Positions 1-64,000 of a stretch of 64,000 bases of DNA are shown here, one piece after another. The DNA is from Escherichia coli. Lineage in GTDB: Bacteria; Pseudomonadota; Gammaproteobacteria; Enterobacterales; Enterobacteriaceae. How positions within the stretch are numbered: position 1 is the first letter of the stretch; each line of letters begins with the position of its first letter. Below the pieces are notes generated by a model. It was not told the DNA's origin. It made no database searches and saw nothing but the letters and a program-made list of their open reading frames with translations. The stretch is from the NCBI RefSeq assembly GCF_044324875.1, contig NZ_CP172185.1, one strand, 5' to 3'. Made by a program: the position numbers and the translations under genes.

Positions 1-528
1 ATAGAAGCGGCACGCACCAATATCATTCAGGCGCAAACTCGCGTCGAAGCCGCGCAAGCCACTGAACGGCGTATTGCCGCAGATATCGATGACAGCGAAC
101 TGAAAGCCCCGCGTGACGGACGCGTGCAGTATCGGGTTGCCGAGCCAGGGGAAGTGCTGGCGGCAGGCGGTCGGGTACTGAATATGGTCGATCTCAGCGA
201 CGTCTATATGACCTTTTTCCTGCCAACCGAACAGGCGGGCACGCTGAAACTGGGCGGTGAAGCACGGCTGATCCTCGATGCCGCGCCAGATCTGCGTATT
301 CCTGCAACCATCAGTTTTGTCGCCAGCGTCGCCCAGTTCACGCCAAAAACCGTCGAAACCAGCGATGAACGGCTGAAACTGATGTTCCGCGTCAAAGCGC
401 GTATCCCACCGGAATTACTCCAGCAGCATCTGGAATATGTCAAAACCGGTTTGCCGGGCGTAGCGTGGGTGCGGGTGAATGAAGAACTTCCGTGGCCTGA
501 CGACCTGGTGGTGAGGTTGCCGCAATGA
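1..528 (+). CDS. yhiI: HlyD-family membrane fusion protein, 3' portion (gene begins upstream of window)
   Basis: Open frame from base 1 to the TGA at 526-528; position immediately upstream of rbbA with ATGA stop/start overlap; C-terminal sequence resembles HlyD-type periplasmic adaptors. Confidence 0.75.
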
Positions 529-3260
529 CGCATCTGGAACTGGGTCCCGTCCCGCCTGTCGCGCAACTGGCGGGCGTGAGCCAGCATTATGGAAAAACCG
601 TTGCGCTGAACAATATCACTCTCGATATTCCGGCCCGCTGCATGGTTGGGCTGATTGGTCCGGATGGCGTCGGGAAGTCGAGTTTATTGTCATTGATTTC
701 CGGTGCTCGTGTCATTGAGCAGGGCAATGTGATCGTGCTGGGCGGCGATATGCGCGACCCGAAGCATCGTCGCGACGTTTGCCCGCGCATCGCCTGGATG
801 CCGCAGGGGCTGGGCAAAAACCTCTACCACACCTTGTCGGTGTATGAAAACGTCGATTTTTTCGCTCGCCTGTTCGGTCACGACAAAGCGGAGCGGGAAG
901 TGCGAATCAATGAGCTGCTGACCAGCACCGGCTTAGCACCGTTTCGTGATCGTCCGGCAGGGAAACTCTCCGGCGGGATGAAGCAAAAACTTGGGCTGTG
1001 CTGTGCGTTAATCCACGACCCGGAACTGTTGATTCTTGATGAGCCAACAACGGGGGTTGACCCGCTCTCCCGCGCCCAGTTCTGGGATCTGATCGACAGT
1101 ATTCGCCAGCGGCAGAGCAATATGAGCGTGCTGGTCGCCACCGCCTACATGGAAGAGGCCGAACGCTTCGACTGGCTGGTAGCGATGAATGCCGGAGAAG
1201 TGCTGGCAACCGGCAGCGCCGAAGAGCTGCGGCAGCAAACGCAAAGCGCCACGCTGGAAGAAGCATTTATAAATCTGTTACCGCAAGCGCAACGCCAGGC
1301 GCATCAGGCGGTAGTGATCCCACCATATCAACCTGAAAACGCAGAGATTGCCATCGAAGCGCGCGATCTGACCATGCGTTTTGGTTCCTTCGTTGCCGTT
1401 GATCACGTCAATTTCCGCATTCCACGCGGGGAGATTTTTGGTTTTCTTGGTTCGAACGGCTGCGGTAAATCCACCACCATGAAAATGCTTACCGGACTGT
1501 TGCCCGCCAGCGAAGGTGAGGCGTGGTTGTTCGGGCAACCGGTTGATCCAAAAGATATCGATACTCGCCGTCGGGTGGGCTATATGTCGCAGGCGTTTTC
1601 GCTCTATAACGAGCTCACCGTGCGGCAAAACCTGGAGTTACATGCCCGTTTGTTTCACATCCCGGAAGCGGAAATTCCCGCAAGAGTGGCTGAAATGAGC
1701 GAGCGTTTTAAGCTCAACGACGTTGAAGATGTTCTGCCGGAGTCATTACCGCTCGGCATTCGCCAGCGGCTTTCGCTGGCGGTGGCGGTGATTCATCGCC
1801 CGGAGATGTTAATCCTCGATGAGCCTACTTCTGGTGTCGATCCGGTGGCGAGGGATATGTTCTGGCAGTTGATGGTCGATCTCTCGCGTCAGGACAAAGT
1901 GACTATCTTCATCTCCACCCACTTTATGAACGAAGCGGAACGTTGCGACCGCATCTCCCTGATGCACGCCGGAAAAGTGCTTGCCAGCGGTACACCGCAG
2001 GAGCTGGTTGAAAAACGCGGAGCCGCCAGTCTGGAAGAGGCATTTATCGCCTATTTGCAGGAAGCGGCAGGGCAGAGCAACGAAGCCGAAGCGCCGCCTG
2101 TGGTACATGACACCACCCACGCGCCGCGTCAGGGATTTAGCCTGCGCCGTCTGTTTAGCTACAGCCGCCGCGAAGCACTGGAATTGCGCCGCGATCCGGT
2201 CCGTTCGACGCTGGCGCTGATGGGAACGGTGATCCTGATGCTGATAATGGGTTACGGCATCAGTATGGATGTGGAAAACCTGCGCTTTGCGGTGCTTGAC
2301 CGCGACCAGACCGTCAGTAGCCAGGCGTGGACGCTCAATCTCTCCGGTTCCCGTTACTTTATCGAACAACCACCGCTCACCAGTTATGACGAGCTGGATC
2401 GCCGGATGCGTGCGGGCGATATCACGGTGGCGATTGAGATTCCACCCAATTTCGGGCGCGATATCGCGCGTGGTACGCCTGTGGAACTCGGTGTCTGGAT
2501 CGACGGTGCGATGCCCAGTCGTGCCGAAACGGTAAAAGGTTACGTGCAGGCTATGCACCAGAGCTGGCTACAGGATGTGGCGAGCCGACAATCCACACCC
2601 TCCAGCCAAAGCGGGCTGATGAACATTGAGACGCGCTATCGCTATAACCCGGACGTAAAAAGCCTGCCAGCGATTGTTCCGGCGGTGATCCCGCTTCTGC
2701 TGATGATGATCCCGTCAATGCTAAGCGCCCTTAGCGTGGTGCGGGAAAAAGAGTTGGGGTCGATTATCAACCTTTACGTGACTCCCACCACCCGTAGCGA
2801 ATTTTTGCTTGGCAAACAGCTACCGTACATCGCGCTGGGGATGCTGAACTTTTTCCTGCTCTGCGGCCTGTCGGTGTTTGTGTTTGGCGTACCGCATAAA
2901 GGCAGTTTCCTGACGCTCACCCTGGCGGCGCTGCTGTATATCATCATCGCCACCGGAATGGGGCTGCTGATCTCCACCTTTATGAAAAGCCAGATTGCCG
3001 CTATTTTCGGTACGGCGATTATCACGTTGATCCCGGCGACACAGTTTTCCGGGATGATTGATCCGGTAGCTTCGCTGGAAGGTCCAGGACGCTGGATCGG
3101 CGAGGTTTACCCGACCAGTCATTTTCTGACTATCGCCCGTGGGACGTTCTCGAAAGCGCTGGATCTGACTGATTTGTGGCAACTTTTTATCCCGCTGCTG
3201 ATAGCCATACCGCTGGTGATGGGCTTAAGCATCCTGCTGCTGAAAAAACAGGAGGGATGA
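525..3260 (+). CDS. rbbA: Ribosome-associated ATPase RbbA: two ABC ATPase domains fused to an ABC-2 permease domain
   Basis: 911-aa ORF with two Walker A motifs ([18 protein letters not shown]), two ABC signature motifs ([16 protein letters not shown]) and a hydrophobic C-terminal permease domain. Confidence 0.9.
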
Positions 3261-4384
3261 TGCGCCATTTACGCAATATTTTTAATCTGGGTATCAAAGA
3301 GTTGCGCAGTCTGCTCGGTGATAAAGCGATGCTGACATTGATTGTCTTCTCGTTTACGGTGTCGGTATATTCGTCAGCGACCGTCACGCCAGGATCATTG
3401 AACCTCGCGCCGATCGCCATTGCCGATATGGATCAATCGCAGTTATCGAATCGGATCGTTAACAGCTTCTATCGTCCGTGGTTTTTGCCACCGGAGATGA
3501 TCACCGCCGATGAGATGGATGCCGGACTGGACGCCGGACGCTATACCTTCGCGATAAATATTCCGCCTAATTTTCAGCGTGATGTCCTCGCCGGACGCCA
3601 GCCAGATATTCAGGTGAACGTCGATGCCACGCGCATGAGCCAGGCATTCACTGGCAACGGTTATATCCAGAATATTATCAACGGTGAAGTGAACAGCTTT
3701 GTCGCGCGCTACCGTGATAATAGCGAACCGTTGGTATCGCTGGAAACCCGGATGCGCTTCAACCCGAACCTCGATCCCGCGTGGTTTGGCGGGGTGATGG
3801 CGATCATCAACAACATTACCATGCTGGCGATTGTGTTGACCGGATCGGCACTGATCCGCGAGCGTGAACACGGCACGGTGGAACACTTACTGGTGATGCC
3901 GATAACGCCGTTTGAGATCATGATGGCGAAGGTCTGGTCGATGGGGCTGGTGGTGCTGGTGGTGTCGGGATTATCGCTGGTACTGATGGTGAAAGGCGTG
4001 CTGGGCGTACCGATTGAAGGCTCGATCCCGCTGTTTATGCTGGGCGTGGCGCTGAGTCTGTTTGCCACCACGTCAATCGGCATTTTCATGGGGACGATAG
4101 CGCGTTCGATGCCGCAACTGGGGCTGCTGGTGATTCTGGTGCTGCTGCCGCTACAAATGCTTTCCGGTGGATCCACGCCGCGCGAAAGTATGCCGCAGAT
4201 GGTGCAGGACATTATGCTGACCATGCCGACGACACACTTTGTTAGCCTCGCGCAGGCCATTCTCTACCGTGGTGCAGGATTCGAAATCGTCTGGCCGCAG
4301 TTCCTGACACTGATGGCAATTGGCGGCGCGTTTTTCACCATCGCACTGCTGAGATTCAGGAAGACAATTGGGACAATGGCGTAA
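3257..4384 (+). CDS. yhhJ: ABC-2 family transporter permease
   Basis: ATG at 3257 overlaps the rbbA stop (ATGA) and gives 375 aa starting MMRHLRNIF; the ORF-track start at 3176 would overlap rbbA by 85 bp and is probably an artefactual extension. Multi-pass hydrophobic C-terminus. Confidence 0.85.
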
Positions 4385-4394
4385 ATACAGTTGC

Positions 4395-4427
4395 CCGATG
4401 CGTAAGCTTATAGGGTCTACGCATCGG
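4395..4427. terminator. Perfect 10-bp inverted repeat (CCGATGCGTA / TACGCATCGG) between convergent yhhJ and the aldolase gene; candidate bidirectional terminator
   Basis: Inverted repeat read directly from the sequence, 11 bp after the yhhJ stop and followed by a T-rich tract (TACAATTTATTG). Confidence 0.4.
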
Positions 4428-4474
4428 TACAATTTATTGAATTGTAGTTGTTTTACGCCGCATCCGGCGAAGAT

Positions 4475-5326
4475 TTACTTAACCAACCGATGCCCCTCAT
4501 TCATCATCAGGATTTTGCTATACACATCTTCCTCGACGGCGTTTTTTGCTGATGCCATCACTCGTGCCAGATTCGCCTCGTTGTGATTATTCACATACGC
4601 TTTGCCGACGGCGGTGATAAACGCTTTGCGCAGATCGCTGGCGATATTTACTTTAGCGACGCGATAATTAACAAAGCTGCGTAATATTTCCGGGGCGATA
4701 CCGGAGCCGCCGTGAATAACCAGCGGCACCGGGCAGACTTCGGCAATGCGCTTCAGCAGGGGGATATCGATACGCGGTATATCGTCCAGGCCATGAACGT
4801 TGCCAATAGAAACTGCCAGCATGTCGCAACCGGTGCGCTCGACAAAGGTCTTCACCTTTTCCGGTTCCGTTTTGCAATCGGCTTCGCTGACGTGATCATC
4901 TTCTTTGCCGAGAATCGCCCCCAGCTCCGCTTCAACCGGTACGCCATAGGATTTACAGAAATCGACAGCTTCCTGGGTGAAAGCGATATTCTCTTCAAAA
5001 GATAATGCGGCACCGTCAATCATGACCGAGGTAAAGCCCGCGCGCACCGCCTGTTTAACATCCTCCTGAGTTTTCCCGTGATCCAGATGAAGACTGACCG
5101 GAACATCCATTTTATCGGCGTGACGTTTCACGATTTCATAAATGTAATCGTATCCCGAGAGTTGTGCATTGGTGGGCGCAATCTGAATGAAGTTGGGTAA
5201 TCCTGAACGCTCAATGGCGTTTAAAATTGAAATCGTCGTCTCCAGATTGGTGGTATTAAACGCGCCCGCTAATACCCGTTTTTCCTGAATGCGGTCGAGC
5301 AGTATCCGTCCATTAACTAATGGCAT
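4475..5326 (-). CDS. Class II ketose-bisphosphate aldolase (FbaA/GatY/KbaY family)
   Basis: 283-aa ORF with class II aldolase hallmarks: metal-binding His-containing motifs (LHLDHG, VIHGGSG) and an N-terminus typical of tagatose/fructose bisphosphate aldolases. Confidence 0.8.
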   Translation of the reverse strand: MPLVNGRILLDRIQEKRVLAGAFNTTNLETTISILNAIERSGLPNFIQIAPTNAQLSGYDYIYEIVKRHADKMDVPVSLHLDHGKTQEDVKQAVRAGFTSVMIDGAALSFEENIAFTQEAVDFCKSYGVPVEAELGAILGKEDDHVSEADCKTEPEKVKTFVERTGCDMLAVSIGNVHGLDDIPRIDIPLLKRIAEVCPVPLVIHGGSGIAPEILRSFVNYRVAKVNIASDLRKAFITAVGKAYVNNHNEANLARVMASAKNAVEEDVYSKILMMNEGHRLVK

Positions 5327-5356
5327 TTGAAAACCTCATCTTTTAATATCAGTTAA

Positions 5357-5626
5357 TTATTCAGCTTCACCGAAGCGATCACGAAATAAGGCGGTGAGAG
5401 TTTGTATTGCCTCATTTTCATCATCGCCTTCGCAGCGTATTTCCACCGTTTTGCCGCCTTTTATTCCGGCGCGCATAATATTCATCATGCTGGTGGCATT
5501 AATATCATTACCCTCATAATGCAGCGTCACTTTACAGCTAAACTTTTTGGCGGCTTTCACCAGACACGCCGCCGGACGTGCATGCAGGCCAGTACTGTTT
5601 CTGACCTCCACGGTTTTACTCAACAT
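5357..5626 (-). CDS. HPr-family phosphocarrier protein (PTS paralogue)
   Basis: 89-aa ORF with the HPr active-site context NSTGLHARPAA (phosphorylatable His) and HPr-like size. Confidence 0.8.
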   Translation of the reverse strand: MLSKTVEVRNSTGLHARPAACLVKAAKKFSCKVTLHYEGNDINATSMMNIMRAGIKGGKTVEIRCEGDDENEAIQTLTALFRDRFGEAE

Positions 5627-7124
5627 AGTGCTCCTCCCGATGGTGTAATGGCATCACGCCTTCTTGCTGTAATTTCAACTGATACCAGCTTTTCCATTTG
5701 TGCTGATAACGCTGTAATTGATGGTATCTCGCCCGATTCGGTAACAAACGTTGGGCTATGGTAACTTGCGGCGGTGGAATATCCGGTGCGGCAGTTAATA
5801 ATGCTCCGACAGAAACCGCCTCGTTAAATGCAATTGCTTCAACCGGACGCTGTAAAATATCCGCTTTTAATTGCAGCCAAAGGGGATTTTGGGTTGCCGG
5901 ACCTATCACTTTTAACGCGCTGGTGCCAGGCACATTAAAACAGGCGAAGCAGTTGGCAAATTCCATGGTTAATCCCAGTGAGACGCTGGCAATTAACATG
6001 TCGATATTTAACGTATCGCCAAGCCCATAAAATAATCCACGAGTATGGCGATTTTTATAGGGCGAACCCGAACCGCGAAGATGTGGAATAAAGAGGGGAA
6101 TGTCATCGAGCGACCAGTTCCCCGCCAGGTAATCCGCATGTCCGCGAGTAAGTGATGCGGCGATCTCCTCATCGGTTAGCCGGAACGTGTTACGCAGCCA
6201 CTCCAGAGCGAAACCGCCCACGGGCAGCGACGCAAACAGGGTGAACTGGTTTGCAAGCGAATAACAGCCGTTTGCCAGCTTGTCACGTTTGGCCTGTTCA
6301 TCCAGCGTCGGTTGTGTATCCAGTTGCAGAATGCCTTCTGTGGTCCCCGTCGAGTTAAGGATATCGCCCGGCATCATCTGCAACGCTCGCGCACCCACCA
6401 TATGGTCATGTCCGGCCAGCGTCACGCTGACCGGTTGCGAGAACCCAAGCGTTTTGCAGAGCGACTCGCTGACCCATCCGGCGTGTTCGCCTGGCTGCAC
6501 CAATGGCGCAAATGCTGAACAGGGAACGTGTAACAACGCCGCCGCTTTCGCTGACCATTCGCCTTTGCGCACGTCAAGACACAGCGTGCGGCTGGCTAAG
6601 GTGATATCCGTGCGCTGTTCGCCGGTCAGCCGCCAGAGCAGTACTTCCGGCGCATGTAGCCAACGCAGGCCGCGGCGATTACGCAGTGGGTAATGTTCCA
6701 GCAACCAACGCATTTTGAAGGCAGAGTAATTGCTGTGCAGCGGTAACCCGCAAATGTCATAAAGTGCCGCACTGTCTGCCTCGCTAAGTGTTGCCAGATA
6801 CTCTTCACCGCGACGGTCATACCATGCCAGCATTGGCGTCAGGATCTCGCCATGCTCGTCAAGGAACACGCCTGACTCGCCAAAACTGGCAATGCTTATC
6901 CGCCTGACTGGCAGCGGCGAAGCGGCGTTCAGTTGCGCTATCGCCTGGCGGACCTCCTGCCAGAGGGCGTCGATATCGAAATCGACATTGCCCTGTGGGG
7001 AGATCTGTTTTGCCGTCACGAATTTATGCGCGCCCAACGTCGTTGCGTCCAGGCAGGAAAAGCAGGTGACTTTGCAATTGGTGGTGCCAATATCGATAAC
7101 GATAGCTGCGCTGTTATCAGGCAT
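5616..7124 (-). CDS. FGGY-family carbohydrate kinase
   Basis: 502-aa ORF; N-terminal DIGTTNCK nucleotide-binding motif and internal GHDH and GTTEG motifs typical of the glycerol/xylulose/fuculose kinase superfamily. Confidence 0.8.
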   Translation of the reverse strand: MPDNSAAIVIDIGTTNCKVTCFSCLDATTLGAHKFVTAKQISPQGNVDFDIDALWQEVRQAIAQLNAASPLPVRRISIASFGESGVFLDEHGEILTPMLAWYDRRGEEYLATLSEADSAALYDICGLPLHSNYSAFKMRWLLEHYPLRNRRGLRWLHAPEVLLWRLTGEQRTDITLASRTLCLDVRKGEWSAKAAALLHVPCSAFAPLVQPGEHAGWVSESLCKTLGFSQPVSVTLAGHDHMVGARALQMMPGDILNSTGTTEGILQLDTQPTLDEQAKRDKLANGCYSLANQFTLFASLPVGGFALEWLRNTFRLTDEEIAASLTRGHADYLAGNWSLDDIPLFIPHLRGSGSPYKNRHTRGLFYGLGDTLNIDMLIASVSLGLTMEFANCFACFNVPGTSALKVIGPATQNPLWLQLKADILQRPVEAIAFNEAVSVGALLTAAPDIPPPQVTIAQRLLPNRARYHQLQRYQHKWKSWYQLKLQQEGVMPLHHREEHYVE

Positions 7125-8475
7125 AAACCGTGCTCCGCGTCATTCGGAAAATACCATACAGTACCAGGGCGATAACCGGCACCAGACCAATGGCGATGAG
7201 ATTGCCGTTGAAGATTTCCAGCAGCCAGAAGCGGAACGGGTTACCGCCATCAAGGAAACTGGAGACCTGGCCGCTGGAGCCTTCGGCAAATTTGAAATTA
7301 ACGTCTTTCGCCATTCCGGTAATAAACGGCGCGATTTTAGTCGCAATCCACAGATCGGCAATAATCACCGGAATCGCCGCCAGAACGGTGCGGAAAATGT
7401 TGCCACGGCTGGCTAAAGCAATCATCGACGCCATTACCGCCAGGTTGGCAAGGTCGCCAAGCGGCAGGACTTCATTACCCGGAAGGACAAACGCGATAAA
7501 GACCGAGATTGGCGTCAGCAGCAGGGCGGTGGAGATAATCGCTGGGTTACCTACGGCAACGGCGATATCCAGGCCGATATAGAGATCGTCACGGTCAGGG
7601 TATTTGGCATTGAGATACTTTTTAATGGCTTCAGACAGCGGTAATAAACCTTCCATCAGAATGCGAACCATGCGTGGCAGGATGAACATCACACCGCCAA
7701 TGCTGATGCCAAGCAGCAAGACTTTTTTGAAATCGTATCCGGCAATTACGCCGAGCAGAATGCCCAGAATAGTACCAACCATCATCGGTTCGCCGAATAT
7801 GCCAAACTTTTTCTGTACGGTTTCCGGATCGATATGAATACGATTGAGGCCGGGGATATGGTCGATGATTTTGTCGACCAACAGACCGACCGGAAAGAAC
7901 ACCACCGAAGAGAGCGTCGGCAAAGAGATCCCTTCCAGGCCAAAGTATTTTTGTACCAGTGGCGCAGACCAGTCGGCGAGTTTAAGTACTACCACCGCAG
8001 CAATCGCCGCTGCCAGCAAACCAAAGAACAGGCTGCCGGTGCTGTAATAAACCAGCGTACCGGCAAGGGCAAAATGCCAGTAGTTCCACATATCTACGTC
8101 AACGGTGCGGGTTTTATTTAACGCCAGCATCGCCACGTTAATCAGAATAGTCAGGGGAATAACAAACGGGGCAATTGGCGAACCCCATGTAATAGCGGAA
8201 AGCGGCGGCCAGCCTAAATCCACCACCGGTAAATTAATTCCGGTGCGTTCAACCATCGCCTGGGCCGCTGGCCCGACATTGCTGGTAAGAATATCGAAAA
8301 TGGCATAAATACCGACAAAACCAATGCCGACCGTTAATGACGAACGTAAGGCTTTAGCGGGTTTTACTTTAAAAAAGAGAGCAAGAATAAATAACACCAA
8401 CGGCAACATTACCGTGGGACCAAATCCCAATATATATTGCACAATATTATAGAGGGTATGCGCGATATCGTTCAT
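7117..8475 (-). CDS. PTS EIIC permease, galactitol (Gat) family
   Basis: Polytopic membrane protein of about 452 aa, GatC/SgcC-like. Start chosen at the ATG at 8475, preceded by AAGAGG 7 nt upstream; the ORF-track start at 8505 lacks a ribosome-binding site. Confidence 0.8.
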   Translation of the reverse strand: MNDIAHTLYNIVQYILGFGPTVMLPLVLFILALFFKVKPAKALRSSLTVGIGFVGIYAIFDILTSNVGPAAQAMVERTGINLPVVDLGWPPLSAITWGSPIAPFVIPLTILINVAMLALNKTRTVDVDMWNYWHFALAGTLVYYSTGSLFFGLLAAAIAAVVVLKLADWSAPLVQKYFGLEGISLPTLSSVVFFPVGLLVDKIIDHIPGLNRIHIDPETVQKKFGIFGEPMMVGTILGILLGVIAGYDFKKVLLLGISIGGVMFILPRMVRILMEGLLPLSEAIKKYLNAKYPDRDDLYIGLDIAVAVGNPAIISTALLLTPISVFIAFVLPGNEVLPLGDLANLAVMASMIALASRGNIFRTVLAAIPVIIADLWIATKIAPFITGMAKDVNFKFAEGSSGQVSSFLDGGNPFRFWLLEIFNGNLIAIGLVPVIALVLYGIFRMTRSTVYA

Positions 8476-8551
8476 AATAAACCTCTTTTTCAGGCGAGAG
8501 CGCACCTCGCGTTAGCGCCTGATGGAGTGGGTTGAAATTAATTATTATTAA

Positions 8552-8833
8552 TTACTTTTTAAGGATCGAAACAATTTGCGCCAGTACTTTCTCTTCGCCA
8601 ATACCGGTAATAATCGGCAAGCCGTTAACCACCGGGACGTCGAGTTCATAAGGCACTTTAGTCGTTGAGACTACCAGTGCTACGCCGTCAGTATTTCCAG
8701 GTAAAGAGGCAACGTTGGTTTGGGAATAATTGACGTTAAGACCGTGCTCTTTACAATATTCCATGACTTTTTCTGTTACCGCCGTGGATGTGGCAATACC
8801 CGTGGCGCAGACAAATAAAATGGTTTGACTCAT
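8552..8833 (-). CDS. PTS EIIB component (galactitol-type, Cys phosphorylation site)
   Basis: 93-aa ORF beginning MSQTILFVCATGIATS, the conserved N-terminal Cys motif of GatB-type EIIB. Confidence 0.8.
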   Translation of the reverse strand: MSQTILFVCATGIATSTAVTEKVMEYCKEHGLNVNYSQTNVASLPGNTDGVALVVSTTKVPYELDVPVVNGLPIITGIGEEKVLAQIVSILKK

Positions 8834-9303
8834 ATTTCACCTCGTTCTTTCATTTTGTTTAAGATTACTGTGTGTATTTCTGTTGTTTCCATCGTAAGCA
8901 GGGCGCGCATAAAGGGCGTATCCTGAATCATCTCCATAATCCAGCCCAGGGCATTTAATTGTTTATTACTTTCACTTAAGGCGAGCAAAAAAATCACCCT
9001 GACATGTACGGGGTCAGGATCGCCGCCCATATCGGCAAACTCTACCGGTTCCGGAAGGATGCCGACGGCAATTGCATTGTGCCTGACATATTTATGGTCC
9101 GTGTGCGGAATGGCGACGCACGGTGGTTCGGTAGGCAGCCCCGTTGGGTACGTCGCCTCACGTTTCAGTACGTGATCGGCAAAATCAGGGACCACCAGCT
9201 CAGCAGCAACCAACGGTTGCGCTAACTGACGGATGATCTGTTCAACGCTTAACCCTGCCGGAAGTCGTTGAATATAATTTTCCTGAAACTGTATGCCTTG
9301 CAT
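8830..9303 (-). CDS. PTS EIIA component (fructose/mannitol-type EIIA-2 fold)
   Basis: About 157 aa; start at the ATG at 9303, preceded by GAGGAA; contains the conserved His region (AIPHTDHKYV). Stop overlaps the EIIB start. Confidence 0.75.
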   Translation of the reverse strand: MQGIQFQENYIQRLPAGLSVEQIIRQLAQPLVAAELVVPDFADHVLKREATYPTGLPTEPPCVAIPHTDHKYVRHNAIAVGILPEPVEFADMGGDPDPVHVRVIFLLALSESNKQLNALGWIMEMIQDTPFMRALLTMETTEIHTVILNKMKERGEI

Positions 9304-9327
9304 TTTATTCCTCATAAAAAAGTGTAT

Positions 9328-10074
9328 TTAACTCAATTCCCGCCGTTGCAGCACGGTGCCCAGATAATATTTATTTCCTTTTAACCAGACGTTGCCAAAC
9401 TCAACGGGTAACTCTCGGGAGAAAAAGACTAATTGCTCCAGATGCAAAACGGGTGCATCTTCACAGATATCTAAAAAATGACCGCGTTCATTACCAATTA
9501 ATCGCGCGGCATAGCGACTTTCCGAGTAACGAATTTTTCTTTTCGACAAACTTTCTATTGTTGGAAATAAATTGTGTTGATTAAAATCGATTTCCACGAT
9601 GCCGGGGCATAGCTCAATATTGATACGGTTCTCTATCAGCATCGCTTTTTCATCACCAATTGAACGTAAACGCTCAAGGTAAAGAATATCCTGACCGGGC
9701 GTTATTCTTAATTTCTCTGCCACATAACGATTAGCCGGTTCAATCCGTGACGTAATAACTTCAGTGGTAAAGTGTATTTTCTGGCTTTCCAGCGATTCCG
9801 CGAATGACAATAATCCTTCACCTAACGGATATGCCACGTTCTCTTTTTTGACAAATGTTCCCTTCCCCTGGACCTGAATCAACACGCCTTGTTTTACCAG
9901 TTGGGCGACAGCTTTTTTAACGGTTCCCCGACTCACTTCCAGCATATCCATAATCTGGTATTCCGAAGGAATGCGATCGTCTTCCACCAGATCCCCGGTA
10001 TAAATATTTTCTCTTATCCACTCCACCACTTGTTGATAGAGCGGTATTTGTGACGACTTACTCAATGATTTCAT
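9328..10074 (-). CDS. GntR/HutC-family transcriptional regulator (winged-HTH plus UTRA effector domain)
   Basis: N-terminal GntR HTH signature (IPSEYQIMDMLEVSRGTVKKAVAQLVKQGVL) and a C-terminal UTRA-like domain; ATG at 10074 is preferred over the GTG at 10083. Confidence 0.8.
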   Translation of the reverse strand: MKSLSKSSQIPLYQQVVEWIRENIYTGDLVEDDRIPSEYQIMDMLEVSRGTVKKAVAQLVKQGVLIQVQGKGTFVKKENVAYPLGEGLLSFAESLESQKIHFTTEVITSRIEPANRYVAEKLRITPGQDILYLERLRSIGDEKAMLIENRINIELCPGIVEIDFNQHNLFPTIESLSKRKIRYSESRYAARLIGNERGHFLDICEDAPVLHLEQLVFFSRELPVEFGNVWLKGNKYYLGTVLQRRELS

Positions 10075-10096
10075 GGCGCGCACCTGAACATTTACA

Positions 10097-10122
10097 GTTG
10101 TCTATGGACAATCATGGACAAC
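10097..10122. promoter_or_regulatory. Candidate operator: inverted repeat GTTGTC...GACAAC containing the palindrome TTGTC-TATG-GACAA and a direct repeat of ATGGACAA
   Basis: Read directly from the sequence, 23 bp upstream of the HutC-family regulator start; HutC-type operators are commonly GT/AC-containing palindromes. Confidence 0.3.
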
Positions 10123-10272
10123 TTCAAGCGTATAGTAGGTGAACAGGCGAAAAAGAGGATCGAAGCGTCTCACATTTTAGGGGACTAAATCGTGATCAAA
10201 AAAATGTGACGTGAGTCGATATTTGGCAGAAGTCTACTGCGCCGTCAGGAAATAACGGCGCGTTGGGAGGTG

Positions 10273-13075
<2,803 letters not shown>

Positions 13076-13079
<4 letters not shown>

Positions 13080-14020
13080 GCGTGGGCTCCTTCATGACGA
13101 CGAATGCGCGGGTCCAGCGCGGCGTTGAGCAAATCAACAATCAAATTACAGACCACAAAAACCACCACCATCATCAGCGTAAAGCACTGGATCACCGGAT
13201 AGTCACGGTTAAAAATCGCCGACACCGCATAGCGCCCGACGCCCGGCCAGGCAAAGATGTTTTCGATAATCATCGTCCCGCCAATCAGTTCGCCAATGTG
13301 CATCCCCACGGCGGTGATCATCGGCAGCGAGGCATTGCGCAGAATATGACGACGTTCGGTCTGTTTGTCATTCAGGCCGCGTAGCCGCGCCCAGGTCACG
13401 TGACGCTGACCGGCGACGTCCAGCATGCTGGCGCGCAGTAGCCGTGCATTAATCGCCAGCGACATAAAGGCAATGGAAACCGCAGGCAAAATGATGTGCT
13501 GCCAGCCGCCGTAGCCCATCGCGGGTAGCCATTGCAGATATACCGAAAACGCCATCACCAGCAAAAACGCCAGCCAGAAGTTGGGCATCGACACGCCGAG
13601 AAACGCGATGAAACGTACGGCGAAATCCGGCAGACGATCGCGATGGCGCGCCGCCCAGATACCGAGCGGTACGGAAGTGAGCAGAATTAATACCAGCGCG
13701 GCACCTGCAAGTTCCAGCGTGGCGGGCAGGAAGTTCAGCATATCGTCCAGCACCGGGCGTTGGCTGGCGAATGAGATACCAAAGTCAAGATGCAGCGCCT
13801 TCCACAACCAGGTGCCGTACTGGACATACAGCGGCTGATCCAGCCCCAGCATGGTGCGTGTAGAGGCCAGCATCTCCGGCGTCGGCGGCAGGTTAGACAG
13901 ACGCAGATAATCGAGCGCCGGGTCGCCGGTGCCGAGGCGCAGCATCAGAAAAATGATCACCGAGGCGGCGAGCACCATCGGGATCAGCAGCAGAAAGCGG
14001 CGTAATACGTAACGCAACAT
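13076..14020 (-). CDS. nikB: Nickel ABC transporter permease NikB
   Basis: DppB/OppB-type permease, 314 aa. Confidence 0.9.
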
Positions 14021-15594
14021 TAAGGTTTCACCGGTTTAATCTGTTCGAACGGAATTTCGGTGGCGATCGGCGCGTAGGGGATGTTACCCAGCTCCGGTTT
14101 TGATACCACCATCATTGAGATGTAACTGATAGGCAGATAAACCGCCTCGTCATGCAGACGGGTCAGAATGTCGCGATACAGCGCCTGACGTTGCGTTTCG
14201 TCATGGGTCGCCAGCACTTCGCCGATCTCTTTATCAATTAGCGGCTTGTCGGCTAATCCTTGCTGTGCCTGGAAATCAGCGTGCGACGGTACGCGCATTG
14301 AACTCAGGAAGGCGTGTGGATCGTATGGCGCGCCCCAGGTGCGGTGGAAAATCATGCCAAAACGACCGTCGCGCTGACGAGCATAGATACTGCTCTCTTC
14401 TTCGCCAATCAGCGAGACATCTGCGCCAATCTGGCGCATATCAGCCTGAATGATTTCCGCCATCGATTTGCTTAACGCATCGGTGCCGATGAACGACAGT
14501 TCAATGCGCAGCGGCTGACCATTTTTCTCGCGGATGTCTTTGCCCGCAGGCAACGTCCAACCGGCTTTTTCCAGCAACGCTTTCGCTTTCTGCGGATCGT
14601 ACTGGCGCGGTTTCAGGCCGAGGTTGGCATAGGGCACAGAAGGAGCAAACAGGGTGTCTGCGACCTGCTGGGTGCCATACAACGCGTTATCAATCAGCGA
14701 TTTTTTGTTTACCGCGTAATTGAGTGCTTCACGTACGGCCAGCTCGTTGGTGGGGGCTTTGGCAGTATTGAGCGCCAGCATCACGGTTTCGATCGGCTGT
14801 GACAGTTGGGTATGGTAAGCCGGGTTCTGGCTAAAGCGGGCGAAGGTATCGAGCGGTAATAACCCTTCGTTTCCGTACAGCAGGTCGATATCGCCAGTTT
14901 CAAACGCCACCGCGCGGGTAGTCGGGTCCGGGATGACGTTAAAAGTGATCTTCTTAATCGCCGGCTTCTCGCCCCAGTAGTTTTCGTTACGGACAAAGAC
15001 ATCGTACTGATTCAGTTTCGATTCCTGCAAAACCCACGGCCCGGTGCCAATCGGCGCTTTAATTCCGTTCATGGTTTCATGGTTTTTAAACTGCGAGGGG
15101 GCGATAAAACGGAAAGGGCGTGGCAGGGCCAGTTCTTGCAGGAAAGGATAGTAGGCGCTTTTCAGGGTGATTTGCAGCTCTGTTTTACTGAGTGCTTTGA
15201 CATCAACAATCTGGTTTGCCAGCTCCAGCCAGGCGTGACGTTGACGGTTATCGAGCACTGCGCGGAAGTTTTCTGCCGCCGCCTCTGCATCAAACGGTTC
15301 GCCGTTGGAGAATTTCACGTCATCACGCAGGGTGAAGGTCCAGGTTTTGCCATCTTCCGAATGGGTCCAGCTTTTTGCCAGCCACGGGATCACCGAACCG
15401 TCTGCCTGATATTTCACCAATGGTTCATAAACCATGCTCTGGGCGAACATCTGGTTAGGCGTGTAAAGGTGCGGGTTTAGTGGCCCGACATTCACCGGCC
15501 AGGCGGTGGTGATTTCATCTGGTGCAGCGGCATGGACGATAAAAGACGCACAAGCCAGCAGCGCAAATAGAGTGCGGCGGAGTGTAGAGAACAT
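14020..15594 (-). CDS. nikA: Periplasmic nickel-binding protein NikA
   Basis: 524-aa family-5 solute-binding protein with an N-terminal signal peptide. Confidence 0.9.
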
Positions 15595-15631
15595 GGTAAC
15601 CCCAATGGATTAAAATAGATGGCGGAAATAA

Positions 15632-15659
15632 GTATGACGATTTTAAGTATTCGTCATAC
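15632..15659 (-). promoter_or_regulatory. NikR operator (GTATGA-N16-TCATAC) in the nikA promoter
   Basis: Exact match to the known NikR operator half-sites with 16-bp spacer, 38 bp upstream of the nikA start codon. Confidence 0.75.
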
Positions 15660-15704
15660 TGATTACCTGTTCTGGATCAATAGATGGGCAGTCGGGTGGG
15701 CGGA

Positions 15705-16292
15705 TCAGTTAACTGAATCGATCCATTGCACACTGTCGGCGGAGAGCGTAAAGGGGGTAGGGGTGCAGATCGCCAGGCTTAAATTTTCTAGCTGACAATG
15801 GCTGACTGACAGTGATGAGTGATAGGTGCTGTCTACGCTGACGATTTGCCAGGCGCTGCCGCCACGCTGTTTAACGATGGCTTCTTTGCGCGTCCAGATG
15901 CGCCAGAACATTTCCAGTTGCTGATCGGGATGCACGGCGTCCATCTCAGCGTGTTCCCCGAGGCTGAACACGGCGTTCGCCAGCCAGCGCCAGTTGGCGC
16001 GCGGGCGAATCACTTCGATATCGCAGCCGACTTCGCCTTCATCGCTCAACAGCAGGGCGATATCGTCACCGCTATGGCTTAAGTTGAACCATAGCGGCGT
16101 TTCCGGCGCGAATGCCGGTTTGCCTTGTTCGCCATAGATGATCTCCGGTAGCGGGGAAAGCGTGTGCGAAAGTAATGCACGCCCCGCCAGCCAGCGTTCG
16201 CGTCGTGGACCTTGCGGTGCTTGATCGCGTAAAGCCGGTGGCAGTGGAGCTGCGCTTAAGGTCGAAACTTTCCCCAGAACTATCCGATACAT
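15705..16292 (-). CDS. acpT: 4'-phosphopantetheinyl transferase AcpT
   Basis: 195-aa product starting MYRIVLGKVSTLS; its start lies 1 bp after the stop of the upstream ketosynthase gene, so it is the terminal gene of the cluster transcription unit. Confidence 0.85.
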   Translation of the reverse strand: MYRIVLGKVSTLSAAPLPPALRDQAPQGPRRERWLAGRALLSHTLSPLPEIIYGEQGKPAFAPETPLWFNLSHSGDDIALLLSDEGEVGCDIEVIRPRANWRWLANAVFSLGEHAEMDAVHPDQQLEMFWRIWTRKEAIVKQRGGSAWQIVSVDSTYHSSLSVSHCQLENLSLAICTPTPFTLSADSVQWIDSVN

Positions 16293-16293
16293 A

Positions 16294-17523
16294 TCAGGGC
16301 CAACGTTTAATGATGATGGATGTATTAATGCCGCCAAAGGCAAAGTTGTTACTCTGCAAAAACTCACAATCAACCTTGCGGGCTTCATGCATGATGTAAT
16401 CCAGCGCGCCACAGTTCGGGTCTGGTTTATTCAGGTTTAGCGTAGGCGCAAACCAACCTTCGCGCATCATTTGCAGACTCATCCAGGCTTCGAGCGCGCC
16501 ACAGGCACCAAGCGTATGACCAAAATAACTTTTCAGCGAGGAGAGCGGCACATTATCACCGTAAATGGTTGCTGTCGCCAGACTTTCTGCCATATCACCA
16601 CGATCGGTCGCCGTACCATGCGCCGAAATATAGCCGATATCACTTGCACTTAACCCGGCGATTTTTAACGATTTTTCCATACAATATTGCATGGTCTCAC
16701 GCTGAGGCTGGGTAATATGTGCCGCGTCGCAGTTAGTCGCAAAGCCGACGATTTCACCGTAAATGGTCGCGCCGCGCGCTTTGGCGTGCTCCAGTTCTTC
16801 AAGAATCAGCGTACCTGCGCCTTCACCAATCACCAGCCCGTCGCGGTTTTCATCGAACGGTGAAGGTGTGGTTTTCGGCGCATCATTGTGCTGGCTGGTG
16901 GCGAAAAGTGTATCAAATACCGCTGCTTCTGAAGGGCATAACTCTTCGGCACCACCAGCAACCATCACCGTTTGATAACCGTGGCGAATGGCTTCCCACG
17001 CATAACCGATCGCCTGGCTGCCGGAGGTACAGGCGCTGGAGGTCGGGATCACCCGCCCGCGCAGGCCGAAAAACAGACCGGTATTAACGGCGGTGGTGTG
17101 CGGCATCATCTGTACATAGGTGGTGCCGGTGATGTTATTGGTGTGCTTTTCCGTCAGCATGGTGGCAAATTCGCTCACCGGACCGGTACTGCCGGTCGAT
17201 GAACCGTACGCAATGCCCGTTTCGCCGCTGGTTAATATCGGATCGCCAATCAATCCTGCCTGCTCTAACGCCAGCTCGCTGGCACGGGTCGACATTTGCG
17301 ACACGCGGCCCATCGCACGGATACGCTTGCGGGTGTAGTGCTCCGGTAGCGTGAAATCATCAACAGGCGCGCCAAGCAGGGTGTGCAGACCATCGTAGAC
17401 CTGCCACTCCGGCATTTTGCGCACTGCATTCTCATACGCCAGCAGACGCGCGGAAACGTCCTGCCAGTTTTCACCAAAGGCAGTCACGCCGCCCATTCCT
17501 GTAATCACTACGCGACGTGTCAT
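16294..17523 (-). CDS. Beta-ketoacyl-ACP synthase (FabB/FabF-like; ApeR-like by gene order)
   Basis: 409-aa thiolase-fold ketosynthase with active-site Cys (TSSACTSGS) and C-terminal His residues. Confidence 0.8.
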   Translation of the reverse strand: MTRRVVITGMGGVTAFGENWQDVSARLLAYENAVRKMPEWQVYDGLHTLLGAPVDDFTLPEHYTRKRIRAMGRVSQMSTRASELALEQAGLIGDPILTSGETGIAYGSSTGSTGPVSEFATMLTEKHTNNITGTTYVQMMPHTTAVNTGLFFGLRGRVIPTSSACTSGSQAIGYAWEAIRHGYQTVMVAGGAEELCPSEAAVFDTLFATSQHNDAPKTTPSPFDENRDGLVIGEGAGTLILEELEHAKARGATIYGEIVGFATNCDAAHITQPQRETMQYCMEKSLKIAGLSASDIGYISAHGTATDRGDMAESLATATIYGDNVPLSSLKSYFGHTLGACGALEAWMSLQMMREGWFAPTLNLNKPDPNCGALDYIMHEARKVDCEFLQSNNFAFGGINTSIIIKRWP

Positions 17524-18251
17524 AACATCCCTCCGTTGATGGAAATAACCTGGCGGGTGACGTAACCCGCAATATCAGACATTAAATAGCTGGCAAGCCC
17601 GGCAACTTCTTCCGCCTGGCCCATGCGTTTCATGGGGATCATCGACATTGCCTCTTTCAGGGCGCTCTCTTCCATTTCGATCATCCCGGTATCAATAAGC
17701 CCCGGCGCGATGCAGTTGACGGTGATTTTGCGCTTCGCGAGTTCGATAGCCAGTGCTTTTGTTGCGCCGATAATTCCGGCTTTGGCAGCGCTGTAGTTCA
17801 CCTGTCCGCGATTGCCCATCACGCCGGAAACCGAGGACAGCGTGATGATGCGTCCACCCTGGCGTGTGCCGATCATCGGCATAATGCACGGCTGAATAAC
17901 GTTGTAGAAACTGTCGAGATTGGTGTGGATCACCGCATCCCAGTCGTCATCGCTTAAAGCCGGAAAAGCGGCATCGCGGGCGATCCCGGCGTTACTAACC
18001 ACGCCGTACCAGGCACCGTTTTGCGCGATTTCGTGCTCCAGCACTTCCCGACACTGTTCGCGGTTTGCGACGTCGAAACTGAGCAAACGCCCGTTACCCC
18101 CGTTGGCGACAATGGCATTTAGCGTTTCCTGAGCGCCTGTGGCGTCACGGTGATAGTGAACGCCAATATTAAAGCCGTCTGCCGCCAGTTGGCAGGCGAT
18201 GGCGCGACCAATGCCTTTGCTGGCACCAGTAACCAGAACTGAACGACTCAT
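17520..18251 (-). CDS. 3-oxoacyl-ACP reductase, SDR family (FabG-like; ApeQ-like)
   Basis: N-terminal TGASKGIGRAIA Rossmann motif and YSAAK catalytic motif. Confidence 0.85.
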   Translation of the reverse strand: MSRSVLVTGASKGIGRAIACQLAADGFNIGVHYHRDATGAQETLNAIVANGGNGRLLSFDVANREQCREVLEHEIAQNGAWYGVVSNAGIARDAAFPALSDDDWDAVIHTNLDSFYNVIQPCIMPMIGTRQGGRIITLSSVSGVMGNRGQVNYSAAKAGIIGATKALAIELAKRKITVNCIAPGLIDTGMIEMEESALKEAMSMIPMKRMGQAEEVAGLASYLMSDIAGYVTRQVISINGGML

Positions 18252-18715
18252 CAGGACGCTCCTTGTTGAAACAGGGTGGTAAGTTCTTCCGCGGTCGGCT
18301 GGAAGGTGTTAATGCGGCCCGTTGCCGTGCCGTTGTTGATGCTGCACTCAAAACTGCCGAAGCGATCGTCTTGCATCAGGAGTTTGACGGTAATGGTCAG
18401 CGTCTGGCCTGCGGGCAGAATGCCAGCGGCGCAAAGCAATTCACGTGCGCCCAGTACCATCCCTAACTCAATACTGTTTTTGCCCTGCTGGTGGCGATGC
18501 CAGCCAGACCAGACGCCGACGGTTTGCGCCATCAATTCAAGGGCAAACCAGCCAGGGAGATTGCCGTCCGGGTCGAGAAACGGTGCCAGTACGCCACTGG
18601 GCGAGACCGTTACACGGCACACCGCGCTGTCATCGCTGACGCTCACCACTTCTTCCAGCAGTAACATGGGCGCGTCGTGGGGCAGATAAGCGCCGGGGGA
18701 TAAATAGTGGCTCAC
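18251..18715 (-). CDS. Hotdog-fold beta-hydroxyacyl-ACP dehydratase (FabA/FabZ-like; ApeP-like)
   Basis: 154-aa hotdog-fold protein between the KR and KS genes; 1-bp overlap with the reductase gene. Confidence 0.7.
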   Translation of the reverse strand: MSHYLSPGAYLPHDAPMLLLEEVVSVSDDSAVCRVTVSPSGVLAPFLDPDGNLPGWFALELMAQTVGVWSGWHRHQQGKNSIELGMVLGARELLCAAGILPAGQTLTITVKLLMQDDRFGSFECSINNGTATGRINTFQPTAEELTTLFQQGAS

Positions 18716-19890
18716 GAAACCCTCCCGAGCAGAATGCTGGCGTTATTGCCGCCAAAGGCGAAGGAATTGGACAGGATCACCGGACGTGCCAGCGGCTGTG
18801 GTTGTTCGATAATGCCGCACGGTGGCAGCGTGGGATCGCGCGGCGACAGGCTGAAGTCCTGAGCGGGCAGCGGTAAATCACGCTCTAAGATCAACATACT
18901 GATTGCCGCTTCGGTAATGCCCGCTGCGCCCAGCGTGTGTCCGGTCAAATGTTTGGTGGAGCTGCACGGTACGCGTTCGCCAAACAGGGCGTTTACCAGC
19001 ATCGATTCAATCTGGTCGTTGAGTTGTGTGGCGGTGCCGTGCAGGTTGATATAGCCCACCTCATCCGGCGTAAGCTGCGCATCAGCCAGCGCCTGGTTAA
19101 TGGCGCGAATTGCGCCTTCGCCCTGTGGATGCGGGGCCGAAATATGATAAGCGTCGCTCGATTCACCGACGCCCAGCAAGGCGATGGGCTGCGGTTCGCG
19201 GGTCAACAGCATCAGCCCCGCACCTTCGCCAATGGTGATGCCCGCGCGGTCACGACCAAACGGCTGACATAAGGTTGGCGAGAGCGATTCGAGGCTGTGA
19301 AAACCGTTAATCGGCATTCGGCTCAGGGTGTCTGCACCACCCACAATGGCGGCATCGACCAGCCCCGCCTCGATAAGCCTGCGCCCGCTGATCATCGCTC
19401 TGGCACTGGAGGAGCAGGCGGTTGAAAGGGTATAAGCTGGGCCGTCGAGCGCCAGCCAGTGGCTGAGAAAACGCGACGGATCGCCGAGCTCTTGTTGTGC
19501 ATAGTGCCACGTGGTGCTCGGCTGCCCGTGGGTGCGCAGGTTAACGTGCGTGTCGCCTTCATGCAGGCCGGAGGTGCTGGTGCCAAGCACAATCGCGATG
19601 CGCTCGCGGCCATATTTCGCAATAGCGTCATCAACCTGCGGCTGGATCTGCGCCAGCGCCGCCAGCAGGATCTGATTGTTGCGCGAGCGGTGCGCAGCGA
19701 ATTTTTCCGGGATAACCGGAAGCTCGCCATCCACGCCAGCCAGGACCGCCTGCGGATGCCCCTGCAACCAGCCTGCGCGCGGGCGCATGCCGGGAGCGAC
19801 ACCGCGAGTCAGGTTGGCTGCGATATCGTCAAGGTTATTTCCCAGGGCGTTGATCATGCCGACGGCGGAAATGTAAATCATATCAGTCAC
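18712..19890 (-). CDS. Beta-ketoacyl-ACP synthase (ApeO-like elongating ketosynthase)
   Basis: 392-aa ketosynthase with active-site Cys (STACSSS) and conserved His motifs. Confidence 0.8.
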   Translation of the reverse strand: MTDMIYISAVGMINALGNNLDDIAANLTRGVAPGMRPRAGWLQGHPQAVLAGVDGELPVIPEKFAAHRSRNNQILLAALAQIQPQVDDAIAKYGRERIAIVLGTSTSGLHEGDTHVNLRTHGQPSTTWHYAQQELGDPSRFLSHWLALDGPAYTLSTACSSSARAMISGRRLIEAGLVDAAIVGGADTLSRMPINGFHSLESLSPTLCQPFGRDRAGITIGEGAGLMLLTREPQPIALLGVGESSDAYHISAPHPQGEGAIRAINQALADAQLTPDEVGYINLHGTATQLNDQIESMLVNALFGERVPCSSTKHLTGHTLGAAGITEAAISMLILERDLPLPAQDFSLSPRDPTLPPCGIIEQPQPLARPVILSNSFAFGGNNASILLGRVS

Positions 19891-20467
19891 CTAAATATTG
19901 AATGGTGATGTGGTATTTAAAGACATGCTGTTCAATGCTGATTGGCACGCGTTTTCCCTGGCGATTCAGATAGGTGATTTCCGTGACCAGTTTGCCGCTG
20001 GCGTTACGCAGTTCGCGTTTGTCACCGTTGTCGCGAAGCGTCCATCCAGCGGGGAGTTGCGGTTGCCAGGCGCTAATCGGCCAGTGGCTAAGCATCACGT
20101 CAGCCAGCACCTGACTTGCGGGCGGCAACTGTGGGACGACGATGGATTGCTCGGCGCGTAGCCCTTGCGCATCGTAGGTCACCAGAAACAGACGAATGCC
20201 GACCGACGACAGCCCGGCAAGGGTGATTTTCTGGTCGTCGGCGTTAAGCATCACTAGCAGAGACTGGGTTTTGCCGTTGAAGCTGCCGCTCAATAGTTGC
20301 TGGGAATTAACGGCGGGCGAAATCCCTGGTGCCGGCAGCGTGATGCGCGTGCCAGGTTGCAGCCACGCCTGTGGGCGACCTTCCTGTTCCGGTTGCGAGT
20401 GGCTACAGCCGGTGAGGATAAGCGTAGCGGTCAGGGCGAACGCTCGCCAGAATGTGGGTTTGATCAT
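19883..20467 (-). CDS. Lipoprotein of the cluster export module (ApeN-like)
   Basis: Signal peptide with lipobox LTGC near the N-terminus; overlaps both flanking genes. Confidence 0.65.
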   Translation of the reverse strand: MIKPTFWRAFALTATLILTGCSHSQPEQEGRPQAWLQPGTRITLPAPGISPAVNSQQLLSGSFNGKTQSLLVMLNADDQKITLAGLSSVGIRLFLVTYDAQGLRAEQSIVVPQLPPASQVLADVMLSHWPISAWQPQLPAGWTLRDNGDKRELRNASGKLVTEITYLNRQGKRVPISIEQHVFKYHITIQYLGD

Positions 20468-22782
20468 TTTTTTGTTCTCTTTTTATCGGGCATAGCCAGC
20501 GGCGAAAGCAGGAAGGCGGTGAAAATACCGCTCACCAACACAATGCCAAAACTGCTGATGGCCTGGGTGGCGCTGAATACCAGCATTCCCAGCGCCAGCA
20601 AGGTGGTGAGCATTGCCAGCGTGATCGCCAGTAGGGAAGTTAACGGTGTACCGCGCGGATTACTGAAAAACAGCGTGTAATTGATGCCGATGCCAAGCAC
20701 CAGCACCAGCGCCAGTAGCGAAAAGAGATTCACCGCCTGCCCGCTCATCGCCAGCACTGCCAGACCGCAGCCCAGCGAAAGTACCGAAGGCACCAGGCTG
20801 ATAAGCCCTTTGCGCCAGCCGAGGCGGGCCACTGCGCCGCAGGCAATCACCGCCAGCGCCACCAGCAACAAACCGGTTAAGACGTAGCGGTAAAGTGCGA
20901 ACAACTCATCAAAGGTGCTTTTGCGATCAACCCAGGCAATGCCGCCAGGGTAATCGCTGGCGATTTCCTGCAACAACGCGCTACTTTTAACCCCTTCAAC
21001 CGGCACCAGTACGCCGCTTTCGCCGTTTTTCAGCGTCAGCCACAGCAGACGCCAGCCTTCACTGGCGGGGCTTGCCAGCCATTCATCGACCTTCACTGGC
21101 ATGGCGTTGAGATCCGGATTCACTGCCGCCAGCCCGGCATTTTGCAGTGCTTTTGTTACTGTCGGGGCAGCCGTTTTCAGCAGATGTAAATCTTCCTCCT
21201 GCCGCGCCAGGGAGTTCAGCGGAATGGTGCGGTAGTTGCTGATAAGCCCCTCTTTTTTCGCATTCTCCAGCGAGGCGGTAAATTTCTCCAGCCGCCGCAA
21301 TGTTTGCTGTGGAGAGTCGCCGTAAACTACAAACCATTTTTGATCGACGCTTTGTCCGGTCAGGGCGGTAATGGCTTTCTCTTGGGCCAGAATATGCTGC
21401 GGTAGCGCCTGTAACTGCGAGATATCGTCGTCGACGCGCAGCATTGACATCCCCGCCAGCGAAAACAGCGCCAGCGCGACGGGCAGACCCAGCGACAGTT
21501 TTTTATTACGCCGCCACGCAGCCAGCCAGCGCAGCATCAGCGCCATCGCCGGAACCGGACGCACCGGCAGGCCACGGCACAGCCACGGATGCCAGAACAG
21601 GACGGTCAGACAGGAGGCGCTCAACCCGACGGCGGCAAAAATCGCCATCTGGCGAATGCCGGGGAAGGGGGCGAGCATCATAATCAGATACGCCGCCACG
21701 GTGGTGAGCAGCGCCAGCAGCAGGGCATTGCGCACTTTCGCCAGGCTTTGCCACGGCGAAACGTCATTGCCGTGCACCATCCGCTCGGTGAGGTAATAGA
21801 GCGTGTAGTCAGCGGAAATGCCGATAACGCTCATGCTCATCACCAGCGTCATCAGGTGTAATTCGCCGAAAATCAACAAGGTGGCGACCGTTCCCGCCAG
21901 CGCGCCGATGCCGATGGAAATCACGCAAAGCAGCAATGGGCGTAAAGAGCGGAACACCGCCACAATCAGTAATATCACCCCCAGCAGCGTTGCCACGCCC
22001 AGGTTGGAGATATCCTGCTTCGCCTGTTGGCTGGCGTAATCGCTGTAAAACACCGTGCCGCGCGAGAGCAACTGCGCCTGCGGGTAACGCGTTTTCAGAT
22101 CCTTTTCCAGCGTATTCAGGGTCGTGATGAGCTGGTGGGTTTGCTGCATATCAAACGACGATCCCGCCAGTTCGCCGTGCAGCAGATACCAGTAGTTGCC
22201 CTGGGGATCCTGCGTCACCAGCCAGCCGTCCATCAGCCGCAAACGCTGGCCGTTTTTCGCCATCGCCAGCTGCGAGCCACGCATTAACATCAGCGGATCG
22301 TTTTGCAGCTCCTTACCGCTTACCCCGGAGAACGCAGAATAAAGCTGGGAGAGGATCCACTGCGCCTGCGCTTCGCCGCCGTTTTGCAGGCGCGCGCGGG
22401 TGTCGGGGTCAACCAGGCCGTTGCGGTGCTGCCAGAAAAACGCTCCCCACGCCTGCTGGCTGGCGGCATCCATTGGCCCTTTAACGTCGCCGAGCGCAGC
22501 GGATTTTTGCAGCAGCGTCAGCCACTCCTGAGCCACCCTGGGATTAGCCTCTTTACCGGGGCTGACCAGCCACACCAGTTGGCGGTCCAGACGCTGCATA
22601 AAGCCGTCATTCAGCGCTGGAGGAATATCGCCCATCGCCTGTTTGGGTAACATAGCCAGCACGCTACTGTTCAGTCGTGATTGCGGCAACAGGATCAGCA
22701 ACGCCGCCGCCATGACCAGGCAGACGATCCCCCATAACAGCGCCGGGCGTTTACTGGGCGGCAAAACGTTGGCGTTCGTCAT
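20464..22782 (-). CDS. MMPL/RND-superfamily exporter (ApeM-like)
   Basis: 772-aa protein with two blocks of transmembrane helices separated by large soluble domains, typical of MMPL-type lipid exporters. Confidence 0.8.
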   Translation of the reverse strand: MTNANVLPPSKRPALLWGIVCLVMAAALLILLPQSRLNSSVLAMLPKQAMGDIPPALNDGFMQRLDRQLVWLVSPGKEANPRVAQEWLTLLQKSAALGDVKGPMDAASQQAWGAFFWQHRNGLVDPDTRARLQNGGEAQAQWILSQLYSAFSGVSGKELQNDPLMLMRGSQLAMAKNGQRLRLMDGWLVTQDPQGNYWYLLHGELAGSSFDMQQTHQLITTLNTLEKDLKTRYPQAQLLSRGTVFYSDYASQQAKQDISNLGVATLLGVILLIVAVFRSLRPLLLCVISIGIGALAGTVATLLIFGELHLMTLVMSMSVIGISADYTLYYLTERMVHGNDVSPWQSLAKVRNALLLALLTTVAAYLIMMLAPFPGIRQMAIFAAVGLSASCLTVLFWHPWLCRGLPVRPVPAMALMLRWLAAWRRNKKLSLGLPVALALFSLAGMSMLRVDDDISQLQALPQHILAQEKAITALTGQSVDQKWFVVYGDSPQQTLRRLEKFTASLENAKKEGLISNYRTIPLNSLARQEEDLHLLKTAAPTVTKALQNAGLAAVNPDLNAMPVKVDEWLASPASEGWRLLWLTLKNGESGVLVPVEGVKSSALLQEIASDYPGGIAWVDRKSTFDELFALYRYVLTGLLLVALAVIACGAVARLGWRKGLISLVPSVLSLGCGLAVLAMSGQAVNLFSLLALVLVLGIGINYTLFFSNPRGTPLTSLLAITLAMLTTLLALGMLVFSATQAISSFGIVLVSGIFTAFLLSPLAMPDKKRTKK

Positions 22783-23356
22783 CGGTCAGTTGCGCTGGCG
22801 TCAGTTGATGTTGGGTAAGAGCGATATCGGTGCGATCGCCCTGTTTATCATTAAGCTGAATGCTCTCCAGATAGGTTTGCCCGGCGAGATCGATGGTGTT
22901 GAAAATTTTATCCAGCGGCGTGGTGGTCGGCGTCAGGCGCAGTGTCCAGCGGCCTTCGCCTTTGTCAGCAAATTCGACGCGGAAATTTTGTTCCAGCACT
23001 TTGCGATCGGCCTGGAACAGCGCGCGCAGCAGGTGGTTAAACTGGAACATCTGCGGGTTATTTTCTGCCGTGATGATTTGCGGCGGCTGACCGTTGATCA
23101 CCTGCACCATGCGTTTATCGTCCAGCAATAGTTGCATGGGAAATGGTGAGGTTTGATCCCACAACAGCCCCTGGTCGCGGGCGATCAACATCTGGCCCTG
23201 AGATCGTAGCGGCTGCGGCAGATCTTTAATCGTCCGGGTTTGATCGAAATGAGCGCGGATCACCGGCTGTTCGGTAAAGCGTTGCTGAAGATCGTCCAGG
23301 TTCAGGGCGCTCACAAACGGGCTAATCAGCAGCGCCAGCAGTGGTAAAAATTTCAT
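22751..23356 (-). CDS. LolA-like outer-membrane lipoprotein carrier family protein (ApeL-like)
   Basis: 201-aa secreted protein with a cleavable signal peptide; position next to the MMPL exporter. Confidence 0.65.
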   Translation of the reverse strand: MKFLPLLALLISPFVSALNLDDLQQRFTEQPVIRAHFDQTRTIKDLPQPLRSQGQMLIARDQGLLWDQTSPFPMQLLLDDKRMVQVINGQPPQIITAENNPQMFQFNHLLRALFQADRKVLEQNFRVEFADKGEGRWTLRLTPTTTPLDKIFNTIDLAGQTYLESIQLNDKQGDRTDIALTQHQLTPAQLTDDERQRFAAQ

Positions 23357-23775
23357 GGTTTGACTCCCATGCGTTCAAACAAAATATCGGGGCTGACAAA
23401 GCACAGTTCGCGGCTTTGCTCGTCGACCGCGACCTGAATGGTGTATCCGGTGGTGGCGCGTTTGCCCGTTTCGGCATCGAAAATCTGATAGCCAATCCGC
23501 AGACGGTTTTCGAACTCTTCGATATGTGCACGCACGCGGATGCGTTGCTCAAAGGTGAGGGCGTGGCGATATTTCACCCGCGCATCGACCACTGGCCACA
23601 AATAACCGGACTCTTTCATCTGCCGATAGCCGTAATTGAACTGGTTGAGCAGCGCCTCGCGGGCCACTTCAAAGTAGCGAAAATAGTTACCGTGCCAGGC
23701 CACGCCCATCATATCGACGTCGTGAAAGGGAATGGTCAGCTCGACTTCAGCGGTAAATCGGGGATCGTTAAGCAC
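23353..23775 (-). CDS. Hotdog-fold acyl-CoA/acyl-ACP thioesterase (4HBT-like; ApeK-like)
   Basis: 140-aa protein resembling YbgC/4-hydroxybenzoyl-CoA thioesterase family members. Confidence 0.7.
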   Translation of the reverse strand: MLNDPRFTAEVELTIPFHDVDMMGVAWHGNYFRYFEVAREALLNQFNYGYRQMKESGYLWPVVDARVKYRHALTFEQRIRVRAHIEEFENRLRIGYQIFDAETGKRATTGYTIQVAVDEQSRELCFVSPDILFERMGVKP

Positions 23776-23778
23776 CCT

Positions 23779-25455
23779 TTACTCCTTGTCCTGGACTTCC
23801 GGCAGTTGCCAGAAATCGAAAAAATTAAACCAGTCGAGGGGCGACTGGAGCGCGTAATGTTCCAGACGCGCGGCGTAATGATCGATAGCGTTTTGCAGCG
23901 CCTGCTGGCGTTCGCCACGCGGCAACAGCAGCGGGTCGGCAAAGGTTTCGCAGTGAATATGCAGCTTGCCGTGCTGGCGCAGGGCGAAAATCAGATTCAC
24001 CGGGCAGCGCAAAATAGACGCAAGAATAAACGGCCCCTGTGGGAAAGGCGCAGGCTGGCCCATAAACGGACTCCAGCAGACGCGCCAGTCGCCGCCGCGT
24101 TGCGGGTTGACGGCGATGCGGTCACCGACAATCGCCACCCATTCGCCGTTATCCAGCTTCTCTTTCAGCAGGATGGCGGTTTCCGGGCCGATATCTGTTA
24201 CCGGGAGCAGGTTGATGCCTGCCTGCGGGGCCATCTCCTGCATTATCTGTTTAAAGCGTTGGGCGTTTTCGCTAAACACCAGCGCGTTAATGGTTTTGTA
24301 GCCCTGAATTTTTGCCAGCGCCCGGCACACTTCCACATCGCCAAGATGCGAGGCCAGCAGCAATTTGCCGCGCGGATCGCTGACGTTAAGTGCCGCTTCT
24401 GCGCCTGGTGCAAACAGCACATCACGCCCGAGTTGCAGCTCGCCGCGCCAGCTGGCGATTTTGTCGAGCATGGCGTTGCCGAAACGTAGAAAATGCTGAT
24501 AGCTGTTGAGTTTTGCTGCCTGTGGTTGTTGTTGGCGCACACGGGCGAGCCAGTCTTGCGACGCTTTACGTGCACGAGCAGCGGTGAGCCAGTAGACGCC
24601 CACCACCGGGTAAAGCAGCGCGGTAAACGCAGTTCTTCCCAGCAGACGCCAGACCAGCAGCATCAGGCGCATTCCCCATAACCCTTTCACTTCGCTCTGC
24701 CGCGCCCAGTGGCTGGAAGAGTGGCGCATCAGCAGTGAAGGAATACGCGGCAACATGCCGAAAAACAGACGTGTGTGCATCAGCGAGATGCGGACGTTAT
24801 CTTTCAGGGCATCAAAATGCGAAAGCCCGTCCAGCGGATAGGTGACGCGGGTCGGCACGAAATAACTGGTATTTCCCTGCCAGTAGAGGCGCACCATCAC
24901 TTCGGTGTCAAAATCCATCCGCTTGCCGATGGTAGCGTATTTTGCCAGTTGCAGCGTTGGCGCAACCGGATAAACGCGAAAGCCGCACATACTGTCTTTC
25001 AGTTGCAGGGAGAGCGTTTCGATCCATACCCACACGTGGGTGACCCAGCGCCCGTACAGCCGTGAGCGGGGGATGGAGTCATCGTAAATCGGCTGGCCGG
25101 AGATCAGCGCCGCAGGCTGCTGTTCAGCGAGTGCCAGCAGTTTAGGGATGTCTTCAATCGCGTGCTGACCGTCAGCATCCACCTGCACCGCATGGCTGAA
25201 GCCCGCGTCTGCCGCTGCCTGTAAGCCACGCATCACTGCCGCGCCTTTGCCTGCGTTTTCTGCCAGGCGAATTAAGGTCACGCCAGGCTGTTCGGCAACC
25301 AGATTATCCAGTTGCTGTTGCGTGGCGGCATCGCTGCCGTCATCCACTACAATACAGGGCAGATTAAATGGCTTAAGACGCGCCAGCACGCCCGGCATCA
25401 TCGCGCCGTGGTTGTAGCAGGGGATCAACACGCAGGGAGAAAAGTTTACCGACAT
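23779..25455 (-). CDS. Bifunctional glycosyltransferase family 2 / lipid A-type acyltransferase fusion (ApeJ-like)
   Basis: 558 aa: N-terminal GT-A fold features (VDDGSDAAT, DADGQH) followed by a C-terminal domain resembling lauroyl/myristoyl (HtrB/LpxL-type) acyltransferases. Confidence 0.7.
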   Translation of the reverse strand: MSVNFSPCVLIPCYNHGAMMPGVLARLKPFNLPCIVVDDGSDAATQQQLDNLVAEQPGVTLIRLAENAGKGAAVMRGLQAAADAGFSHAVQVDADGQHAIEDIPKLLALAEQQPAALISGQPIYDDSIPRSRLYGRWVTHVWVWIETLSLQLKDSMCGFRVYPVAPTLQLAKYATIGKRMDFDTEVMVRLYWQGNTSYFVPTRVTYPLDGLSHFDALKDNVRISLMHTRLFFGMLPRIPSLLMRHSSSHWARQSEVKGLWGMRLMLLVWRLLGRTAFTALLYPVVGVYWLTAARARKASQDWLARVRQQQPQAAKLNSYQHFLRFGNAMLDKIASWRGELQLGRDVLFAPGAEAALNVSDPRGKLLLASHLGDVEVCRALAKIQGYKTINALVFSENAQRFKQIMQEMAPQAGINLLPVTDIGPETAILLKEKLDNGEWVAIVGDRIAVNPQRGGDWRVCWSPFMGQPAPFPQGPFILASILRCPVNLIFALRQHGKLHIHCETFADPLLLPRGERQQALQNAIDHYAARLEHYALQSPLDWFNFFDFWQLPEVQDKE

Positions 25456-25829
25456 AGGCGGATCTTCCCGCTACTGGCGGTGTGGCGGGCGTCACCGTCG
25501 TGACGCTGATAGCTAAAGCTCAGAATCTGGCGTTCTTCCTGCCAGTTAAGCGTGAGCGTGACGCGGTTGTCCGGCAGCAACGGGGACTGGAATTTGATGT
25601 TCTGAATAGAGTGAAAACGCCAGCCAGGCGCGAGCAGAGTGAGCGCGTAGCTCATCGCCCAGTCGATTTGTGCAACTCCTGGGAGTAACGGCTGCACGGC
25701 AAAATGGCCGCGAAACCAGAACAGATCTGCCCTGAGATGCAAAACAATCTCAAGGTGATTCGCTTGTGCCTGATGGCGCTCGATTTCATGGGGCTTCATG
25801 AAATAACTCCTGTAATTGCGCATAGACAC
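25446..25829 (-). CDS. Hotdog-fold dehydratase (ApeI-like)
   Basis: 127-aa hotdog-like protein overlapping both neighbours. Confidence 0.6.
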   Translation of the reverse strand: MSMRNYRSYFMKPHEIERHQAQANHLEIVLHLRADLFWFRGHFAVQPLLPGVAQIDWAMSYALTLLAPGWRFHSIQNIKFQSPLLPDNRVTLTLNWQEERQILSFSYQRHDGDARHTASSGKIRLCR

Positions 25830-27147
25830 GCTTGTTCATACTGTTTACTGGCATTTCATCAATAACGCGCCAGTAACGCGGAATAGCAACTGGCTCCAGC
25901 GTCGGGCGCAGTAATCGCCGCCAGGTCATTTCCTGGCTATGCCCGCCGCCGTTCTGCCATTGCAGGCGAGCTTCGTCATCCAGCACCAGCAAAACGCCGA
26001 TGCTCTGACGCCCGCCGCGCGTAACGGGAACTGCCGCCGCCTCGCGAATGCCGTCCAGCGCCAGCAGACGTTGTTCTACTTCCTGCAGAGAAATACGTTT
26101 TTCTTCAATCTTAACGATGCGCCCACGACGCCCCATCAGATGGAACTGACCGTCCTGGCTAAACTGCAAGAGATCATCGAGTAACAGGCCGTTATCTTCC
26201 GCTATCAGCGGTGAAAAGAGACGAAATGCTTCACCTTCGGCCTGGAAGTGCATACCTGGAAAGGGCAGCCAGCGGCGTTGCTCTTGTTCGCGGTAACGCC
26301 AGGCAATGACGCCGGTTTCCGTGCTGCCGTAGATTTCATCAGGCCAGACGCGCAGCCAGCTCGCGGTGTGTTTTACGTCCTGCCACGGCAGCTCACCGCC
26401 AGCAGAGAGAAGCACCTGAACGGGCGGCGGAGAAAGCTGGGTATCCAGCCGTTTCAAAAATGCCGGGCTGCTGATGAAGATATAGCGATGCTGGTGACTC
26501 AATGCGGCAAACTGTTCGACATACCAGAGCATGGCGGCGTGCAGCGGTAATCCCAGCGCCATTGGCAGGAAAACGCGAAAAGTCAGGCCGTACAGATGCT
26601 GCGGCAATACGGAACCGACGACACGACATCCGGCAAGACGTGCGCCTAATCGTTCAGCCAGCAGTTCTGCTTCACGGTCCAGCAAATGAACAGGTTTAAT
26701 TACCCGCTTTGGCTGCCCCGTAGAACCGGAGGTAAATAGCTCGATATAAGCGTCTGGCGCTATAGCGGCAAAGGTGAATGATTGTGTCGCGACTTGTGGG
26801 GAACTTGCTACCAACAGCAATGAACCTTGCCAGTTAAGATCGCTGTCGCTAAGTACACCATCGAACAGTTCACGTTGTTCATTAAGCTGGATGACACGGT
26901 TATGCCCCGGAAGCACCGGCGTTTTTCCGGCGTGTAGCGTGGCAAGCAGGGCAACGATAAACAAATAACTGTTCTCAAAGCACAGCGCCCAGCGTTCACC
27001 CGGCTGTTGCTGCAAGCGGCAGATAAGTTGCGCGACATCGTGACGCAAATCGCCCAGTGTCCACGAGCTTTCGTCCAGCCACGCAATGGGCGTGTCATCA
27101 GGGCGTGGCGCAGTCAGCCAGCGTGCAAGCGGTAAGGTCTGCTTCAT
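25786..27147 (-). CDS. AMP-dependent synthetase/ligase, acyl-ACP synthetase-like (ApeH-like, likely aryl starter activation)
   Basis: Adenylate-forming enzyme motifs (TSGSTGQPK AMP-binding motif); start set at the ATG at 27147, immediately after the upstream gene stop, rather than the ORF-track start at 27186. Confidence 0.75.
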   Translation of the reverse strand: MKQTLPLARWLTAPRPDDTPIAWLDESSWTLGDLRHDVAQLICRLQQQPGERWALCFENSYLFIVALLATLHAGKTPVLPGHNRVIQLNEQRELFDGVLSDSDLNWQGSLLLVASSPQVATQSFTFAAIAPDAYIELFTSGSTGQPKRVIKPVHLLDREAELLAERLGARLAGCRVVGSVLPQHLYGLTFRVFLPMALGLPLHAAMLWYVEQFAALSHQHRYIFISSPAFLKRLDTQLSPPPVQVLLSAGGELPWQDVKHTASWLRVWPDEIYGSTETGVIAWRYREQEQRRWLPFPGMHFQAEGEAFRLFSPLIAEDNGLLLDDLLQFSQDGQFHLMGRRGRIVKIEEKRISLQEVEQRLLALDGIREAAAVPVTRGGRQSIGVLLVLDDEARLQWQNGGGHSQEMTWRRLLRPTLEPVAIPRYWRVIDEMPVNSMNKRVYAQLQELFHEAP

Positions 27148-27725
27148 GAGCGATCTCTTTTTATCACCTGACGGCGCACCAGCCATTCACCTGCCATTAA
27201 CGTTCCCATCAAAAAATAAGCAATCATGCCGTTCCAGGCGGTCCATAACGACATATCGCCATAAAGCGCGGTAAAGAGGGCAATTCCGCCGTTAATGATG
27301 AAAAAGCCGCACCAGATTTGCGTGACACGGCGGGTATAGCGCACGCCCTTTTCCGGGAGGTCTGGCTCCTGCAAACGTGCCAGCCGCTCAACTATCGGCA
27401 TTGTCGACCACAGCGAACCGCCAAAAACCGCCAGCATGATCGCGTTAACCACTACCGGGTAAAACAGCAGTAGCTGGTGCGTTTTCAACAGAAAGCTGGC
27501 GACACACAATGCGATGCCCACGACAGCGACGATTTGTGTGACGGCTTGTAGCGGCCCCGCCCGGCGACGGGTCTGGCGCAGGCGCAACAATAGCAGCAAC
27601 GCTATTAGCGGCAACAACCAGTGCAGGCCGTTATGCGCCAGGCCAAACCAAATCACAAACGGCCAGGCGAGCAGCAATAATCCAGTCAGCAGCTTAATCA
27701 TCGGTAGCGAGCGAATGCCCGACAT
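27144..27725 (-). CDS. Integral membrane protein of the cluster (ApeG-like)
   Basis: 193-aa hydrophobic protein with several predicted transmembrane helices. Confidence 0.6.
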   Translation of the reverse strand: MSGIRSLPMIKLLTGLLLLAWPFVIWFGLAHNGLHWLLPLIALLLLLRLRQTRRRAGPLQAVTQIVAVVGIALCVASFLLKTHQLLLFYPVVVNAIMLAVFGGSLWSTMPIVERLARLQEPDLPEKGVRYTRRVTQIWCGFFIINGGIALFTALYGDMSLWTAWNGMIAYFLMGTLMAGEWLVRRQVIKRDRS

Positions 27726-27729
27726 CAGA

Positions 27730-27981
27730 TCAGGCTTCTTGTAGCAGGCGTTCTACAGCCTCTACGACATCCTGAACTGTGCGCACTGCTTTAAACTCTT
27801 CCGGCTTGATTTTCTTACCGGTTTTCTTTTGCAGGTGCACAATCATGTCAACGGCGTCGATGCTGTCCAGTTCCAGATCTTCGTACAGGCGCGCTTCAGG
27901 TTTGATGTCCTGCGGATCGATTTCAAACAGCTTAACCAGCAGGGCTGAGACTTCCTGATAGACGGTTTGTTGTTCTGTCAT
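27730..27981 (-). CDS. Acyl carrier protein (second of a tandem pair; ApeF-like)
   Basis: 83-aa protein with the phosphopantetheine attachment motif LELDSIDAVD. Confidence 0.85.
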   Translation of the reverse strand: MTEQQTVYQEVSALLVKLFEIDPQDIKPEARLYEDLELDSIDAVDMIVHLQKKTGKKIKPEEFKAVRTVQDVVEAVERLLQEA

Positions 27982-27992
27982 GATGGCTTTCC

Positions 27993-28250
27993 TCAGGCGC
28001 GTTGCGCAGCAATGAAAGAGGCCAGAGTGGCGACGGAGAAAAAGTGCTGACGCATCTCTTCGCTTTCGGCTGAGAGCACCACGCCGTACTCATTTTTTAC
28101 TGCCAGTCCCAGTTCCAGGGCATCGATGGAATCCAGTCCTAAACCGTCGCCGAACAGCGGCGCATCGGTCTCGATATCATCAGGAGTCAACTCGTCCAGA
28201 TTGAGGGTGCTGATGATGAGGTTTTTAATTTCCAGATAAAGCGCTTGCAT
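27993..28250 (-). CDS. Acyl carrier protein (first of a tandem pair; ApeE-like)
   Basis: 85-aa protein with motif LGLDSIDALEL around the conserved Ser. Confidence 0.85.
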   Translation of the reverse strand: MQALYLEIKNLIISTLNLDELTPDDIETDAPLFGDGLGLDSIDALELGLAVKNEYGVVLSAESEEMRQHFFSVATLASFIAAQRA

Positions 28251-29064
28251 TATTTATTCCTGAGAGAGGTAAACAACCTTGTTGTAATAGAAGCAAAAGA
28301 TGCCGGTTTAACTGCCTTGCTGCCAGCGCCGGTTCTTGTGAAGTTGCATCGTAAAATTTATTGATTTCAACCCGACCATGGACTTCAACCGTAAAAAACG
28401 GCCGGTCAGGTGGAACGTCATACCATTTACTTTGTTTATCCAGCAGATGCTCGCTACAGCCGATCGTCACGATGCGTAAATCGCTGGCACAGCGCACGGC
28501 AATATTCGCCGCCCCGCGCTGCAGCGTCATTTTTTCACCGGGCTTCGTTCGCGTGCCTTCGGGGAAAATCAGGATAGTGTCACCCTGTGCCAGTCGCTGT
28601 TGGCAGCGGGGTAACAGGGTTTCAGCTTCGCTGTTGATTAAATAATCTACCGCCCGCACGACGCCGCCAAGAAAAGGATTTTTTAACAGCGCGCTTTTCA
28701 CCAGGCAGTCAGTTTCTGGCATGACTGACGCCAGCAGCACGTAATCGATCAGCGTGGGATGATTGGCTACGACGAGGCAACCGCGTTCCTGACGTAAAAT
28801 TTCAGCGCCATCAATACGATAATCCAGCACGCCAAGCCCTTTCGCGACAGTTAAAAACAGGCGAAAACTGGCGGCAATGCTGCGACGCGCCAAACGACGG
28901 CGGCGGGAAGTATCCCACACCAAAACTAACAATATGTTAAACCACACGACAGAAAGCAGCAGGCCGCCGAGACCAAACAGGGCAAAACATAACCCGGTCA
29001 TGACCAGTCGCCAGGTCCACTCCAGACGTGACATCAGCTTACTCATCTGCGGCTCCAGCGCCAT
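28225..29064 (-). CDS. Lysophospholipid acyltransferase family protein (PlsC/LPLAT-like; ApeD-like)
   Basis: N-terminal transmembrane segment and acyltransferase motifs (NHPTLIDY, FPEGTR). Confidence 0.75.
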   Translation of the reverse strand: MALEPQMSKLMSRLEWTWRLVMTGLCFALFGLGGLLLSVVWFNILLVLVWDTSRRRRLARRSIAASFRLFLTVAKGLGVLDYRIDGAEILRQERGCLVVANHPTLIDYVLLASVMPETDCLVKSALLKNPFLGGVVRAVDYLINSEAETLLPRCQQRLAQGDTILIFPEGTRTKPGEKMTLQRGAANIAVRCASDLRIVTIGCSEHLLDKQSKWYDVPPDRPFFTVEVHGRVEINKFYDATSQEPALAARQLNRHLLLLLQQGCLPLSGINNASALSGN

Positions 29065-29789
29065 TGCACGCGCTCGCCAGGCAGTGAAAATGCGTCTGCA
29101 TTTTGTAAATAATGCTGTAAAAACAACATGCTTTGCGGCAGTGATGTTTCATTGCCCGCAATGGCTGACTGCGTTTCACATTGCCAGTCATCGCCAGATT
29201 CAATCACCAGCGCGACGGCGTACGGCCAGGTCGGCATTTCTGATGGCAGTTGTGGGTGATAAAACTCGGGCAGAAAACCGTCAAAATCGACCATCAACAC
29301 GCGCTGGTATCCCGCTTGTAACAGGCTAAGCACTTCACACAAACCTTGCTGGAAAGTGTCGCGACCAGCAGAAAGCGATGACGAAACTATCGGCTGTTTG
29401 GCCGCAATGGTCAGGTTACCCACGGAAGAGTTGTGTACGGAGAGCGCGAAGTCGGTCGGAGAAAGCGCCTGTTCGGTTGCCAGTGCATGAACAATGCGGT
29501 AATTGCGCTCCAGTTCGCCATGACGACTGGTATACAAAACGGCGTCTGGCTGATGGCGGCGTAGCATTGCCAGACCGCATTCAACAGCCAGTTTGCTGCC
29601 TGAACTAAGGCGGCGGGCGGTCATCATTGGCAGTTCACTTAATTTTGCCAACGGCGCGGCAGGGTCAATCGCCCACGGCTGGCGCGACCATGCTTGCCAT
29701 TGCTGCGCTTCGCTAAGTCCAGGCGCCAGTGCCTGCCAGTCGGTAATATTTAATGTAAATTTCATCAACGCGCGCCCGCGGTAAACCAA
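29043..29789 (-). CDS. Ketosynthase-related protein lacking an obvious active-site Cys (chain-length-factor-like; ApeC-like)
   Basis: 248-aa protein with thiolase-fold similarity, shorter than a canonical KS; pairs with the upstream KS in this cluster type. Confidence 0.6.
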   Translation of the reverse strand: MVYRGRALMKFTLNITDWQALAPGLSEAQQWQAWSRQPWAIDPAAPLAKLSELPMMTARRLSSGSKLAVECGLAMLRRHQPDAVLYTSRHGELERNYRIVHALATEQALSPTDFALSVHNSSVGNLTIAAKQPIVSSSLSAGRDTFQQGLCEVLSLLQAGYQRVLMVDFDGFLPEFYHPQLPSEMPTWPYAVALVIESGDDWQCETQSAIAGNETSLPQSMLFLQHYLQNADAFSLPGERVQWRWSRR

Positions 29790-29805
29790 AATTATTAAGT
29801 GACGA

Positions 29806-30873
29806 TTATTTCTTTTGGCATATCAAAAGTGTATGCCCAACGCCTAAATTATCGTGGCGCTCTGCTACCTGGAATCCTGCTTTATTCAGATAGTCGTAAA
29901 ATTTCTCTGCACTATAGAAACGGCTGTTACCGTTTGCCATGCAGGTAAAATAAAGTGAGGACGCGTTCAGGCTAAATGATGCTGCTTCAAACCGCTGCGC
30001 ATCCCAGAACAACTCCATGATGCAAACTTTTGCGCCAGGCTTCATTACGCTGGCGATTTTGCTGAGTATGCTAATTATTTGTTCGGGTGAAAAACAGTCT
30101 AAAAATTGGCTCATCCACCAGATATCAGCCTCGCCCGGTAATGGGGCATCGCTTAGCATATCCACCGCATGGAAATCTATGCGATCAGAAAAACCTGCAT
30201 TCGCGATATTTTCTTTCGCTAGTACGATTTGTTGTGGCAGATCTAATAACGTCACGGCGATGTTTTCATTGTATTTGCAGCAACGCAAAGCCCACTTACC
30301 CGTATTGCCGCCTACATCGTACAATGTTGTGGGGTTGTTGGCGAATACATAAGGCAGTGCGGCGTTAAATGCGCCATCTGAATAGTAATGATCAAACGCA
30401 AACCAGCTTTCACGAGCGGCGTCTGGTAATTGTGAAAGTGCCGGATATATCGTCGACCAGTCGCCAAATACTTTTAACCCGGACGGTTTTCCTTCATTGA
30501 GTGAATCGGCGAGGAAGAAGAGCCCCTGGTAACAGACATCCTGGGTGAAATCCATATTCACGCGAGTCATAGTGTCATGCAGGAGGTAATGACCGATTTT
30601 CGCCAGGTAATACATTCCCTCTTTACAGGTAATAATTCGCCCGCTTAAGCCCATATCTAACAGAACGCTGGCCGCATATTCGTTGATATGGCTATGTTCG
30701 GTGATATCAGCCAGCGTTGCGCCATGTTTGCCTTGCCGATCCAGATATGAAAGTACACCCGCATTACGTAGGCAGAGTGCTGTTTGAAAAAGCATAGGGG
30801 CAAAGGCAATGCGTTGAGCTTCGGTAATCGCATCCAGTGCGCTAAGAGAATCCTGTTCGTACATGTTGGGCAC
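29806..30873 (-). CDS. SAM-dependent O-methyltransferase (ApeB-like)
   Basis: 355 aa with a class I methyltransferase Rossmann motif (LYDVGGNTG). The ORF-track start is a GTG at 30873; the ATG at 30864 is an alternative. Confidence 0.75.
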   Translation of the reverse strand: MPNMYEQDSLSALDAITEAQRIAFAPMLFQTALCLRNAGVLSYLDRQGKHGATLADITEHSHINEYAASVLLDMGLSGRIITCKEGMYYLAKIGHYLLHDTMTRVNMDFTQDVCYQGLFFLADSLNEGKPSGLKVFGDWSTIYPALSQLPDAARESWFAFDHYYSDGAFNAALPYVFANNPTTLYDVGGNTGKWALRCCKYNENIAVTLLDLPQQIVLAKENIANAGFSDRIDFHAVDMLSDAPLPGEADIWWMSQFLDCFSPEQIISILSKIASVMKPGAKVCIMELFWDAQRFEAASFSLNASSLYFTCMANGNSRFYSAEKFYDYLNKAGFQVAERHDNLGVGHTLLICQKK

Positions 30874-30932
30874 AACCTGTTAAGAGGGAATTAAATTATT
30901 ATCGGACCGCAGCGGCCCGACTTTAGGAAGAA

Positions 30933-31322
30933 TTATAAATCTGCGCCCGCTGACAAATTCAGTTGAATATCTTTGTCGAGATTGCGGACCCAGCGATTGT
31001 AGTTTTTATGAATTTGTCCGCCTGACGCTTGTAGGTTCTGGCTATTTTCATAATTGATATCGTAGCTGGATGCCGTGTAGTTAATGCGAATTTCGGCTGA
31101 ATGATCGCGTGACTGTTGACGTGCTTTAATTACGCCTTGTCCGGCTTCGGACATAATCCATTTGCGTTCAACGCCAGCTTTCAGAATCGCTTTTTTCACT
31201 TGTTCCTGGGTATGACCAGCGCTGACGGTTGAGTGAACCTGATCAATTGGCGCAGTACGCGCGCAACCCGCTAAAGCACCCACAACAGCAATAGCCGCAA
31301 ACCATTTCATGTAATGTCTCAT
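30933..31322 (-). CDS. Small lipoprotein, first gene of the cluster (ApeA-position)
   Basis: 129-aa ORF with signal peptide and lipobox LAGC; AT-rich promoter-like region upstream. Confidence 0.6.
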   Translation of the reverse strand: MRHYMKWFAAIAVVGALAGCARTAPIDQVHSTVSAGHTQEQVKKAILKAGVERKWIMSEAGQGVIKARQQSRDHSAEIRINYTASSYDINYENSQNLQASGGQIHKNYNRWVRNLDKDIQLNLSAGADL

Positions 31323-31651
31323 TAGAACCCCATTAAAGTATTGTTTTTACGAGTAAAGCAAGATTTAACTGTAATTGCTGGCATCACTATTCTTTATTTA
31401 GCGAAAAAATTACTTGTGAGATAAGTCAGTAAGTGCACATCAGAGTAAAAATTTCTGAAATGACTAAATTACTGCCAGCGGGGACCAACTATAAGTGAGT
31501 GAGAAAAATGAGGCAATAAAAATAACACAATGTTATCAGTGCATTCTTTGAGAAGGATTTAATCGCTATTCGGCGTTTATATATATTTGACTTAAGGAAT
31601 GGTTTTTATAAATTAATTGTCTGAATAATGTTTCTTCATTTCCTCAAATCA

Positions 31652-31682
31652 AATGGCCACTGTTAGATAAACGGTGGCCATT
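31652..31682 (-). terminator. Hairpin (AATGGCCAC ... GTGGCCATT) 20 bp downstream of the yhhT stop; candidate intrinsic terminator
   Basis: 9-bp perfect inverted repeat with 13-nt loop read from the sequence, followed on the transcribed strand by a T-rich tract. Confidence 0.4.
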
Positions 31683-32068
31683 GCCTGCTCAGGAGGTGCT
31701 ATTAACCCGGTAATCGACTTTTCGGTCTGCCCGGTCCCAGTAAAATCGCCAGTTTGCTACCGCCTTTGGTGGTTTCCATCCAGATTTTACACACGCTGGT
31801 TAATGGTACCGAAAGTAGCATCCCTACCGGGCCGAGCAGCCATCCCCAAATTAACAATGAAAGAAATACCACCATGGTGGACATCCCCAGGCGATGGCCC
31901 ATCATCCGTGGTTCTAAAATATTGCCGATGACCATATGGACCACTAAAAACAATGCGCCGACCAGAATACATTCGTAAACGCCATTAAACAGCAGCACCT
32001 GAATCATTGGCGGGGTGATGCTGCCAACTTACTGATTTAGTGTATGATGGTGTTTTTGAGGTGCTCCA

Positions 32069-32344
32069 GTGGCTTCTGTTTCTATCAGCTGTCCCTCCTG
32101 TTCAGCTACTGACGGGGTGGTGCGTAACGGCAAAAGCACCGCCGGACATCAGCGCTATCTCTGCTCTCACTGCCGTAAAACATGGCAACTGCAGTTCACT
32201 TACACCGCTTCTCAACCCGGTACGCACCAGAAAATCATTGATATGGCCATGAATGGCGTTGGATGCCGGGCAACTGCCCGCATTATGGGCGTTGGCCTCA
32301 ACACGATTTTACGTCACTTAAAAAACTCAGGCCGCAGTCGGTAA
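32069..32344 (+). CDS. insA: IS1 InsA protein
   Basis: 91-aa ORF starting [32 protein letters not shown] (zinc-finger/HTH region of InsA). Confidence 0.95.
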
Positions 32345-32766
32345 CCTCGCGCATACAGCCGGGCAGTGACGTCATCGTCTGCGCGGAAATGGACGAACAG
32401 TGGGGCTATGTCGGGGCTAAATCGCGCCAGCGCTGGCTGTTTTACGCGTATGACAGGCTCCGGAAGACGGTTGTTGCGCACGTATTCGGTGAACGCACTA
32501 TGGCGACGCTGGGGCGTCTTATGAGCCTGCTGTCACCCTTTGACGTGGTGATATGGATGACGGATGGCTGGCCACTGTATGAATCCCGCCTGAAGGGAAA
32601 GCTGCACGTAATCAGCAAGCGATATACGCAGCGAATTGAGCGGCATAACCTGAATCTGAGGCAGCACCTGGCACGGCTGGGACGGAAGTCGCTGTCGTTC
32701 TCAAAATCGGTGGAGCTGCATGACAAAGTCATCGGGCATTATCTGAACATAAAACACTATCAATAA
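32263..32766 (+). CDS. insB: IS1 InsB reading frame (expressed as the InsAB' transposase by -1 frameshifting)
   Basis: 167-aa frame overlapping insA in the -1 frame, ending IKHYQ; standard IS1 organisation. Confidence 0.9.
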
Positions 32767-33647
32767 GTTGGAGTCATTACCCATTGGCGGTACGGCGGAA
32801 ATTACCGCGCCGATATTGGGCACGTAGTTGAGCAAAAACGCCAGTACTGCCCACATCAGCGCAAACTGTACGCCCATTAGCGCCAGCCCCAGCCAGACGA
32901 TTACGCCTGTCCATAAACTTAGCAGCGTCTTTAACGCCAGATAATGCGAAACACCTTTTAAGGCGCGGTGTAGTCCGGCGATGTGAATCTGTGGATTATT
33001 CAACGCAAAACGCATTTTGTAAGGGACGTGGCGCACTTCAAACAGCATGAAAACTACGGTCATCACCAGCAAAAGCACGCTCGCCATTGCCCCGGAAAGC
33101 CCGGTCATTAGCGCCGTGGTGAAGGTAACCACTTTTTCCGAGTCCATCCGCTGCAGCATTCGCTCCGGTGACATATGCAAATTAAGAAAAGGCAACATCT
33201 CCTGCAATTTAAAAAGTTTGCGCGTTAGCTCCTTATTAAACTTCGGCAGCATAGAGATAAATTCGTTAAACGATGCCGCCAGTACGCCAACCAGCGCGGT
33301 TAGTGCGATCAGCATCACCACCACCACAATCGTAATGGCAACGGGGCGTTGTACTCCCCGACGAATAAACCAGGTGACGAGCGGGTTGAGGACGATGGCA
33401 AAAAACAGCGCCAGTAACAGCTGCACAATGATATCTGCCGCTGCGTGAATTCCCGCGAGGATCACTACCAGCGAGGCCAGCTTGAGCAGAATGTGCATGC
33501 CCGTTTTATCGGGTTGAGGGGTTTCCATTGGGGCTTCCTTGTGACTTTTTGTATTAAGTGTAGCGGGAGTCACGCCAGCAATATTCTGATTCTTACTGCT
33601 GATTTTCACGTCAGCACGTGGTAAAAATGAAACACTGTTGTAAAAAT

Positions 33648-34865
33648 GTGGTGATCCTCATGCCCGAACCCGCGCTAAACGGATTGCGCCTGAATTTGCG
33701 CATTGTCTCCATTGTCATGTTTAACTTCGCCAGCTACCTCACCATCGGGTTGCCGCTCGCTGTATTACCGGGCTATGTCCATGATGTGATGGGCTTTAGC
33801 GCTTTCTGGGCAGGATTGGTTATCAGCCTGCAATATTTCGCCACCTTGCTGAGCCGCCCTCATGCCGGACGTTACGCCGATTTGCTGGGACCCAAAAAGA
33901 TTGTCGTCTTCGGTTTATGTGGCTGCTTTTTGAGCGGTCTGGGATATCTGACGGCAGGATTAACCGCCAGTCTGCCCGTCATCAGCCTGTTATTACTTTG
34001 CCTGGGACGCGTCATCCTTGGGATTGGGCAAAGTTTTGCCGGAACGGGATCGACCCTGTGGGGCGTTGGCGTGGTTGGCTCGCTGCATATCGGGCGGGTG
34101 ATTTCGTGGAACGGCATTGTCACTTACGGGGCGATGGCGATGGGTGCGCCGTTAGGTGTCGTGTTTTATCACTGGGGCGGCTTGCAGGCGTTAGCGTTAA
34201 TCATTATGGGCGTGGCGCTGGTGGCCATTTTGTTGGCGATCCCGCGTCCGACGGTAAAAGCCAGTAAAGGCAAACCGCTGCCGTTTCGCGCGGTGCTTGG
34301 GCGCGTCTGGCTGTACGGGATGGCGCTGGCACTGGCTTCCACCGGATTTGGCGTTATCGCCACCTTTATCACGCTGTTTTATGACGCTAAAGGTTGGGAC
34401 GGTGCGGCTTTCGCGCTGACGCTGTTTAGCTGTGCGTTTGTCGGTACGCGTTTGTTATTCCCTAATGGCATTAACCGTATCGGCGGCTTAAACGTGGCGA
34501 TGATTTGCTTTAGCGTTGAGATAATCGGCCTGCTACTGGTTGGCGTGGCGACTATGCCGTGGATGGCGAAAATCGGCGTCTTACTGGCGGGGGCAGGGTT
34601 TTCGCTGGTGTTCCCGGCATTGGGCGTAGTGGCGGTAAAAGCGGTTCCGCAGCAAAATCAGGGGGCGGCTCTGGCAACCTACACCGTATTTATGGATTTA
34701 TCGCTTGGCGTGACCGGACCACTGGCTGGGCTGGTGATGAGTTGGGCGGGCGTACCGGTGATTTATCTGGCGGCGGCGGGACTGGTCGCAATCGCGTTAT
34801 TACTGACGTGGCGATTAAAAAAACGGCCTCCGGAACACGTCCCTGAGGCCGCCTCATCATCTTAA
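33648..34865 (+). CDS. yhhS: MFS-family transporter
   Basis: 12-TM MFS protein. Start is uncertain: in-frame GTG at 33648 (405 aa, the length I recall for the K-12 protein), ATG at 33660, or the ORF-track start at 33618. Confidence 0.75.
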   Translation: MVILMPEPALNGLRLNLRIVSIVMFNFASYLTIGLPLAVLPGYVHDVMGFSAFWAGLVISLQYFATLLSRPHAGRYADLLGPKKIVVFGLCGCFLSGLGYLTAGLTASLPVISLLLLCLGRVILGIGQSFAGTGSTLWGVGVVGSLHIGRVISWNGIVTYGAMAMGAPLGVVFYHWGGLQALALIIMGVALVAILLAIPRPTVKASKGKPLPFRAVLGRVWLYGMALALASTGFGVIATFITLFYDAKGWDGAAFALTLFSCAFVGTRLLFPNGINRIGGLNVAMICFSVEIIGLLLVGVATMPWMAKIGVLLAGAGFSLVFPALGVVAVKAVPQQNQGAALATYTVFMDLSLGVTGPLAGLVMSWAGVPVIYLAAAGLVAIALLLTWRLKKRPPEHVPEAASSS

Positions 34866-34868
34866 AAC

Positions 34869-35426
34869 TTACTGAATAACCAGCGTATTAATGATGTTTT
34901 CTGCGGTGGTCTGCGCTTTTTGCTGATCGTCAGCGGGCAGCGTAATTTGCATGGTCAGCAGTTGATTACCCACGTTACCCAGAATAACGGAAGAGTACGC
35001 CGTCTGGCCTTTCGCGGAGATAATGCTGTCTAACTGCTGCATTTTGTGACCTTTCAGCTCAATGGCTTTATTGGTTACCACTTGCAGCTGCGGATCGCGG
35101 CTACGTTGCTGATCTTCCAGACGCTTCGCCAGCACCGCCAGATCTTCTTTCGGGTCATCGCCCATGATGACGATGACTGCTTTCTGCCCGGTGGCATCGG
35201 ACCAGACATGCATGTTATTGGCCTGCGTTCCCAGCTTACCGCTCTGGTCGGTCATATCCGCTGGCAGCGAGAAACTTAACTTGCCATCAAGCAGGTTGAC
35301 GGGATTCCCGGTAGCGTTACTTTCCGCGACCGAACCCTGCGCCGTAGCGTTAGTGTCTTTATCATCACAGGCCGCAAGCCCCATAACCAGCAGGCCAATT
35401 CCGACATATTTAACCAGATTGCGCAT
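34869..35426 (-). CDS. dcrB: Periplasmic lipoprotein DcrB
   Basis: 185-aa product starting [22 protein letters not shown] (lipobox LAAC). Confidence 0.85.
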
Positions 35427-35498
35427 TGACTTCTTCCTTTCGATAAACGGCCATAACGGCTCATTCATCCATCTTATCACAACTCTGATAACGAACCT

Positions 35499-36164
35499 TT
35501 AACTCGCCTGCAAAGCGTTGATTTCAGATTTATCTGCCAGTCTTTTCAACAGCATATTGAGTAATACGCCATACATTGGCAGGAAGAAAACGATACTGAT
35601 TAACACTTTGAAACAGTAATCGACCAGCGCGATTTCCATCCAGTGTTCAGCCATAAAGGCATCGGGGCTACGCCAGAAGGCAATGAAGAAGAAGGCCAGT
35701 GTGTCGCTGACGTTACCGAACAGTGTGGACGCTGTCGGTGCCAGCCACCAGCGGCGACTCTGACGCAGGCGGTTAAAAACGTGCACGTCGAGGATCTGGC
35801 CCAGCGCGTAGGCCATGAAACTGGCGGTGGCGATACGGGCGACAAACAGGTTGAAGTGAGCGAGTGCGCCGAATCCCTGCCAGGAGCCCATATAGAACAG
35901 CGACGAGATGACGTAGGAGATCAGCAACGCCGGGATCATCACCGCAAAGATGATACGACGGGCCAGCGGTGCGCCAAAAATACGCACAGTCAGGTCGGTA
36001 GCAAGGAAAATAAACGGAAAGCTAAACGCGCCCCATGTGGTATGGAAACCAAAAATGGAGACGGGAAGCTGAACCAGATAGTTACTGGAGGTGATCACCA
36101 GAAGATGAAATAACGATAACCAGAACAACGCCTTATAGCGTTGCGTTTGCGAGAAAACGTTCAT
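35499..36164 (-). CDS. yhhQ: Queuosine-precursor transporter family membrane protein
   Basis: 221-aa polytopic membrane protein at the conserved position between dcrB and tusA. Confidence 0.85.
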   Translation of the reverse strand: MNVFSQTQRYKALFWLSLFHLLVITSSNYLVQLPVSIFGFHTTWGAFSFPFIFLATDLTVRIFGAPLARRIIFAVMIPALLISYVISSLFYMGSWQGFGALAHFNLFVARIATASFMAYALGQILDVHVFNRLRQSRRWWLAPTASTLFGNVSDTLAFFFIAFWRSPDAFMAEHWMEIALVDYCFKVLISIVFFLPMYGVLLNMLLKRLADKSEINALQAS

Positions 36165-36385
36165 ATTGTACCTTTTTGATTAACCATTGGGGTGAGGGAA
36201 CCCAATACGTACGACACGCTATTTTACCTTGATTAAATAACGTTCTTACCCTTTTTTCGAGCCGCCGCATGATACTGCTTTACGTTGACAATGCAATGGT
36301 TAATTTTCACGCAATCGTTAACCTGGTTTGCTTACGGACTCACAGGGCGTAAACTAGCGCCGTTTTTTTAAGTGATGAGAAGAAA

Positions 36386-36631
36386 ATGACCGATCTCTTT
36401 TCCAGCCCTGACCACACACTCGACGCGCTTGGCCTGCGCTGCCCGGAACCGGTGATGATGGTGCGCAAAACCGTGCGCAATATGCAGCCTGGCGAAACGT
36501 TGCTGATTATCGCCGACGATCCGGCCACTACCCGCGATATTCCTGGGTTTTGTACCTTTATGGAACACGAACTGGTTGCTAAAGAGACGGATGGATTGCC
36601 TTATCGTTATTTGATTCGCAAAGGCGGTTGA
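36386..36631 (+). CDS. tusA: Sulfur carrier protein TusA
   Basis: 81-aa protein with the conserved CPxP motif ([11 protein letters not shown]). Confidence 0.95.
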
Positions 36632-36732
36632 TGGGGAAAGATTGGCTTCGATGCCGCCTTTTCCCCTCACCCTAACCCTCTCCCCAGAGGAGCGAGGGGA
36701 CCGATCGCGCTCAATGTTGCGATCGGTTTGCC

Positions 36733-38931
36733 TTATCTCCTGCGCAACAGCCTTAACGCATTCGCCGTCACCAGCACCGTCGCACCGGTATCTGCCAGCA
36801 CTGCCAGCCACAGTCCGGTCATCCCTAACAGCGTCGTGACGAGGAAAACGCCTTTCAGCCCCAGCGCAATAGTGATGTTCTGGCGGATATTGGCGTGAGT
36901 GGCGCGTGCCAGTTCAATCATTTGCACCAGGCCGCGCAGGTGGTTATGGGTTAATGCTGCATCGGCGGTTTCCAGCGCCACGTCTGTGCCACTGCCCATT
37001 GCAATCCCGATGGCGGCGGCTTTCATCGCTGGCGCGTCGTTAATACCGTCACCGACCATCGCCAGCGGCGCATGTTGATTCAGTTCGGTTACCGCTTTGA
37101 CTTTATCTTCCGGCAATAGGCCCGCTTTAAACTCCAGCCCCAGTTCCCCGGCAATTGCCGCCGCTGCGCGTGGATTATCGCCGGTGAGGATCACCCCTTT
37201 GACGCCCAGCGCGTTCAGTTCACTGATAGCAGTTGCAGCATCGGCGCGCAGGGTATCCTGCAACGCAATGACACCAAGCACGTCATCATTACGTACTACC
37301 AGCACTACCGTTTGCCCGGCGCTTTCCAGTTCATTAATCAAACCAGCAAATGCAACAGCGGGATGTTTCCCTGCAGCGCATATCAACACGCGCTCACCGT
37401 TAACCTGCGCTTCAATGCCAGACCCAACCAGCGCCCGCTGTGATTGGGCGGCGGGAATGGCGAGTTCAGCAACCTGTGCTTCTCGCACGATGGCTTGCGC
37501 CAGTGGATGCGTCGCGCCTTGCTCGACCGCCGCTGCCAGTGTCAGCAGTTCAGATTCACTAATACCCGTTGCCGGATGAATCGCGGTAACGCGCGGTTTA
37601 CCGACGGTCAGCGTACCGGTTTTATCAAACGCCACCTGGGTAACACGACCTAGTTGTTCCAGCGCCGCACCGCCTTTAATCAACGCCCCACGACGCGCTG
37701 CTGCTGCCAGCCCGGAGGTTATCGCCGCAGGCGTTGAGATAACTAACGCACACGGGCAACCAATCAGCAGCAGCGTCAGCCCTTTATAAATCCACTCTTG
37801 CCAGCTGGCGGCAAACAGCAGCGGCGGCACCAGCGTTACCAGCAGGGCGACGGCCATAATCGCGGGCGTGTAGATACGGCTGAAACGGTCGATAAACCGC
37901 TCAATGGGGGCGCGACGCTCTTCGGCTTCTTCGATCAGTTTCAGAATCCGGTCAATGGCGCTGGCACCCGGTTCTGACAGCACTTCCAGCGTTACCAGAC
38001 GGTCTACGCTGGTGGCTCCAGCAGGGACTTTATTGCCCGTTGCGCGCTCCACCGGAATAGATTCGCCGGTCAGGGCGCTTTCATCAAAACTGGCAAACGG
38101 TGAGAGCAGTTTACCGTCGGCAGGCAAACGTCCACCTGCGGCGACTTCAATCACATCGCCAGGGCGTAGGCTGTTAATCGCCACCTCTTCCCGCTCACCG
38201 TTACGCAGGCGCGTGGCGGTTTCTGGTTTCAGCGCCATTAACGCGCTAACGCCCTGACGCGCGCGGCTGGCGGCCCAGCCTTCCAGTCGTTCACCAATCA
38301 AAAACAGCAGCAACACCATCGCAGCTTCAGCCGTTGCGCCAATAAACAGCGCACCAATAGCGGCTACGCTCATTAACGTTTCAATGGCGAAGTAGCTGCC
38401 GGATTTGATCAGCCGTAATGCCTGACGAGCAATCGGGTACAGCCCAACCAGCGTGGTCGCGATAAACGCCAGTTGCCCGAACGGATGATTAAACTGCTCC
38501 AGACCCCAGCTGATTGCCATCATCACGATTAGCGTAATCAGCGGCAAATTCTCTTTCAGGCGTGATGTTTGCGGTTCGTCGGCGGCCTGTTCATCGCGCA
38601 GGGAATAGCCCGCTTTTTGCACCGCAGATTCAACCTGGGCACGGATGTCATTGTCGGCATCGACCACCAGTTTTTCGGTGGCGAACAACACCTGCACCTG
38701 ATTCACGCCTGCAAGCTGGCGCACGGCATTTTCTACCTTGCGCGCACAGGCGGCGCAGTCCATGCCGCTGACTTTCCAGCTATAGCGGGTGCCGGAGACG
38801 TTTTCAGAGAGAGTTGGCGTGCTGGAACATGCGCCGTCGCAGCAACAGTCGTTGGCGTTCTGTACCGTGGTTAGCGGTTTGAACGCAGCAAATTGAGGGG
38901 CTTTCTTGCCGTGATTGTCAGGAGTCGACAT
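36733..38931 (-). CDS. zntA: Zn/Cd/Pb-exporting P1B-type ATPase ZntA
   Basis: 732 aa with N-terminal metal-binding GMDCAAC motif, CPC transmembrane motif, DKTGT phosphorylation site and GDGINDAP hinge motif. Confidence 0.95.
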   Translation of the reverse strand: MSTPDNHGKKAPQFAAFKPLTTVQNANDCCCDGACSSTPTLSENVSGTRYSWKVSGMDCAACARKVENAVRQLAGVNQVQVLFATEKLVVDADNDIRAQVESAVQKAGYSLRDEQAADEPQTSRLKENLPLITLIVMMAISWGLEQFNHPFGQLAFIATTLVGLYPIARQALRLIKSGSYFAIETLMSVAAIGALFIGATAEAAMVLLLFLIGERLEGWAASRARQGVSALMALKPETATRLRNGEREEVAINSLRPGDVIEVAAGGRLPADGKLLSPFASFDESALTGESIPVERATGNKVPAGATSVDRLVTLEVLSEPGASAIDRILKLIEEAEERRAPIERFIDRFSRIYTPAIMAVALLVTLVPPLLFAASWQEWIYKGLTLLLIGCPCALVISTPAAITSGLAAAARRGALIKGGAALEQLGRVTQVAFDKTGTLTVGKPRVTAIHPATGISESELLTLAAAVEQGATHPLAQAIVREAQVAELAIPAAQSQRALVGSGIEAQVNGERVLICAAGKHPAVAFAGLINELESAGQTVVLVVRNDDVLGVIALQDTLRADAATAISELNALGVKGVILTGDNPRAAAAIAGELGLEFKAGLLPEDKVKAVTELNQHAPLAMVGDGINDAPAMKAAAIGIAMGSGTDVALETADAALTHNHLRGLVQMIELARATHANIRQNITIALGLKGVFLVTTLLGMTGLWLAVLADTGATVLVTANALRLLRRR

Positions 38932-38966
38932 GGCATCCTCCGGTTAAGTTTTTTCTCATTAACCGA

Positions 38967-38998
38967 AGGATACACTCTGGAGTCGACTCCAGAGTCAA
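38967..38998 (-). promoter_or_regulatory. zntA promoter with ZntR operator dyad (TTGACT -35, CTCTGGAGTCGACTCCAGAG dyad in an extended spacer, -10 element)
   Basis: Reverse complement reads ACTTGACTCTGGAGTCGACTCCAGAGTGTATCCTTC, matching the known MerR-type PzntA architecture; -10 lies 36 bp upstream of the zntA start. Confidence 0.8.
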
Positions 38999-39004
38999 GT
39001 TTTA

Positions 39005-39631
39005 TCAGAGATACAGCGAGCGGACGATGAGGAAATGACCGGCAAAGTAGCAGGCCGCAGCAATCGCGTTGTCCGCACGGAAGCGTCGGCGATAGTGACT
39101 ACCCAGCCAGACAAAGTTACTGATAAATAGCAACGAAGCGCCGACAAACGCAGAGAGCGCCGGAGCGGTCGGACGGAAGAACCACAGTTCACCTGCCAGC
39201 CACACCATCACCAGCGTCATGCCGATAAACGTGCAGATAGGCCAACGATACTCTTCCAGACGCGTCCAGATAATCGCCAGTAACAGCGCGCCCAGAACCA
39301 GCAACACCAGTGGCAGAGGCCAGAAGAAAGAGAGCGTCATCTGACTGGCGAAATAGATGGTGTACAGCAGGTGCGAGAGGAAAAACGCGCCGATGGCGTA
39401 CATCAGACGTTGACGTGGCAACAGGGTTAGCGCATCGCCCAGCAGTGAGGCGCACAGCCCCGCCAGCACCAGATAGCTAATGGCGTCGAACATTGGCGCT
39501 TGCCAGGCCAGTAACAGCAGGAGAAGAAGGGTTAACGGTTTAAACACCCAGCGTTGCCAGGTTGGCCCACGATACGATGCATCCACAGATAGCCATGCGG
39601 AAAGACAGACAGCGATAAACGACCAAAGCAT
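39005..39631 (-). CDS. yhhN: YhhN-family integral membrane protein
   Basis: 208-aa polytopic membrane protein at the conserved position. Confidence 0.85.
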
Positions 39632-39771
39632 CTTAGTTCCTTGAATTCGTTATTTTTTCGTAAGCGGAATGCCTACGGTCTTGCTTCCAGTTTAGTGGCG
39701 AGGGTGGACGGATGACAACACCATAACTGGCAGGGTATGCTTATTTCCGCATTTTCCGATGAGGGATAAAG

Positions 39772-40131
39772 ATGAGCAAACCACCTCTTTTCTTTATTGT
39801 TATCATTGGCTTAATCATCGTCGCCGCATCGTTTCGTTTTATGCAACAGCGACGGGAAAAAGCTGATAATGATATGGCACCACTCCAGCAAAAGCTGGTG
39901 GTGGTGAGCAACAAGCGGGAAAAACCGATTAACGATCGCCGTTCGCGCCAGCAGGAAGTGACTCCGGCAGGCACCAGTATGCGCTATGAGGCAAGCTTCA
40001 AACCGCAAAGCGGAGGAATGGAGCAGACGTTTCGCCTCGACGCCCAGCAATACCACGCCCTGACAGTGGGTGATAAAGGTACGCTGAGCTATAAAGGAAC
40101 GCGCTTTGTCAGCTTTCTAGGCGAACAATAA
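39772..40131 (+). CDS. yhhM: Small membrane-anchored protein YhhM
   Basis: 119-aa ORF with an N-terminal transmembrane helix; conserved position and sequence. Confidence 0.8.
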   Translation: MSKPPLFFIVIIGLIIVAASFRFMQQRREKADNDMAPLQQKLVVVSNKREKPINDRRSRQQEVTPAGTSMRYEASFKPQSGGMEQTFRLDAQQYHALTVGDKGTLSYKGTRFVSFLGEQ

Positions 40132-40133
40132 GG

Positions 40134-40406
40134 TTATTTTTTAACTTTAAATTTCTTCTGCCAGACCAGTAGTTCAAACACGCCGAAAAGGAAAATCCGC
40201 ACCTTTTCGGCGGTGGTCATCTGCGGGCCATCATTCGGTAAAGTGGATTTCAATAGCGCCAGCTGCATACCATGCATCAGCACGGTAAAAATCAGCGCCA
40301 CGTTAACAAAAATATTCAGCGGGCGTGGGAAGGGATGCACCAGGTTGAGGATTAAAAATCCCCAAACGCAGAGCATTAACAAACGACCAATATTAATCAG
40401 CATCAC
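40134..40406 (-). CDS. yhhL: Small inner-membrane protein YhhL
   Basis: 90-aa two-TM ORF; stop overlaps the rsmD start region. Confidence 0.75.
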   Translation of the reverse strand: MMLINIGRLLMLCVWGFLILNLVHPFPRPLNIFVNVALIFTVLMHGMQLALLKSTLPNDGPQMTTAEKVRIFLFGVFELLVWQKKFKVKK

Positions 40407-40989
40407 TTTCTCCTTGTGCTTCGCGTTGATACAGCCGATAAGCCACCTGACCCGCCACTTTTTCCCGATGTAATGACCAGTTTGCCGGAACAGTGGGCAG
40501 ACCGTTTTCTACTTCGCTTTCGACATAAATCAGGGCTTCGTCAGCCAGCCAGCCGTTATCTTCCAGTAAATTTATCGTCTCTTCTAACAATCCACGGCGG
40601 AACGGTGGATCGACAAACACGATATTATGCGGTGTGCCTTTTTGCGCCAGGAATGACATCGCGTTGCTGTTCACCACGCGTGCATTGCCTGCTTTTAGTG
40701 TCGCCAGGTTCTTAATTAACTGCTGAGAAACCGCGCGATCCATCTCAATCAACGTGGCCCCCGCAGCGTAGCGCGATAACGCTTCCAGCCCCAGCGCGCC
40801 GCTTCCGGCGAAGCAATCCAGACATTGGGCGTCAACAATGACCGGAGCCAGCCAGTTAAACAACGTTTCGCGTACGCGGTCGGTGGTGGGGCGCAGACCC
40901 GGGCTATCAGGAACCGGGAGTTTACGGCCTCGCCACTGCCCGCCAATAATGCGGATTTGGCCGCTGCCGGAATGATTCGGTTTTTTCAT
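40393..40989 (-). CDS. rsmD: 16S rRNA (guanine966-N2)-methyltransferase RsmD
   Basis: 198-aa class I methyltransferase with the DCFAGSGALGLEA SAM-binding motif and DPPF catalytic motif. Confidence 0.9.
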   Translation of the reverse strand: MKKPNHSGSGQIRIIGGQWRGRKLPVPDSPGLRPTTDRVRETLFNWLAPVIVDAQCLDCFAGSGALGLEALSRYAAGATLIEMDRAVSQQLIKNLATLKAGNARVVNSNAMSFLAQKGTPHNIVFVDPPFRRGLLEETINLLEDNGWLADEALIYVESEVENGLPTVPANWSLHREKVAGQVAYRLYQREAQGESDAD

Positions 40990-41138
40990 GATAAATTGCT
41001 CAATCCGCCAGATAACACATACTTGCAGGCGGTGATGTGAATTAAGTTAAGTGATAGACTATTTCATCATTTTTTTAGCTGCTATGTACATAGCGTTAAC
41101 GCTGTGCCGTGAAGCAACAGCGAGGAGTGTAGTCGCAA

Positions 41139-42635
41139 ATGGCGAAAGAAAAAAAACGTGGCTTTTTTTCCTGGCTGGGCTTTGGTCAAAAAGAGCAGAC
41201 CCCGGAAAAAGAGACAGAAGTTCAGAATGAACAACCGGTTGTAGAAGAAATCGTTCCGGCGCAAGAGCCTGCGAAGGCTTCTGAACAAGCCGTTGAAGAG
41301 CAGCCGCAGGCGCATACTGAGGCCGAGGCGGAAACTTTTGCTGCCGACGTTGTGGAAGTCACTGAACAGGTTGCTGAAAGTGAAAAAGCGCAGCCTGAAG
41401 CGGAAGTCGTTGCACAGCCGGAACCGGTCGTAGAAGAAACGCCGGAGCCAGTGGCTATCGAGCGTGAAGAGCTGCCGTTGCCGGAAGACGTCAACGCCGA
41501 AGAGGTTTCGCCAGAAGAGTGGCAGGCCGAAGCGGAAACCGTAGAGATTGTCGAAGCGGCGGAAGAAGAAGCGGCTAAAGAAGAAATCACCGATGAAGAG
41601 CTGGAAGCACAGGCGCTGGCTGCCGAAGCAGCAGAAGAGGCGGTGATGGTGGTTCCTCCGGCAGAAGAAGAGCAGCCGGTGGAAGAAATCGCTCAGGAGC
41701 AGGAAAAACCGACCAAAGAAGGTTTCTTCGCGCGCCTGAAACGCAGCCTGTTAAAAACCAAAGAAAATCTCGGTTCCGGATTTATCAGCCTGTTCCGCGG
41801 TAAAAAAATCGACGATGATCTGTTTGAGGAGCTGGAAGAGCAGCTGTTGATCGCCGATGTGGGCGTGGAAACCACACGTAAAATTATCACCAATCTGACG
41901 GAAGGCGCATCCCGCAAGCAGCTTCGTGATGCCGAGGCGCTCTATGGCCTGCTGAAAGAAGAGATGGGTGAGATTCTGGCGAAAGTCGATGAGCCGCTGA
42001 ATGTTGAAGGTAAAACGCCGTTTGTGATCCTGATGGTGGGCGTCAACGGTGTGGGTAAAACCACGACGATTGGTAAGCTGGCACGTCAGTTTGAGCAGCA
42101 GGGTAAATCGGTGATGCTGGCGGCGGGCGATACTTTCCGTGCAGCAGCGGTTGAGCAGCTTCAGGTCTGGGGTCAGCGCAACAATATTCCGGTGATTGCA
42201 CAGCATACCGGGGCGGATTCCGCCTCTGTTATCTTCGACGCCATTCAGGCAGCTAAAGCGCGTAATATCGACGTCCTGATTGCCGATACCGCCGGACGCC
42301 TGCAGAACAAATCGCACCTGATGGAAGAGTTGAAGAAAATCGTCCGCGTGATGAAGAAACTCGACGTTGAAGCGCCGCATGAAGTTATGCTGACTATTGA
42401 TGCCAGCACCGGGCAGAACGCGGTAAGCCAGGCCAAACTGTTCCACGAAGCCGTTGGCTTAACCGGCATCACGCTAACGAAACTGGACGGCACGGCGAAA
42501 GGCGGGGTAATTTTCTCGGTGGCTGACCAGTTTGGTATCCCTATCCGCTACATTGGTGTCGGCGAACGTATTGAGGATTTGCGTCCGTTTAAGGCGGACG
42601 ACTTTATAGAGGCACTTTTTGCCCGAGAGGATTAA
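41139..42635 (+). CDS. ftsY: Signal recognition particle receptor FtsY
   Basis: Acidic Glu/Ala-rich N-terminal A domain followed by an NG GTPase domain (GVNGVGKTTT, DTAGR, TKLD motifs). Confidence 0.95.
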   Translation: MAKEKKRGFFSWLGFGQKEQTPEKETEVQNEQPVVEEIVPAQEPAKASEQAVEEQPQAHTEAEAETFAADVVEVTEQVAESEKAQPEAEVVAQPEPVVEETPEPVAIEREELPLPEDVNAEEVSPEEWQAEAETVEIVEAAEEEAAKEEITDEELEAQALAAEAAEEAVMVVPPAEEEQPVEEIAQEQEKPTKEGFFARLKRSLLKTKENLGSGFISLFRGKKIDDDLFEELEEQLLIADVGVETTRKIITNLTEGASRKQLRDAEALYGLLKEEMGEILAKVDEPLNVEGKTPFVILMVGVNGVGKTTTIGKLARQFEQQGKSVMLAAGDTFRAAAVEQLQVWGQRNNIPVIAQHTGADSASVIFDAIQAAKARNIDVLIADTAGRLQNKSHLMEELKKIVRVMKKLDVEAPHEVMLTIDASTGQNAVSQAKLFHEAVGLTGITLTKLDGTAKGGVIFSVADQFGIPIRYIGVGERIEDLRPFKADDFIEALFARED

Positions 42636-42637
42636 CA

Positions 42638-43306
42638 ATGATTCGCTTTGAACATGTCAGCAAGGCTTATCTCGGTGGGAGACAGGCGCTGCAGGGCGTT
42701 ACGTTCCATATGCAGCCGGGTGAGATGGCGTTTCTGACCGGTCATTCCGGCGCAGGGAAAAGTACCCTCCTGAAGCTGATCTGTGGGATTGAGCGGCCCA
42801 GCGCCGGGAAAATCTGGTTTAGCGGCCATGACATCACGCGTCTGAAAAACCGTGAAGTTCCGTTTCTGCGCCGCCAGATTGGCATGATTTTCCAGGATCA
42901 CCATCTACTGATGGACCGTACTGTCTACGATAACGTGGCGATCCCGCTGATTATCGCTGGTGCCAGCGGTGACGATATTCGTCGCCGGGTGTCGGCGGCA
43001 CTGGATAAAGTCGGGCTACTGGACAAAGCGAAGAACTTCCCTATTCAGCTTTCGGGCGGTGAACAACAGCGTGTTGGCATTGCCCGCGCGGTGGTGAATA
43101 AGCCCGCGGTACTGCTGGCGGACGAACCGACTGGTAACCTGGACGACGCGTTGTCAGAAGGGATTTTACGTCTGTTTGAAGAGTTTAACCGCGTTGGGGT
43201 AACCGTATTGATGGCAACGCACGACATCAACCTGATTTCGCGGCGTTCCTATCGCATGCTCACCCTGAGCGATGGTCACTTGCATGGAGGCGTGGGCCAT
43301 GAATAA
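42638..43306 (+). CDS. ftsE: Cell division ABC transporter ATP-binding protein FtsE
   Basis: Walker [10 protein letters not shown] and signature LSGGEQQR; 222 aa. Confidence 0.95.
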
Positions 43307-44357
43307 GCGCGATGCAATCAATCATATTCGGCAGTTTGGCGGGCGTCTGGATCGCTTCCGTAAATCGGTCGGCGGCTCTGGCGACGGCGGTCGTAACGCG
43401 CCGAAACGCGCGAAATCCTCGCCAAAACCGGTAAATCGCAAAACCAACGTTTTCAACGAACAGGTACGCTATGCCTTCCACGGCGCATTGCAGGATCTGA
43501 AAAGTAAACCGTTCGCCACGTTTTTAACGGTGATGGTTATCGCCATCTCCCTGACGCTGCCCAGCGTCTGTTATATGGTGTACAAAAACGTTAACCAGGC
43601 GGCGACGCAATATTATCCGTCACCGCAAATCACTGTTTACTTGCAAAAAACGCTGGACGATGACGCCGCTGCGGGTGTGGTGGCACAGTTGCAGGCCGAG
43701 CAAGGCGTGGAGAAAGTGAACTATCTTTCTCGTGAAGACGCACTGGGCGAGTTCCGTAACTGGTCTGGTTTTGGTGGTGCGCTGGATATGCTGGAAGAAA
43801 ACCCGCTTCCGGCAGTGGCGGTGGTGATCCCGAAACTCGATTTTCAGGGGACAGAATCACTGAATACGCTGCGTGATCGTATCACCCAGATCAACGGCAT
43901 TGACGAAGTGCGGATGGATGACAGCTGGTTTGCCCGTCTGGCGGCGTTAACCGGGCTGGTCGGGCGCGTTTCCGCGATGATCGGCGTGTTGATGGTGGCA
44001 GCAGTGTTTCTCGTCATCGGCAACAGTGTGCGTCTGAGCATCTTTGCTCGCCGTGACTCCATTAACGTGCAGAAACTGATTGGTGCGACGGATGGTTTCA
44101 TCCTGCGCCCGTTCCTGTACGGTGGCGCACTGCTGGGATTTTCTGGCGCATTGCTGTCATTAATTTTGTCAGAAATTCTGGTACTGCGTTTGTCATCGGC
44201 GGTTGCGGAAGTGGCACAGGTTTTCGGAACAAAGTTTGATATCAATGGCTTATCGTTCGATGAATGCCTGCTGTTGCTGCTGGTATGCTCGATGATTGGC
44301 TGGGTGGCAGCGTGGCTTGCCACGGTACAACATTTACGCCACTTTACGCCTGAATAA
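43299..44357 (+). CDS. ftsX: Cell division ABC transporter permease-like protein FtsX
   Basis: 352-aa product starting [15 protein letters not shown]; start overlaps the ftsE stop; ORF-track start at 43272 is an upstream extension. Confidence 0.9.
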
Positions 44358-44601
44358 TAAAAGCGTGTTATACTCTTTCCCTGCAATGGGTTCCGTAGCA
44401 GGGAAAGAGACCCCGTTGTCTCTTCCCGGTATTTCATCTCTATGTCACATTTTGTGCGTAATTTATTCACAGCGTTGCATTGAACTTGTGGATAAAATCA
44501 CTGTCTGATAAAACAGTGAATGATAACCTCGTTGCTCTTAAGCTCTGGCACAGTTGTTGCTACCACTGAAGCGCCAGAAGATATCGATTGAGAGGATTTG
44601 A

Positions 44602-45456
44602 ATGACTGACAAAATGCAAAGTTTAGCTTTAGCCCCAGTTGGCAACCTGGATTCCTACATCCGGGCAGCTAACGCGTGGCCGATGTTGTCGGCTGACGAG
44701 GAGCGGGCGCTGGCTGAAAAGCTGCATTACCATGGCGATCTGGAAGCAGCTAAAACGCTGATCCTGTCTCACCTGCGGTTTGTTGTTCATATTGCTCGTA
44801 ATTATGCGGGCTATGGCCTGCCACAGGCGGATTTGATTCAGGAAGGTAACATCGGCCTGATGAAAGCAGTGCGCCGTTTTAACCCGGAAGTGGGTGTGCG
44901 CCTGGTCTCCTTCGCCGTCCACTGGATCAAAGCAGAGATCCACGAATACGTTCTGCGTAACTGGCGTATCGTCAAAGTTGCGACCACCAAAGCGCAGCGC
45001 AAACTGTTCTTCAACCTGCGTAAAACCAAGCAGCGTCTGGGCTGGTTTAACCAGGATGAAGTTGAAATGGTGGCCCGTGAACTGGGCGTAACCAGCAAAG
45101 ACGTACGTGAGATGGAGTCGCGTATGGCGGCACAGGACATGACCTTTGACCTGTCTTCCGACGACGATTCGGATAGCCAGCCGATGGCTCCGGTGCTCTA
45201 TCTGCAGGATAAATCATCTAACTTTGCTGACGGCATCGAAGATGATAACTGGGAAGAGCAGGCGGCAAACCGTCTGACCGACGCGATGCAAGGTCTGGAC
45301 GAGCGTAGCCAGGATATCATCCGCGCGCGCTGGCTGGACGAAGACAACAAGTCCACGTTGCAGGAGCTGGCTGACCGTTACGGTGTTTCCGCTGAGCGTG
45401 TGCGCCAGCTGGAAAAGAACGCGATGAAAAAACTTCGCGCTGCCATTGAAGCGTAA
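44602..45456 (+). CDS. rpoH: RNA polymerase heat-shock sigma factor sigma-32
   Basis: 284 aa with sigma-70 family regions 2 and 4 and the RpoH box region ([18 protein letters not shown]). Confidence 0.95.
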
Positions 45457-45477
45457 TTTCCGCTACTCAGCAGAGAA

Positions 45478-45509
45478 CCCTGGATGAGAATCCGGGGTTT
45501 TTGTTTTTT
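45478..45509 (+). terminator. rpoH intrinsic terminator (stem CCCTGGA/TCCGGGG with one G-U pair, followed by TTTTTGTTTTTT)
   Basis: Hairpin plus U-tract read directly from the sequence, 22 bp after the rpoH stop. Confidence 0.7.
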
Positions 45510-45727
45510 GGACCTCTGCAATAATCAGTTTCCCCCTCCGGCAAAACGCCAATCCCCACGCAGATTGTTAATAAACTGTCAAAATAGCTATTCCAATATC
45601 ATAAAAATGGGGTATGTTTTAGCAGAGTATGCTGATAAAGCACGGGCAGTCATGCATAAAACGAAATAAAGTGCTGAATCACAACACCACAACACACGTA
45701 ATAACCAGAAGAATGGGGAACCTCAGG

Positions 45728-46831
45728 ATGAACATGAAGGGTAAAGCGTTACTGGCAGGATGTATCGCGCTGGCATTCAGCAATATGGCTCTGGCAGAAG
45801 ATATTAAAGTCGCGGTCGTGGGCGCAATGTCCGGTCCGGTGGCCCAGTACGGTGACCAGGAGTTTACTGGTGCTGAGCAGGCGGTTGCGGATATCAATGC
45901 TAAAGGTGGTATCAAAGGCAACAAACTGCAAATCGTGAAATATGACGATGCCTGTGACCCGAAACAGGCGGTTGCGGTGGCGAACAAAGTCGTTAACGAC
46001 GGCATTAAATATGTGATTGGTCACCTCTGTTCTTCATCAACGCAGCCAGCGTCAGACATCTATGAAGATGAAGGCATTTTAATGATCACCCCAGCGGCAA
46101 CCGCGCCAGAGCTGACCGCTCGTGGCTATCAGCTGATCCTGCGCACTACCGGCCTGGACTCCGACCAGGGGCCGACGGCGGCGAAATATATTCTTGATAA
46201 AGTGAAACCGCAGCGTATTGCTATCGTCCACGACAAACAGCAATACGGCGAAGGTCTGGCGCGTGCGGTGCAGGACGGCCTGAAGAAAGGCAATGCTAAC
46301 GTGGTGTTCTTTGATGGCATCACCGCCGGGGAAAAAGATTTCTCTACGCTGGTGGCGCGTCTGAAAAAAGAGAATATCGACTTCGTTTACTACGGCGGTT
46401 ATCACCCGGAAATGGGGCAAATCCTGCGTCAGGCACGCGCGGCGGGGCTGAAAACTCAGTTTATGGGGCCGGAAGGCGTGGCTAACGTCTCGCTGTCTAA
46501 CATTGCGGGCGAATCAGCGGAAGGGCTGCTGGTGACCAAGCCGAAGAACTACGATCAGGTTCCGGCGAACAAACCAATTGTTGACGCGATCAAAGCGAAG
46601 AAACAGGACCCAAGCGGCGCGTTCGTCTGGACCACCTACGCCGCGCTGCAATCTTTGCAGGCGGGTCTGAATCAGTCTGACGATCCGGCTGAAATCGCCA
46701 AATACCTGAAAGCGAACTCCGTGGATACGGTGATGGGGCCGCTGACCTGGGATGAGAAAGGCGATCTGAAAGGCTTTGAGTTCGGCGTATTTGACTGGCA
46801 CGCCAACGGCACGGCGACCGATGCGAAGTAA
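45728..46831 (+). CDS. livJ: Leu/Ile/Val periplasmic binding protein LivJ
   Basis: 367-aa product starting [11 protein letters not shown] with a signal peptide; close paralogue of the livK product found 2 kb downstream. Confidence 0.9.
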
Positions 46832-46888
46832 TCATTAATCGGCAACTTGGAGTTGCCGCCAAATTGCTAATATCGAGTACGTTGCTTC

Positions 46889-46990
46889 ATGCCGGATGCG
46901 GCGTATACGCCTTATCCGGCCTACAAGATCCAAAGAAATCAGTAAATTGCAGCACACATTGTAGGCCTGATAAGCGTAGCGCATCAGGCA
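46889..46990. repeat. Pair of REP (repetitive extragenic palindromic) elements in inverted orientation (BIME-like)
   Basis: GCCGGATGCGGCGTATACGCCTTATCCGGCCTACA and TGTAGGCCTGATAAGCGTAGCGCATCAGGCA consensus REP units between convergent livJ and panM. Confidence 0.8.
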
Positions 46991-47030
46991 ATTTCTCGTT
47001 GGTCGTCACTTTTGAAATCAAACTTGACGA

Positions 47031-47414
47031 TTAACGCTTCTCCCAGCCGCCCTGTTGTGCCGTAAATCCCAGAGCCTGCATAAACGCTGTCATCACACCG
47101 CGATCTTCCACGCCAGCATCCGCCATCCACCAGCCTAAAACGCCAGGATTGGTACGCAAAACCTCTTCCAGCAGATATTGCCCCACACCGCGACGGCGGG
47201 TGACTTCCCGCACACGTAGAGAATCCAGTGCCCCCTCGGTGCCGCTTAAGGTTACCCGCACGGCCGCTAGGAGGCGCTCGTTAAAACGCGCGGCGTAGAT
47301 ACGGTGGTTATCGTCAACCTGTAAAGAGGAAGGGGAATACTCCGGCCAGATCTTTTGCAGGTCAATCCGGTCCTGGTCGCTAAAGTTTTCTAATCGAATG
47401 ATGGTCAGCTTCAT
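47031..47414 (-). CDS. panM: GNAT-fold PanD maturation factor PanM
   Basis: 127-aa GNAT-family protein at the conserved position between livJ and livK. Confidence 0.85.
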   Translation of the reverse strand: MKLTIIRLENFSDQDRIDLQKIWPEYSPSSLQVDDNHRIYAARFNERLLAAVRVTLSGTEGALDSLRVREVTRRRGVGQYLLEEVLRTNPGVLGWWMADAGVEDRGVMTAFMQALGFTAQQGGWEKR

Positions 47415-47837
47415 GGGTAACCCGTGTAAATCACAAAAGAGGAACCAGTGTAGCGAAATAATTTAATCGGAGGCTTTCTCTTTTTTATTTCTTTTGGCAG
47501 GTGATTAATTTTTTTTCAGCAATAATTACAAAGTTAAAACATTAGAGAATGAAAAATGTCCAGCATAATCCCCTGAATGGTAGTGAATTATTCTGCCCTT
47601 TGTTCCGTTATTTTATGCTGACAACGGTGCTTTTTTCTGTTTATCTATCAATTAATTCAGAATATTATCTGTTCTTAATCGACTGAAAAATAGGGATTTT
47701 AATCGCTATTATCACAAAATACTGCGCTAAACCCTTAATCAGACAGGTAAAAACAGCGCAGTATAAAAAAAGAACAGCCTGATTTGTTAACACATAAAAA
47801 CAAAGCAACACAACATTACGAGTGGGGATTTTTGACT

Positions 47838-48947
47838 ATGAAACGGAATGCGAAAACTATCATCGCAGGGATGATTGCACTGGCAATTTCACACACCGCT
47901 TTAGCCGACGATATTAAAGTTGCCGTTGTCGGCGCGATGTCCGGTCCGATTGCTCAGTGGGGCGATATGGAATTTAACGGCGCGCGTCAGGCCATTAAAG
48001 ACATTAATGCCAAAGGGGGAATTAAGGGCGATAAGCTGGTGGGCGTGGAATATGACGACGCCTGCGATCCGAAACAAGCCGTTGCGGTCGCCAACAAAAT
48101 CGTTAACGACGGCATTAAATACGTCATCGGCCATCTGTGTTCCTCCTCTACCCAGCCTGCTTCAGATATCTACGAAGACGAAGGTATTCTGATGATCTCG
48201 CCGGGAGCGACCAACCCGGAGCTGACCCAACGCGGTTATCAACACATCATGCGCACTGCCGGGCTGGACTCTTCCCAGGGGCCAACGGCGGCAAAATACA
48301 TTCTTGAGACGGTGAAGCCCCAGCGCATCGCGATCATTCACGACAAACAACAGTATGGTGAAGGGCTGGCGCGTTCGGTGCAGGACGGATTGAAAGCAGC
48401 CAATGCCAACGTCGTTTTCTTCGACGGTATTACCGCCGGGGAGAAAGATTTCTCCGCGCTGATCGCCCGCCTGAAAAAAGAAAACATCGACTTCGTTTAC
48501 TACGGCGGTTACTACCCGGAAATGGGGCAGATGCTGCGCCAGGCCCGTTCCGTTGGCCTGAAAACTCAGTTTATGGGGCCGGAAGGTGTGGGTAATGCGT
48601 CGTTGTCGAATATTGCTGGCGATGCTGCCGAAGGCATGTTGGTCACTATGCCAAAACGCTATGACCAGGATCCGGCAAACCAGGGCATTGTTGATGCGTT
48701 GAAAGCAGACAAGAAAGATCCGTCCGGGCCTTATGTCTGGATCACTTACGCGGCGGTGCAATCTCTGGCGACTGCCCTTGAGCGTACCGGCAGCGATGAG
48801 CCGCTGGCACTGGTGAAAGATTTAAAAGCTAACGGTGCGAACACCGTGATTGGGCCGCTGAACTGGGATGAAAAAGGCGATCTTAAGGGATTTGATTTTG
48901 GTGTCTTCCAGTGGCACGCCGACGGTTCATCCACGGCAGCCAAGTGA
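47838..48947 (+). CDS. livK: Leucine-specific periplasmic binding protein LivK
   Basis: 369-aa product starting [11 protein letters not shown], highly similar to LivJ; first gene of livKHMGF. Confidence 0.9.
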
Positions 48948-48994
48948 TCATCCCACCGCCCGTGAAAAACGGGCGGGTTTAGAAAGGTTACCTT

Positions 48995-49921
48995 ATGTCT
49001 GAGCAGTTTTTGTATTTCTTGCAGCAGATGTTTAACGGCGTCACGCTGGGCAGTACCTACGCGCTGATAGCCATCGGCTACACCATGGTTTACGGCATTA
49101 TCGGCATGATCAACTTCGCCCACGGCGAGGTTTATATGATTGGTAGCTATGTCTCCTTTATGATCATCGCCGCACTGATGATGCTGGGCATTGATACCGG
49201 CTGGCTACTGGTGGCGTCGGGATTCGTCGGCGCAATCGTCATTGCCAGCGCCTACGGCTGGAGTATCGAACGGGTGGCCTATCGCCCGGTGCGTAACTCT
49301 AAGCGCCTGATTGCGCTCATTTCCGCAATCGGCATGTCCATCTTCCTGCAAAACTATGTCAGTCTGACCGAAGGTTCGCGCGACGTGGCGCTGCCCAGTC
49401 TGTTTAACGGTCAGTGGGTGGTGGGCCATAGCGAAAACTTCTCTGCCTCTATTACCACCATGCAGGCGGTGATATGGATTGTTACTTTCCTCGCCATGCT
49501 GGCGCTGACGATTTTCATTCGCTATTCCCGTATGGGGCGCGCCTGCCGTGCCTGCGCGGAAGATCTGAAAATGGCGAGCCTGCTTGGCATCAACACCGAT
49601 CGGGTGATTGCGCTGACCTTTGTGATTGGCGCGGCGATGGCGGCGGTGGCGGGTGTGCTACTCGGTCAGTTCTACGGCGTCATTAACCCCTACATCGGCT
49701 TTATGGCCGGGATGAAAGCCTTTACCGCTGCGGTGCTCGGTGGGATTGGCAGCATTCCGGGAGCGATGATTGGCGGGCTGATCCTGGGGATTGCGGAGGC
49801 GCTCTCTTCTGCCTATCTGAGTACGGAATATAAAGATGTGGTCTCATTCGCCCTGCTGATTCTTGTGTTGCTGGTGATGCCGACCGGTATTCTGGGTCGC
49901 CCGGAGGTAGAGAAAGTATGA
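48995..49921 (+). CDS. livH: Branched-chain amino acid ABC transporter permease LivH
   Basis: 308-aa polytopic permease; operon position. Confidence 0.9.
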
Positions 49922-51195
49922 AACCGATGCATATTGCAATGGCGTTGCTCTCTGCCGCGATGTTCTTTGTCCTCGCTGGCGTCTTTATGGGCGTGCAACT
50001 GGAGCTGGATGGCACCAAACTGGTGGTCGACACGGCTTCAGACATCCGTTGGCAGTGGGTGTTTATCGGCACGGCGGTGGTCTTTTTCTTCCAGCTTTTG
50101 CGACCGGCTTTCCAGAAAGGGCTGAAAAGCGTTTCCGGACCGAAGTTTATTCTGCCCGCGATTGATGGCTCCACGGTGAAACAGAAACTGTTCCTCGTGG
50201 CGCTGTTGGTGCTTGCGGTGGCGTGGCCGTTTATGGTTTCACGCGGGACGGTGGATATTGCCACCCTGACCATGATCTACATTATCCTTGGCCTCGGGCT
50301 GAACGTGGTGGTAGGTCTTTCTGGTCTGCTGGTGCTGGGGTACGGCGGCTTTTACGCCATCGGCGCTTACACTTTTGCGCTGCTCAATCACTATTACGGT
50401 CTGGGCTTCTGGACCTGTCTGCCGATTGCCGGGTTAATGGCGGCGGCGGCGGGCTTCCTGCTCGGCTTTCCGGTGCTGCGTCTGCGCGGTGACTATCTGG
50501 CGATCGTTACCCTCGGTTTCGGCGAAATTGTGCGCATATTGCTGCTCAATAACACTGAAATCACTGGTGGCCCGAACGGAATTAGTCAGATCCCGAAACC
50601 GACTTTCTTCGGCCTCGAGTTCAGCCGTACCGCCCGCGAAGGCGGCTGGGACACGTTCAGTAATTTCTTTGGCCTGAAATACGATCCCTCCGATCGCGTT
50701 ATCTTCCTGTACCTGGTGGCGTTGCTGCTGGTGGTATTAAGCCTGTTTGTCATTAACCGCCTGCTGCGGATGCCGCTGGGCCGTGCGTGGGAAGCGTTGC
50801 GTGAAGACGAGATCGCCTGCCGTTCGCTGGGCTTAAGCCCGCGTCGTATCAAGCTGACTGCCTTTACCATTAGCGCTGCGTTTGCCGGTTTTGCCGGAAC
50901 GCTGTTTGCTGCGCGTCAGGGCTTTGTCAGCCCGGAATCCTTCACCTTTGCCGAATCGGCGTTTGTGCTGGCGATAGTGGTGCTTGGCGGTATGGGCTCG
51001 CAATTTGCGGTAATTCTGGCGGCAATTTTGCTGGTGGTGTCGCGCGAATTGATGCGTGATTTCAACGAATACAGCATGTTAATGCTCGGTGGTTTGATGG
51101 TGCTGATGATGATCTGGCGTCCGCAGGGCTTGCTGCCCATGACGCGCCCGCAACTGAAGCTGAAAAACGGCGCAGCGAAAGGAGAGCAGGCATGA
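49918..51195 (+). CDS. livM: Branched-chain amino acid ABC transporter permease LivM
   Basis: 425-aa permease; start overlaps the livH stop. Confidence 0.9.
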
Positions 51196-51959
51196 GTCAG
51201 CCATTATTATCCGTTAACGGCCTGATGATGCGCTTCGGCGGCCTGCTGGCGGTGAACAACGTCAATCTTGAACTGTACCCGCAGGAGATCGTCTCGTTAA
51301 TCGGACCTAACGGTGCCGGAAAAACCACGGTCTTCAACTGCCTGACTGGATTCTATAAACCCACCGGCGGCACTATTTTACTGCGCGATCAGCATCTGGA
51401 AGGTTTACCGGGGCAGCAAATTGCCCGCATGGGCGTGGTGCGTACCTTCCAGCATGTGCGTCTGTTCCGTGAAATGACGGTAATTGAAAACCTGCTGGTG
51501 GCACAGCATCAGCAACTGAAAACCGGGCTGTTCTCCGGCCTGTTGAAAACGCCTTCTTTCCGTCGCGCCCAGAGCGAAGCGCTCGACCGCGCCGCTACCT
51601 GGCTTGAGCGCATTGGTTTGCTGGAACATGCCAACCGTCAGGCGAGTAACCTGGCCTATGGTGACCAGCGTCGTCTGGAGATTGCCCGCTGCATGGTGAC
51701 GCAGCCGGAGATTTTAATGCTCGACGAACCTGCGGCAGGTCTTAACCCGAAAGAGACGAAAGAGCTGGATGAGCTGATTGCCGAACTGCGCAATCATCAC
51801 AACACCACTATCTTGTTAATTGAACACGATATGAAGCTGGTGATGGGAATTTCGGACCGAATTTACGTGGTCAATCAGGGGACGCCACTGGCAAACGGTA
51901 CGCCGGAGCAAATCCGTAATAACCCGGACGTGATCCGTGCCTATTTAGGTGAGGCATAA
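51192..51959 (+). CDS. livG: Branched-chain amino acid ABC transporter ATP-binding protein LivG
   Basis: Walker [10 protein letters not shown]; 255 aa. Confidence 0.9.
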
Positions 51960-51960
51960 G

Positions 51961-52674
51961 ATGGAAAAAGTCATGTTGTCCTTTGACAAAGTCAGCGCCC
52001 ACTACGGCAAAATCCAGGCGCTGCATGAGGTGAGCCTGCATATCAATCAGGGCGAGATTGTCACCCTTATTGGCGCGAACGGGGCGGGGAAAACCACCTT
52101 GCTCGGCACATTATGCGGCGACCCGCGCGCCACCAGCGGGCGAATTGTGTTTGATGATAAAGACATTACCGACTGGCAGACGGCGAAAATCATGCGCGAA
52201 GCGGTGGCGATTGTCCCGGAAGGGCGTCGTGTTTTCTCGCGGATGACGGTGGAAGAGAACCTGGCGATGGGCGGTTTTTTTGCTGAACGTGACCAGTTCC
52301 AGGAACGCATAAAGTGGGTGTATGAACTGTTTCCGCGTCTCCATGAACGCCGTGTTCAGCGGGCGGGCACCATGTCCGGCGGTGAGCAGCAGATGCTGGC
52401 GATTGGTCGCGCGCTGATGAGCAACCCGCGTTTATTGTTGCTTGATGAGCCATCGCTCGGTCTTGCGCCGATTATCATCCAGCAAATTTTCGACACCATC
52501 GAGCAGCTGCGTGAGCAGGGGATGACCATCTTCCTCGTCGAGCAGAACGCCAACCAGGCGCTAAAGCTGGCGGATCGCGGCTACGTGCTGGAAAACGGTC
52601 ATGTAGTGCTCTCCGATACCGGCGACGCGCTGCTGGCGAATGAAGCGGTGAGAAGTGCGTATTTAGGCGGGTAA
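51961..52674 (+). CDS. livF: Branched-chain amino acid ABC transporter ATP-binding protein LivF
   Basis: 237-aa product starting MEKVMLSFDK; Walker A GANGAGKTT and signature MSGGEQQM. Confidence 0.9.
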   Translation: MEKVMLSFDKVSAHYGKIQALHEVSLHINQGEIVTLIGANGAGKTTLLGTLCGDPRATSGRIVFDDKDITDWQTAKIMREAVAIVPEGRRVFSRMTVEENLAMGGFFAERDQFQERIKWVYELFPRLHERRVQRAGTMSGGEQQMLAIGRALMSNPRLLLLDEPSLGLAPIIIQQIFDTIEQLREQGMTIFLVEQNANQALKLADRGYVLENGHVVLSDTGDALLANEAVRSAYLGG

Positions 52675-52690
52675 TAACACGTTGATTGAT

Positions 52691-52710
52691 AAGGAGTCAA
52701 AAGACTCCTT
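52691..52710 (+). terminator. Hairpin AAGGAGTC-AAAA-GACTCCTT after livF; candidate terminator
   Basis: Perfect 8-bp inverted repeat 17 bp after the livF stop; only a weak U-tract follows. Confidence 0.45.
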
Positions 52711-52736
52711 TGAGACAGGTTACAAATGTAAAATTG

Positions 52737-52835
<99 letters not shown>

Positions 52836-52984
52836 TGAAACGATGAGCAATCTGTAGAGTTTGATTCAGACCTTCTATTTTTCCCGCTTATCCGTGCCCC
52901 ATCTCCCATTTTCCCTCACCCGTACCGTCACCGCCTTGTCATCTTTCTGACACCTTACTATCTTACAAATGTAACAAAAAAGTT

Positions 52985-53020
52985 ATTTTTCTGTAATTCG
53001 AGCATGTCATGTTACCCCGC
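52985..53020 (+). promoter_or_regulatory. ugpB promoter region with candidate PhoB-binding (Pho box-like) repeats
   Basis: CTGTAAT ... TGTCATG motifs upstream of ugpB resemble Pho box half-sites; exact boundaries not resolved by eye. Confidence 0.35.
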
Positions 53021-53071
53021 GAGCATAAAACGCGTGAATTCGCGCATTCGGTACAACAAGAGAGATAAACG

Positions 53072-54388
53072 ATGAAACCGTTACATTATACAGCTTCAGC
53101 ACTGGCGCTCGGACTGGCGTTAATGGGGAATGCACAGGCAGTGACGACCATTCCGTTCTGGCATTCTATGGAAGGGGAACTGGGTAAAGAGGTGGATTCT
53201 CTGGCCCAACGTTTTAACGCCGAAAACCCGGATTACAAAATTGTACCGACCTATAAAGGCAACTACGAACAGAATTTAAGCGCGGGGATTGCCGCATTTC
53301 GTACCGGCAACGCGCCTGCTATTTTGCAGGTTTATGAAGTTGGCACCGCCACCATGATGGCGTCGAAAGCCATTAAACCAGTATATGACGTGTTTAAAGA
53401 GGCGGGGATTCAGTTCGATGAGTCGCAGTTTGTGCCGACGGTTTCAGGTTACTACTCCGACAGCAAAACCGGCCACTTACTCTCCCAGCCGTTCAACAGC
53501 TCGACTCCCGTTCTCTATTACAACAAAGACGCCTTCAAGAAAGCCGGTTTAGACCCGGAACAGCCGCCGAAAACCTGGCAGGATCTGGCGGACTATGCCG
53601 CGAAACTGAAAGCCTCCGGTATGAAGTGCGGCTACGCCAGCGGCTGGCAGGGCTGGATCCAACTGGAAAACTTTAGCGCCTGGAACGGTCTGCCGTTTGC
53701 CAGCAAAAACAACGGCTTTGACGGCACAGACGCGGTGCTGGAGTTCAACAAGCCGGAGCAGGTGAAACACATCACTATGCTCGAAGAGATGAACAAGAAG
53801 GGCGATTTCAGCTACGTCGGGCGTAAGGATGAATCCACTGAGAAGTTCTATAACGGTGATTGCGCGATGACCACTGCCTCTTCCGGTTCTCTTGCCAACA
53901 TTCGCGAGTACGCCAAATTTAACTACGGCGTAGGCATGATGCCTTACGACGCCGATGCGAAAGATGCACCGCAAAATGCCATTATCGGTGGAGCCAGCCT
54001 GTGGGTAATGCAGGGTAAAGATAAAGAAACTTATACGGGTGTGGCGAAGTTCCTCGACTTCCTCGCGAAGCCAGAAAACGCTGCCGAGTGGCATCAGAAA
54101 ACTGGTTATCTGCCAATCACCAAAGCGGCGTATGACCTGACCCGTGAGCAGGGCTTTTATGAGAAAAACCCAGGGGCGGATACCGCGACGCGTCAGATGC
54201 TGAACAAGCCGCCGTTGCCGTTCACCAAAGGGTTGCGTCTGGGCAATATGCCGCAGATCCGCGTGATTGTGGATGAAGAGCTGGAGAGCGTGTGGACCGG
54301 TAAGAAGACGCCACAGCAGGCGCTGGATACTGCCGTTGAGCGTGGAAATCAGTTGCTGCGCCGTTTTGAGAAATCGACGAAGTCTTAA
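53072..54388 (+). CDS. ugpB: sn-glycerol-3-phosphate periplasmic binding protein UgpB
   Basis: 438-aa solute-binding protein with signal peptide; operon position. Confidence 0.9.
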
Positions 54389-54396
54389 TCAGTGTA

Positions 54397-54466
54397 ATGT
54401 CGGATGCGTTTCGCTTATCTGACCTGGCATCGCGTGTAGGCCGGATAAGCGAAGCGCATCCGGCAC
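54397..54466. repeat. REP element pair between ugpB and ugpA
   Basis: GTCGGATGCGTTTCGCTTATCTGACC and GTAGGCCGGATAAGCGAAGCGCATCCGGCA REP-consensus units. Confidence 0.8.
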
Positions 54467-54485
54467 AGTTCAGGAATTAACCGTA

Positions 54486-55373
54486 ATGTCATCATCCCGT
54501 CCGGTGTTCCGCTCGCGCTGGCTGCCTTATTTGCTGGTCGCGCCGCAGCTCATCATCACCGTTATCTTTTTTATCTGGCCTGCGGGCGAAGCGTTGTGGT
54601 ACTCGCTACAAAGCGTCGATCCGTTTGGTTTCTCCAGCCAGTTTGTCGGCCTGGATAACTTCGTCACGTTGTTTCATGACAGCTACTATCTCGACTCCTT
54701 CTGGACGACGATAAAATTCAGCACCTTTGTCACCGTCAGCGGTTTGCTGGTATCGCTGTTCTTCGCAGCGCTGGTGGAGTACATCGTGCGCGGCAGCCGT
54801 TTATATCAAACCTTAATGCTGCTGCCGTATGCCGTGGCTCCCGCCGTTGCCGCCGTATTATGGATCTTCCTGTTTAACCCCGGTCGCGGGCTGATCAACC
54901 ATTTTCTCGCTGAGTTCGGCTACGACTGGAACCACGCGCAAAACAGCGGTCAGGCGATGTTTCTGGTGGTGTTTGCCTCGGTGTGGAAGCAAATTAGCTA
55001 CAACTTCCTGTTCTTCTATGCCGCGCTGCAATCCATACCCCGTTCGTTGATCGAAGCCGCAGCCATCGACGGTGCAGGCCCGATTCGCCGCTTCTTTAAG
55101 ATTGCGCTGCCGCTTATCGCTCCGGTGAGTTTCTTCCTGCTGGTGGTGAACCTGGTATACGCCTTCTTCGACACCTTCCCGGTGATCGACGCCGCCACGT
55201 CCGGCGGGCCGGTTCAGGCCACCACGACGCTGATTTATAAGATTTACCGCGAAGGCTTTACCGGACTGGATCTGGCTTCGTCTGCCGCGCAGTCGGTGGT
55301 GTTGATGTTCCTCGTCATCGTGCTGACGGTGGTGCAGTTCCGCTATGTTGAAAGCAAGGTGCGTTACCAATGA
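54486..55373 (+). CDS. ugpA: sn-glycerol-3-phosphate ABC transporter permease UgpA
   Basis: 295-aa MalF-type permease. Confidence 0.9.
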
Positions 55374-56215
55374 TTGAGAACCGTCCGTGGCTGACAATAT
55401 TCAGCCATACCATGCTGATCCTCGGGATCGCGGTGATCCTCTTCCCGCTGTACGTGGCGTTTGTCGCGGCGACGCTGGATAAACAGGCCGTCTACGCCGC
55501 GCCGATGACGCTCATCCCCGGCACGCATCTGCTGGAAAATATCCACAACATCTGGGTAAACGGGGTAGGTACGAATAGCGCGCCGTTCTGGCGGATGTTG
55601 CTTAACAGCTTTGTGATGGCGTTCAGCATTACGCTCGGCAAAATTACCGTCTCGATGCTCTCGGCATTTGCCATTGTCTGGTTTCGTTTTCCGCTGCGTA
55701 ACCTCTTCTTCTGGATGATTTTTATCACTCTGATGTTGCCGGTTGAAGTGCGTATTTTCCCGACGGTGGAAGTCATCGCCAATCTGAAGATGCTCGACAG
55801 CTACGCCGGCTTAACGCTGCCGCTGATGGCCTCGGCGACCGCCACCTTCCTGTTCCGCCAGTTCTTTATGACGCTGCCGGATGAGCTGGTGGAAGCCGCG
55901 CGGATCGACGGCGCATCACCCATGCGTTTCTTTTGCGACATCGTTTTTCCGCTGTCCAAAACCAATCTGGCGGCGCTGTTTGTGATCACCTTTATCTACG
56001 GCTGGAACCAGTATTTGTGGCCGTTGTTGATTATTACCGATGTGGATCTCGGCACCACCGTGGCAGGGATTAAAGGGATGATCGCCACTGGCGAAGGCAC
56101 CACGGAATGGAACTCGGTGATGGCGGCGATGTTGTTAACGCTGATCCCTCCGGTGGTGATTGTTTTAGTGATGCAGCGTGCCTTCGTGCGCGGCCTGGTC
56201 GATAGTGAGAAATAA
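55370..56215 (+). CDS. ugpE: sn-glycerol-3-phosphate ABC transporter permease UgpE
   Basis: 281-aa MalG-type permease; start overlaps the ugpA stop. Confidence 0.9.
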
Positions 56216-56216
56216 G

Positions 56217-57287
56217 ATGGCAGGACTGAAATTACAGGCAGTAACCAAAAGCTGGGATGGCAAAACCCAGGTCATTAAACCGCTGACCCTTGATGTGGCG
56301 GATGGCGAATTTATCGTGATGGTCGGGCCGTCTGGCTGCGGGAAATCGACGTTATTGCGAATGGTGGCCGGACTGGAGCGGGTAACGACGGGCGATATCT
56401 GGATCGACCGCAAGCGTGTCACCGAAATGGAGCCGAAAGATCGCGGGATTGCGATGGTGTTCCAGAACTACGCGCTCTATCCGCATATGAGCGTAGAGGA
56501 GAATATGGCGTGGGGGCTGAAAATTCGCGGCATGGGCAAGCAACAAATTGCCGAACGTGTTAAAGAAGCGGCGCGCATTCTGGAGCTGGACGGCCTGCTT
56601 AAGCGCCGCCCGCGTGAGCTATCTGGCGGTCAGCGTCAGCGTGTGGCGATGGGGCGTGCGATTGTGCGTGAGCCGGCAGTGTTCCTGTTTGATGAGCCGC
56701 TCTCTAACCTCGATGCCAAGTTGCGTGTGCAGATGCGTCTTGAACTGCAACAGCTGCACCGTCGCCTGAAAACGACTTCACTCTACGTTACCCACGATCA
56801 GGTTGAGGCGATGACGCTCGCCCAGCGAGTAATGGTGATGAACGGCGGCGTTGCCGAACAGATTGGCACGCCAGTTGAAGTGTACGAAAAGCCCGCCAGC
56901 CTGTTTGTGGCGAGTTTTATCGGCAGTCCGGCGATGAATCTGCTGGCAGGGCGTGTGAATAACGAAGGTACGCATTTCGAACTGGACGGCGGTATCGCGC
57001 TGCCGCTAAACGGTGGCTACCGTCAGTATGCCGGGCGTAAAATGACTCTCGGCATTCGCCCGGAACATATAGCGCTAAGCTCGCAGGCAGAAGGCGGCGT
57101 ACCGCTGGTGATGGACACGCTGGAGATCCTCGGCGCTGATAATCTGGCGCACGGACGCTGGGGCGAACAGAAGCTGGTGGTTCGGCTGGCGCATCAGGAG
57201 CGCCCGACAGCAGGCAGCACGCTGTGGCTGCATCTGCCAGAAAATCAGCTGCATCTTTTTGATGGTGAAACAGGACAACGAGTATGA
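56217..57287 (+). CDS. ugpC: sn-glycerol-3-phosphate ABC transporter ATP-binding protein UgpC
   Basis: 356-aa product starting MAGLKLQAV; Walker [10 protein letters not shown] and signature LSGGQRQR. Confidence 0.9.
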
Positions 57288-58027
57288 GTAACTGGCCTTA
57301 TCCCCGCATCGTCGCCCATCGTGGCGGCGGTAAACTGGCCCCGGAGAACACCCTGGCAGCAATCGACGTCGGGGCAAAATACGGTCATAAGATGATCGAA
57401 TTTGACGCGAAGTTATCGAAAGATGGCGAGATCTTCCTGCTCCATGACGACAATCTTGAACGCACCAGCAACGGCTGGGGCGTCGCGGGCGATCTGAACT
57501 GGCAGGATTTACTGCGCGTGGATGCAGGCAGTTGGTACAGCAAAGCGTTTAAAGGTGAGCCGCTACCGTTGCTTTCGCAGGTGGCGGAACGCTGTCGCGA
57601 ACACGGGATGATGGCGAATATCGAAATCAAACCCACCACTGGCACCGGGCCATTAACGGGCAAAATGGTGGCGCTGGCGGCACGCGAACTGTGGGCCGAT
57701 ATGACGCCGCCGCTGCTGTCATCGTTTGAGATTGATGCTTTAGAAGCTGCACAACAGGCTGCACCGGAACTGCCGCGCGGTTTGTTGTTGGATGAGTGGC
57801 GCGACGACTGGCGAGAACTGACCGCGCGACTGGGCTGCGTCTCTATTCATCTCAATCATAAGTTGCTTGATAAAGCGCGAGTGATGCAGTTGAAAGACGC
57901 CGGATTACGGATTCTGGTTTATACCGTCAATAAACCCCAGCGCGCGGCAGAGTTGCTGCGCTGGGGCGTGGATTGCATCTGCACCGATGCGATTGACGTG
58001 ATTGGTCCGAACTTTACGGCCCAATAG
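57284..58027 (+). CDS. ugpQ: Glycerophosphodiester phosphodiesterase UgpQ
   Basis: 247-aa GDPD-family enzyme starting [16 protein letters not shown]. Confidence 0.9.
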
Positions 58028-58454
58028 TTTTCAACGGTATATCAGGCTGCGGCGTGCTGGGCTGATTCAGCATGTCGCCGTTTCTCCTCTCCGGCAACAT
58101 ATGCTGCTGATTCAACGAACTATCCGGATTACGGTTGCTGTTTAACATCCCGCCGTTGGTATTGGGCAGCATTTGCTGCCGGGCGGGATTTCGCTCCCCC
58201 GGCTGTGACTGCAACACCCGCTGAGAATTATTGTTTATCTGGTTTTCTAAATGCTGTTGTTGCAACTGAGTTTGCGTTTTCAGTTGCTGATTCAGCATCC
58301 CTTTTTGCTGGATTTGCTGCGTCTGCATTTGAGTCTGCATCCGCTGCTGACTGGGGATCTGATACCCCGGCTGGTTAGGGTTGTTCAGAGTATTAATGGG
58401 CTGTGCAAAGCCGACAAACGGCAGGAGTGCCGTAAGAATCAGAAGTCGTTTCAT
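58014..58454 (-). CDS. yhhA: Secreted Gln/Asn-rich low-complexity protein YhhA
   Basis: 146 aa with signal peptide followed by an extremely Q/N-rich low-complexity sequence. Confidence 0.75.
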
Positions 58455-58573
58455 CGCGTATCCTCCTCTGAAGATATTCTTTAAGTTTACTCCTTTCCTG
58501 CAATCATCAGGATTAATTCAGAGTTATATACCAGGCTTAGCTGGGGTCGCCCCTTAATCTCTGGAGAATAACG

Positions 58574-60316
58574 ATGATAAAACCGACGTTTTTACGCCGG
58601 GTGGCCATTGCTGCTCTGCTCTCAGGAAGTTGTTTTAGCGCCGCCGCCGCGCCTCCTCCGCCACCTGTTTCTTATGGCGTGGAGGACGATGTCTTTCATC
58701 CGGTACGCGCGAAACAGGGGATGGTGGCGTCTGTAGATGCTACTGCCACTCAGGTGGGGGTGGATATCCTCAAGGAGGGTGGGAATGCCGTTGATGCCGC
58801 CGTGGCGGTGGGCTACGCGCTGGCGGTAACGCATCCGCAGGCAGGGAATCTGGGCGGTGGTGGTTTTATGCTGATCCGCTCGAAAAATGGCAATACCACC
58901 GCTATCGATTTCCGCGAAATGGCACCCGCCAAAGCGACCCGCGATATGTTCCTCGATGACCAGGGCAACCCGGACAGCAAAAAATCACTCACTTCGCATC
59001 TGGCCTCCGGTACGCCAGGTACGGTCGCAGGTTTCTCGCTGGCGCTGGAGAAGTACGGCACCATGCCGTTAAATAAAGTGGTGCAGCCGGCGTTTAAACT
59101 GGCACGCGATGGTTTTATCGTTAATGACGCGCTGGCTGACGATCTCAAAACCTACGGTAGCGAAGTGTTGCCGAATCACGAAAACAGCAAGGCTATCTTC
59201 TGGAAAGAGGGCGCGCCGCTGAAAAAGGGCGACAAGCTGGTGCAGGCGAACCTGGCAAAGAGCCTGGAGATGATTGCCGAAAACGGCCCGGACGAATTCT
59301 ACAAAGGCACGATAGCGGAACAGATTGCCCAGGAGATGCAGAAAAACGGTGGCTTGATCACTAAAGAAGATTTAGCGGCGTATAAAGCGGTCGAACGTAC
59401 ACCGATTAGCGGCGATTATCGCGGGTATCAGGTTTACTCCATGCCACCGCCATCTTCCGGCGGGATCCATATCGTACAAATCCTCAATATTCTGGAAAAC
59501 TTCGATATGAAGAAATACGGCTTTGGCAGCGCCGACGCGATGCAAATCATGGCAGAAGCTGAGAAATATGCCTACGCCGACCGCTCGGAATATCTTGGCG
59601 ACCCGGATTTTGTCAAAGTTCCGTGGCAGGCGCTGACCAATAAAGCCTATGCCAAATCTATTGCCGATCAAATCGATATCAATAAAGCGAAGCCATCCAG
59701 CGAAATTCGCCCCGGCAAGCTTGCGCCTTATGAGAGTAATCAAACTACCCATTACTCAGTGGTGGATAAAGACGGCAACGCGGTAGCGGTGACCTATACG
59801 CTGAACACCACCTTCGGGACGGGCATTGTCGCGGGCGAGAGCGGTATTCTGCTTAATAACCAGATGGATGATTTCTCCGCCAAACCTGGCGTACCGAACG
59901 TTTACGGGCTGGTGGGTGGTGACGCCAACGCGGTCGGGCCGAATAAACGCCCGCTGTCGTCGATGTCCCCAACCATTGTGGTGAAAGACGGTAAAACCTG
60001 GTTAGTGACTGGTAGCCCAGGCGGTAGCCGGATCATCACTACCGTGCTGCAAATGGTGGTGAACAGCATCGATTATGGTATGAATGTCGCCGAAGCGACC
60101 AATGCACCGCGTTTCCACCATCAGTGGTTGCCGGACGAACTGCGCGTCGAGAAAGGATTTAGCCCGGATACGCTCAAGCTGCTGGAAGAAAAAGGTCAGA
60201 AAGTAGCGCTGAAAGAGGCGATGGGCAGCACACAAAGCATTATGGTTGGGCCGGACGGCGAGTTGTACGGCGCATCCGATCCGCGCTCGGTGGATGATTT
60301 AACGGCGGGGTATTAA
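58574..60316 (+). CDS. ggt: Gamma-glutamyltranspeptidase
   Basis: 580 aa with signal peptide and the conserved Thr-containing autoprocessing region (NQTTHYSVVD). Confidence 0.95.
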   Translation: MIKPTFLRRVAIAALLSGSCFSAAAAPPPPPVSYGVEDDVFHPVRAKQGMVASVDATATQVGVDILKEGGNAVDAAVAVGYALAVTHPQAGNLGGGGFMLIRSKNGNTTAIDFREMAPAKATRDMFLDDQGNPDSKKSLTSHLASGTPGTVAGFSLALEKYGTMPLNKVVQPAFKLARDGFIVNDALADDLKTYGSEVLPNHENSKAIFWKEGAPLKKGDKLVQANLAKSLEMIAENGPDEFYKGTIAEQIAQEMQKNGGLITKEDLAAYKAVERTPISGDYRGYQVYSMPPPSSGGIHIVQILNILENFDMKKYGFGSADAMQIMAEAEKYAYADRSEYLGDPDFVKVPWQALTNKAYAKSIADQIDINKAKPSSEIRPGKLAPYESNQTTHYSVVDKDGNAVAVTYTLNTTFGTGIVAGESGILLNNQMDDFSAKPGVPNVYGLVGGDANAVGPNKRPLSSMSPTIVVKDGKTWLVTGSPGGSRIITTVLQMVVNSIDYGMNVAEATNAPRFHHQWLPDELRVEKGFSPDTLKLLEEKGQKVALKEAMGSTQSIMVGPDGELYGASDPRSVDDLTAGY

Positions 60317-60323
60317 GGTTAGC

Positions 60324-60347
60324 GGCCCTCTTCGTGGGAAGAGGGCC
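60324..60347. terminator. Perfect hairpin GGCCCTCTTC-GTGG-GAAGAGGGCC between convergent ggt and yrhB
   Basis: 10-bp perfect inverted repeat 8 bp after the ggt stop and 7 bp before the yrhB stop. Confidence 0.5.
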
Positions 60348-60353
60348 GTATTG

Positions 60354-60638
60354 TCAGGGCAAGCCGAAGGTAGCCTTTTTTATTTCATAATCCTGTAGAT
60401 ATTCTTCCAGCGGCTTTGCCGTTCCAAGGGAATGAATTTCACCACTGTCTTTATCAATAATAAAAGGTGCGTTACCGGCTAAGCGCGCGGCCTCATCACC
60501 AGATTCAAGAAATTCTTGTGATTCGAAACAGAAATACCAGCCCTGGCTAAAACGTCCATGCAGAGTGATGACGACAGGGAGATCTGCATCATCAAGGTAA
60601 TGGTTCGCTTTCGCGAATGCGTCGTGATAAGTAATCAT
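60354..60638 (-). CDS. yrhB: Small protein YrhB
   Basis: 94-aa ORF starting MITYHDAFAKANHYLDD, recognised as the K-12 YrhB sequence. Confidence 0.8.
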   Translation of the reverse strand: MITYHDAFAKANHYLDDADLPVVITLHGRFSQGWYFCFESQEFLESGDEAARLAGNAPFIIDKDSGEIHSLGTAKPLEEYLQDYEIKKATFGLP

Positions 60639-61087
60639 AATTATAATAAATATTATTGTTGAACGTTATATTATTATTCTTGCGTTATACTTTGAGAAAA
60701 GGCGTGTTCATCTTCGTCAAAGATATTATTAAATGCTGGTTTTGAAAAAAGTTCATCGGATAATATACAGTCACGAAATAAGTATCTGCTAATATTTTGT
60801 GATTTCTTTTTCAGAACGTCGAACGGGATTTTCTTATTTAAGATATCAGAATCTTATGATTCGGGTGAAATTCTAACTAAATCAACATGTCACTAAAATC
60901 ATCATAGCCATTAGCTATTTCGGCTAAAATAGAGATTACATGTCTTCGGTCCATCTCACTTAAGGAGTGTAGTTCCGTTGTAAGTTTTTCCATAGCTTGC
61001 ATTGCTAAGTTTCGAACAAGGAATTTTCTGCTGGTAATCTCTAAAAAGATGGCATGGTTTACAATGATTTTTGTTATCTTTTGATTA

Positions 61088-61582
61088 TTATGAACAACTG
61101 TCCATGATTTCGTTTAAGAATGAAGAGAAATCACTAAACGAACTGAATATATTTTCGGTGCCAATATTATCTCTAATTTCAAAAAAGTTATTTTTAATGT
61201 CATAAGTAAATATTGAAATGCTATCATCCCCGATCACTAACCGTTCTTGTAGATCAGGGTTTATGAAATCATCATTATTTCTATAAAATTCATTTACGGT
61301 AAAAAGGTTTTTAACTGAAGGTTCTGGAATCGAGAGGCTAAATAATCGTAATCCATTAACTTCGAATCCATCCATTGCTCTTAAAAAAGTAAGATAATCA
61401 GGTTGATTCTTAAAAAGAATACTAACTTCATTACATAACTTCTCCAGGCAATTAGTTGAATTAGAATTAAATTCTATTTGGATTATACTTTCAATAAATG
61501 ATTCCTTGAGCGGTGCTTCAAATGGATAGTCTAAATCATTCATCATTTTTTTTAATTTATTTATTTGGGTTTTAGTCATCAT
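61088..61582 (-). CDS. Candidate immunity protein for the upstream Hcp-toxin (YrhA-like, apparently intact here)
   Basis: 164-aa ORF in a very AT-rich segment; its start overlaps the toxin stop by 4 bp (ATGA), the usual effector-immunity arrangement. Confidence 0.6.
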   Translation of the reverse strand: MMTKTQINKLKKMMNDLDYPFEAPLKESFIESIIQIEFNSNSTNCLEKLCNEVSILFKNQPDYLTFLRAMDGFEVNGLRLFSLSIPEPSVKNLFTVNEFYRNNDDFINPDLQERLVIGDDSISIFTYDIKNNFFEIRDNIGTENIFSSFSDFSSFLNEIMDSCS

Positions 61583-62757
61583 TTTGTGGGTTCCATAATA
61601 TTTTTCATGGGAGGATAAATTGAGCCAGATGGAATGGCCCAGGGAGTGATTTTGCTTTCACCTACTAATATTCCCTTAGCTATTCGTGATTGCATGTTAG
61701 TAAAAACTTTATGATATGGTTCGTTTTCGATTAATACTAAATTTTCGAAATCATTAGTACCACCATCATCTAGAGATAGTTTATGGTGAACATTATAATT
61801 TAGAGGAACATTGCCCTTTCTCATTCTTAAAAGGTCTTCGGCGTTGAATCTTCCAGATGCTTCGGAGGTTTTTGCAAGTTTGATAAGAAAATTTTTTCTT
61901 ACAGTTTTATTAAACTCCTTTCGTAAGTTAGCTAAGTCTTTTGAAGGTCTCTTAATGTATATTATTTCTATTATGTCTATACCATCAAGAAGTTTTTGTT
62001 GACCTCTAAGTTTGCCTAAATAACTATTTATTTCTGTATATGTATCAACATTAGAACGCTTTGTTAAAAGAATAGATGCTGTTGCTATCGCTATGCCCGC
62101 TGTTTTTTCATTTAGTATTTGATCATAGCCTTTTATTGCATCTCCACCCAGTTTTTCCGCAGTATCTCTGAATCCTTCAATGTTCCCATTGTATACGCCA
62201 CCAGCAGCAAGTAGCCTGCCAATAGCTTTGCTGTTTAACGTTTTGAAACGATTATTTGTTTGGTTTTTTGAATTTGGTAAAAACAAACGGTTATAATTTT
62301 CAGGGAGTGCCAAATAGCTGAACTCGGTATTTGCGATAAGATGTTGACAGAGGATAAATTCATAACTAACAGTTATTGTTTCTGTATCCAGTTGATTTTC
62401 AATGATCTGATGATGAATAGCCGATAAAAAAGCGCCTCTTAGTTGTATATAATAATACTTTTCCCATCTACCAAATCTATTGATTCTATAAAAGTCAAAT
62501 TCCATAAATAATTGCTCATTATTGTTAATGGAATTAATAAGTAATGGAGTGCTTTTATCAATTAATTTACAAAATGTCATACCCTGTAACTGTGAACCAA
62601 GTCCCGTATTAGTAATTCTATTTGCGAGTGAGAATGTAAATATTTCATCCTCATGCCCACTCTGCCAGCGATTACCTATAGATTCAGTAGTCCCACAACC
62701 TGCGGAGATGTTTCCTTGTTGTTCTCCCGTTACTGTCAGGTAAACAATATTACTCAT
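61579..62757 (-). CDS. yhhZ: Hcp-domain protein with a C-terminal HNH-like nuclease extension (Hcp-ET-type T6SS effector; YhhZ-like)
   Basis: N-terminal 160 aa resembles Hcp (VYLTVTGEQQGNISAGC ...); C-terminus carries an HNH-like motif (NYNVHHKLSLDDGGTNDFENLVLIENEPYH). Confidence 0.7.
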   Translation of the reverse strand: MSNIVYLTVTGEQQGNISAGCGTTESIGNRWQSGHEDEIFTFSLANRITNTGLGSQLQGMTFCKLIDKSTPLLINSINNNEQLFMEFDFYRINRFGRWEKYYYIQLRGAFLSAIHHQIIENQLDTETITVSYEFILCQHLIANTEFSYLALPENYNRLFLPNSKNQTNNRFKTLNSKAIGRLLAAGGVYNGNIEGFRDTAEKLGGDAIKGYDQILNEKTAGIAIATASILLTKRSNVDTYTEINSYLGKLRGQQKLLDGIDIIEIIYIKRPSKDLANLRKEFNKTVRKNFLIKLAKTSEASGRFNAEDLLRMRKGNVPLNYNVHHKLSLDDGGTNDFENLVLIENEPYHKVFTNMQSRIAKGILVGESKITPWAIPSGSIYPPMKNIMEPTK

Positions 62758-62992
62758 CCCTGAAAAGTCCTTTTATGGCATGCTATTTTATTAATGGCAC
62801 TATTATGCTTGTTAATTGTTATTTATTTACTCTAGGAAATTGTAGGCGTATATATTAATAATAAAATATTACACTTTAGGACGTAATTATGAGGTAAATC
62901 TCAATATATTTATTGGGCAAATAAATACATTAAAGGAAGATATGCCGATTTTGAATGACGCCCTTTTTCCATCTCAGAAAAAGGGCACTATC

Positions 62993-63481
62993 TTACTTCA
63001 CCCGTGCCATATAATACGCATCGACATATTCACCATTACGTAATGCGTACTTTTTGCCAGTCCCTTCAATCTCAAAGCCGAATTTTTTATAGACCTTAAT
63101 TGCTGGCGCGTTATCGACGAACACCGTTAGCTCAATACGATCTACCCGCAACCAGTTGTCGCACATTTCAATCATCTCTCGCATCAGGGCGCTGGCGACG
63201 CCGTGATTCTTCCAGCGGGCGTCGACACAGATACCAAAATCGGCAACATGACTGCGGCGCGGGCGTTGTTGCACGTCAATGGTGAGATGTCCTACGACGA
63301 TTCCATCAATACAGGCGACTAACTGCTTGATGCCGGGACGATCGGCGAGTCGCTCCTGCCACATATGATCGGAAGGATGAGGCACCTGTAGTGTGTTGCA
63401 ATACACCTCCGGCTGGGCGTGAATCTGCCTGATGGCCTCGTAATCGCGCGTTTCAGCATGGCGTATCACTATCTCACTCAT
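62993..63481 (-). CDS. yhhY: GNAT-family N-acetyltransferase
   Basis: 162-aa product starting MSEIVIRHAE with the acetyl-CoA binding motif (HGVASALMREMIEM). Confidence 0.85.
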   Translation of the reverse strand: MSEIVIRHAETRDYEAIRQIHAQPEVYCNTLQVPHPSDHMWQERLADRPGIKQLVACIDGIVVGHLTIDVQQRPRRSHVADFGICVDARWKNHGVASALMREMIEMCDNWLRVDRIELTVFVDNAPAIKVYKKFGFEIEGTGKKYALRNGEYVDAYYMARVK

Positions 63482-63814
63482 TCCTTTGTCCTCTTTGGGG
63501 TAAATGTCCCTTTCAACATCATTGACTTTCAAATGCGAGTCAAATGCATTTTTTTGCAAAAAGTGTTGGACAAGTGCGAATGAGAATGATTATTATTGTC
63601 TCGCGATCAGGAAGACCCTCGCGGAGAACCTGAAAGCACGACATTGCTCACATTGCTTCCAGTATTACTTAGCCAGCCGGGTGCTGGCTTTTTTTTTGAT
63701 CTTTCGTTTTCAATTTATCCACGGGAAGTGCTTGTGTTCGTTATGCGCACTCCAGTAGGAACCACGTCCGCTTTGCGCTAAGGTATAAATAACCACCTTA
63801 AAAAGGACGAAATC

Positions 63815-64000
63815 ATGGTCATCAACTGCGCCTTTATTGGCTTCGGCAAAAGCACCACCCGTTACCATCTGCCGTATGTACTTAACCGCAAGGATAGCTG
63901 GCATGTCGCGCATATTTTTCGCCGCCATGCGAAGCCGGAAGAACAGGCTCCCATTTACTCTCATATCCATTTCACCAGCGATCTCGACGAAGTGCTAAAC
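63815..64000 (+). CDS. yhhX: Gfo/Idh/MocA-family oxidoreductase, 5' portion (runs off the window end)
   Basis: ATG at 63815 opens MVINCAFIGFGKSTTRYHLPYV, a Rossmann NAD(P)-binding N-terminus, with no stop before the window end. Confidence 0.7.
   Translation, partial: MVINCAFIGFGKSTTRYHLPYVLNRKDSWHVAHIFRRHAKPEEQAPIYSHIHFTSDLDEVLN

Follow-up and report, generated by a model that had tools for sequence, protein, structure and literature searches.

The window analysed here, a stretch of 64,000 nucleotides, is chromosomal DNA of E. coli. At the nucleotide level it is identical to E. coli GN06156 (100%) and nearly so to strain 042 (99.9%). Its minus strand carries the aryl-polyene (APE) pigment cluster, apeA to apeR, at about 16294-31310, as delimited by Pfam, by the RefSeq annotation of E. 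coli 042 and by collinearity with the APE_Ec cluster of CFT073. The phosphopantetheinyl transferase gene acpT (15705-16292, minus strand; Pfam ACPS and RefSeq annotation) is located just downstream of apeR, and an AcpT-like gene is also found downstream of apeR in Cupriavidus. According to De Lay and Cronan 2006, as cited in PMC8253772, AcpT activates the carrier proteins of the APE cluster. Few bacterial biosynthetic clusters are as widespread as the APE clusters, which shield pathogens such as uropathogenic E. coli against oxidative stress (10.1101/2020.12.19.423268; PMC8253772). Scanning the cluster for promoters and terminators produced counts near the shuffled expectation, with no clear internal signal. 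When a second, more divergent type of cluster was looked for in E. coli, the distant-mode search added nothing to the 825 genomes already obtained in near mode.

Within this cluster, three overlapping genes of the minus strand are apeL, apeM and apeN. The apeL gene (22751-23356) encodes a periplasmic LolA-family carrier protein of 201 amino acids with a Sec-type signal peptide; apeM (20464-22782) encodes an inner-membrane RND/MMPL-type transporter of 772 amino acids, with 12 transmembrane (TM) helices, two periplasmic domains and the motif GISADY in TM4; and apeN (19883-20467) encodes a DUF3261 lipoprotein of 194 amino acids, with the lipobox LTGC, a serine at position +2 and a LolB-like fold. 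The original prediction had described a lipobox-containing lipoprotein, an MMPL transporter and a secreted LolA-fold protein with overlapping reading frames; the three ORFs are where it placed them, Pfam and the export signals agree with its descriptions, and the ORFs match genes that RefSeq calls in both E. coli 042 and GN06156. The trio sits between apeK (thioesterase) and apeO (ketosynthase), as assigned from RefSeq and the Pfam families of the cluster genes, and is flanked on both sides by ApeI-like and ApeP-like dehydratase genes (Pfam). Compared with the CFT073 proteins c1192, c1191 and c1190, ApeL, ApeM and ApeN are of equal length and share 98.5%, 96.5% and 96.4% amino-acid identity respectively, and the same genes, with identical lengths, order and overlaps, are found in CFT073 APE_Ec and in Xenorhabdus doucetiae. 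The chromosomal site differs: whereas the CFT073 cluster is part of an island that carries an integrase, close to pgaA and dgcT, the cluster described here lies by acpT, between nikA and yhhT.

The 3' end of apeL overlaps the start of apeM by 32 nt, and apeM and apeN share the 4 nt ATGA, which confirms the predicted overlap of the three reading frames. The sequence also shows a 4-nt ATGA overlap between apeK and apeL, while apeN and apeO are separated by 1 nt with the RefSeq ATG start of apeO, or overlap by 8 nt if an upstream GTG is used. In other Enterobacterales the apeL/apeM overlap is 32 nt in 64 loci, 29 nt in 10 and 35 nt in 3, and the apeM/apeN overlap is 4 nt in 62 loci. As these overlaps are conserved across the Enterobacterales, the genes are real and the possibility of chance ORFs was rejected. 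Of 80 Enterobacterales species, about 76 show the order K-L-M-N-O (the remainder corresponding to contig ends or a split match), which is also kept in Francisella, Pseudoalteromonas and Cupriavidus. Strict adjacency of apeM and apeN is not obligatory: a halogenase gene is inserted between them in Cupriavidus and Pseudoalteromonas, and one metagenomic contig carries a DUF3261 gene beside KS and ApeP only. Concerning the reach of these comparisons, the first homologue search retained relatives of at least 80% identity only, and the genome scan made with that alignment reached the Enterobacterales only; the search of a representative library gave 742 clusters at E <=0.001, of which four genomic contexts were sampled, two of them on contigs too short to inform.

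ApeL matches the Pfam LolA family (PF03548) with 44.9 bits (cut-off 23.6) and LolA_3 with 43.7 bits (cut-off 23), and scores 60.4 bits against the LolA equivalog model TIGR00547, under its cut-off of 112. As judged from its sequence, ApeL is a paralogue-type relative and not the housekeeping LolA. Its N-terminus, MKFLPLLALLISPFVSA/LN, in which V-x-A is conserved among orthologues, looks like a Sec signal peptide, which would place the protein in the periplasm. ApeL also matches PDB entry 8t5j (E 1e-22), the crystal structure of an orthologue of ApeL that belongs to an APE cluster of Francisella; a literature search on the entries 8t5j, 9coz and 9cwl returned no relevant paper. Against the flexirubin-associated equivalog model LolA2_flexi (NCBIfam NF053544), ApeL scores 55 bits (E 6.5e-15), under the cut-off of 125, and is therefore a relative and not an equivalog.

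ApeM matches Pfam MMPL with 32.4 bits (cut-off 20.5). Hydropathy delineates 12 transmembrane segments and two periplasmic loops (residues 33-257 and 448-633), which follow TM1 and TM7 in both the hydropathy profile and the AF2 secondary structure. In Foldseek searches with the AF2 model (pLDDT 79.5), the top five matches are all HpnN (E 9.5e-19 to 1.3e-16), with only about 17% of residues identical when the folds are aligned; HpnN is also the best match by sequence, and AcrB-type pumps appear only among the weaker fold matches. ApeM remains well under the NCBIfam cut-offs of HpnN (48.6 versus 751.85), HAE3 (49.6 versus 351.9), BstA (30.5 versus 1400) and MMPL (actII; 29.4 versus 874.7). By these scores ApeM is a separate branch of the RND superfamily, which has been named the APPE family (10.1101/2020.12.19.423268). 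The TM4 motif GISADY is present in 76 of the 77 enterobacterial sequences, and its residues D325 and Y326 are invariant in an alignment that includes Francisella (A3). TM10 carries GIGINY in the Enterobacterales, with an asparagine and not an aspartate, versus GISMDY in Francisella, so that the Francisella protein has Asp-Tyr in TM4 and TM10 alike. An Asp-Tyr motif is also carried by TM4 of MmpL3.

ApeN matches Pfam DUF3261 with 133.5 bits, and this is its only Pfam match at E values up to 0.01; no NCBIfam model matched, and searches of the PDB sequences, whether by single protein or by profile, gave nothing meaningful. The lipobox L-T-G-C occupies residues 18-21 and is followed by the serine at +2 and then a histidine; together, the lipobox and this serine predict that ApeN is directed to the outer membrane. 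No aspartate was found at +2 in the 72 enterobacterial ApeN sequences with a recognisable lipobox, and the lipobox is retained in the Enterobacterales, Francisella, Pseudoalteromonas and Cupriavidus. The fold is LolB-like, an unclosed beta-barrel with a helical plug, and the closest folds are those of LolB and LolA carriers. When ApeN and ApeL were compared profile to profile, no relationship emerged (probability 0.5%). It is therefore the fold that carries the LolB-like assignment, as ApeN has no sequence link to LolB or to ApeL. The hairpin tip F63-N-G65, flanked by strands 53-63 and 66-76, may correspond to the protruding loop by which LolB inserts an exposed hydrophobic residue into the membrane, F63 being the candidate for this residue.

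On the basis of homology and genomic context, we consider it probable that ApeL, ApeM and ApeN form a dedicated route of the pigment lipid to the outer membrane, most likely in four steps. First, ApeD and ApeJ would join the aryl-polyene chain to a glycerolipid or glycolipid anchor at the inner membrane, as suggested by the structure of the Xenorhabdus APEL. Second, ApeM would lift the finished lipid from the inner membrane into its own periplasmic domains; its fold and motif suggest that it is probably powered by the proton gradient through the conserved TM4 Asp-Tyr pair. Third, the lipid would pass to soluble ApeL, which would shield the acyl and polyene chains, as its family, its signal peptide and the structure of its orthologue suggest. 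Finally, ApeL would hand the lipid to ApeN, which the lipobox, the sorting residue and the fold predict to be anchored in the outer membrane, where it would insert the lipid. The fully specified version of this scheme, a proton-driven relay from an RND pump to a LolA-like carrier and on to a LolB-like outer-membrane receptor, with a pigment glycolipid as cargo, is the reading towards which we lean, by a narrow balance. The original prediction had proposed dedicated trafficking of a lipid-anchored product to the outer membrane, and the domains, folds, export signals and gene order are all consistent with it.

The product of the related Xenorhabdus cluster is a membrane lipid, the APEL glycolipid (10.1101/2020.12.19.423268), and heterologous expression has been reported to yield pigment in the membranes only, with none in the culture supernatant. 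Deletion of apeM abolished detectable APE metabolites, and no scarred (non-polar) mutant was obtained for apeL or for apeN (PMC8253772). The phenotype of the apeM mutant is thus pigment loss and not mislocalisation, which a pure transport defect would not predict. The published phenotypes for these genes concern pigmentation, and a literature search for work that localises the pigment to one membrane or the other in in-frame mutants of apeL, apeM or apeN found none.

Three other explanations were weighed against this route. The one that survives best, although we regard it as improbable, is that ApeM alone carries the pigment lipid to the outer membrane, whereas ApeL and ApeN traffic the lipoprotein ApeA, possibly with the polyene in its anchor, or are accessory. 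Transport by ApeM alone is consistent with its closest solved relative being HpnN, which is described as moving hopanoids in this way. ApeA (apeA, 30933-31310, minus strand) has the lipobox LAGC, LolA and LolB proper ferry lipoproteins, and Johnston et al. themselves raised this alternative (PMC8253772). However, deletion of apeA keeps wild-type pigmentation (PMC8253772), ApeL falls under the cut-off of the LolA equivalog model, and tblastn detected no ApeA in the Francisella, Pseudoalteromonas and Cupriavidus loci, all of which possess apeL, apeM and apeN, this negative being limited by the Pseudoalteromonas and Cupriavidus loci, which stop at apeD and apeC, short of the expected apeA position. 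It is in particular unlikely that the polyene is the lipid anchor of ApeA and is ferried in this form by ApeL and ApeN. We give considerably less credence to the proposal that ApeL, ApeN or both are LolA-fold proteins that carry nothing and have another role, for instance that of a tailoring enzyme or scaffold in the periplasm, like VioE in violacein synthesis, or that of a lipid sensor, like RseB: the polyene is assembled in the cytoplasm but both proteins leave it, the best fold matches are the LolB and LolA carriers, and even in distant taxa translational coupling ties the genes to a lipid-type RND transporter. Finally, AcrB-type drug efflux was rejected and the idea that ApeM is an efflux pump for free aryl polyene or a toxic intermediate, with two unrelated small neighbours, is barely credible, since, despite its membership of the RND superfamily and the AcrB-type pumps among its weaker fold matches, ApeM is closest to the lipid transporters HpnN and MmpL and not to AcrB, the cluster has no adaptor (membrane-fusion) or TolC-like gene, and the L-M-N order and overlaps are conserved.

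The preferred route, from ApeM through ApeL to ApeN, can be compared with several known systems. It resembles the Lol pathway (LolCDE, LolA and LolB) in combining a LolA-family periplasmic carrier with an outer-membrane lipoprotein of LolB fold; it differs from it in the inner-membrane extractor, which is an ABC transporter in Lol and an RND protein in Ape, and in the cargo, a lipoprotein in Lol and presumably the pigment lipid in Ape. HpnN and the mycobacterial MmpL proteins have in common with ApeM the RND fold, the 12 transmembrane helices and the two periplasmic domains, and move lipids towards the outer membrane; we know of no LolA- or LolB-like partner described for HpnN. The flexirubin locus of Flavobacterium johnsoniae contains, like the Ape cluster, LolA-like and LolB-like genes (LolA2 and LolB2), which have been proposed to bring the pigment to the outer membrane and which in Bacteroidota are restricted to flexirubin loci. 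The xanthomonadin and arcuflavin clusters likewise contain LolA-like and exporter genes in pigment loci of the aryl-polyene type, with the same proposed function. In Methylococcus capsulatus, sterol transport by BstA, BstB and BstC also involves an inner-membrane RND protein of the MMPL family, a binding protein in the periplasm and a lipoprotein associated with the outer membrane, all encoded, as for Ape, beside the biosynthesis genes of their lipid. ApeM matches the BstA model (NCBIfam) weakly, but the periplasmic and outer-membrane Bst components are PhnD-like and TRAP-T-like and are unrelated to the LolA/LolB-like Ape proteins.

A role of the RND protein ApeM, the LolA-like ApeL and the LolB-like ApeN in dedicated outer-membrane transport was put forward by Grammbitter et al. 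2020 (10.1101/2020.12.19.423268), and an identical ApeL/M/N transport model by Johnston et al. 2021 (PMC8253772). As this interpretation is already in print, the finding, although real, is not a new one, and as the relay was published as a hypothesis, novelty would lie only in its experimental demonstration. The additions made here are small: (i) the LolB-like fold of the DUF3261 protein, (ii) the identity of 8t5j as an ApeL orthologue and (iii) the conserved Asp-Tyr motif in TM4. Were the relay to operate as proposed, it would be a periplasmic hand-over in the style of Lol in which an RND transporter, and not an ABC transporter, supplies the power. This passage of lipid from an RND protein to LolA- and LolB-like proteins would constitute a new type of lipid trafficking beside Lol, Lpt and Mla, and one more route by which lipid reaches the outer membrane in E. 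coli. A fourth transport component has also been put forward (10.1101/2020.12.19.423268; PMC8253772): apeG, which lies in the same cluster but outside the trio (27144-27725, minus strand). It encodes a small membrane protein that matches no Pfam family above the cut-off, and it is retained in distant APE clusters.

Three overlapping minus-strand open reading frames were delineated in the window: a 201-aa LolA-like protein at 22751-23356 (Pfam LolA, 44.9 bits; LolA_3, 43.7 bits), a 772-aa transporter at 20464-22782 (MMPL, 32.4 bits) and a 194-aa lipoprotein at 19883-20467 (DUF3261, 133.5 bits), every score exceeding the curated cut-off. The N-terminus of the LolA-like protein, MKFLPLLALLISPFVSA/LN, is typical of a Sec signal peptide (read by eye, without a signal-peptide predictor), and the DUF3261 protein carries an L-T-G-C lipobox at residues 18-21. 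As read from the DNA, the LolA-like gene is joined to the thioesterase gene upstream of it through a 4-nt ATGA overlap, the LolA-like and transporter genes overlap by 32 nt, and the transporter and lipoprotein genes again share 4 nt as ATGA. This is the composition of the original prediction, namely a lipoprotein with a lipobox, an MMPL-type transporter and a secreted LolA-fold protein encoded by overlapping frames; its reading, dedicated trafficking of a lipid product to the outer membrane, is likewise supported, by protein families and folds, export signals and gene context.

Across its 3474 nt the stretch matches E. coli GN06156 at 100% identity and E. coli 042 at 99.9%; of 5426 complete E. 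coli genomes, 825 carry it, in every case on the chromosome. RefSeq labels the products "LolA family protein", "MMPL family transporter" and "DUF3261 domain-containing protein". The neighbouring genes encode two carrier proteins, a chain-length factor, ketosynthases, a ketoreductase, ApeI-like and ApeP-like dehydratases, an adenylating enzyme, a lysophospholipid acyltransferase, a glycosyltransferase/acyltransferase, a methyltransferase and a thioesterase, which identifies the region as an aryl-polyene (APE) cluster running from apeA to apeR (~16294-31310) and directly followed by acpT. Gene lengths, order and overlaps match those of the experimentally studied E. coli CFT073 cluster (c1186-c1204), and the proteins are 98.5%, 96.5% and 96.4% identical to ApeL, ApeM and ApeN, respectively; by this layout and these identities, the three genes are apeL, apeM and apeN.

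The finding is real, and what it rediscovers is a set of annotated genes and a published hypothesis. Grammbitter et al. proposed that translocation probably proceeds via the RND transporter ApeM, the LolA-like ApeL and the LolB-like ApeN (DUF3261) (10.1101/2020.12.19.423268). Johnston et al. gave the same export scheme, with ApeL as a "LolA-like molecular chaperone", ApeM as an "RND family transporter" and ApeN as a "DUF3261 - LolB-like membrane protein" (PMC8253772). Conservation of LolA and exporter genes had been pointed out before for the xanthomonadin and flexirubin clusters, and the flexirubin LolA2/LolB2 pair has been discussed in the same outer-membrane transport terms. A literature search found no later paper testing ApeL, ApeM or ApeN, and the remaining value of the finding is the transport mechanism as an experimental question.

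ApeL was termed "cytoplasmic" by Grammbitter et al. (10.1101/2020.12.19.423268); however, the evident signal peptide points to the periplasm instead. ApeL matched PDB 8t5j ("outer membrane lipocarrier LolA family protein") with an E value of 1e-22. The source is Francisella philomiragia, in which the corresponding gene (locus L084, 10001-10585) is part of an APE cluster, where it follows a thioesterase gene and precedes those for MMPL (780 aa) and DUF3261 proteins. An ApeL orthologue thus already has a crystal structure: judged by this gene context, entries 8t5j, 9coz and 9cwl, entered in the PDB under the name of a LolA-family lipoprotein carrier, in fact represent the ApeL of an APE cluster. 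A search of the literature for these three codes found no relevant citing paper. ApeL scored below the cut-offs of both the housekeeping LolA model (60.4 bits against 112) and the flexirubin LolA2 model (55 against 125). Enterobacterial ApeL also bears a C-terminal tail of ~14 residues, LTPAQLTDDERQRFAAQ (window 22751-22795, the 3' end of apeL), encoded mostly by the 32-nt apeL/apeM overlap; in Francisella, the tail is absent from ApeL (alignment A4), as is the gene overlap.

Hydropathy gave ApeM the RND layout, with 12 transmembrane segments and periplasmic loops at 33-257 and 448-633. By sequence, its only solved relatives were the hopanoid transporter HpnN and, much more weakly, AcrB/CmeB-type pumps. 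With an AlphaFold model (33 input sequences, pLDDT 79.5), Foldseek ranked HpnN structures first to fifth (E 9.5e-19 to 1.3e-16), followed by an NPC1-related protein, MmpL4/5 and AcrB/Mex-type pumps. ApeM fell far below the cut-offs of the curated HpnN, HAE3, BstA and MMPL (actII) models and so forms a separate RND branch, named the APPE family in the literature (10.1101/2020.12.19.423268). The TM4 motif is GISADY, whose D325 and Y326 are invariant in an alignment extending to the 27% identical Francisella orthologue. In MmpL3, Asp-Tyr pairs of this kind form the proton relay, and ApeM is by analogy probably proton-driven. The TM10 motif (residues 697-702, window 20674-20691) is GIGINY, with Asn, in 75 of 77 enterobacterial sequences and GISMDY, with Asp, in Francisella, so that in Enterobacterales the relay may rest on a single acidic residue. 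ApeG, a small membrane protein of the cluster, has been suggested to supply energy by ATP or pyrophosphate hydrolysis; a proton-driven ApeM would be compatible with this but would not need it.

For ApeN, sequence searches of solved structures found no relative, and profile comparison with ApeL detected no similarity. The structure model was confident (35 input sequences, pLDDT 83.3, pTM 0.76, mature domain mostly >90). It matched LolB of Vibrio cholerae (8cm1, 10.8), LolB of E. coli (1iwm, 10.5), the ApeL orthologue (8t5j, 10.4) and LolB of Xanthomonas (8orn_D, 10.2), with LolA proteins, RseB and VioE ranking lower, and the first two Foldseek ranks were both LolB. The model thus places DUF3261 in the LolA/LolB superfamily by fold. 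What makes ApeN LolB-like is its lipid anchor with Ser, not Asp, at +2, for which sorting to the outer membrane is predicted in Enterobacterales. The lipobox is retained in Francisella (LSGC), Pseudoalteromonas (LVSC) and Cupriavidus (LAGC).

Scanning one genome per species yielded 80 Enterobacterales loci, and the order C-D-E-F-G-H-I-J-K-L-M-N-O-P-Q-R was collinear in essentially all those uncut by contig ends. The K/L and M/N overlaps are 4 nt in 71 and 62 loci, and the L/M overlap is 32 nt in 64, 29 nt in 10 and 35 nt in 3. In Francisella, K-L-M-N are still together and the ketosynthase block is inverted. Pseudoalteromonas sp. CF6-2 and Cupriavidus metallidurans CH34 keep the full order, with a flavin-dependent, Trp_halogenase-type gene between apeM and apeN (L086 9775-11016 and L087 9187-10902, respectively), which fits halogenated, xanthomonadin-like products. 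DUF3261 is a modest family (742 clusters at 50% identity), and one sampled distant member lies directly 5' of ketosynthase and ApeP-like genes and has no L or M before it. The L-M-N module thus belongs to APE clusters as an old and integral component, although the halogenase insertions and the DUF3261 gene lacking L and M show that its genes are not always strictly adjacent. On metagenome contig ERZ27247557 (L090 7001-7984), a 327-aa protein with a C-terminal DUF3261 domain is encoded beside nadA and a gene for a 4443-aa protein; no APE genes were seen within ~7 kb upstream or 1.4 kb downstream (contig end), so the domain may also be used outside APE clusters.

The best-supported mechanism, drawn from family, fold, export signals and context, is a four-step relay in which the pigment lipid would be finished at the inner membrane, extracted by ApeM, shielded and ferried by periplasmic ApeL, and received and inserted by outer-membrane ApeN. 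Deletion of apeM abolished APE metabolites altogether in a study that obtained no non-polar mutants of apeL or apeN (PMC8253772).

In the window the cluster lies between acpT (15705-16292), which adjoins its apeR end, and yhhT (~31702-32751), with nikA at 14020-15594. AcpT is the phosphopantetheinyl transferase reported to activate the O157:H7 ApeE/ApeF homologues (De Lay and Cronan 2006, as cited in PMC8253772). In Cupriavidus, too, apeR is followed by an AcpT-like gene (L087 15231-15689), an arrangement suggesting that acpT was an ancestral member of the cluster. The CFT073 cluster (L088, NC_004431.1, 18728-33749) occupies another site, within an island close to pgaA and dgcT that contains a tyrosine integrase and IS remnants, and is ~95% identical in nucleotides over apeR-apeH and ~90% over the apeE-apeA end; the cluster therefore moved, or was acquired twice, within E. 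coli.

E. coli P393-F10 (NZ_CP076274.1; L085 2370-5386) holds a decayed copy adjoining CDI toxin/immunity genes, with apeM deleted, apeN truncated, apeO frameshifted and apeJ reduced to a fragment. Elsewhere in the window, a sugar-utilisation block between yhhJ and nikR (4474-10083; GC down to 0.45 at 8-10 kb) encodes a GntR regulator, galactitol-type PTS IIA/IIB/IIC, an FGGY kinase, an HPr-like protein and a class II aldolase, and the end of the window (60776-62445) is of low GC (0.37-0.41) and carries tssD, annotated as an Hcp1-family type VI effector, and yrhA.

Follow-up and report, generated by a model that had tools for sequence, protein, structure and literature searches.

The DNA analysed here (the window) is a 64,000-nucleotide stretch of the Escherichia coli contig NZ_CP172185.1, and its minus strand carries the aryl polyene (APE) cluster, adjoined at apeR by acpT (15705-16292). 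A single 558-aa open reading frame within the cluster, which the first-pass annotation had singled out from the letters alone as a fusion of two enzymes, is indeed one uninterrupted gene on the minus strand with an ATG start, and PGAP gives a CDS with identical coordinates in E. coli 042. This gene is apeJ, the orthologue of c1194 of E. coli CFT073, because it is flanked by apeI and apeK and because the apeJ primers match it exactly: the published qPCR primers for CFT073 apeJ (c1194) have 0 mismatches at 24272-24292 (minus strand) and 24145-24164 (plus strand), where no match is expected by chance. The apeI gene, for an ApeI-like dehydratase (25446-25799; 25446-25829 for the gene as matched with Pfam), overlaps the start of apeJ by 10 nt, and apeK, for a 4HBT thioesterase (23353-23775), begins 3 nt past the apeJ stop. 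Further neighbours identified with Pfam comprise KS, CLF, KR, the ApeI/ApeP dehydratases, two ACPs and an AMP-binding protein, along with the LPLAT protein ApeD, a thioesterase, a LolA-like protein, an MMPL/RND protein, a DUF3261 protein and a methyltransferase, so that the full apeA-R function set (Pfam and PGAP, with gene names from PMC8253772) surrounds apeJ. Of 5426 complete E. coli genomes, 823 contain the apeJ DNA at 95-100% identity, nearly always over its whole length, and the representative of the most populous E. coli cluster (P0001) is 97% identical to the ApeJ of the window. The features considered below are the following; the DXD, acceptor-loop and HX4D/E motifs were confirmed in the translation.

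16294..31322, minus strand: ape cluster, apeA to apeR (Pfam scans of neighbours, PGAP, names per PMC8253772 Table 1)
23779..25455, minus strand: apeJ open reading frame, 558 aa (ORF listing with ATG start, PGAP CDS, primer matches)
24727..25455, minus strand: GT2 / GT-A glycosyltransferase domain, aa 1-243 (PF00535, PDB sequence matches, Foldseek, model)
25171..25179, minus strand: D93-A-D95 (DXD), metal / nucleotide-sugar binding motif (invariant in 47/47 fused homologues)
24970..25005, minus strand: acceptor-loop motif QLKDSMCGFRVY, aa 151-162, D154-x3-G158-F-R160 (homologue conservation)
24688..24726, minus strand: predicted inter-domain linker, aa 244-256 (pLDDT <50 at aa 250-256; split point in other taxa)
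23779..24687, minus strand: LpxL/LpxM/PatA-type acyltransferase domain (PF03279, LPLAT superfamily), aa 257-558 (homologues, profile, fold)
24331..24348, minus strand: H370-L-G-D-V-E375, putative HX4D/E catalytic motif (conservation, LpxM alignment)
24118..24123, minus strand: D445-R446, invariant pair (47/47 fused and 71/71 stand-alone sequences)

The N-terminal half of ApeJ is unambiguously a GT2 domain, which bears out the GT-A fold proposed for it in the first-pass annotation. Pfam places PF00535 on aa 8-130 (E 5e-20; 72.5 bits, gathering cut-off 23.3), the best phmmer matches among PDB sequences are DPMS 5mlz (1.8e-6), ArnC and GtrB, and the same three enzymes, GtrB, ArnC and DPMS, are retrieved by Foldseek at about 1e-10, with the AlphaFold model exceeding a pLDDT of 90 throughout the domain. 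Besides the DXD motif, D39, Q97, H98 and D183 are invariant in the 47 fused homologues, and the acceptor-loop motif is nearly so (D154 in 44, G158 and R160 each in 46 of the 47); its D154-x3-G158-F-R160 pattern is, by comparison with the motifs of GtrB and DPMS, typical of polyprenyl-phosphate GT2 enzymes. The best NCBIfam match is the polyprenyl-phospho-GalNAc synthase PpgS (1.5e-14), under the equivalog cut-off at 54 bits vs 370, and ArnC reaches 25 bits vs 529; judged by sequence, the GT2 half is related to, yet outside, every characterised polyprenyl-phosphate glycosyltransferase equivalog. In the model, a long helix (216-243), C-terminal to the catalytic core, completes the GT2 region and is followed by a disordered linker and then by the acyltransferase domain. 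C-terminal transmembrane helices like those of GtrB, ArnC and DPMS were not found after the catalytic domain by hydropathy or in the model: no 19-residue window in aa 200-300 attains a hydropathy of 1.4, and the junction of the two domains likewise shows no convincing transmembrane helix by hydropathy.

The C-terminal half is far less accessible to standard annotation. The first-pass annotation had called it HtrB/LpxL-like and had proposed a Pfam/HMM domain search as the check on both halves; that search finds the GT2 domain but leaves the acyltransferase undetected on ApeJ itself, with no Pfam match to PF03279 even at E<=1. Similarly, phmmer with the whole of ApeJ against PDB sequences yields GT2 relatives only and leaves the C-terminal half unmatched, the NCBIfam models of LpxL, LpxM and LpxP do not match ApeJ, and the PatA model PRK07920 is found below threshold at aa 411-549 (E 0.003; 16.6 bits vs 209). 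The reading of ApeJ as a single-domain protein can nevertheless be dismissed, and the one-family Pfam outcome amounts to a false refutation, because homologues, family profile and fold reveal the second domain. Indeed, PF03279 is matched by 64 of the 71 stand-alone homologues (best 2.9e-19) and by 39 of the 47 fused ones (best 4.1e-15), and the profile of the C-terminal family retrieves LpxM 5kn7 from the PDB at E 4.8e-7, with the LpxM catalytic motif aligned, and PatA at 0.03. The AlphaFold model (mean pLDDT 89.7), in which the domain begins with hydrophobic or amphipathic helices at aa 256-336, gives LpxM 5knk as the first Foldseek match in the PDB (3.3e-11), followed at ranks 2-6 by PatA (TM-score 0.61-0.69, normalised to the target). 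By the evidence of related sequences and of the model, then, the C-terminal half belongs, as a divergent member, among the LpxL/LpxM/PatA-type acyltransferases, as the first-pass annotation had held in outline.

DARPins (designed ankyrin-repeat proteins), which rank between LpxM and PatA in the C-terminal profile search, were dismissed as compositional matches, because their 'GHLEIVEVLL'-type repeats resemble the SHLGNLEVCRAL segment, the matches contain zero significant stretches and the fold search lends them no support.

The predicted catalytic residues are strongly conserved. Among the 47 fused homologues, H370 and G372 are invariant and position 375 is occupied by E in 42 sequences and by D in the other 5, and in the family profile H370-LGDV-E375 aligns with HFGTWE of Acinetobacter baumannii LpxM; the motif in this family is H-x-G-N-x-E, ApeJ being one of the sequences (5/47) with D where N is usual. 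D445, of the invariant D445-R446 pair, is aligned by the family profile to the D in the 'LPDH' segment of LpxM and may be the second acidic partner of the catalytic His, equivalent to PatA E200 and VexE D532. The correspondence to PatA E200 is kept at candidate level because a profile restricted to the final ~175 residues, aimed at that residue, failed to reach PatA and recovered no acyltransferase, only chance matches at E>0.7.

The two halves of ApeJ also occur as separate proteins. The 150 top-ranking representatives of the C-terminal domain include 76 stand-alone proteins, 290-365 aa long, and 51 complete fusions, and the alignment of the stand-alone acyltransferases to ApeJ starts at about aa 245-248, so that the split point of the separate genes coincides with the linker predicted to be disordered in the ApeJ model. 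All 3 split loci examined lie in an APE-type cluster and have a GT2 gene (243-262 aa) directly upstream of the acyltransferase gene (315-326 aa), with overlapping stop and start codons; the pairs are located 3' of apeH/apeI homologues and before a LolA-like gene, with a thioesterase gene in between at 2 of the 3 loci. The split genes are not assembly frameshifts, a reading dismissed because the same arrangement, its stop and start codons overlapping cleanly, turns up in three clusters unrelated to one another and in genomes of named organisms (Kushneria). The pattern of fusion and fission is that of independent domains that work together. Some of the clusters with split pairs also encode a halogenase or an aromatic ammonia-lyase. 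Some stand-alone C-terminal homologues are named 'LpxL/LpxP family acyltransferase' by NCBI. For the separate glycosyltransferase and acyltransferase genes in xanthomonadin clusters, our literature search found no biochemistry beyond the papers cited here.

Both the two-domain nature and the role of ApeJ have been published previously, so that the fusion noted in the first-pass annotation is correct but not new, and its proposal that one bifunctional enzyme links the polyene to a glycolipid agrees with the published model (PMC8253772; 10.1101/2020.12.19.423268). ApeJ of E. coli CFT073 is tabulated as 'glycosyltransferase / acyltransferase', and deletion of apeJ in E. coli leads to late intermediates and partial pigmentation (PMC8253772). 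In 2021, the lipid anchor of E. coli was described as not yet known (PMC8253772); the structure of the aryl polyene lipid (APEL) has been solved in Xenorhabdus, whose cluster matches that of E. coli in gene content and is, in the words of the authors, 'highly similar' to it (10.1101/2020.12.19.423268). The APEL of Xenorhabdus doucetiae is APE-6-O-GalNAc-1-phosphate-diacylglycerol, with the polyene esterified to O-6, a phosphodiester joining the GalNAc to the diacylglycerol, and the GalNAc-1-phosphate reported as the alpha anomer (J 2.8 Hz), and the apeJ deletion in this bacterium accumulates acyl-cFA-glycerol-3-phosphate, a diacyl-glycerol-phosphate precursor (10.1101/2020.12.19.423268). The same authors propose that ApeJ glycosylates a phosphatidate-type lipid with GalNAc and then acylates O-6 (10.1101/2020.12.19.423268). 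A biochemical assay of either ApeJ domain was not found in the full-text literature searched.

Taken with these reports, our observations make it likely that ApeJ is a bifunctional enzyme for the last attachment steps of APEL biosynthesis. The GT-A (GT2) domain would use a nucleotide sugar, probably UDP-GalNAc, as the donor and place the sugar on the phosphate of a phosphatidate-type lipid, which would itself be made by ApeD, the other acyltransferase of the cluster. The C-terminal domain, through H370/E375 and D445-R446, would then accept the finished polyene from its thioester linkage to the carrier protein ApeE and attach it through an ester bond to the 6-OH of the sugar, by analogy with PatA, which acts on mannose in PIMs, and VexE, which acts on HexNAc. 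The hydrophobic helices at aa 256-336 probably position the two active sites on the cytoplasmic side of the inner membrane, and the product would be exported by ApeM, ApeL and ApeN. What the present analysis contributes to this model is the presence of two domains with their catalytic motifs and fold, along with the genomic setting of apeJ and its pattern of fusion and fission; the literature supplies the structure of the product and the phenotypes of the mutants. We infer the identities of donor and acceptor in E. coli, the order of the reactions and the membrane topology, the last of these because hydropathy gives no classical transmembrane segment.

The closest GT2 relatives of ApeJ invert UDP-alpha-sugars to beta products, so that, given the alpha product of the pathway, direct transfer to the phosphate entails an unexplained stereochemical mismatch. 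As a tentative suggestion, which we regard as rather unlikely, either the GT2 half has been re-targeted to phosphatidate, possibly with net retention, or the acyltransferase acts first, on UDP-GalNAc. Net retention, if true, would be mechanistically unusual for the polyprenyl-phosphate glycosyltransferase clade, and either a retargeted or retaining GT2 domain or an acylation-first order would call for revision of the published reaction scheme. The latter order, in which the polyene is attached to O-6 of UDP-GalNAc and the GT2 domain then moves the acylated sugar to the lipid phosphate, seems to us unlikely when taken by itself. It finds a precedent in VexE, the nearest enzyme of this fold with a characterised function in sugar C-6 acylation, which modifies UDP-GlcNAc before transfer (PMC9597891), and the accumulation of phosphatidate fits either order given that deletion of the whole apeJ gene removes both domains. 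Against it, the top-ranking structures, LpxM and PatA, use membrane-embedded glycolipid acceptors, the predicted hydrophobic helices at the N-terminus of the acyltransferase domain suggest an interfacial acceptor, and the group that solved the lipid structure places glycosylation first in its proposal (10.1101/2020.12.19.423268).

That the C-terminal domain of ApeJ in E. coli is a true LpxL/HtrB-type enzyme, attaching the polyene to lipid A or to a lipid A-like glucosamine lipid, is very improbable: although the domain falls within the lipid A secondary acyltransferase family, and lipid A or a derivative was weighed as the anchor by Johnston et al. (PMC8253772), no LpxL, LpxM or LpxP equivalog of NCBIfam is matched, the Xenorhabdus cluster of equal gene content makes a lipid without a lipid A part (10.1101/2020.12.19.423268), and the invariably co-located GT2 partner would be left without a role. 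ApeJ works like the PF03279 family but is not HtrB/LpxL proper, the secondary lauroyl transferase with Kdo2-lipid IVA as its acceptor, because it lacks a match to these NCBIfam models and because the published product contains no lipid A; the 'HtrB/LpxL-like' label of the first-pass annotation therefore holds at the superfamily level only, and the acceptor, by analogy with PatA and VexE, is most likely a sugar 6-OH rather than lipid A. Finally, it is hardly credible that the C-terminal half has degenerated and, without catalysis of its own, merely anchors or scaffolds a single-function GT2 enzyme at the membrane, as might be gathered from Pfam seeing GT2 only and from the PGAP name ('glycosyltransferase family 2 protein'), given that H370 and D445-R446 are invariant and E/D375 is conserved across homologues of 35-50% identity, that the domain occurs as a conserved stand-alone protein in many clusters, and that the model is confident and predicted to be LpxM/PatA-like.

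The ApeJ finding adds no new biology. The proposed step is that at which a soluble, carrier-bound pigment becomes a membrane lipid, in a pathway whose aryl polyenes aid protection from oxidative stress and biofilm formation in uropathogenic E. coli (PMC8253772). Standard annotation (Pfam, PGAP) detects the GT2 half alone in the enterobacterial proteins, whereas profile and fold searches can demonstrate the acyltransferase half of ApeJ. Furthermore, domain-specific mutants can now be designed from a defined fusion point and from catalytic residues assigned by conservation and alignment.

The ApeJ considered here does not differ in kind from that of E. coli CFT073 (c1194) or X. doucetiae: the gene, its position in the cluster and the glycosyltransferase/acyltransferase architecture are the same, and only the E. 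coli strain is another one. The split GT2 and LpxL-like pairs of APE-type clusters have homologous halves in the order and neighbourhood of ApeJ but consist of two polypeptides. Among characterised glycosyltransferases, DPMS, GtrB, ArnC and PpgS (Rv3631) are the top sequence and fold matches of aa 1-243 and share the DXD motif; these enzymes transfer a sugar onto a lipid-linked phosphate, as is proposed for ApeJ, and the donor of PpgS is also GalNAc. By contrast, ApeJ is without the transmembrane hairpin that GtrB and ArnC have at the C-terminus, its proposed acceptor is diacylglycerol phosphate instead of polyprenyl phosphate, and the product reported for its pathway is alpha-linked whereas these four enzymes invert.

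The predicted fold of the C-terminal half is common to PatA and to LpxM/LpxL of PF03279 (Foldseek 3e-11 to 1e-10), although identity to LpxM and PatA is just 15-17% and ApeJ lies under Pfam detection. Acylation of a sugar 6-OH on a glycophospholipid, as proposed for ApeJ, would be PatA-like. Unlike PatA, LpxM and LpxL, the ApeJ acyltransferase is fused to a glycosyltransferase; its proposed donor is aryl-polyene-ACP, where those enzymes use saturated fatty acyl-ACP or acyl-CoA, and its proposed acceptor is not lipid A. VexE likewise contains an LPLAT-fold domain, with PatA and LpxM as its nearest structures, and is an ACP-dependent enzyme that acylates C-6 of HexNAc (PMC9597891). The likeness between ApeJ and VexE is one of description, not of direct sequence comparison, and VexE departs from ApeJ in carrying an N-terminal TPR extension where ApeJ has the GT2 domain, in acting on a nucleotide sugar, and in having Tyr at position six of the catalytic motif, where ApeJ keeps Glu.

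The 558-codon ORF at 23779-25455 (minus strand) starts with ATG and occupies, in the ORF listing of the window, exactly the coordinates claimed in the first-pass annotation. It is not a chance ORF. The NCBI pipeline annotates it with identical coordinates in E. coli 042, its DNA matches 823 of 5426 complete E. coli genomes at 95-100% identity, each time on the chromosome and, with few exceptions, over the full length, and public data hold more than 4000 homologous proteins. It shares 10 nt with the end of the upstream gene, and 3 nt separate its stop from the start of the gene that follows, spacing typical of a translationally coupled operon. Pfam scans and PGAP annotation show that the same-strand neighbours make up a complete aryl polyene (APE) cluster, bounded by acpT/nikA on one side and yhhT on the other, in the order apeA-apeR tabulated for E. 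coli CFT073 (PMC8253772). That table places apeJ (c1194), described as "glycosyltransferase / acyltransferase", between apeI and apeK (PMC8253772), and both published apeJ (c1194) qPCR primers (PMC12871727) match inside the ORF with 0 mismatches. Gene order, position between apeI and apeK, and exact primer matches thus identify the ORF as apeJ.

Features of the region
15705-16292, minus: acpT, phosphopantetheinyl transferase
16294-31322, minus: APE cluster, with a methyltransferase, chain-length factor, PlsC-type acyltransferase, two acyl carrier proteins, AMP-binding acyl-ACP synthetase, ApeI-like dehydratase, apeJ, 4HBT thioesterase, LolA-like protein, MMPL/RND transporter, DUF3261 protein, two ketosynthases, ApeP-like dehydratase and ketoreductase
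27144-27725, minus: apeG, 193 aa, annotated hypothetical
31702-32007 and 32701-33609, minus: halves of yhhT (AI-2E family transporter)
32013-32782: IS1, with InsA (32069-32344, plus) and InsB (32263-32766, plus)
60354-62757, minus: low-GC block (0.37-0.41) between ggt and yhhY, with a 392-aa protein (61579-62757, minus) and two small ORFs of 164 and 94 aa

AcpT is an "orphan" in K-12, where the ape cluster is absent; here, acpT directly adjoins apeR, which suggests that AcpT activates both ape carrier proteins. ApeG has no Pfam match at E<=0.001, and its COG4648 "pyrophosphatase" role in export was assigned without evidence (PMC8253772, 10.1101/2020.12.19.423268). The IS1 element splits yhhT about 700 bp past the apeA end of the cluster; yhhT of E. 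coli 042 carries no such insertion. Also absent from E. coli 042 is the low-GC block, which looks like a toxin/immunity-type module; the N-terminus of its 392-aa protein is Hcp-like by eye, and the ggt-yhhY position in K-12 is presumably that of yhhZ.

The N-terminal half of ApeJ is a GT-A enzyme of the kind that glycosylates a lipid-bound phosphate, because residues 8-130 match Pfam PF00535 (GT2; E 5e-20), the best NCBIfam match is the polyprenyl-phospho-GalNAc synthase PpgS (1.5e-14, far under the equivalog threshold), and dolichol-phosphate mannose synthase (DPMS), ArnC and GtrB are both the solved structures closest by sequence and the top fold matches. Conserved residues point the same way: D39, D93-x-D95, Q97, H98 and D183 are invariant in 47 fused homologues (38-85% identity), with D154, G158 and R160 nearly so.

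The Pfam check proposed for both domains found GT2 and missed the acyltransferase: residues 240-558 have no Pfam match even at E<=1, and NCBIfam gives a weak PatA-model match alone (E 0.003). Taken literally, this is the single-family result that the first-pass annotation regarded as a refutation, yet four independent lines show that the acyltransferase domain is real. First, a full HMMER search of 1.84 billion representatives, with residues 234-558 as query, returned 3033 relatives (547 at E<=1e-30), the best 150 of which include 76 stand-alone proteins (290-365 aa) and 51 full GT2 fusions. Second, PF03279 matches 64 of the 71 sequences in an alignment of the query half with 70 stand-alone relatives (best E 2.9e-19) and 39 of the 47 fused relatives (best E 4.1e-15); the enterobacterial branch alone scores too low to be detected. 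Third, the profile of stand-alone relatives matches the A. baumannii LpxM structure (E 4.8e-7), with PatA next (E 0.03), and aligns the family motif S-H-L-G-N-x-E (here H370-LGDV-E375) on the catalytic H-F-G-T-W-E of LpxM. Fourth, an AlphaFold model from the 47-sequence alignment (mean pLDDT 89.7) has LpxM (3.3e-11) and PatA (TM-score 0.69 on target) as top PDB matches overall, followed by GtrB, ArnC and DPMS, which match the other half. The claim that one ORF joins a GT-A N-terminus to a lipid A-type acyltransferase is therefore upheld. A C-terminal half with no catalytic function is very unlikely, because the catalytic residues do not vary; H370, G372, D445, R446 and G474 are invariant among homologues. 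At 23779-24687 (minus), PF03279 and PGAP leave an annotation gap in the E. coli, Klebsiella and Citrobacter proteins, all named "glycosyltransferase family 2 protein" alone, except for one Klebsiella oxytoca entry, "putative LPLAT superfamily acyltransferase".

Among named examples, the fused form is found in Vibrio fluvialis, Paraferrimonas and an Opitutaceae bacterium. Three unrelated APE-type clusters (one collinear with E. coli, one with a halogenase gene, one with an aromatic ammonia-lyase gene) carry a separate GT2 gene of 243-262 aa, followed immediately by a stand-alone acyltransferase gene whose start codon overlaps the GT2 stop codon; in Kushneria, which has the split form, NCBI names the protein an LpxL/LpxP family acyltransferase. 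Alignment of the stand-alone proteins to ApeJ begins at about residues 245-248, where the model has its sole disordered stretch (pLDDT <50 at residues 250-256). Fusion extends further in a metagenomic protein of 1185 aa (P0127) that joins ApeH (AMP-binding), ApeI dehydratase, GT2 and acyltransferase, and halogenase-gene clusters (loci L004/L005) encode a 573-aa ApeH-ApeI fusion (5498-7219) beside the split pair. GT2 and acyltransferase are independent modules, yet they always occur together, and this favours successive steps on a single substrate.

An inverting GT2 enzyme using a UDP-alpha-sugar is expected to form a beta linkage, and the nearest relatives of the GT2 half (24727-25455, minus) are inverting enzymes; some GT-A families with PF00535 are, however, retaining. 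Hence the published alpha-GalNAc-1-phosphate (anomeric coupling 2.8 Hz; 10.1101/2020.12.19.423268) is a puzzle but no contradiction. In that lipid, solved from Xenorhabdus doucetiae, an ester bond joins the polyene to O-6 of GalNAc, whose anomeric carbon is phosphodiester-linked to a diacylglycerol with a second, conjugated fatty acid (10.1101/2020.12.19.423268). Because deletion of apeJ led to accumulation of diacyl-glycerol-3-phosphate, the authors proposed a first step in which ApeJ adds GalNAc and a second in which it acylates this sugar with polyene bound to ApeE (10.1101/2020.12.19.423268). In E. coli, the apeJ deletion retains partial pigmentation and accumulates late intermediates (PMC8253772). 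The reverse order, with acylation of the nucleotide sugar preceding GT2 transfer, is possible, since VexE acylates its nucleotide sugar before transfer (PMC9597891) and a whole-gene deletion does not indicate which domain acts first. Lipid A, suggested earlier as the polyene acceptor in E. coli (PMC8253772), is an unlikely one in view of the conserved GT2 partner and the solved lipid structure.

The dual annotation and proposed role of ApeJ are already in print (PMC8253772, 10.1101/2020.12.19.423268, PMC12871727). What remains of value is that public annotation names ApeJ as GT2 alone and that our literature search found no biochemical study of either domain. Product structure and mutant phenotypes come from the literature, to which we add the domains, motifs, fold, context and modularity of ApeJ; we infer the donor and acceptor in E. 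coli, the reaction order and the topology. GtrB and ArnC carry a C-terminal transmembrane hairpin, whereas, by hydropathy and model, the GT2 half of ApeJ has none. A GT2 half of the lipid-phosphate-glycosylating kind would make the sugar-1-phosphate-lipid linkage, and an LPLAT half of the PatA/VexE kind would acylate the sugar 6-OH (cf. PMC9597891). These assignments fit well with the published ApeJ model, as does the earlier suggestion of one bifunctional enzyme attaching the polyene to a glycolipid, and the X. doucetiae cluster is closely related to the APE cluster of E. coli.

Follow-up and report, generated by a model that had tools for sequence, protein, structure and literature searches.

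Tandem acyl carrier proteins ApeE and ApeF of an Escherichia coli aryl-polyene gene cluster and their probable activation by AcpT

Introduction

What do two small acyl carrier protein (ACP) genes carry when they lie side by side on the chromosome of Escherichia coli, with a phosphopantetheinyl transferase (PPTase) gene, acpT, at the distal end of the same gene array, and which enzyme activates them? The original prediction for this locus held that both ACPs are probable substrates of AcpT, with the remark that tandem ACPs of type II systems often divide starter and elongation roles. The pathway to which our analysis leads is that of the aryl polyenes (APEs), which are membrane pigments from one of the most widespread bacterial biosynthetic gene cluster families. 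In pathogenic E. coli they have been connected with biofilm formation and with protection from oxidative stress. The locus was studied within a stretch of 64,000 nucleotides from E. coli (contig NZ_CP172185.1 of RefSeq assembly GCF_044324875.1), which is called the window below. All positions refer to this window unless another locus is named.

Results

Two tandem carrier proteins

Both ACP genes are intact minus-strand reading frames with an ATG start, and they are separated by only 11 nt (Table 1). A Shine-Dalgarno-like AGGA lies 5' of the 85-aa gene. The 83-aa gene is preceded by a Shine-Dalgarno-like GAGGA, which overlaps the stop codon of the 85-aa gene. The PP-binding family PF00550 has a curated cut-off of 20.8 bits, and both proteins exceed it, with 50.4 bits (E 2.6e-13) for the 83-aa protein and 32.3 bits (E 1.2e-7) for the 85-aa protein. 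The sequence LDSIDA is present in both and supplies the attachment serine, at residue 41 of the 85-aa protein and residue 40 of the 83-aa protein. These two residues align with Ser36 of mature AcpP (Ser37 when the initiator Met is counted). The analysis confirmed that the tandem ACP pair is not a chance feature. Two adjacent small ACPs with a DSI motif had been predicted here, and the prediction held with exact coordinates. Two other ORFs fall within the ACP genes, one antisense on the plus strand (27779-27958) and one nested on the minus strand (27932-28093); both were taken as chance ORFs.

The closest solved structures are of two A. baumannii proteins. For the 85-aa protein the top match is 9LS6, the A. 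baumannii ApeE, with an E value of 9e-25 and 56% identity, and the second match reaches only E 6e-4, which is 21 orders of magnitude weaker. For the 83-aa protein the top match is 9L1V, the A. baumannii ApeF, with an E value of 5.7e-19 and 45% identity. Both entries are NMR structures of proteins from carbapenem-resistant A. baumannii (Lee 2025, PMC12624758), to which the two window proteins stand as orthologues. In that work ApeE is defined by a glycine-rich motif, by a glycine in helix 2 and by inserted residues in two loops, alpha1-alpha2 and alpha2-alpha3. The 85-aa protein carries these hallmarks, namely the glycine-rich FGDGLGLDS before helix 2, the glycine inside helix 2 (ALELGLA), and insertions of 3 and 6 residues relative to the 83-aa protein, in alignment columns that match those of A. 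baumannii ApeE. Ser41, the pattern G-x-G-L-G-L-D-S, the mid-helix-2 glycine and both loop insertions are common to the window and A. baumannii proteins, with LDE and SAE in the insertions of the former and LED and NAE in those of the latter. The motif is named 'DSL' in PMC12624758, whereas the sequences of both species read DSI. The 83-aa protein lacks both insertions and is encoded directly 3' of the 85-aa gene. Based on these sequence relationships, the 85-aa protein is identified as ApeE and the 83-aa protein as ApeF of the E. coli aryl-polyene cluster. By its position after the acyltransferase gene Z4852, apeE is Z4853 of O157:H7, and apeF corresponds to Z4854.

ApeE and ApeF of the window are 30% identical to each other. 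ApeE is also 30% identical to A. baumannii ApeF, and it is 26% identical to AcpP. Because each of the two proteins resembles its Acinetobacter orthologue more closely than its neighbor, the pair is read as an ancient, specialised duplication, and on these identities ApeE and ApeF are anciently diverged, functionally distinct paralogues, not recent duplicates. The acidic helix-2 start of AcpP, D-S-x-D-x-x-[D/E], is kept in both proteins, and neither of them reaches the curated cut-offs of the AcpP equivalog models.

Gene array around the carrier proteins

Nineteen co-directional minus-strand genes lie between yhhT and nikA, and the reading frame is intact in all 19 (Table 1). Neighboring genes in the array are spaced by -32 to +68 nt, with an overlap at eleven junctions, among them the successive junctions of apeO, apeP, apeQ and apeR at -4, -1 and -4 nt. 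When compared with Table 1 of PMC8253772, all 18 genes from apeA to apeR follow the order of the CFT073 cluster, gene for gene. The APE core set (apeO/apeR, apeC, apeE/apeF, apeI/apeP, apeQ, apeM and apeH) is present and intact. By its gene content and order, the array is identified as an aryl-polyene gene cluster, the one called O-island 138 in O157:H7. The original prediction was right to set the ACPs beside AcpT but missed the aryl-polyene identity of the cluster.

Table 1. Genes of the aryl-polyene cluster in the window, in order of transcription.
Gene	Position	Strand	Product	Basis or remark
apeA	30933-31310	-	small lipoprotein	first gene; O157 annotation, order per PMC8253772
apeB	29806-30864	-	SAM-dependent O-methyltransferase	PF00891
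apeC	29043-29765	-	ketosynthase-like chain-length factor	PF13723, E 3.9e-67; 'chain length factor' in 042 annotation
apeD	28225-29046	-	lysophospholipid acyltransferase	PF01553, 042 annotation; 26-nt overlap with apeE start
apeE	27993-28250	-	85-aa acyl carrier protein	Ser41 in GLGLDSIDA; NF006617, 90.1 bits (cut-off 70)
apeF	27730-27981	-	83-aa acyl carrier protein	Ser40 in LELDSIDA; NF003757, 146 bits (cut-off 65)
apeG	27144-27725	-	193-aa membrane protein	placed by gene order (PMC8253772 Table 1)
apeH	25786-27147	-	adenylating acyl-ACP synthetase	PF00501; position and role per PMC8253772 Table 1
apeI	25446-25799	-	dehydratase	PF22818 (ApeI-like), E 2e-40
apeJ	23779-25455	-	glycosyltransferase/acyltransferase	PF00535
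apeK	23353-23775	-	thioesterase	acyl-CoA thioesterase in 042 annotation
apeL	22751-23356	-	LolA-like, export module	042 and O157 annotation; frame intact
apeM	20464-22782	-	MMPL transporter, export module	042 and O157 annotation; frame intact
apeN	19883-20467	-	DUF3261, export module	042 and O157 annotation; frame intact
apeO	18712-19881	-	ketosynthase	NF006618; intact
apeP	18251-18715	-	dehydratase	042 annotation; intact
apeQ	17520-18251	-	ketoreductase	042 annotation; intact
apeR	16294-17523	-	ketosynthase	NF006587; intact
acpT	15705-16292	-	Sfp-type 4'-phosphopantetheinyl transferase, 195 aa	nineteenth and last gene of the array

The product of apeG gave no match in Pfam and NCBIfam profile searches; in the literature it is COG4648. 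ApeH weakly resembles 4-coumarate and benzoate ligases, and it is predicted to load 4-hydroxybenzoate onto ApeE. From the gene packing and the conserved adjacency described below, we infer a putative single operon running from apeA through apeR to acpT. A consensus scan of 15400-32100 found 14 promoter-like sites against 10.5±3.2 in shuffled sequence and 27 terminator-like sites against 20.6±4.8, counts that are no different from those of shuffled sequence. In a microarray experiment, several O-island 138 genes shifted together in an rpoS mutant.

The known systems nearest to this array are found in other E. coli strains. O-island 138 of O157:H7 EDL933 (Z4853/Z4854 and AcpT) occupies the same locus, in the order yhhT, island, acpT and nikA, and holds the same 18+1 genes; the nucleotide identity is approximately 97%, and each protein differs by one or two conservative substitutions. 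The amino acid identity to O157:H7 is 98% for ApeE, approximately 99% for ApeF and 98% for AcpT. In EDL933, the annotations of Z4850-Z4854 read, in turn, methyltransferase, unknown function, acyltransferase, ACP and ACP. The island is 99.9% identical to that of strain 042, and the window differs from O157:H7 in its background and in an IS1 within yhhT. The CFT073 cluster, APE_Ec, in which ApeE and ApeF are c1200 and c1199 (Cimermancic 2014; Johnston 2021, PMC8253772), has the identical apeA-apeR order and the same predicted functions, and it made an aryl polyene on heterologous expression (PMC8253772). In Nissle 1917, a B2 strain and ST73 relative of CFT073, ApeE is 94% identical to that of the window, and apeE and apeF together show approximately 95% nucleotide identity.

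acpT and its junction with apeR

The ATG of acpT lies 1 nt 3' of the apeR stop codon (TGG CCC TGA T ATG; TGAtATG). As originally predicted, acpT sits at the distal end of the ACP gene array, as the last of 19 genes. The ORF list contains a GTG-initiated acpT ORF of 235 aa; this was rejected, and the real gene is the 195-aa form that starts with ATG. The protein scores 395.5 bits with the NCBIfam equivalog NF007676 (cut-off 174) and is also matched by PF01648. It is 98% identical to the AcpT of K-12 as well as that of O157. In an alignment to Sfp (1QR0), the GKP, SHSG, D-I-E and W-x-x-KE-x-x-x-K motifs are conserved. D91-I-E93 and W133-T-R-K-E137 of AcpT align with D107/E109 and K150/E151 of Sfp.

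Distribution of the cluster and of acpT

The survey of E. coli covered 5426 complete genomes. The enteroaggregative strain 042 and many other isolates share the ACP region of the window at 100% identity, and the region was found in 824 of the 5426 genomes; in seven records the ACP pair is matched twice. All but one of the genomes (5425) have acpT. Three states can be told apart in the population. A contiguous apeR-acpT junction occurs in 569 genomes, approximately 255 (824 minus 569) have apeE/apeF without this junction, and approximately 4600 (about 85%) have an orphan acpT only, preceded by a 19-nt remnant of apeR.

How did acpT become an orphan in most of the species? In all the island-less genomes sampled, the match runs past the acpT ATG by exactly 20 nt, which corresponds to the spacer nucleotide and the last 19 nt of apeR. 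The match ends at query position 608 in every one of them, with 16293-16311 of the window facing 8950-8969 of the K-12 locus. The remnant upstream of acpT in K-12 and other island-less E. coli includes the apeR stop codon. Because these matches all end at one nucleotide, they indicate that a single ancestral deletion of apeA-apeR would have orphaned acpT. A deletion of this kind agrees with the title of De Lay & Cronan 2006.

The linkage extends to other enterobacteria. Citrobacter koseri, Klebsiella aerogenes, K. oxytoca, Enterobacter hormaechei and Kosakonia also have acpT directly behind apeR, with 1-3 nt between the two genes. Downstream of acpT lies the nik operon in C. koseri and the arn operon in Klebsiella, Enterobacter and Kosakonia. 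The linkage is thus kept with two different flanks, and therefore acpT travels with the cluster and not with the flank. In the latter three genera, the apeR-acpT end abuts the arn-type operon (aminoarabinose lipid A modification) in convergent orientation. Salmonella enterica has yhhT-acpT, an orphan arrangement like that of K-12.

Among the E. coli genomes with the cluster and without the junction, Nissle 1917 was the one inspected. Its cluster lies at another locus (2066-17087 of that locus), with a garD pseudogene on one side and a degraded haemagglutinin/two-partner-secretion region on the other, and no acpT is adjacent, in contrast to the contiguous acpT of the window. A search for an acpT remnant 3' of the Nissle 1917 apeR found none, and the similarity to the window ceases with the apeR stop codon. 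The APE cluster of CFT073 has been described as having no dedicated PPTase (PMC8253772), and we relate this description to a locus of the Nissle 1917 type, which is without acpT.

Flanking sequence

Several other features of the window were observed beside the cluster. An IS1 of 768 bp (32014-32781), with insA/insB on the plus strand, interrupts yhhT, the gene next to the APE cluster on its upstream side. The element is bordered by a 9-bp target duplication, CATTGGCGG, at 32005-32013 and 32782-32790. yhhT is intact in 042, O157:H7 and K-12, and the combination of the island with IS1 in yhhT was found in no complete E. coli genome of the collection. The identity to 042 is 99.9% over 11700-32013, from nikD through the APE island, and approximately 97.6-98.2% over 32782-44612, to the right of IS1. 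The drop in identity at IS1 may mark a mosaic or recombination boundary. Further away, minus-strand ORFs of 392, 164 and 94 aa at 60354-62757, between yhhY and ggt, are absent from 042; we take them to resemble the variable yhhZ-yrhA-yrhB region of K-12. The tusA-zntA interval measures approximately 115 bp in the window (36622-36738) and approximately 570 bp in 042 (24157-24727), where it includes a 309-bp hypothetical gene.

Discussion

The combined evidence makes it very probable that ApeE and ApeF are dedicated carrier proteins of the APE pathway and are activated by AcpT, in the following scheme as a whole. As suggested by the O157:H7 proteins, AcpT would use CoA to attach 4'-phosphopantetheine to ApeE at Ser41 and to ApeF at Ser40. 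By analogy to the Xenorhabdus and Acinetobacter orthologues, holo-ApeE would take 4-hydroxybenzoate from ApeH. The ApeE-bound polyene would then grow, again as in the orthologous systems, through condensation by ApeR or ApeO:ApeC, reduction by ApeQ and dehydration by ApeI/ApeP. Holo-ApeF would most likely be malonylated by the housekeeping FabD to give extender units; in E. coli, ApeF is partly dispensable. Finally, ApeD and ApeJ would attach the finished chain to a lipid, and ApeL, ApeM and ApeN would export it.

Then, is AcpT the enzyme that activates the two carrier proteins, and do they serve aryl polyene synthesis at all? AcpT was identified in O157:H7 EDL933 and activates ApeE/ApeF homologues in vitro, according to De Lay & Cronan 2006 (Mol Microbiol 61:232) as cited in PMC8253772. 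The ACPs of the window are 98-99% identical to these O157:H7 proteins, and through this identity the cited report lends support to the original prediction that both are AcpT substrates. In the openly readable literature, no link between AcpT and aryl polyenes was found beyond one paragraph in PMC8253772. Because A. baumannii AcpS converts ApeE and ApeF of the same species to the holo form in vitro (PMC12624758), the exclusivity of AcpT is not established. The housekeeping AcpS, or AcpS and AcpT redundantly, might activate ApeE and ApeF in vivo, and the adjacency of acpT would then be functionally unnecessary. In addition to the Acinetobacter reaction, the B2-type E. coli cluster without an adjacent PPTase and the AcpP-like acidic start of helix 2 in both ACPs are consistent with such a role of AcpS. 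However, the reaction in question was a preparative in vitro conversion and not a test of specificity, and it is AcpT that is reported, in the citation above, to modify the O157 homologues. That six species, with two kinds of chromosomal surroundings, all retain acpT within 1-3 nt of apeR also argues against an unnecessary adjacency. As for the cluster without an adjacent PPTase, acpT is missing from just one of the complete E. coli genomes, and therefore APE-carrying strains, as well as a K-12 heterologous host, still have acpT in trans. We consider it unlikely that AcpS makes acpT dispensable. In a tentative reading to which we give slightly less than even weight, acpT would truly belong to the APE operon as its nineteenth gene, would be translationally coupled to apeR and would encode the PPTase required in vivo for ApeE/ApeF. 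An entirely different role follows from the original annotation of O-island 138 as a second fatty-acid-synthase-like system, with ACPs for ordinary fatty-acid or lipid A-related synthesis. The annotations FabG2, FabZ-family and beta-ketoacyl-ACP synthase would fit this role, as would the suppression of a lipid A-deficient yejM mutant by acpT when this gene is over-expressed (PMC8745692). Such a role is nevertheless highly improbable in view of the gene set and order, which are those of the CFT073 cluster that made an aryl polyene in a heterologous host. The Pfam families specific to ApeI and ApeP are present, as are an adenylating enzyme of the aryl-acid type and an O-methyltransferase, and the scores of both ACPs under the AcpP equivalog cut-offs point in the same direction.

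The division of labour between the two carrier proteins can be judged from orthologues and from E. coli deletion mutants. In the orthologous A. baumannii system, ApeH selectively engages and loads ApeE, the preferred starter ACP, whereas FabD malonylates ApeF, the shallow cavity of which was read as fit for malonyl transfer (PMC12624758). Xenorhabdus doucetiae follows the same logic, with ApeH loading 4-hydroxybenzoate preferentially on ApeE (Grammbitter 2019, JACS, as cited in PMC8253772 and PMC12624758). In E. coli CFT073, deletion of apeE resulted in no pigment, whereas deletion of apeF left partial pigment and pigmented intermediates, and apeF was not needed for the APE carboxylic acid; in the view of the authors, ApeF is not strictly required and is not the starter loader in vivo (PMC8253772). 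The starter versus elongation split of the original prediction matches this orthologue work and the CFT073 deletions, with the part of ApeF in dispute. As the starter and growing-chain carrier, ApeE is well supported. ApeF is a proposed malonyl carrier whose role is disputed, the candidates being an extender carrier, a second-chain carrier and partial redundancy. For X. doucetiae ApeF, the papers of one group differ between a malonyl carrier and a carrier of a conjugated fatty acid. In a preprint based on Xenorhabdus APE-lipid structures and deletion mutants (10.1101/2020.12.19.423268), ApeF is proposed as the carrier of a conjugated fatty acid, the second chain in the final lipid. ApeD would then move this chain onto lysophosphatidylglycerol, and the two ACPs would be split between two products and not between starter and extender. 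The pigmented intermediates and the APE carboxylic acid that form without ApeF in CFT073 are consistent with this proposal, as is the closeness of apeF to apeD and apeE. On the other hand, the conjugated fatty acid is a postulate of the preprint, and the malonylation of Acinetobacter ApeF by FabD together with its shallow cavity favors a malonyl carrier. We regard the second-chain role as unlikely and keep the malonyl carrier as the proposed function of ApeF.

The relationship between the ACPs and AcpT and the division of labour between ApeE and ApeF are already known, and both in vitro modification by AcpT and deletion of the individual ACPs are largely published for near-identical proteins or orthologues. 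What our analysis adds is modest, namely the apeR-acpT linkage across enterobacterial genera and the states of the cluster in the E. coli population. If acpT is indeed the PPTase required in vivo, Nissle 1917 (and presumably CFT073) as well as K-12 heterologous hosts would depend on the orphan acpT in trans for APE. The identity of the enzyme that activates the APE carrier proteins is relevant to heterologous production and to inhibition of the pathway.

Follow-up and report, generated by a model that had tools for sequence, protein, structure and literature searches.

The 379-bp spacer that separates yhhT from apeA, the first gene of an aryl-polyene (APE) cluster in Escherichia coli, probably combines a terminator of yhhT with a sigma-70 promoter for an operon that would run from apeA through apeR to acpT behind a leader of about 159 nt. 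The G+C-rich stem-loop at 31682–31652 and the U-rich stretch that follows it would end yhhT transcripts, and thereby shield the cluster from transcription that comes from upstream. A very AT-rich stretch of about 135 bp would then lead to TTGCCT (31516–31511) and, 17 nt further on, TATAGT (31493–31488), from where the long operon would be started near 31481, giving a leader with two conserved blocks and a GGGG ribosome-binding site ahead of the ATG at 31322. We infer termination, initiation, the exact start site and any regulator, including H-NS, from sequence features and their conservation. All coordinates refer to the window, i.e., the whole 64-kb stretch of E. coli DNA that was analysed (NZ_CP172185.1), and the features are read on the minus strand unless stated otherwise. 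The sequence-only reading of this region had placed both the yhhT terminator and the cluster promoter in the spacer, and as a prediction this placement is borne out for both elements, which are invariant or nearly so in 569 E. coli genomes, with promoter hexamers and spacing that are conserved across genera.

Organization of the yhhT–apeA region

The spacer is bounded by two co-oriented genes, with the TAA stop codon of yhhT at 31702–31704 and the ATG of apeA at 31322–31320 (Table 1). Its G+C content is 33.8%, as compared with 45–51% in the flanks, which places it within the lowest 3.1% of all 379-bp windows across the 64 kb, and the AT content is well above the genome average. These values agree with the earlier description of an AT-rich spacer of roughly 380 bp between the first cluster gene and the end of yhhT. 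The same description mentioned multiple A/T tracts, and six runs of at least four A or T are indeed present, but composition predicts 5.9 ± 2.2 such runs, and the tracts therefore add nothing beyond the AT-richness as such. Elsewhere in the window, 379-bp stretches with a G+C content of 36% or less are confined to 47314–47922 and 60431–63181, with a minimum of 28% near 61188. Both the spacer and its hairpin are single copy in every genome that carries the cluster, which rules out a repeated or mobile element.

Table 1. Features of the yhhT–apeA region, in the order in which they would be transcribed
Feature	Coordinates	Strand	Description or basis
yhhT 3′ fragment (AI-2E family transporter)	31702–32012	minus	ORF list, RefSeq annotation of identical 118UI DNA, IS1 end sequences
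yhhT–apeA spacer	31323–31701	minus	379 bp, non-coding
Stem-loop, predicted intrinsic terminator of yhhT	31652–31682	minus	AAUGGCCACCGUU-UAUCU-AACAGUGGCCAUU; begins 20 nt past the stop codon
Interrupted U-rich tail	31641–31651	minus	UGAUUUGAGGA; reads CCAUUUGAUUUG with the last stem bases
Very AT-rich stretch from terminator to promoter	31517–31640	minus	alignment of spacers
Predicted −35 hexamer	31511–31516	minus	TTGCCT; TTG invariant in 10 aligned orthologs; pairwise identity 0.79
Predicted −10 hexamer	31488–31493	minus	TATAGT; 17 nt past the −35; pairwise identity 0.77
Predicted transcription start	31479–31483 (near 31481)	minus	about 7 nt past the −10; from sigma-70 geometry
Predicted 5′ leader	31323–31481	minus	about 159 nt; follows from the promoter position
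Leader block c	31391–31410	minus	ATTTTTTCGCTAAATAAAGA (orthologs AATTTAGCTTAAATAAAAT); pairwise identity 0.70
Leader block d	31338–31354	minus	ACTCGTAAAAACAATAC (orthologs ACACGTATAAACAGTAC); pairwise identity 0.68
Shine-Dalgarno sequence	31328–31331	minus	GGGG (orthologs GGGAG); 5 nt before the ATG; conserved
apeA	30933–31322	minus	129-aa lipoprotein, lipobox LAGC; first gene of the APE/O-island 138 cluster

The cluster that opens with apeA extends down to approximately 16294, where acpT (15705–16292) is the next gene. DNA that is identical over 601 bp is found in E. coli 118UI, and in the annotation of that genome the lipoprotein gene is the first of an 18-gene cluster. The cluster encodes the lipoprotein, a methyltransferase, a ketosynthase chain-length factor, an acyltransferase, two acyl carrier proteins, an adenylating enzyme, dehydratases, a glycosyltransferase, a thioesterase, a LolA-like protein, an MMPL transporter, a DUF3261 protein, ketosynthases and a reductase. 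The last cluster gene of 118UI has its stop codon one base from the start of acpT, after which nikA–E follow. The gene order is that of apeA–R as given by Johnston et al. 2021 (PMC8253772), and the position of the cluster is that of O-island 138 of O157:H7. The G+C content of the cluster genes, 45–58%, is normal for E. coli.

In RefSeq, apeA starts at the equivalent of position 31310, 12 nt downstream of 31322, and encodes 125 residues. Met1 of the longer form is invariant in 15 homologs from at least 10 genera, typically with a length of 129 residues, and the second ATG is replaced by a codon for Ile, Val, Ala or Gly in other homologs and by ATA in the E. coli paralog. Because the first methionine is invariant and the second is not kept, we assign the start to 31322, which favours the 129-residue form over the RefSeq call and makes 31323 the correct boundary of the spacer, as had been proposed. 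The Shine-Dalgarno sequence and start codon together have a pairwise identity of 0.78 in the aligned orthologs (pairwise identities, here and below, were computed on seven non-redundant spacer sequences).

A predicted terminator downstream of yhhT

A strong hairpin had already been reported at 31652–31682, and its position proves to be exact. The two 13-nt arms are 92% complementary and form 12 pairs with a single C·A mismatch around a 5-nt loop, and the calculated folding energy as minus-strand RNA is −15.7 kcal/mol. The 76 nt around the hairpin fold with a z-score of −3.1 relative to shuffled sequences, and hairpins of such quality occur three times in the 64 kb, as against about 0.1 times per shuffle. 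The minus-strand sequence 3′ of the hairpin is UGAUUUGAGG, and with the last stem bases counted the tail becomes UUUGAUUUG, i.e., a U-tract interrupted by G and A, with four T in the nine nucleotides past the stem. A simple terminator scan, which demands a loop of at most 8 nt between perfect stems, made no call at this site, where the tail is too interrupted. Since the U-tract is interrupted and was missed by the scan, termination may be partial, with read-through as a possible outcome. On the plus strand the bases beyond the hairpin are GCCUGCUC, so that a terminator-like tail exists only on the yhhT strand.

Within E. coli, 568 of the 569 complete genomes that have the spacer share an identical 39-mer at the hairpin, and as none of the 569 has a second copy it is not a REP-type repeat. 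Escherichia sp. E1V33, with 91% identity in the spacer, differs at two positions of the hairpin. Both differences preserve the stem, one converting a C–G pair to U–G and the other the C·A mismatch to C–G, and the resulting folding energy is −19.2 kcal/mol. The U–G wobble can pair only in minus-strand RNA. In other genera, the sequence past the yhhT stop codon is unrelated to the E. coli hairpin, but most of the 26 orthologous spacers from these genera still have a hairpin and a T-run directly past the stop (the ortholog scan took in all stem lengths). The typical form is CTACC-(5–8 nt)-GGTAG-TTTT within the first 25 nt, with a stem that does not vary and a loop that does, and A and T tracts extend some of the hairpins. 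Escherichia has lost this CTACC-loop-GGTAG hairpin. In Leclercia, Enterobacter asburiae, Kosakonia and Lelliottia, a second and stronger hairpin with a T-run is aligned with the E. coli hairpin. Conservation of structure under changing sequence is a behaviour that terminators show, and the terminator reading is favoured for that reason. Taken together, the position, the tail, the wobble change and the orthologs lead us to predict that the hairpin is a terminator rather than an operator. Another hairpin in the window, at 44374–44408 (CTCTTTCCCTGC-N11-GCAGGGAAAGAG), is located between a 361-aa ORF (probably ftsX), whose stop codon it directly follows, and a downstream 284-aa ORF (probably rpoH), and has no obvious T-run.

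A predicted sigma-70 promoter upstream of apeA

The reference hexamers of sigma-70 promoters are TTGACA and TATAAT, spaced 16–18 nt apart. In a consensus scan of the spacer, TTGCCT-17-TATAGT (31516–31488) was the only minus-strand site, with agreement at 9 of 12 consensus positions; the −35 hexamer is weak, and the predicted start falls on C rather than on a purine. The −10 hexamer corresponds to approximately 4,419,997–4,420,002 in EDL933. When orthologous spacers were scanned independently of any alignment, this promoter was the top-scoring site in the window and in nine orthologs, at 165–210 nt before the ATG. In one ortholog genome an insertion displaces it to 300 nt before the ATG, and this copy was also found independently by a profile search.

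An alignment of ten spacers yields the motif (A/T-rich)-TTG(A/C)(T/C)N-17 nt-TATA(C/G)T, and no aligned sequence departs from the TTG of the −35, the TA of the −10 or the 17-nt spacing; the −10 of Superficieibacter is TACGAT. Across Citrobacter, Klebsiella and Superficieibacter, hexamers and spacing are preserved and the sequence in between diverges, with a pairwise identity of 0.38 for the 17 intervening nucleotides and 0.43 for the spacer as a whole. Immediately upstream, an A/T run (31517–31530, pairwise identity 0.54) abuts the −35 and is possibly UP-element-like. The segment 31531–31651 is poorly conserved (0.29), and within it AAATATATATAAAC (31575–31588) appears partly conserved by eye in the alignment. 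The contrast is equally clear within E. coli, where the promoter 39-mer 31484–31522 is identical in all 569 genomes and a control 39-mer from the leader (31430–31468) in only 160 of them. Between 31481 and 31527, no polymorphism was seen among seven diverse E. coli and E1V33.

About 16 of the 27 yhhT-linked orthologs have no recognisable promoter block and carry different candidate sites instead. Other clades have conserved −35/−10 pairs of their own at 117–178 nt before the ATG, namely TTGCAG-17-TATCAT, and TTGCCA-16-CATAAT or TAAATT. An nhmmer profile of the promoter-to-ATG region, searched against 68 apeA loci, retrieved the training sequences and the promoter block of C. amalonaticus S646, and elsewhere among these loci recovered only the Shine-Dalgarno/start region.

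In stationary phase, an rpoS mutant expresses the genes of O-island 138 at levels raised 2–6 fold (PMC2907692), an indirect observation that fits sigma competition at a sigma-70 promoter. In the literature searched, regulation of the yhhT-linked cluster is covered by expression changes only, i.e., by this RpoS effect, and we found no description there of a promoter or terminator in the yhhT–apeA spacer. A plus-strand candidate, TTGACT-16-TAAATT (31587–31614), was rejected since the hairpin has no T-tail past it on the plus strand and the site falls in the poorly conserved segment 31531–31651.

The apeA leader

In most aligned orthologs the leader has a length of 176–204 nt, and blocks c and d are shared by Escherichia, Citrobacter, Klebsiella and Superficieibacter. 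A conserved fold was not detected by RNAalifold on eight and seven orthologs, where the energies were −1.4 and −6.4 kcal/mol, respectively, and covariation was negligible. The only recurring pairing is a chance-level 4-bp contact between an early CC-rich motif and the Shine-Dalgarno sequence, and the single-sequence folding z-score of the leader is −0.75. Rfam gave no match at E ≤ 1 in 30500–32500, and none in the spacer at gathering score when the whole window was searched. The small RNA RyhB is located at 63632–63696 (Rfam RF00057, 83 bits).

On its reverse strand, block d resembles the IHF consensus in some orthologs, with zero or one mismatch in K. indica, Citrobacter MGH106 and K. michiganensis and two in the window (read by eye), and an IHF site in this block was rejected because the matches are inconsistent across orthologs. 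The same applies to CRP. The consensus TGTGAAATAGATCACA is perfect at about +90 in the leader of Citrobacter sp. MGH106, which is the only such ortholog, and the window has the CRP-like sequence ACTGACTTATCTCACA (31430–31415, 8/10 match, centred at about +58), which is not a consistent pattern. An upstream ORF of 21 codons (31387–31322), with a stop codon that overlaps the apeA ATG, was discarded because its own ATG is lost in E1V33 (ATA) and PCN033 (ATT) and because the frame is not kept in Citrobacter. Other small upstream ORFs begin inside or upstream of the promoter, or are on the plus strand.

Given that neither a conserved fold, an Rfam match, a conserved upstream ORF nor a consistent site for CRP or IHF was found, the most likely role of blocks c and d is the binding of regulators. 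It is also conceivable, although we regard it as rather doubtful, that the leader is not a passive 5′ UTR and that the two blocks constitute a control element targeted by a small RNA or by a DNA- or RNA-binding protein such as IHF. IHF affects APE production in Frischella (PMC10104596). If such a leader element exists, it would couple aryl-polyene synthesis to oxidative or envelope stress.

Age of the yhhT–apeA arrangement

The sequence-only reading regarded the spacer as typical of a horizontally acquired promoter region that may be subject to H-NS-type silencing. Horizontal acquisition is not supported, in view of the presence of the junction in 27 species representatives, a divergence that follows that of yhhT, and a scar in K-12. 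A scan over one genome per species returned 68 apeA loci, and 27 of these have yhhT immediately upstream on the same strand. They belong to Escherichia sp., about ten Citrobacter, Klebsiella indica, K. michiganensis, Lelliottia, Leclercia, Enterobacter, Huaxiibacter, Kosakonia, Pluralibacter, Superficieibacter and others. The syntenic spacers are 265–696 bp long and have 30–43% G+C, as compared with 47–60% in the flanking genes, and among the orthologs only the Escherichia sp. spacer has BLAST similarity to that of the window. With respect to E1V33, the window is 93.6% identical in yhhT, 91.0% in the spacer, 95.4% in apeA and 94.9% in apeB, and the corresponding values for EDL933 are 97.7, 98.2, 99.0 and 99.2%. 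These parallel identities show that the cluster has diverged together with its core neighbour yhhT.

In K-12, homology to the window ends at the yhhT stop codon, and the whole spacer is absent together with the hairpin. The 54-bp spacer between yhhT and acpT in K-12 (extracted locus 2943–2996) ends with the last 20 nt of apeR (window 16312–16293), a remnant which, judging from this match, is a deletion scar; the other 34 nt have no match in the window. Deletion of the cluster accounts for the state of K-12-like strains, which are without the hairpin and in which yhhT abuts acpT. The title of a 2006 paper by De Lay and Cronan on the orphan AcpT of K-12 (cited in PMC8253772) is in line with such a deletion. 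The cluster is present in 569 of 5426 complete E. coli genomes, and neither the ORF list nor the RefSeq annotation has an integrase or tRNA at the yhhT–apeA junction. Because of the synteny, the parallel divergence and the K-12 scar, the AT-richness is best seen as a long-standing property of the spacer and not as the mark of a recent import, and differential loss would explain the patchy presence in E. coli better than recent gain. The high-affinity H-NS motif, TCGATAAATT, has two 8/10 matches in the spacer and none better, and the literature searched yielded no H-NS binding data for the locus. Binding of H-NS to a spacer as AT-rich as this is plausible, and would be compatible with the terminator-plus-promoter reading.

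Alternative explanations

Transcription of the cluster could originate mainly elsewhere, either as read-through from the yhhT promoter past a leaky hairpin or from a second promoter, closer to apeA, within blocks c and d, in which case TTGCCT-17-TATAGT would be minor or silent. The interrupted U-tract is in line with this, as is the co-orientation of yhhT and apeA in 27 of 27 syntenic genomes, and the two blocks are AT-rich, contain −10-like strings and are as conserved as the hexamers. However, no properly spaced −35/−10 pair falls on the blocks in the window or in the orthologs, and the combination of kept hexamers with a free intervening spacer is specific to the upstream site. Terminator-like hairpins past yhhT across genera and the disruption of yhhT by IS1 in the window strain further make this explanation an unlikely one. 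Considering instead the hairpin, an inverted repeat is not by itself proof of a terminator, because a comparable palindrome at 15628–15663 (AGTATGACGA-N10-TCGTCATACT), located between acpT and nikA, appears to be a NikR operator; it contains GTATGA-N16-TCATAC, presumably the NikR operator of the nik promoter. The repeat at 31652–31682, as a near-perfect 13-nt palindrome that is invariant in E. coli (568/569), might similarly be an operator to which a dimeric regulator of the cluster binds, or else mark where a small RNA from the yhhT 3′ UTR ends. Both roles are improbable for an element that is positioned directly past a stop codon and about 135 bp upstream of the −35, with a G+C-rich core and a U-rich tail on the coding strand only. 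Moreover, the C-to-T change in E1V33 breaks the symmetry of the DNA but keeps the RNA pairing, orthologs with unrelated sequences still form a hairpin with a T-run at this place, and the repeat has neither a second copy in any of the 569 genomes nor an Rfam match.

A different proposal is that the spacer is foreign AT-rich DNA of recent acquisition that acts mainly in H-NS nucleation and silencing of the island, for which the low G+C content (33.8% over 379 bp) and the restricted distribution of the cluster (569/5426 E. coli genomes) can be put forward. The paralogous APE cluster of CFT073 has higher expression at 37 than at 23 °C (PMC12890032). Such a temperature response is common among H-NS targets. 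Against the proposal are the synteny and the AT-rich spacer in all 27 species representatives, the divergence in parallel with yhhT, the K-12 deletion scar, and a G+C content of the cluster genes that is normal for E. coli. In addition, A/T tracts are not enriched beyond composition, the best H-NS motif match is 8/10, and no H-NS data for the locus were found in the literature searched, which makes an island-silencing element of recent origin highly improbable.

Comparison with other APE clusters and regulatory elements

The APE cluster of CFT073 (apeA–R, c1186–c1204; Cimermancic 2014; Johnston 2021, PMC8253772) has the same gene order as the yhhT-linked cluster and about 85% nucleotide identity to it in apeA and apeB. 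Experimental work has been done on the cluster in CFT073 and NC101, which is a paralogous copy at another locus, where it adjoins cdiBA and is divergent from cdiB–cdiA (NC101 extracted locus 4124–5028). Paralogous clusters of the CFT073 type occur in about 254 genomes. The region upstream of this copy (515 bp) is also AT-rich, but is not homologous to the spacer and has other candidate promoters. Homology between the two was rejected since they share only the start-codon region and one 10-mer, TTGGTCCCTG. In NC101 this 10-mer is found just past a −10-like sequence; the O157 allele matches it exactly, and the window has C at position 9. Because the CFT073 cluster is a paralog with a non-homologous upstream region, published statements on its "native promoter(s)" do not transfer to the cluster described here. 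Regulation of the CFT073 paralog has been described in terms of oxidative stress, temperature and TosR. O-island 138 of O157:H7, on the other hand, occupies the same locus, where the spacer of the window has 98.2% identity to its counterpart in EDL933 and other O157 strains.

The predicted terminator agrees with Rho-independent terminators of enterobacterial genes in having a G+C-rich stem-loop 20 nt past the stop codon, a U-rich tail on the coding strand only, and a structure that is kept while the sequence changes between genera; it differs in the interrupted U-tract and the C·A mismatch in the stem. Similarly, the predicted promoter resembles sigma-70 promoters with long leaders in front of biosynthetic operons with respect to the 17-nt spacer, the A/T-rich upstream sequence, the leader of about 160–200 nt and the conserved Shine-Dalgarno sequence. 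The differences are a weak −35, a start derived from geometry, and a leader with conserved blocks but without a detectable conserved fold.

The region is an ordinary regulatory spacer, an unmapped example of well-known kinds of elements. The analysis gives a concrete position for the predicted native promoter and the predicted upstream insulator of the yhhT-linked aryl-polyene cluster, and places the apeA start codon 12 nt further upstream than RefSeq does. For the "island", an old enterobacterial arrangement with loss from most E. coli is a better reading than recent acquisition. Neither the revised apeA start nor the revised age of the island alters the general understanding of such regions.

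IS1 insertions around the spacer

An IS1 element is inserted in yhhT at 32013–32780, flanked by a 9-bp duplication, CATTGGCGG, at 32004–32012 and 32781–32789. As the element splits the gene, yhhT is a pseudogene in the window strain. The exact IS1–yhhT junction of the window was found in no complete E. coli genome of the collection. Independent IS1 insertions are present between the hairpin and the yhhT stop codon in strain 23CRST031 (extracted locus 1881–2667), between apeA and apeB in Eco_23-3511, and near or in yhhT in EC14 and 19AR0656. From the distribution of these copies, the surroundings of the spacer look like a local target of IS1.

Follow-up and report, generated by a model that had tools for sequence, protein, structure and literature searches.

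One of the four AI-2E-family paralogues of Escherichia coli, a poorly understood group, is encoded by yhhT. In the 64,000-nucleotide stretch of E. coli DNA analysed here, referred to below as the window, an earlier note had described this gene as split by a complete 768-bp IS1 with intact insA and insB, flanked by a perfect 9-bp duplication, and had called the transposition recent. This raises the questions of whether the element and its target duplication are genuine, what is left of yhhT, how old the insertion is, and whether simple transposition can account for it. The host is a phylogroup-D-like E. coli, and the complete genomes closest to the window include strain 042.

The IS1 element, its target site and its relatives

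IS1 is characterized by a length of 768 bp, imperfect inverted repeats, overlapping insA and insB genes on the same strand with an A6C motif near the end of insA, a 232-aa InsAB' protein with ZF, HTH and DDE domains, and an 8- or 9-bp target duplication (PMC12428005). All these sequence criteria are found in the element at 32014..32781, which is an IS1. The element was located by reading the window and by script, and its parts are as follows:

32005..32013, left copy of the target-site duplication, CATTGGCGG; the gene strand reads CCGCCAATG, corresponding to yhhT codons P247-P248-M249
32014..32781, plus strand, complete IS1 of 768 bp, IS1A/IS1E type
32014..32036, plus strand, left terminal inverted repeat (IRL), matching the right one at 18 of 23 positions
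32069..32344, plus strand, insA, 91 aa with a GTG start, the repressor / DNA-binding part
32263..32766, plus strand, insB reading frame, 167 codons
32320-32326, plus strand, A6C slippery motif AAAAAAC for the -1 programmed frameshift that gives InsAB'
32759..32781, minus strand, right terminal inverted repeat (IRR)
32782..32790, right copy of the target-site duplication, CATTGGCGG

The direct repeat is exact on both sides of IS1, as had been reported, and 32005..32790 comprises precisely the element plus both repeat copies. The repeat is 9 bp and not longer, as the adjoining bases differ (T versus C before, G versus T after). On the plus strand, the 9-mer occurs twice in the whole window, both times flanking IS1, and its reverse complement has one unrelated occurrence, at 7694. 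The probability that two given 9-mers are identical by chance is 4^-9, or about 4e-6. IS1 itself starts with GGTGATGCTGCCAACTTACTGAT and ends with ...AAGTTGGAGTCATTACC. An IS1-mediated deletion, an inversion and a composite transposon were considered and ruled out, since the window contains no second IS1 copy, both duplications have the same sequence and the flanking DNA is colinear. Within 25 bp on either side of the insertion the target region contains 54% G+C, i.e., it is not AT-rich. IS1 is usually said to favour AT-rich targets, and because of this base composition the site in yhhT is no textbook preferred IS1 target. A promoter-like site, CTGCCA-16-TATGAT, is located at 32021-32048, where it partly overlaps IRL, and the insA promoter has been described at a site overlapping IRL (PMC12428005). 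Around yhhT, a scan for promoter and terminator consensus sequences scored no more sites than in shuffled sequence and was not taken as evidence; the site overlapping IRL was among its hits.

Both reading frames of the element are intact. The InsA protein is identical to that of K-12, and a simulated -1 shift at the A6C motif yielded an open InsAB' frame of 232 aa. The Pfam domains Zn_ribbon_InsA, HTH_Tnp_IS1 and DDE_Tnp_IS1 are each matched along their full profile by InsAB' (PF03811, E = 1.4e-19; PF12759, E = 1.7e-28; PF03400, E = 3.5e-78, profile positions 1-131 of 131). The copy still looks transposition-competent.

Compared with IS1E of K-12 MG1655, which is also 768 bp long and has the same ends and gene layout, 765 of the 768 nucleotides are the same. 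The differences are at positions 262, 444 and 561, and one of them accounts for R130 in InsAB' of the copy described here, where IS1E has S. IS1E shares its sequence with IS1A and is the 'consensus' copy, responsible for most of the transposition in K-12 (PMC12428005). The closest sequence that we found is a plasmid-borne IS1A variant, e.g., on the E. coli plasmid NZ_CP031136.1, with 767 of 768 nucleotides the same, an identical InsAB' and a single synonymous difference (A versus G at 561), whereas the copy studied here is chromosomal. IS1 copies of at least 99% identity are present on at least 4,969 plasmids from Escherichia, Klebsiella, Salmonella and others. A plasmid-borne IS1A is a plausible source of the copy in yhhT, and the strain hosts an intact plasmid-type IS1 that is probably able to transpose further.

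The K-12 element and the one described here are each a simple insertion, and the small chromosomal genes that they split belong to the same ~30-kb neighbourhood, but the targets differ: yrhA for IS1E and yhhT for the copy in the window. In MG1655, yrhA (b3443) carries a pseudogene annotation, with IS1E interrupting it at 3583428-3584195, and is located between yhhZ and yrhD-yrhB-ggt; yhhT is intact in K-12 and adjoins acpT. In the window, ggt is located at 58574..60316, and yrhA is an uninterrupted 164-codon open reading frame at 61088..61582 that matches the intact annotated gene of the closest relative. Thus, the remark in the earlier note that K-12 carries an IS1 in yrhA near ggt, with an apparently intact counterpart here, is borne out in both parts.

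A separate observation concerns the gene next to yrhA. An Hcp-domain gene at 61579..62757 on the minus strand overlaps the intact yrhA by 4 nt, and together the pair spans 61088-62757. This gene is annotated as tssD or 'Hcp1 family T6SS effector', and K-12 yhhZ as 'putative endonuclease'. The layout of the pair resembles that of a toxin-immunity pair, and in K-12 it is the downstream partner, yrhA, that is split by IS1E.

The interrupted yhhT gene

The yhhT gene, on the minus strand and 349 codons long, is broken at codons 247-249 by IS1, giving the following arrangement:

32782..33528, minus strand, 5' fragment of yhhT, codons 1-249, including the right repeat copy
31702..32013, minus strand, 3' fragment of yhhT, codons 247-349 plus the stop codon, including the left repeat copy
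32701..33528, minus strand, chimeric open reading frame of 275 aa, YhhT residues 1-249 followed by 26 residues from the right end of IS1

The 3' fragment is cut off from promoter and start codon, and the first in-frame start after the IS-borne stop is M249 (open reading frame 31702..32007). The transposase frames run antisense to yhhT and are directed towards yhhS (33618..34865, plus strand). The neighbours of yhhT are those found in K-12, with yhhS divergent, followed by dcrB, yhhQ, tusA and zntA.

When IS1 and one repeat copy were removed in silico, a 349-aa YhhT was restored, in agreement with the proposal that the two fragments are colinear parts of one AI-2E-family transporter gene. The joined product is identical to WP_000449758.1, the protein of strains 042 and BEC1-S17-ESBL-09, and differs from K-12 YhhT in a single residue (A216 here, E in K-12). 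The match to PF01594 (AI-2E_transport) has an E value of 8.1e-85 and extends over residues 14-328, covering profile positions 2-326 of 327. Judged by sequence and by synteny, the split gene qualifies as the orthologue of K-12 yhhT (b3474), a member of the AI-2E family (PF01594 / TC 2.A.86). The only nucleotide differences from yhhT of the relatives are three synonymous third-position changes in the 5' part, and the fragments carry no accumulated damage.

The consequence of the break for the protein was assessed by comparison with TqsA (YdgG), a paralogue for which 46% identity to YhhT has been reported and for which a cryo-EM structure is available (7NB6). Residues 8-339 of both proteins align without gaps (E = 1e-89, using restored YhhT), and the TqsA numbering can therefore be mapped one-to-one onto YhhT. 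TqsA's C-terminal 'transport' domain is made up of TMH5 (189-218), HP1 (222-256), TMH6 (258-283), HP2 (291-328) and a short C-terminal segment; the hairpins have been called functionally critical, and the C-terminal residues 337/339 add to the contacts between protomers (PMC9475539). In this numbering, the IS1 break at 247-249 falls within the second arm of HP1. Lost from there on are the rest of HP1, TMH6, HP2 and the C-terminal helix, so that most of the proposed transport domain is missing. Because the break lies in HP1 and everything after it is lost, the split yhhT is almost certainly a null allele that has lost transporter function. In the same structural study YhhT was also purified and appears pentameric, and transport could not be demonstrated even for TqsA (PMC9475539). 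No yhhT phenotype was found in the literature searched. A reported induction of yhhT by lithocholic acid was set aside, as it has been retracted by its own authors as a mapping artefact.

Distribution, age and surroundings of the insertion

In the closest complete genome, NZ_AP022298.1, the target site is empty: the last base of the left flank is 321707, the right flank follows directly at 321708, and the uninterrupted sequence contains a single copy of CATTGGCGG. The same insertion in yhhT was present in none of the 5,426 complete E. coli genomes. The empty site in the relatives, the lack of decay in the fragments and the absence from complete genomes indicate that the insertion took place after the nearest sequenced complete relatives had split off, and in this sense it deserves to be called recent.

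IS1 was found elsewhere in yhhT in only two of the 5,426 complete genomes, EC14 (NZ_CP060924.1, with the element at 3721-4488 of the locus examined) and 19AR0656 (NZ_CM132277.1). Their element is of the IS1B type and has the same orientation relative to the gene, but it differs at 7 nt, is flanked by an 8-bp duplication, ACATCTCC, instead of one of 9 bp, and is located ~430 bp further towards the 5' end of yhhT, leaving a 3' fragment of 741 nt versus 312 nt in the window. Their background also differs, since it lacks the aryl-polyene-type cluster described below, and yhhT adjoins acpT. We take the insertion in EC14 and 19AR0656 to be an independent event.

With the 275-aa chimera as an exact fingerprint, a single match was obtained among other public assemblies: the draft GCA_958308375.1, of which a contig is 100% identical to positions 32658..36528 of the window and ends 124 bp inside IS1. 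Comparison with other assemblies gives both an empty site, in NZ_AP022298.1, and a repetition of the right junction, in this draft. The 101-aa C-terminal fragment was a less useful fingerprint. It is called in hundreds of assemblies, and its matches were uninformative, as most of the places examined were frameshift-ridden assemblies in which the neighbouring genes are broken too. Among the matches examined, only a contig of GCA_049006665.1 was relevant, with flanks that are 100% identical along 3,308 bp and an end at window position 32009, within the left repeat copy. Given the junctions in these two drafts, the insertion is not necessarily unique to one isolate; it may be common to a small clade, or both drafts may come from the same isolate. 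A further contig, number 18 of the Logan assembly of ERR14085487, has its position 1 at window position 32007, inside the same 9-mer, and its 73 mismatches in 3,306 bp clearly set it apart as another lineage. Its start could be a chance contig end picked up by the exact-protein look-up, or it could mark another IS at the same spot.

The sequence to the right of IS1 has a mosaic character. A tract of ~12.7 kb, at ~33289-46000, comprises the 5' part of yhhT, yhhS, dcrB, yhhQ, tusA, zntA, ftsYEX and rpoH and reaches approximately to livJ. Its divergence from the closest complete genome, BEC1-S17-ESBL-09, amounts to ~2%, compared with ~99.9% identity to this genome in the remainder of the window, and its best match in any complete genome is 99.1% (O158:H23 strain CFIAFB20140388). 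The tract is probably an import by homologous recombination, and its left edge can be placed within 500 bp of IS1 but not more finely. The identity to relatives, 99.9% for the left flank versus ~98.8% for the right, had led us to suspect that IS1 sits on the recombination breakpoint. This idea was abandoned, as in the SNP map the first marker showing divergence is found 500 bp to the right of IS1, and there is no evidence for IS-mediated recombination. A smaller irregularity is found in nikA (window 14001-15000), where 14 mismatches to BEC1-S17-ESBL-09 are clustered within 1 kb, inside an otherwise almost identical 32-kb stretch; this looks like a short recombination patch. The gap between tusA and zntA (36623-36737) is 115 bp in the window versus 569 bp in BEC1-S17-ESBL-09 and 042. 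The longer version carries a 309-nt hypothetical gene (WP_000385056.1), and in K-12 no gene is annotated there.

On the other side, a ~15-kb cluster on the minus strand (16294-31310) lies between acpT and yhhT, which adjoin each other in K-12. According to the annotation of the near-identical relative, it contains genes for ketoacyl synthases, a chain-length factor, two ACPs, an ApeP-family dehydratase, a glycosyltransferase, an MMPL transporter, LolA-like and DUF3261 proteins, and a methyltransferase, and it is an aryl-polyene-type lipid/pigment cluster. Window positions 8000-32013 are covered for at least 80% in only 566 of the 5,426 complete genomes. Another module, at 4475-10074 on the minus strand between yhhJ and nikR, would serve sugar utilisation, with a class II aldolase, an HPr-like protein, an FGGY kinase, a galactitol-type PTS (IIC/IIB/IIA) and a GntR regulator in the annotation of a relative. 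At this place K-12 presumably has the RhsB element. The sole Rfam match above the gathering score in the window is the small RNA RyhB (63632-63696, plus strand, 83.1 bits), located between yhhY and yhhX as in K-12.

Origin of the insertion and its consequences

The explanation that best fits these data, and that we consider very probable, is simple transposition of an IS1A/IS1E-type IS1 into chromosomal yhhT, resulting in a lineage-restricted knockout. InsAB' of IS1 is made through a -1 frameshift at the A6C motif (PMC12428005). Following established IS1 biology, a rare frameshift of this kind would have supplied the InsAB' DDE transposase, which would bind both terminal inverted repeats and link the ends of the element to target strands cut with a 9-bp stagger. 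Gap repair would then have duplicated the 9 bp of CATTGGCGG, leaving a 5' fragment predicted to encode YhhT 1-249 plus the 26 IS-derived residues and a 3' fragment that would be promoterless.

An alternative, which we regard as unlikely, is that a donor already harbouring the insertion passed on the IS1-bearing allele by homologous recombination, along with the divergent tract next to it. The left boundary of the tract is just 500 bp from IS1, and as SNPs are lacking from ~28.9 kb to 33,289, a crossover on the left side of the element is conceivable. However, the first marker of the tract is located to the right of IS1, and none of the complete genomes has the insertion, not even those that match the tract best. 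Such an import would moreover still imply an ordinary IS1 transposition, merely in another host.

Quite improbable, in our view, is the idea that the insertion was selected and is not neutral, either because loss of YhhT is adaptive or because IS1 alters the expression of neighbours, i.e., the aryl-polyene-type cluster downstream on the minus strand, or yhhS by plus-strand read-out from the right end of IS1. It is known that IS1 can switch neighbouring genes on or off when it inserts. Here the transposase frames face yhhS, and yhhT has been hit independently in two other complete genomes. IS1 has been described as both activating and inactivating genes, and its promoter as extremely weak and repressed by InsA (PMC12428005). 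This also means that no effect on yhhS is expected. Furthermore, two or three events among thousands of genomes, each with ~10 IS1 copies, is the number to be expected if a non-essential gene of 1 kb is hit neutrally, and the literature searched offers no yhhT phenotype. Effects on the cluster can be judged from the sequence downstream of the gene. The next minus-strand genes past yhhT are a gene for a 129-aa lipoprotein (30933..31322) and the aryl-polyene-type biosynthetic cluster, and just after the yhhT stop codon there is a 9-bp stem-loop followed by a T-rich run, and then a 379-bp AT-rich spacer with a promoter-like site before the next gene. Because of this stem-loop and spacer, co-transcription with the cluster, and hence polarity on the lipoprotein gene and the cluster, would be unlikely. 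A broader version, according to which selection favours loss of yhhT in some host-associated lineages of E. coli and the gene is a recurrent target, or IS1 rewires the aryl-polyene-type cluster or yhhS, draws on the two independent IS1 hits (one in complete genomes, one in the window) and on the unexplained contig break in the same 9-mer of a third, unrelated lineage; we consider it highly improbable.

Finally, an assembly artefact, in which an IS1 from elsewhere was misplaced in yhhT through a collapsed or misjoined repeat, could be imagined because IS1 is multicopy, with 10 matching places as the median per genome in E. coli, and because short-read assemblies are interrupted by it, but the exact 9-bp duplication, which a misjoin would not yield between flanks that are colinear and contiguous in relatives, together with the right junction and 124 bp of IS1 reproduced at 100% identity in a separate draft and the contig of a second draft that ends at the left junction, makes misassembly very unlikely, to the point of being negligible.

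Simple transposition into yhhT thus remains our preferred explanation, and for this event we infer both the mechanism outlined above and the lack of strong polar effects. The resulting yhhT allele is rare, but the type of event is entirely ordinary for IS1, which is the archetype of small insertion sequences in enterobacteria and best known for simple insertions with a 9-bp duplication that knock out non-essential genes, and it involves no new element, mechanism or system. The insertion matters little beyond strain bookkeeping; within that frame, what appears to be a clean natural null allele of yhhT could be used as a lineage marker, e.g., through a junction PCR, or as a natural knockout for studies of YhhT.
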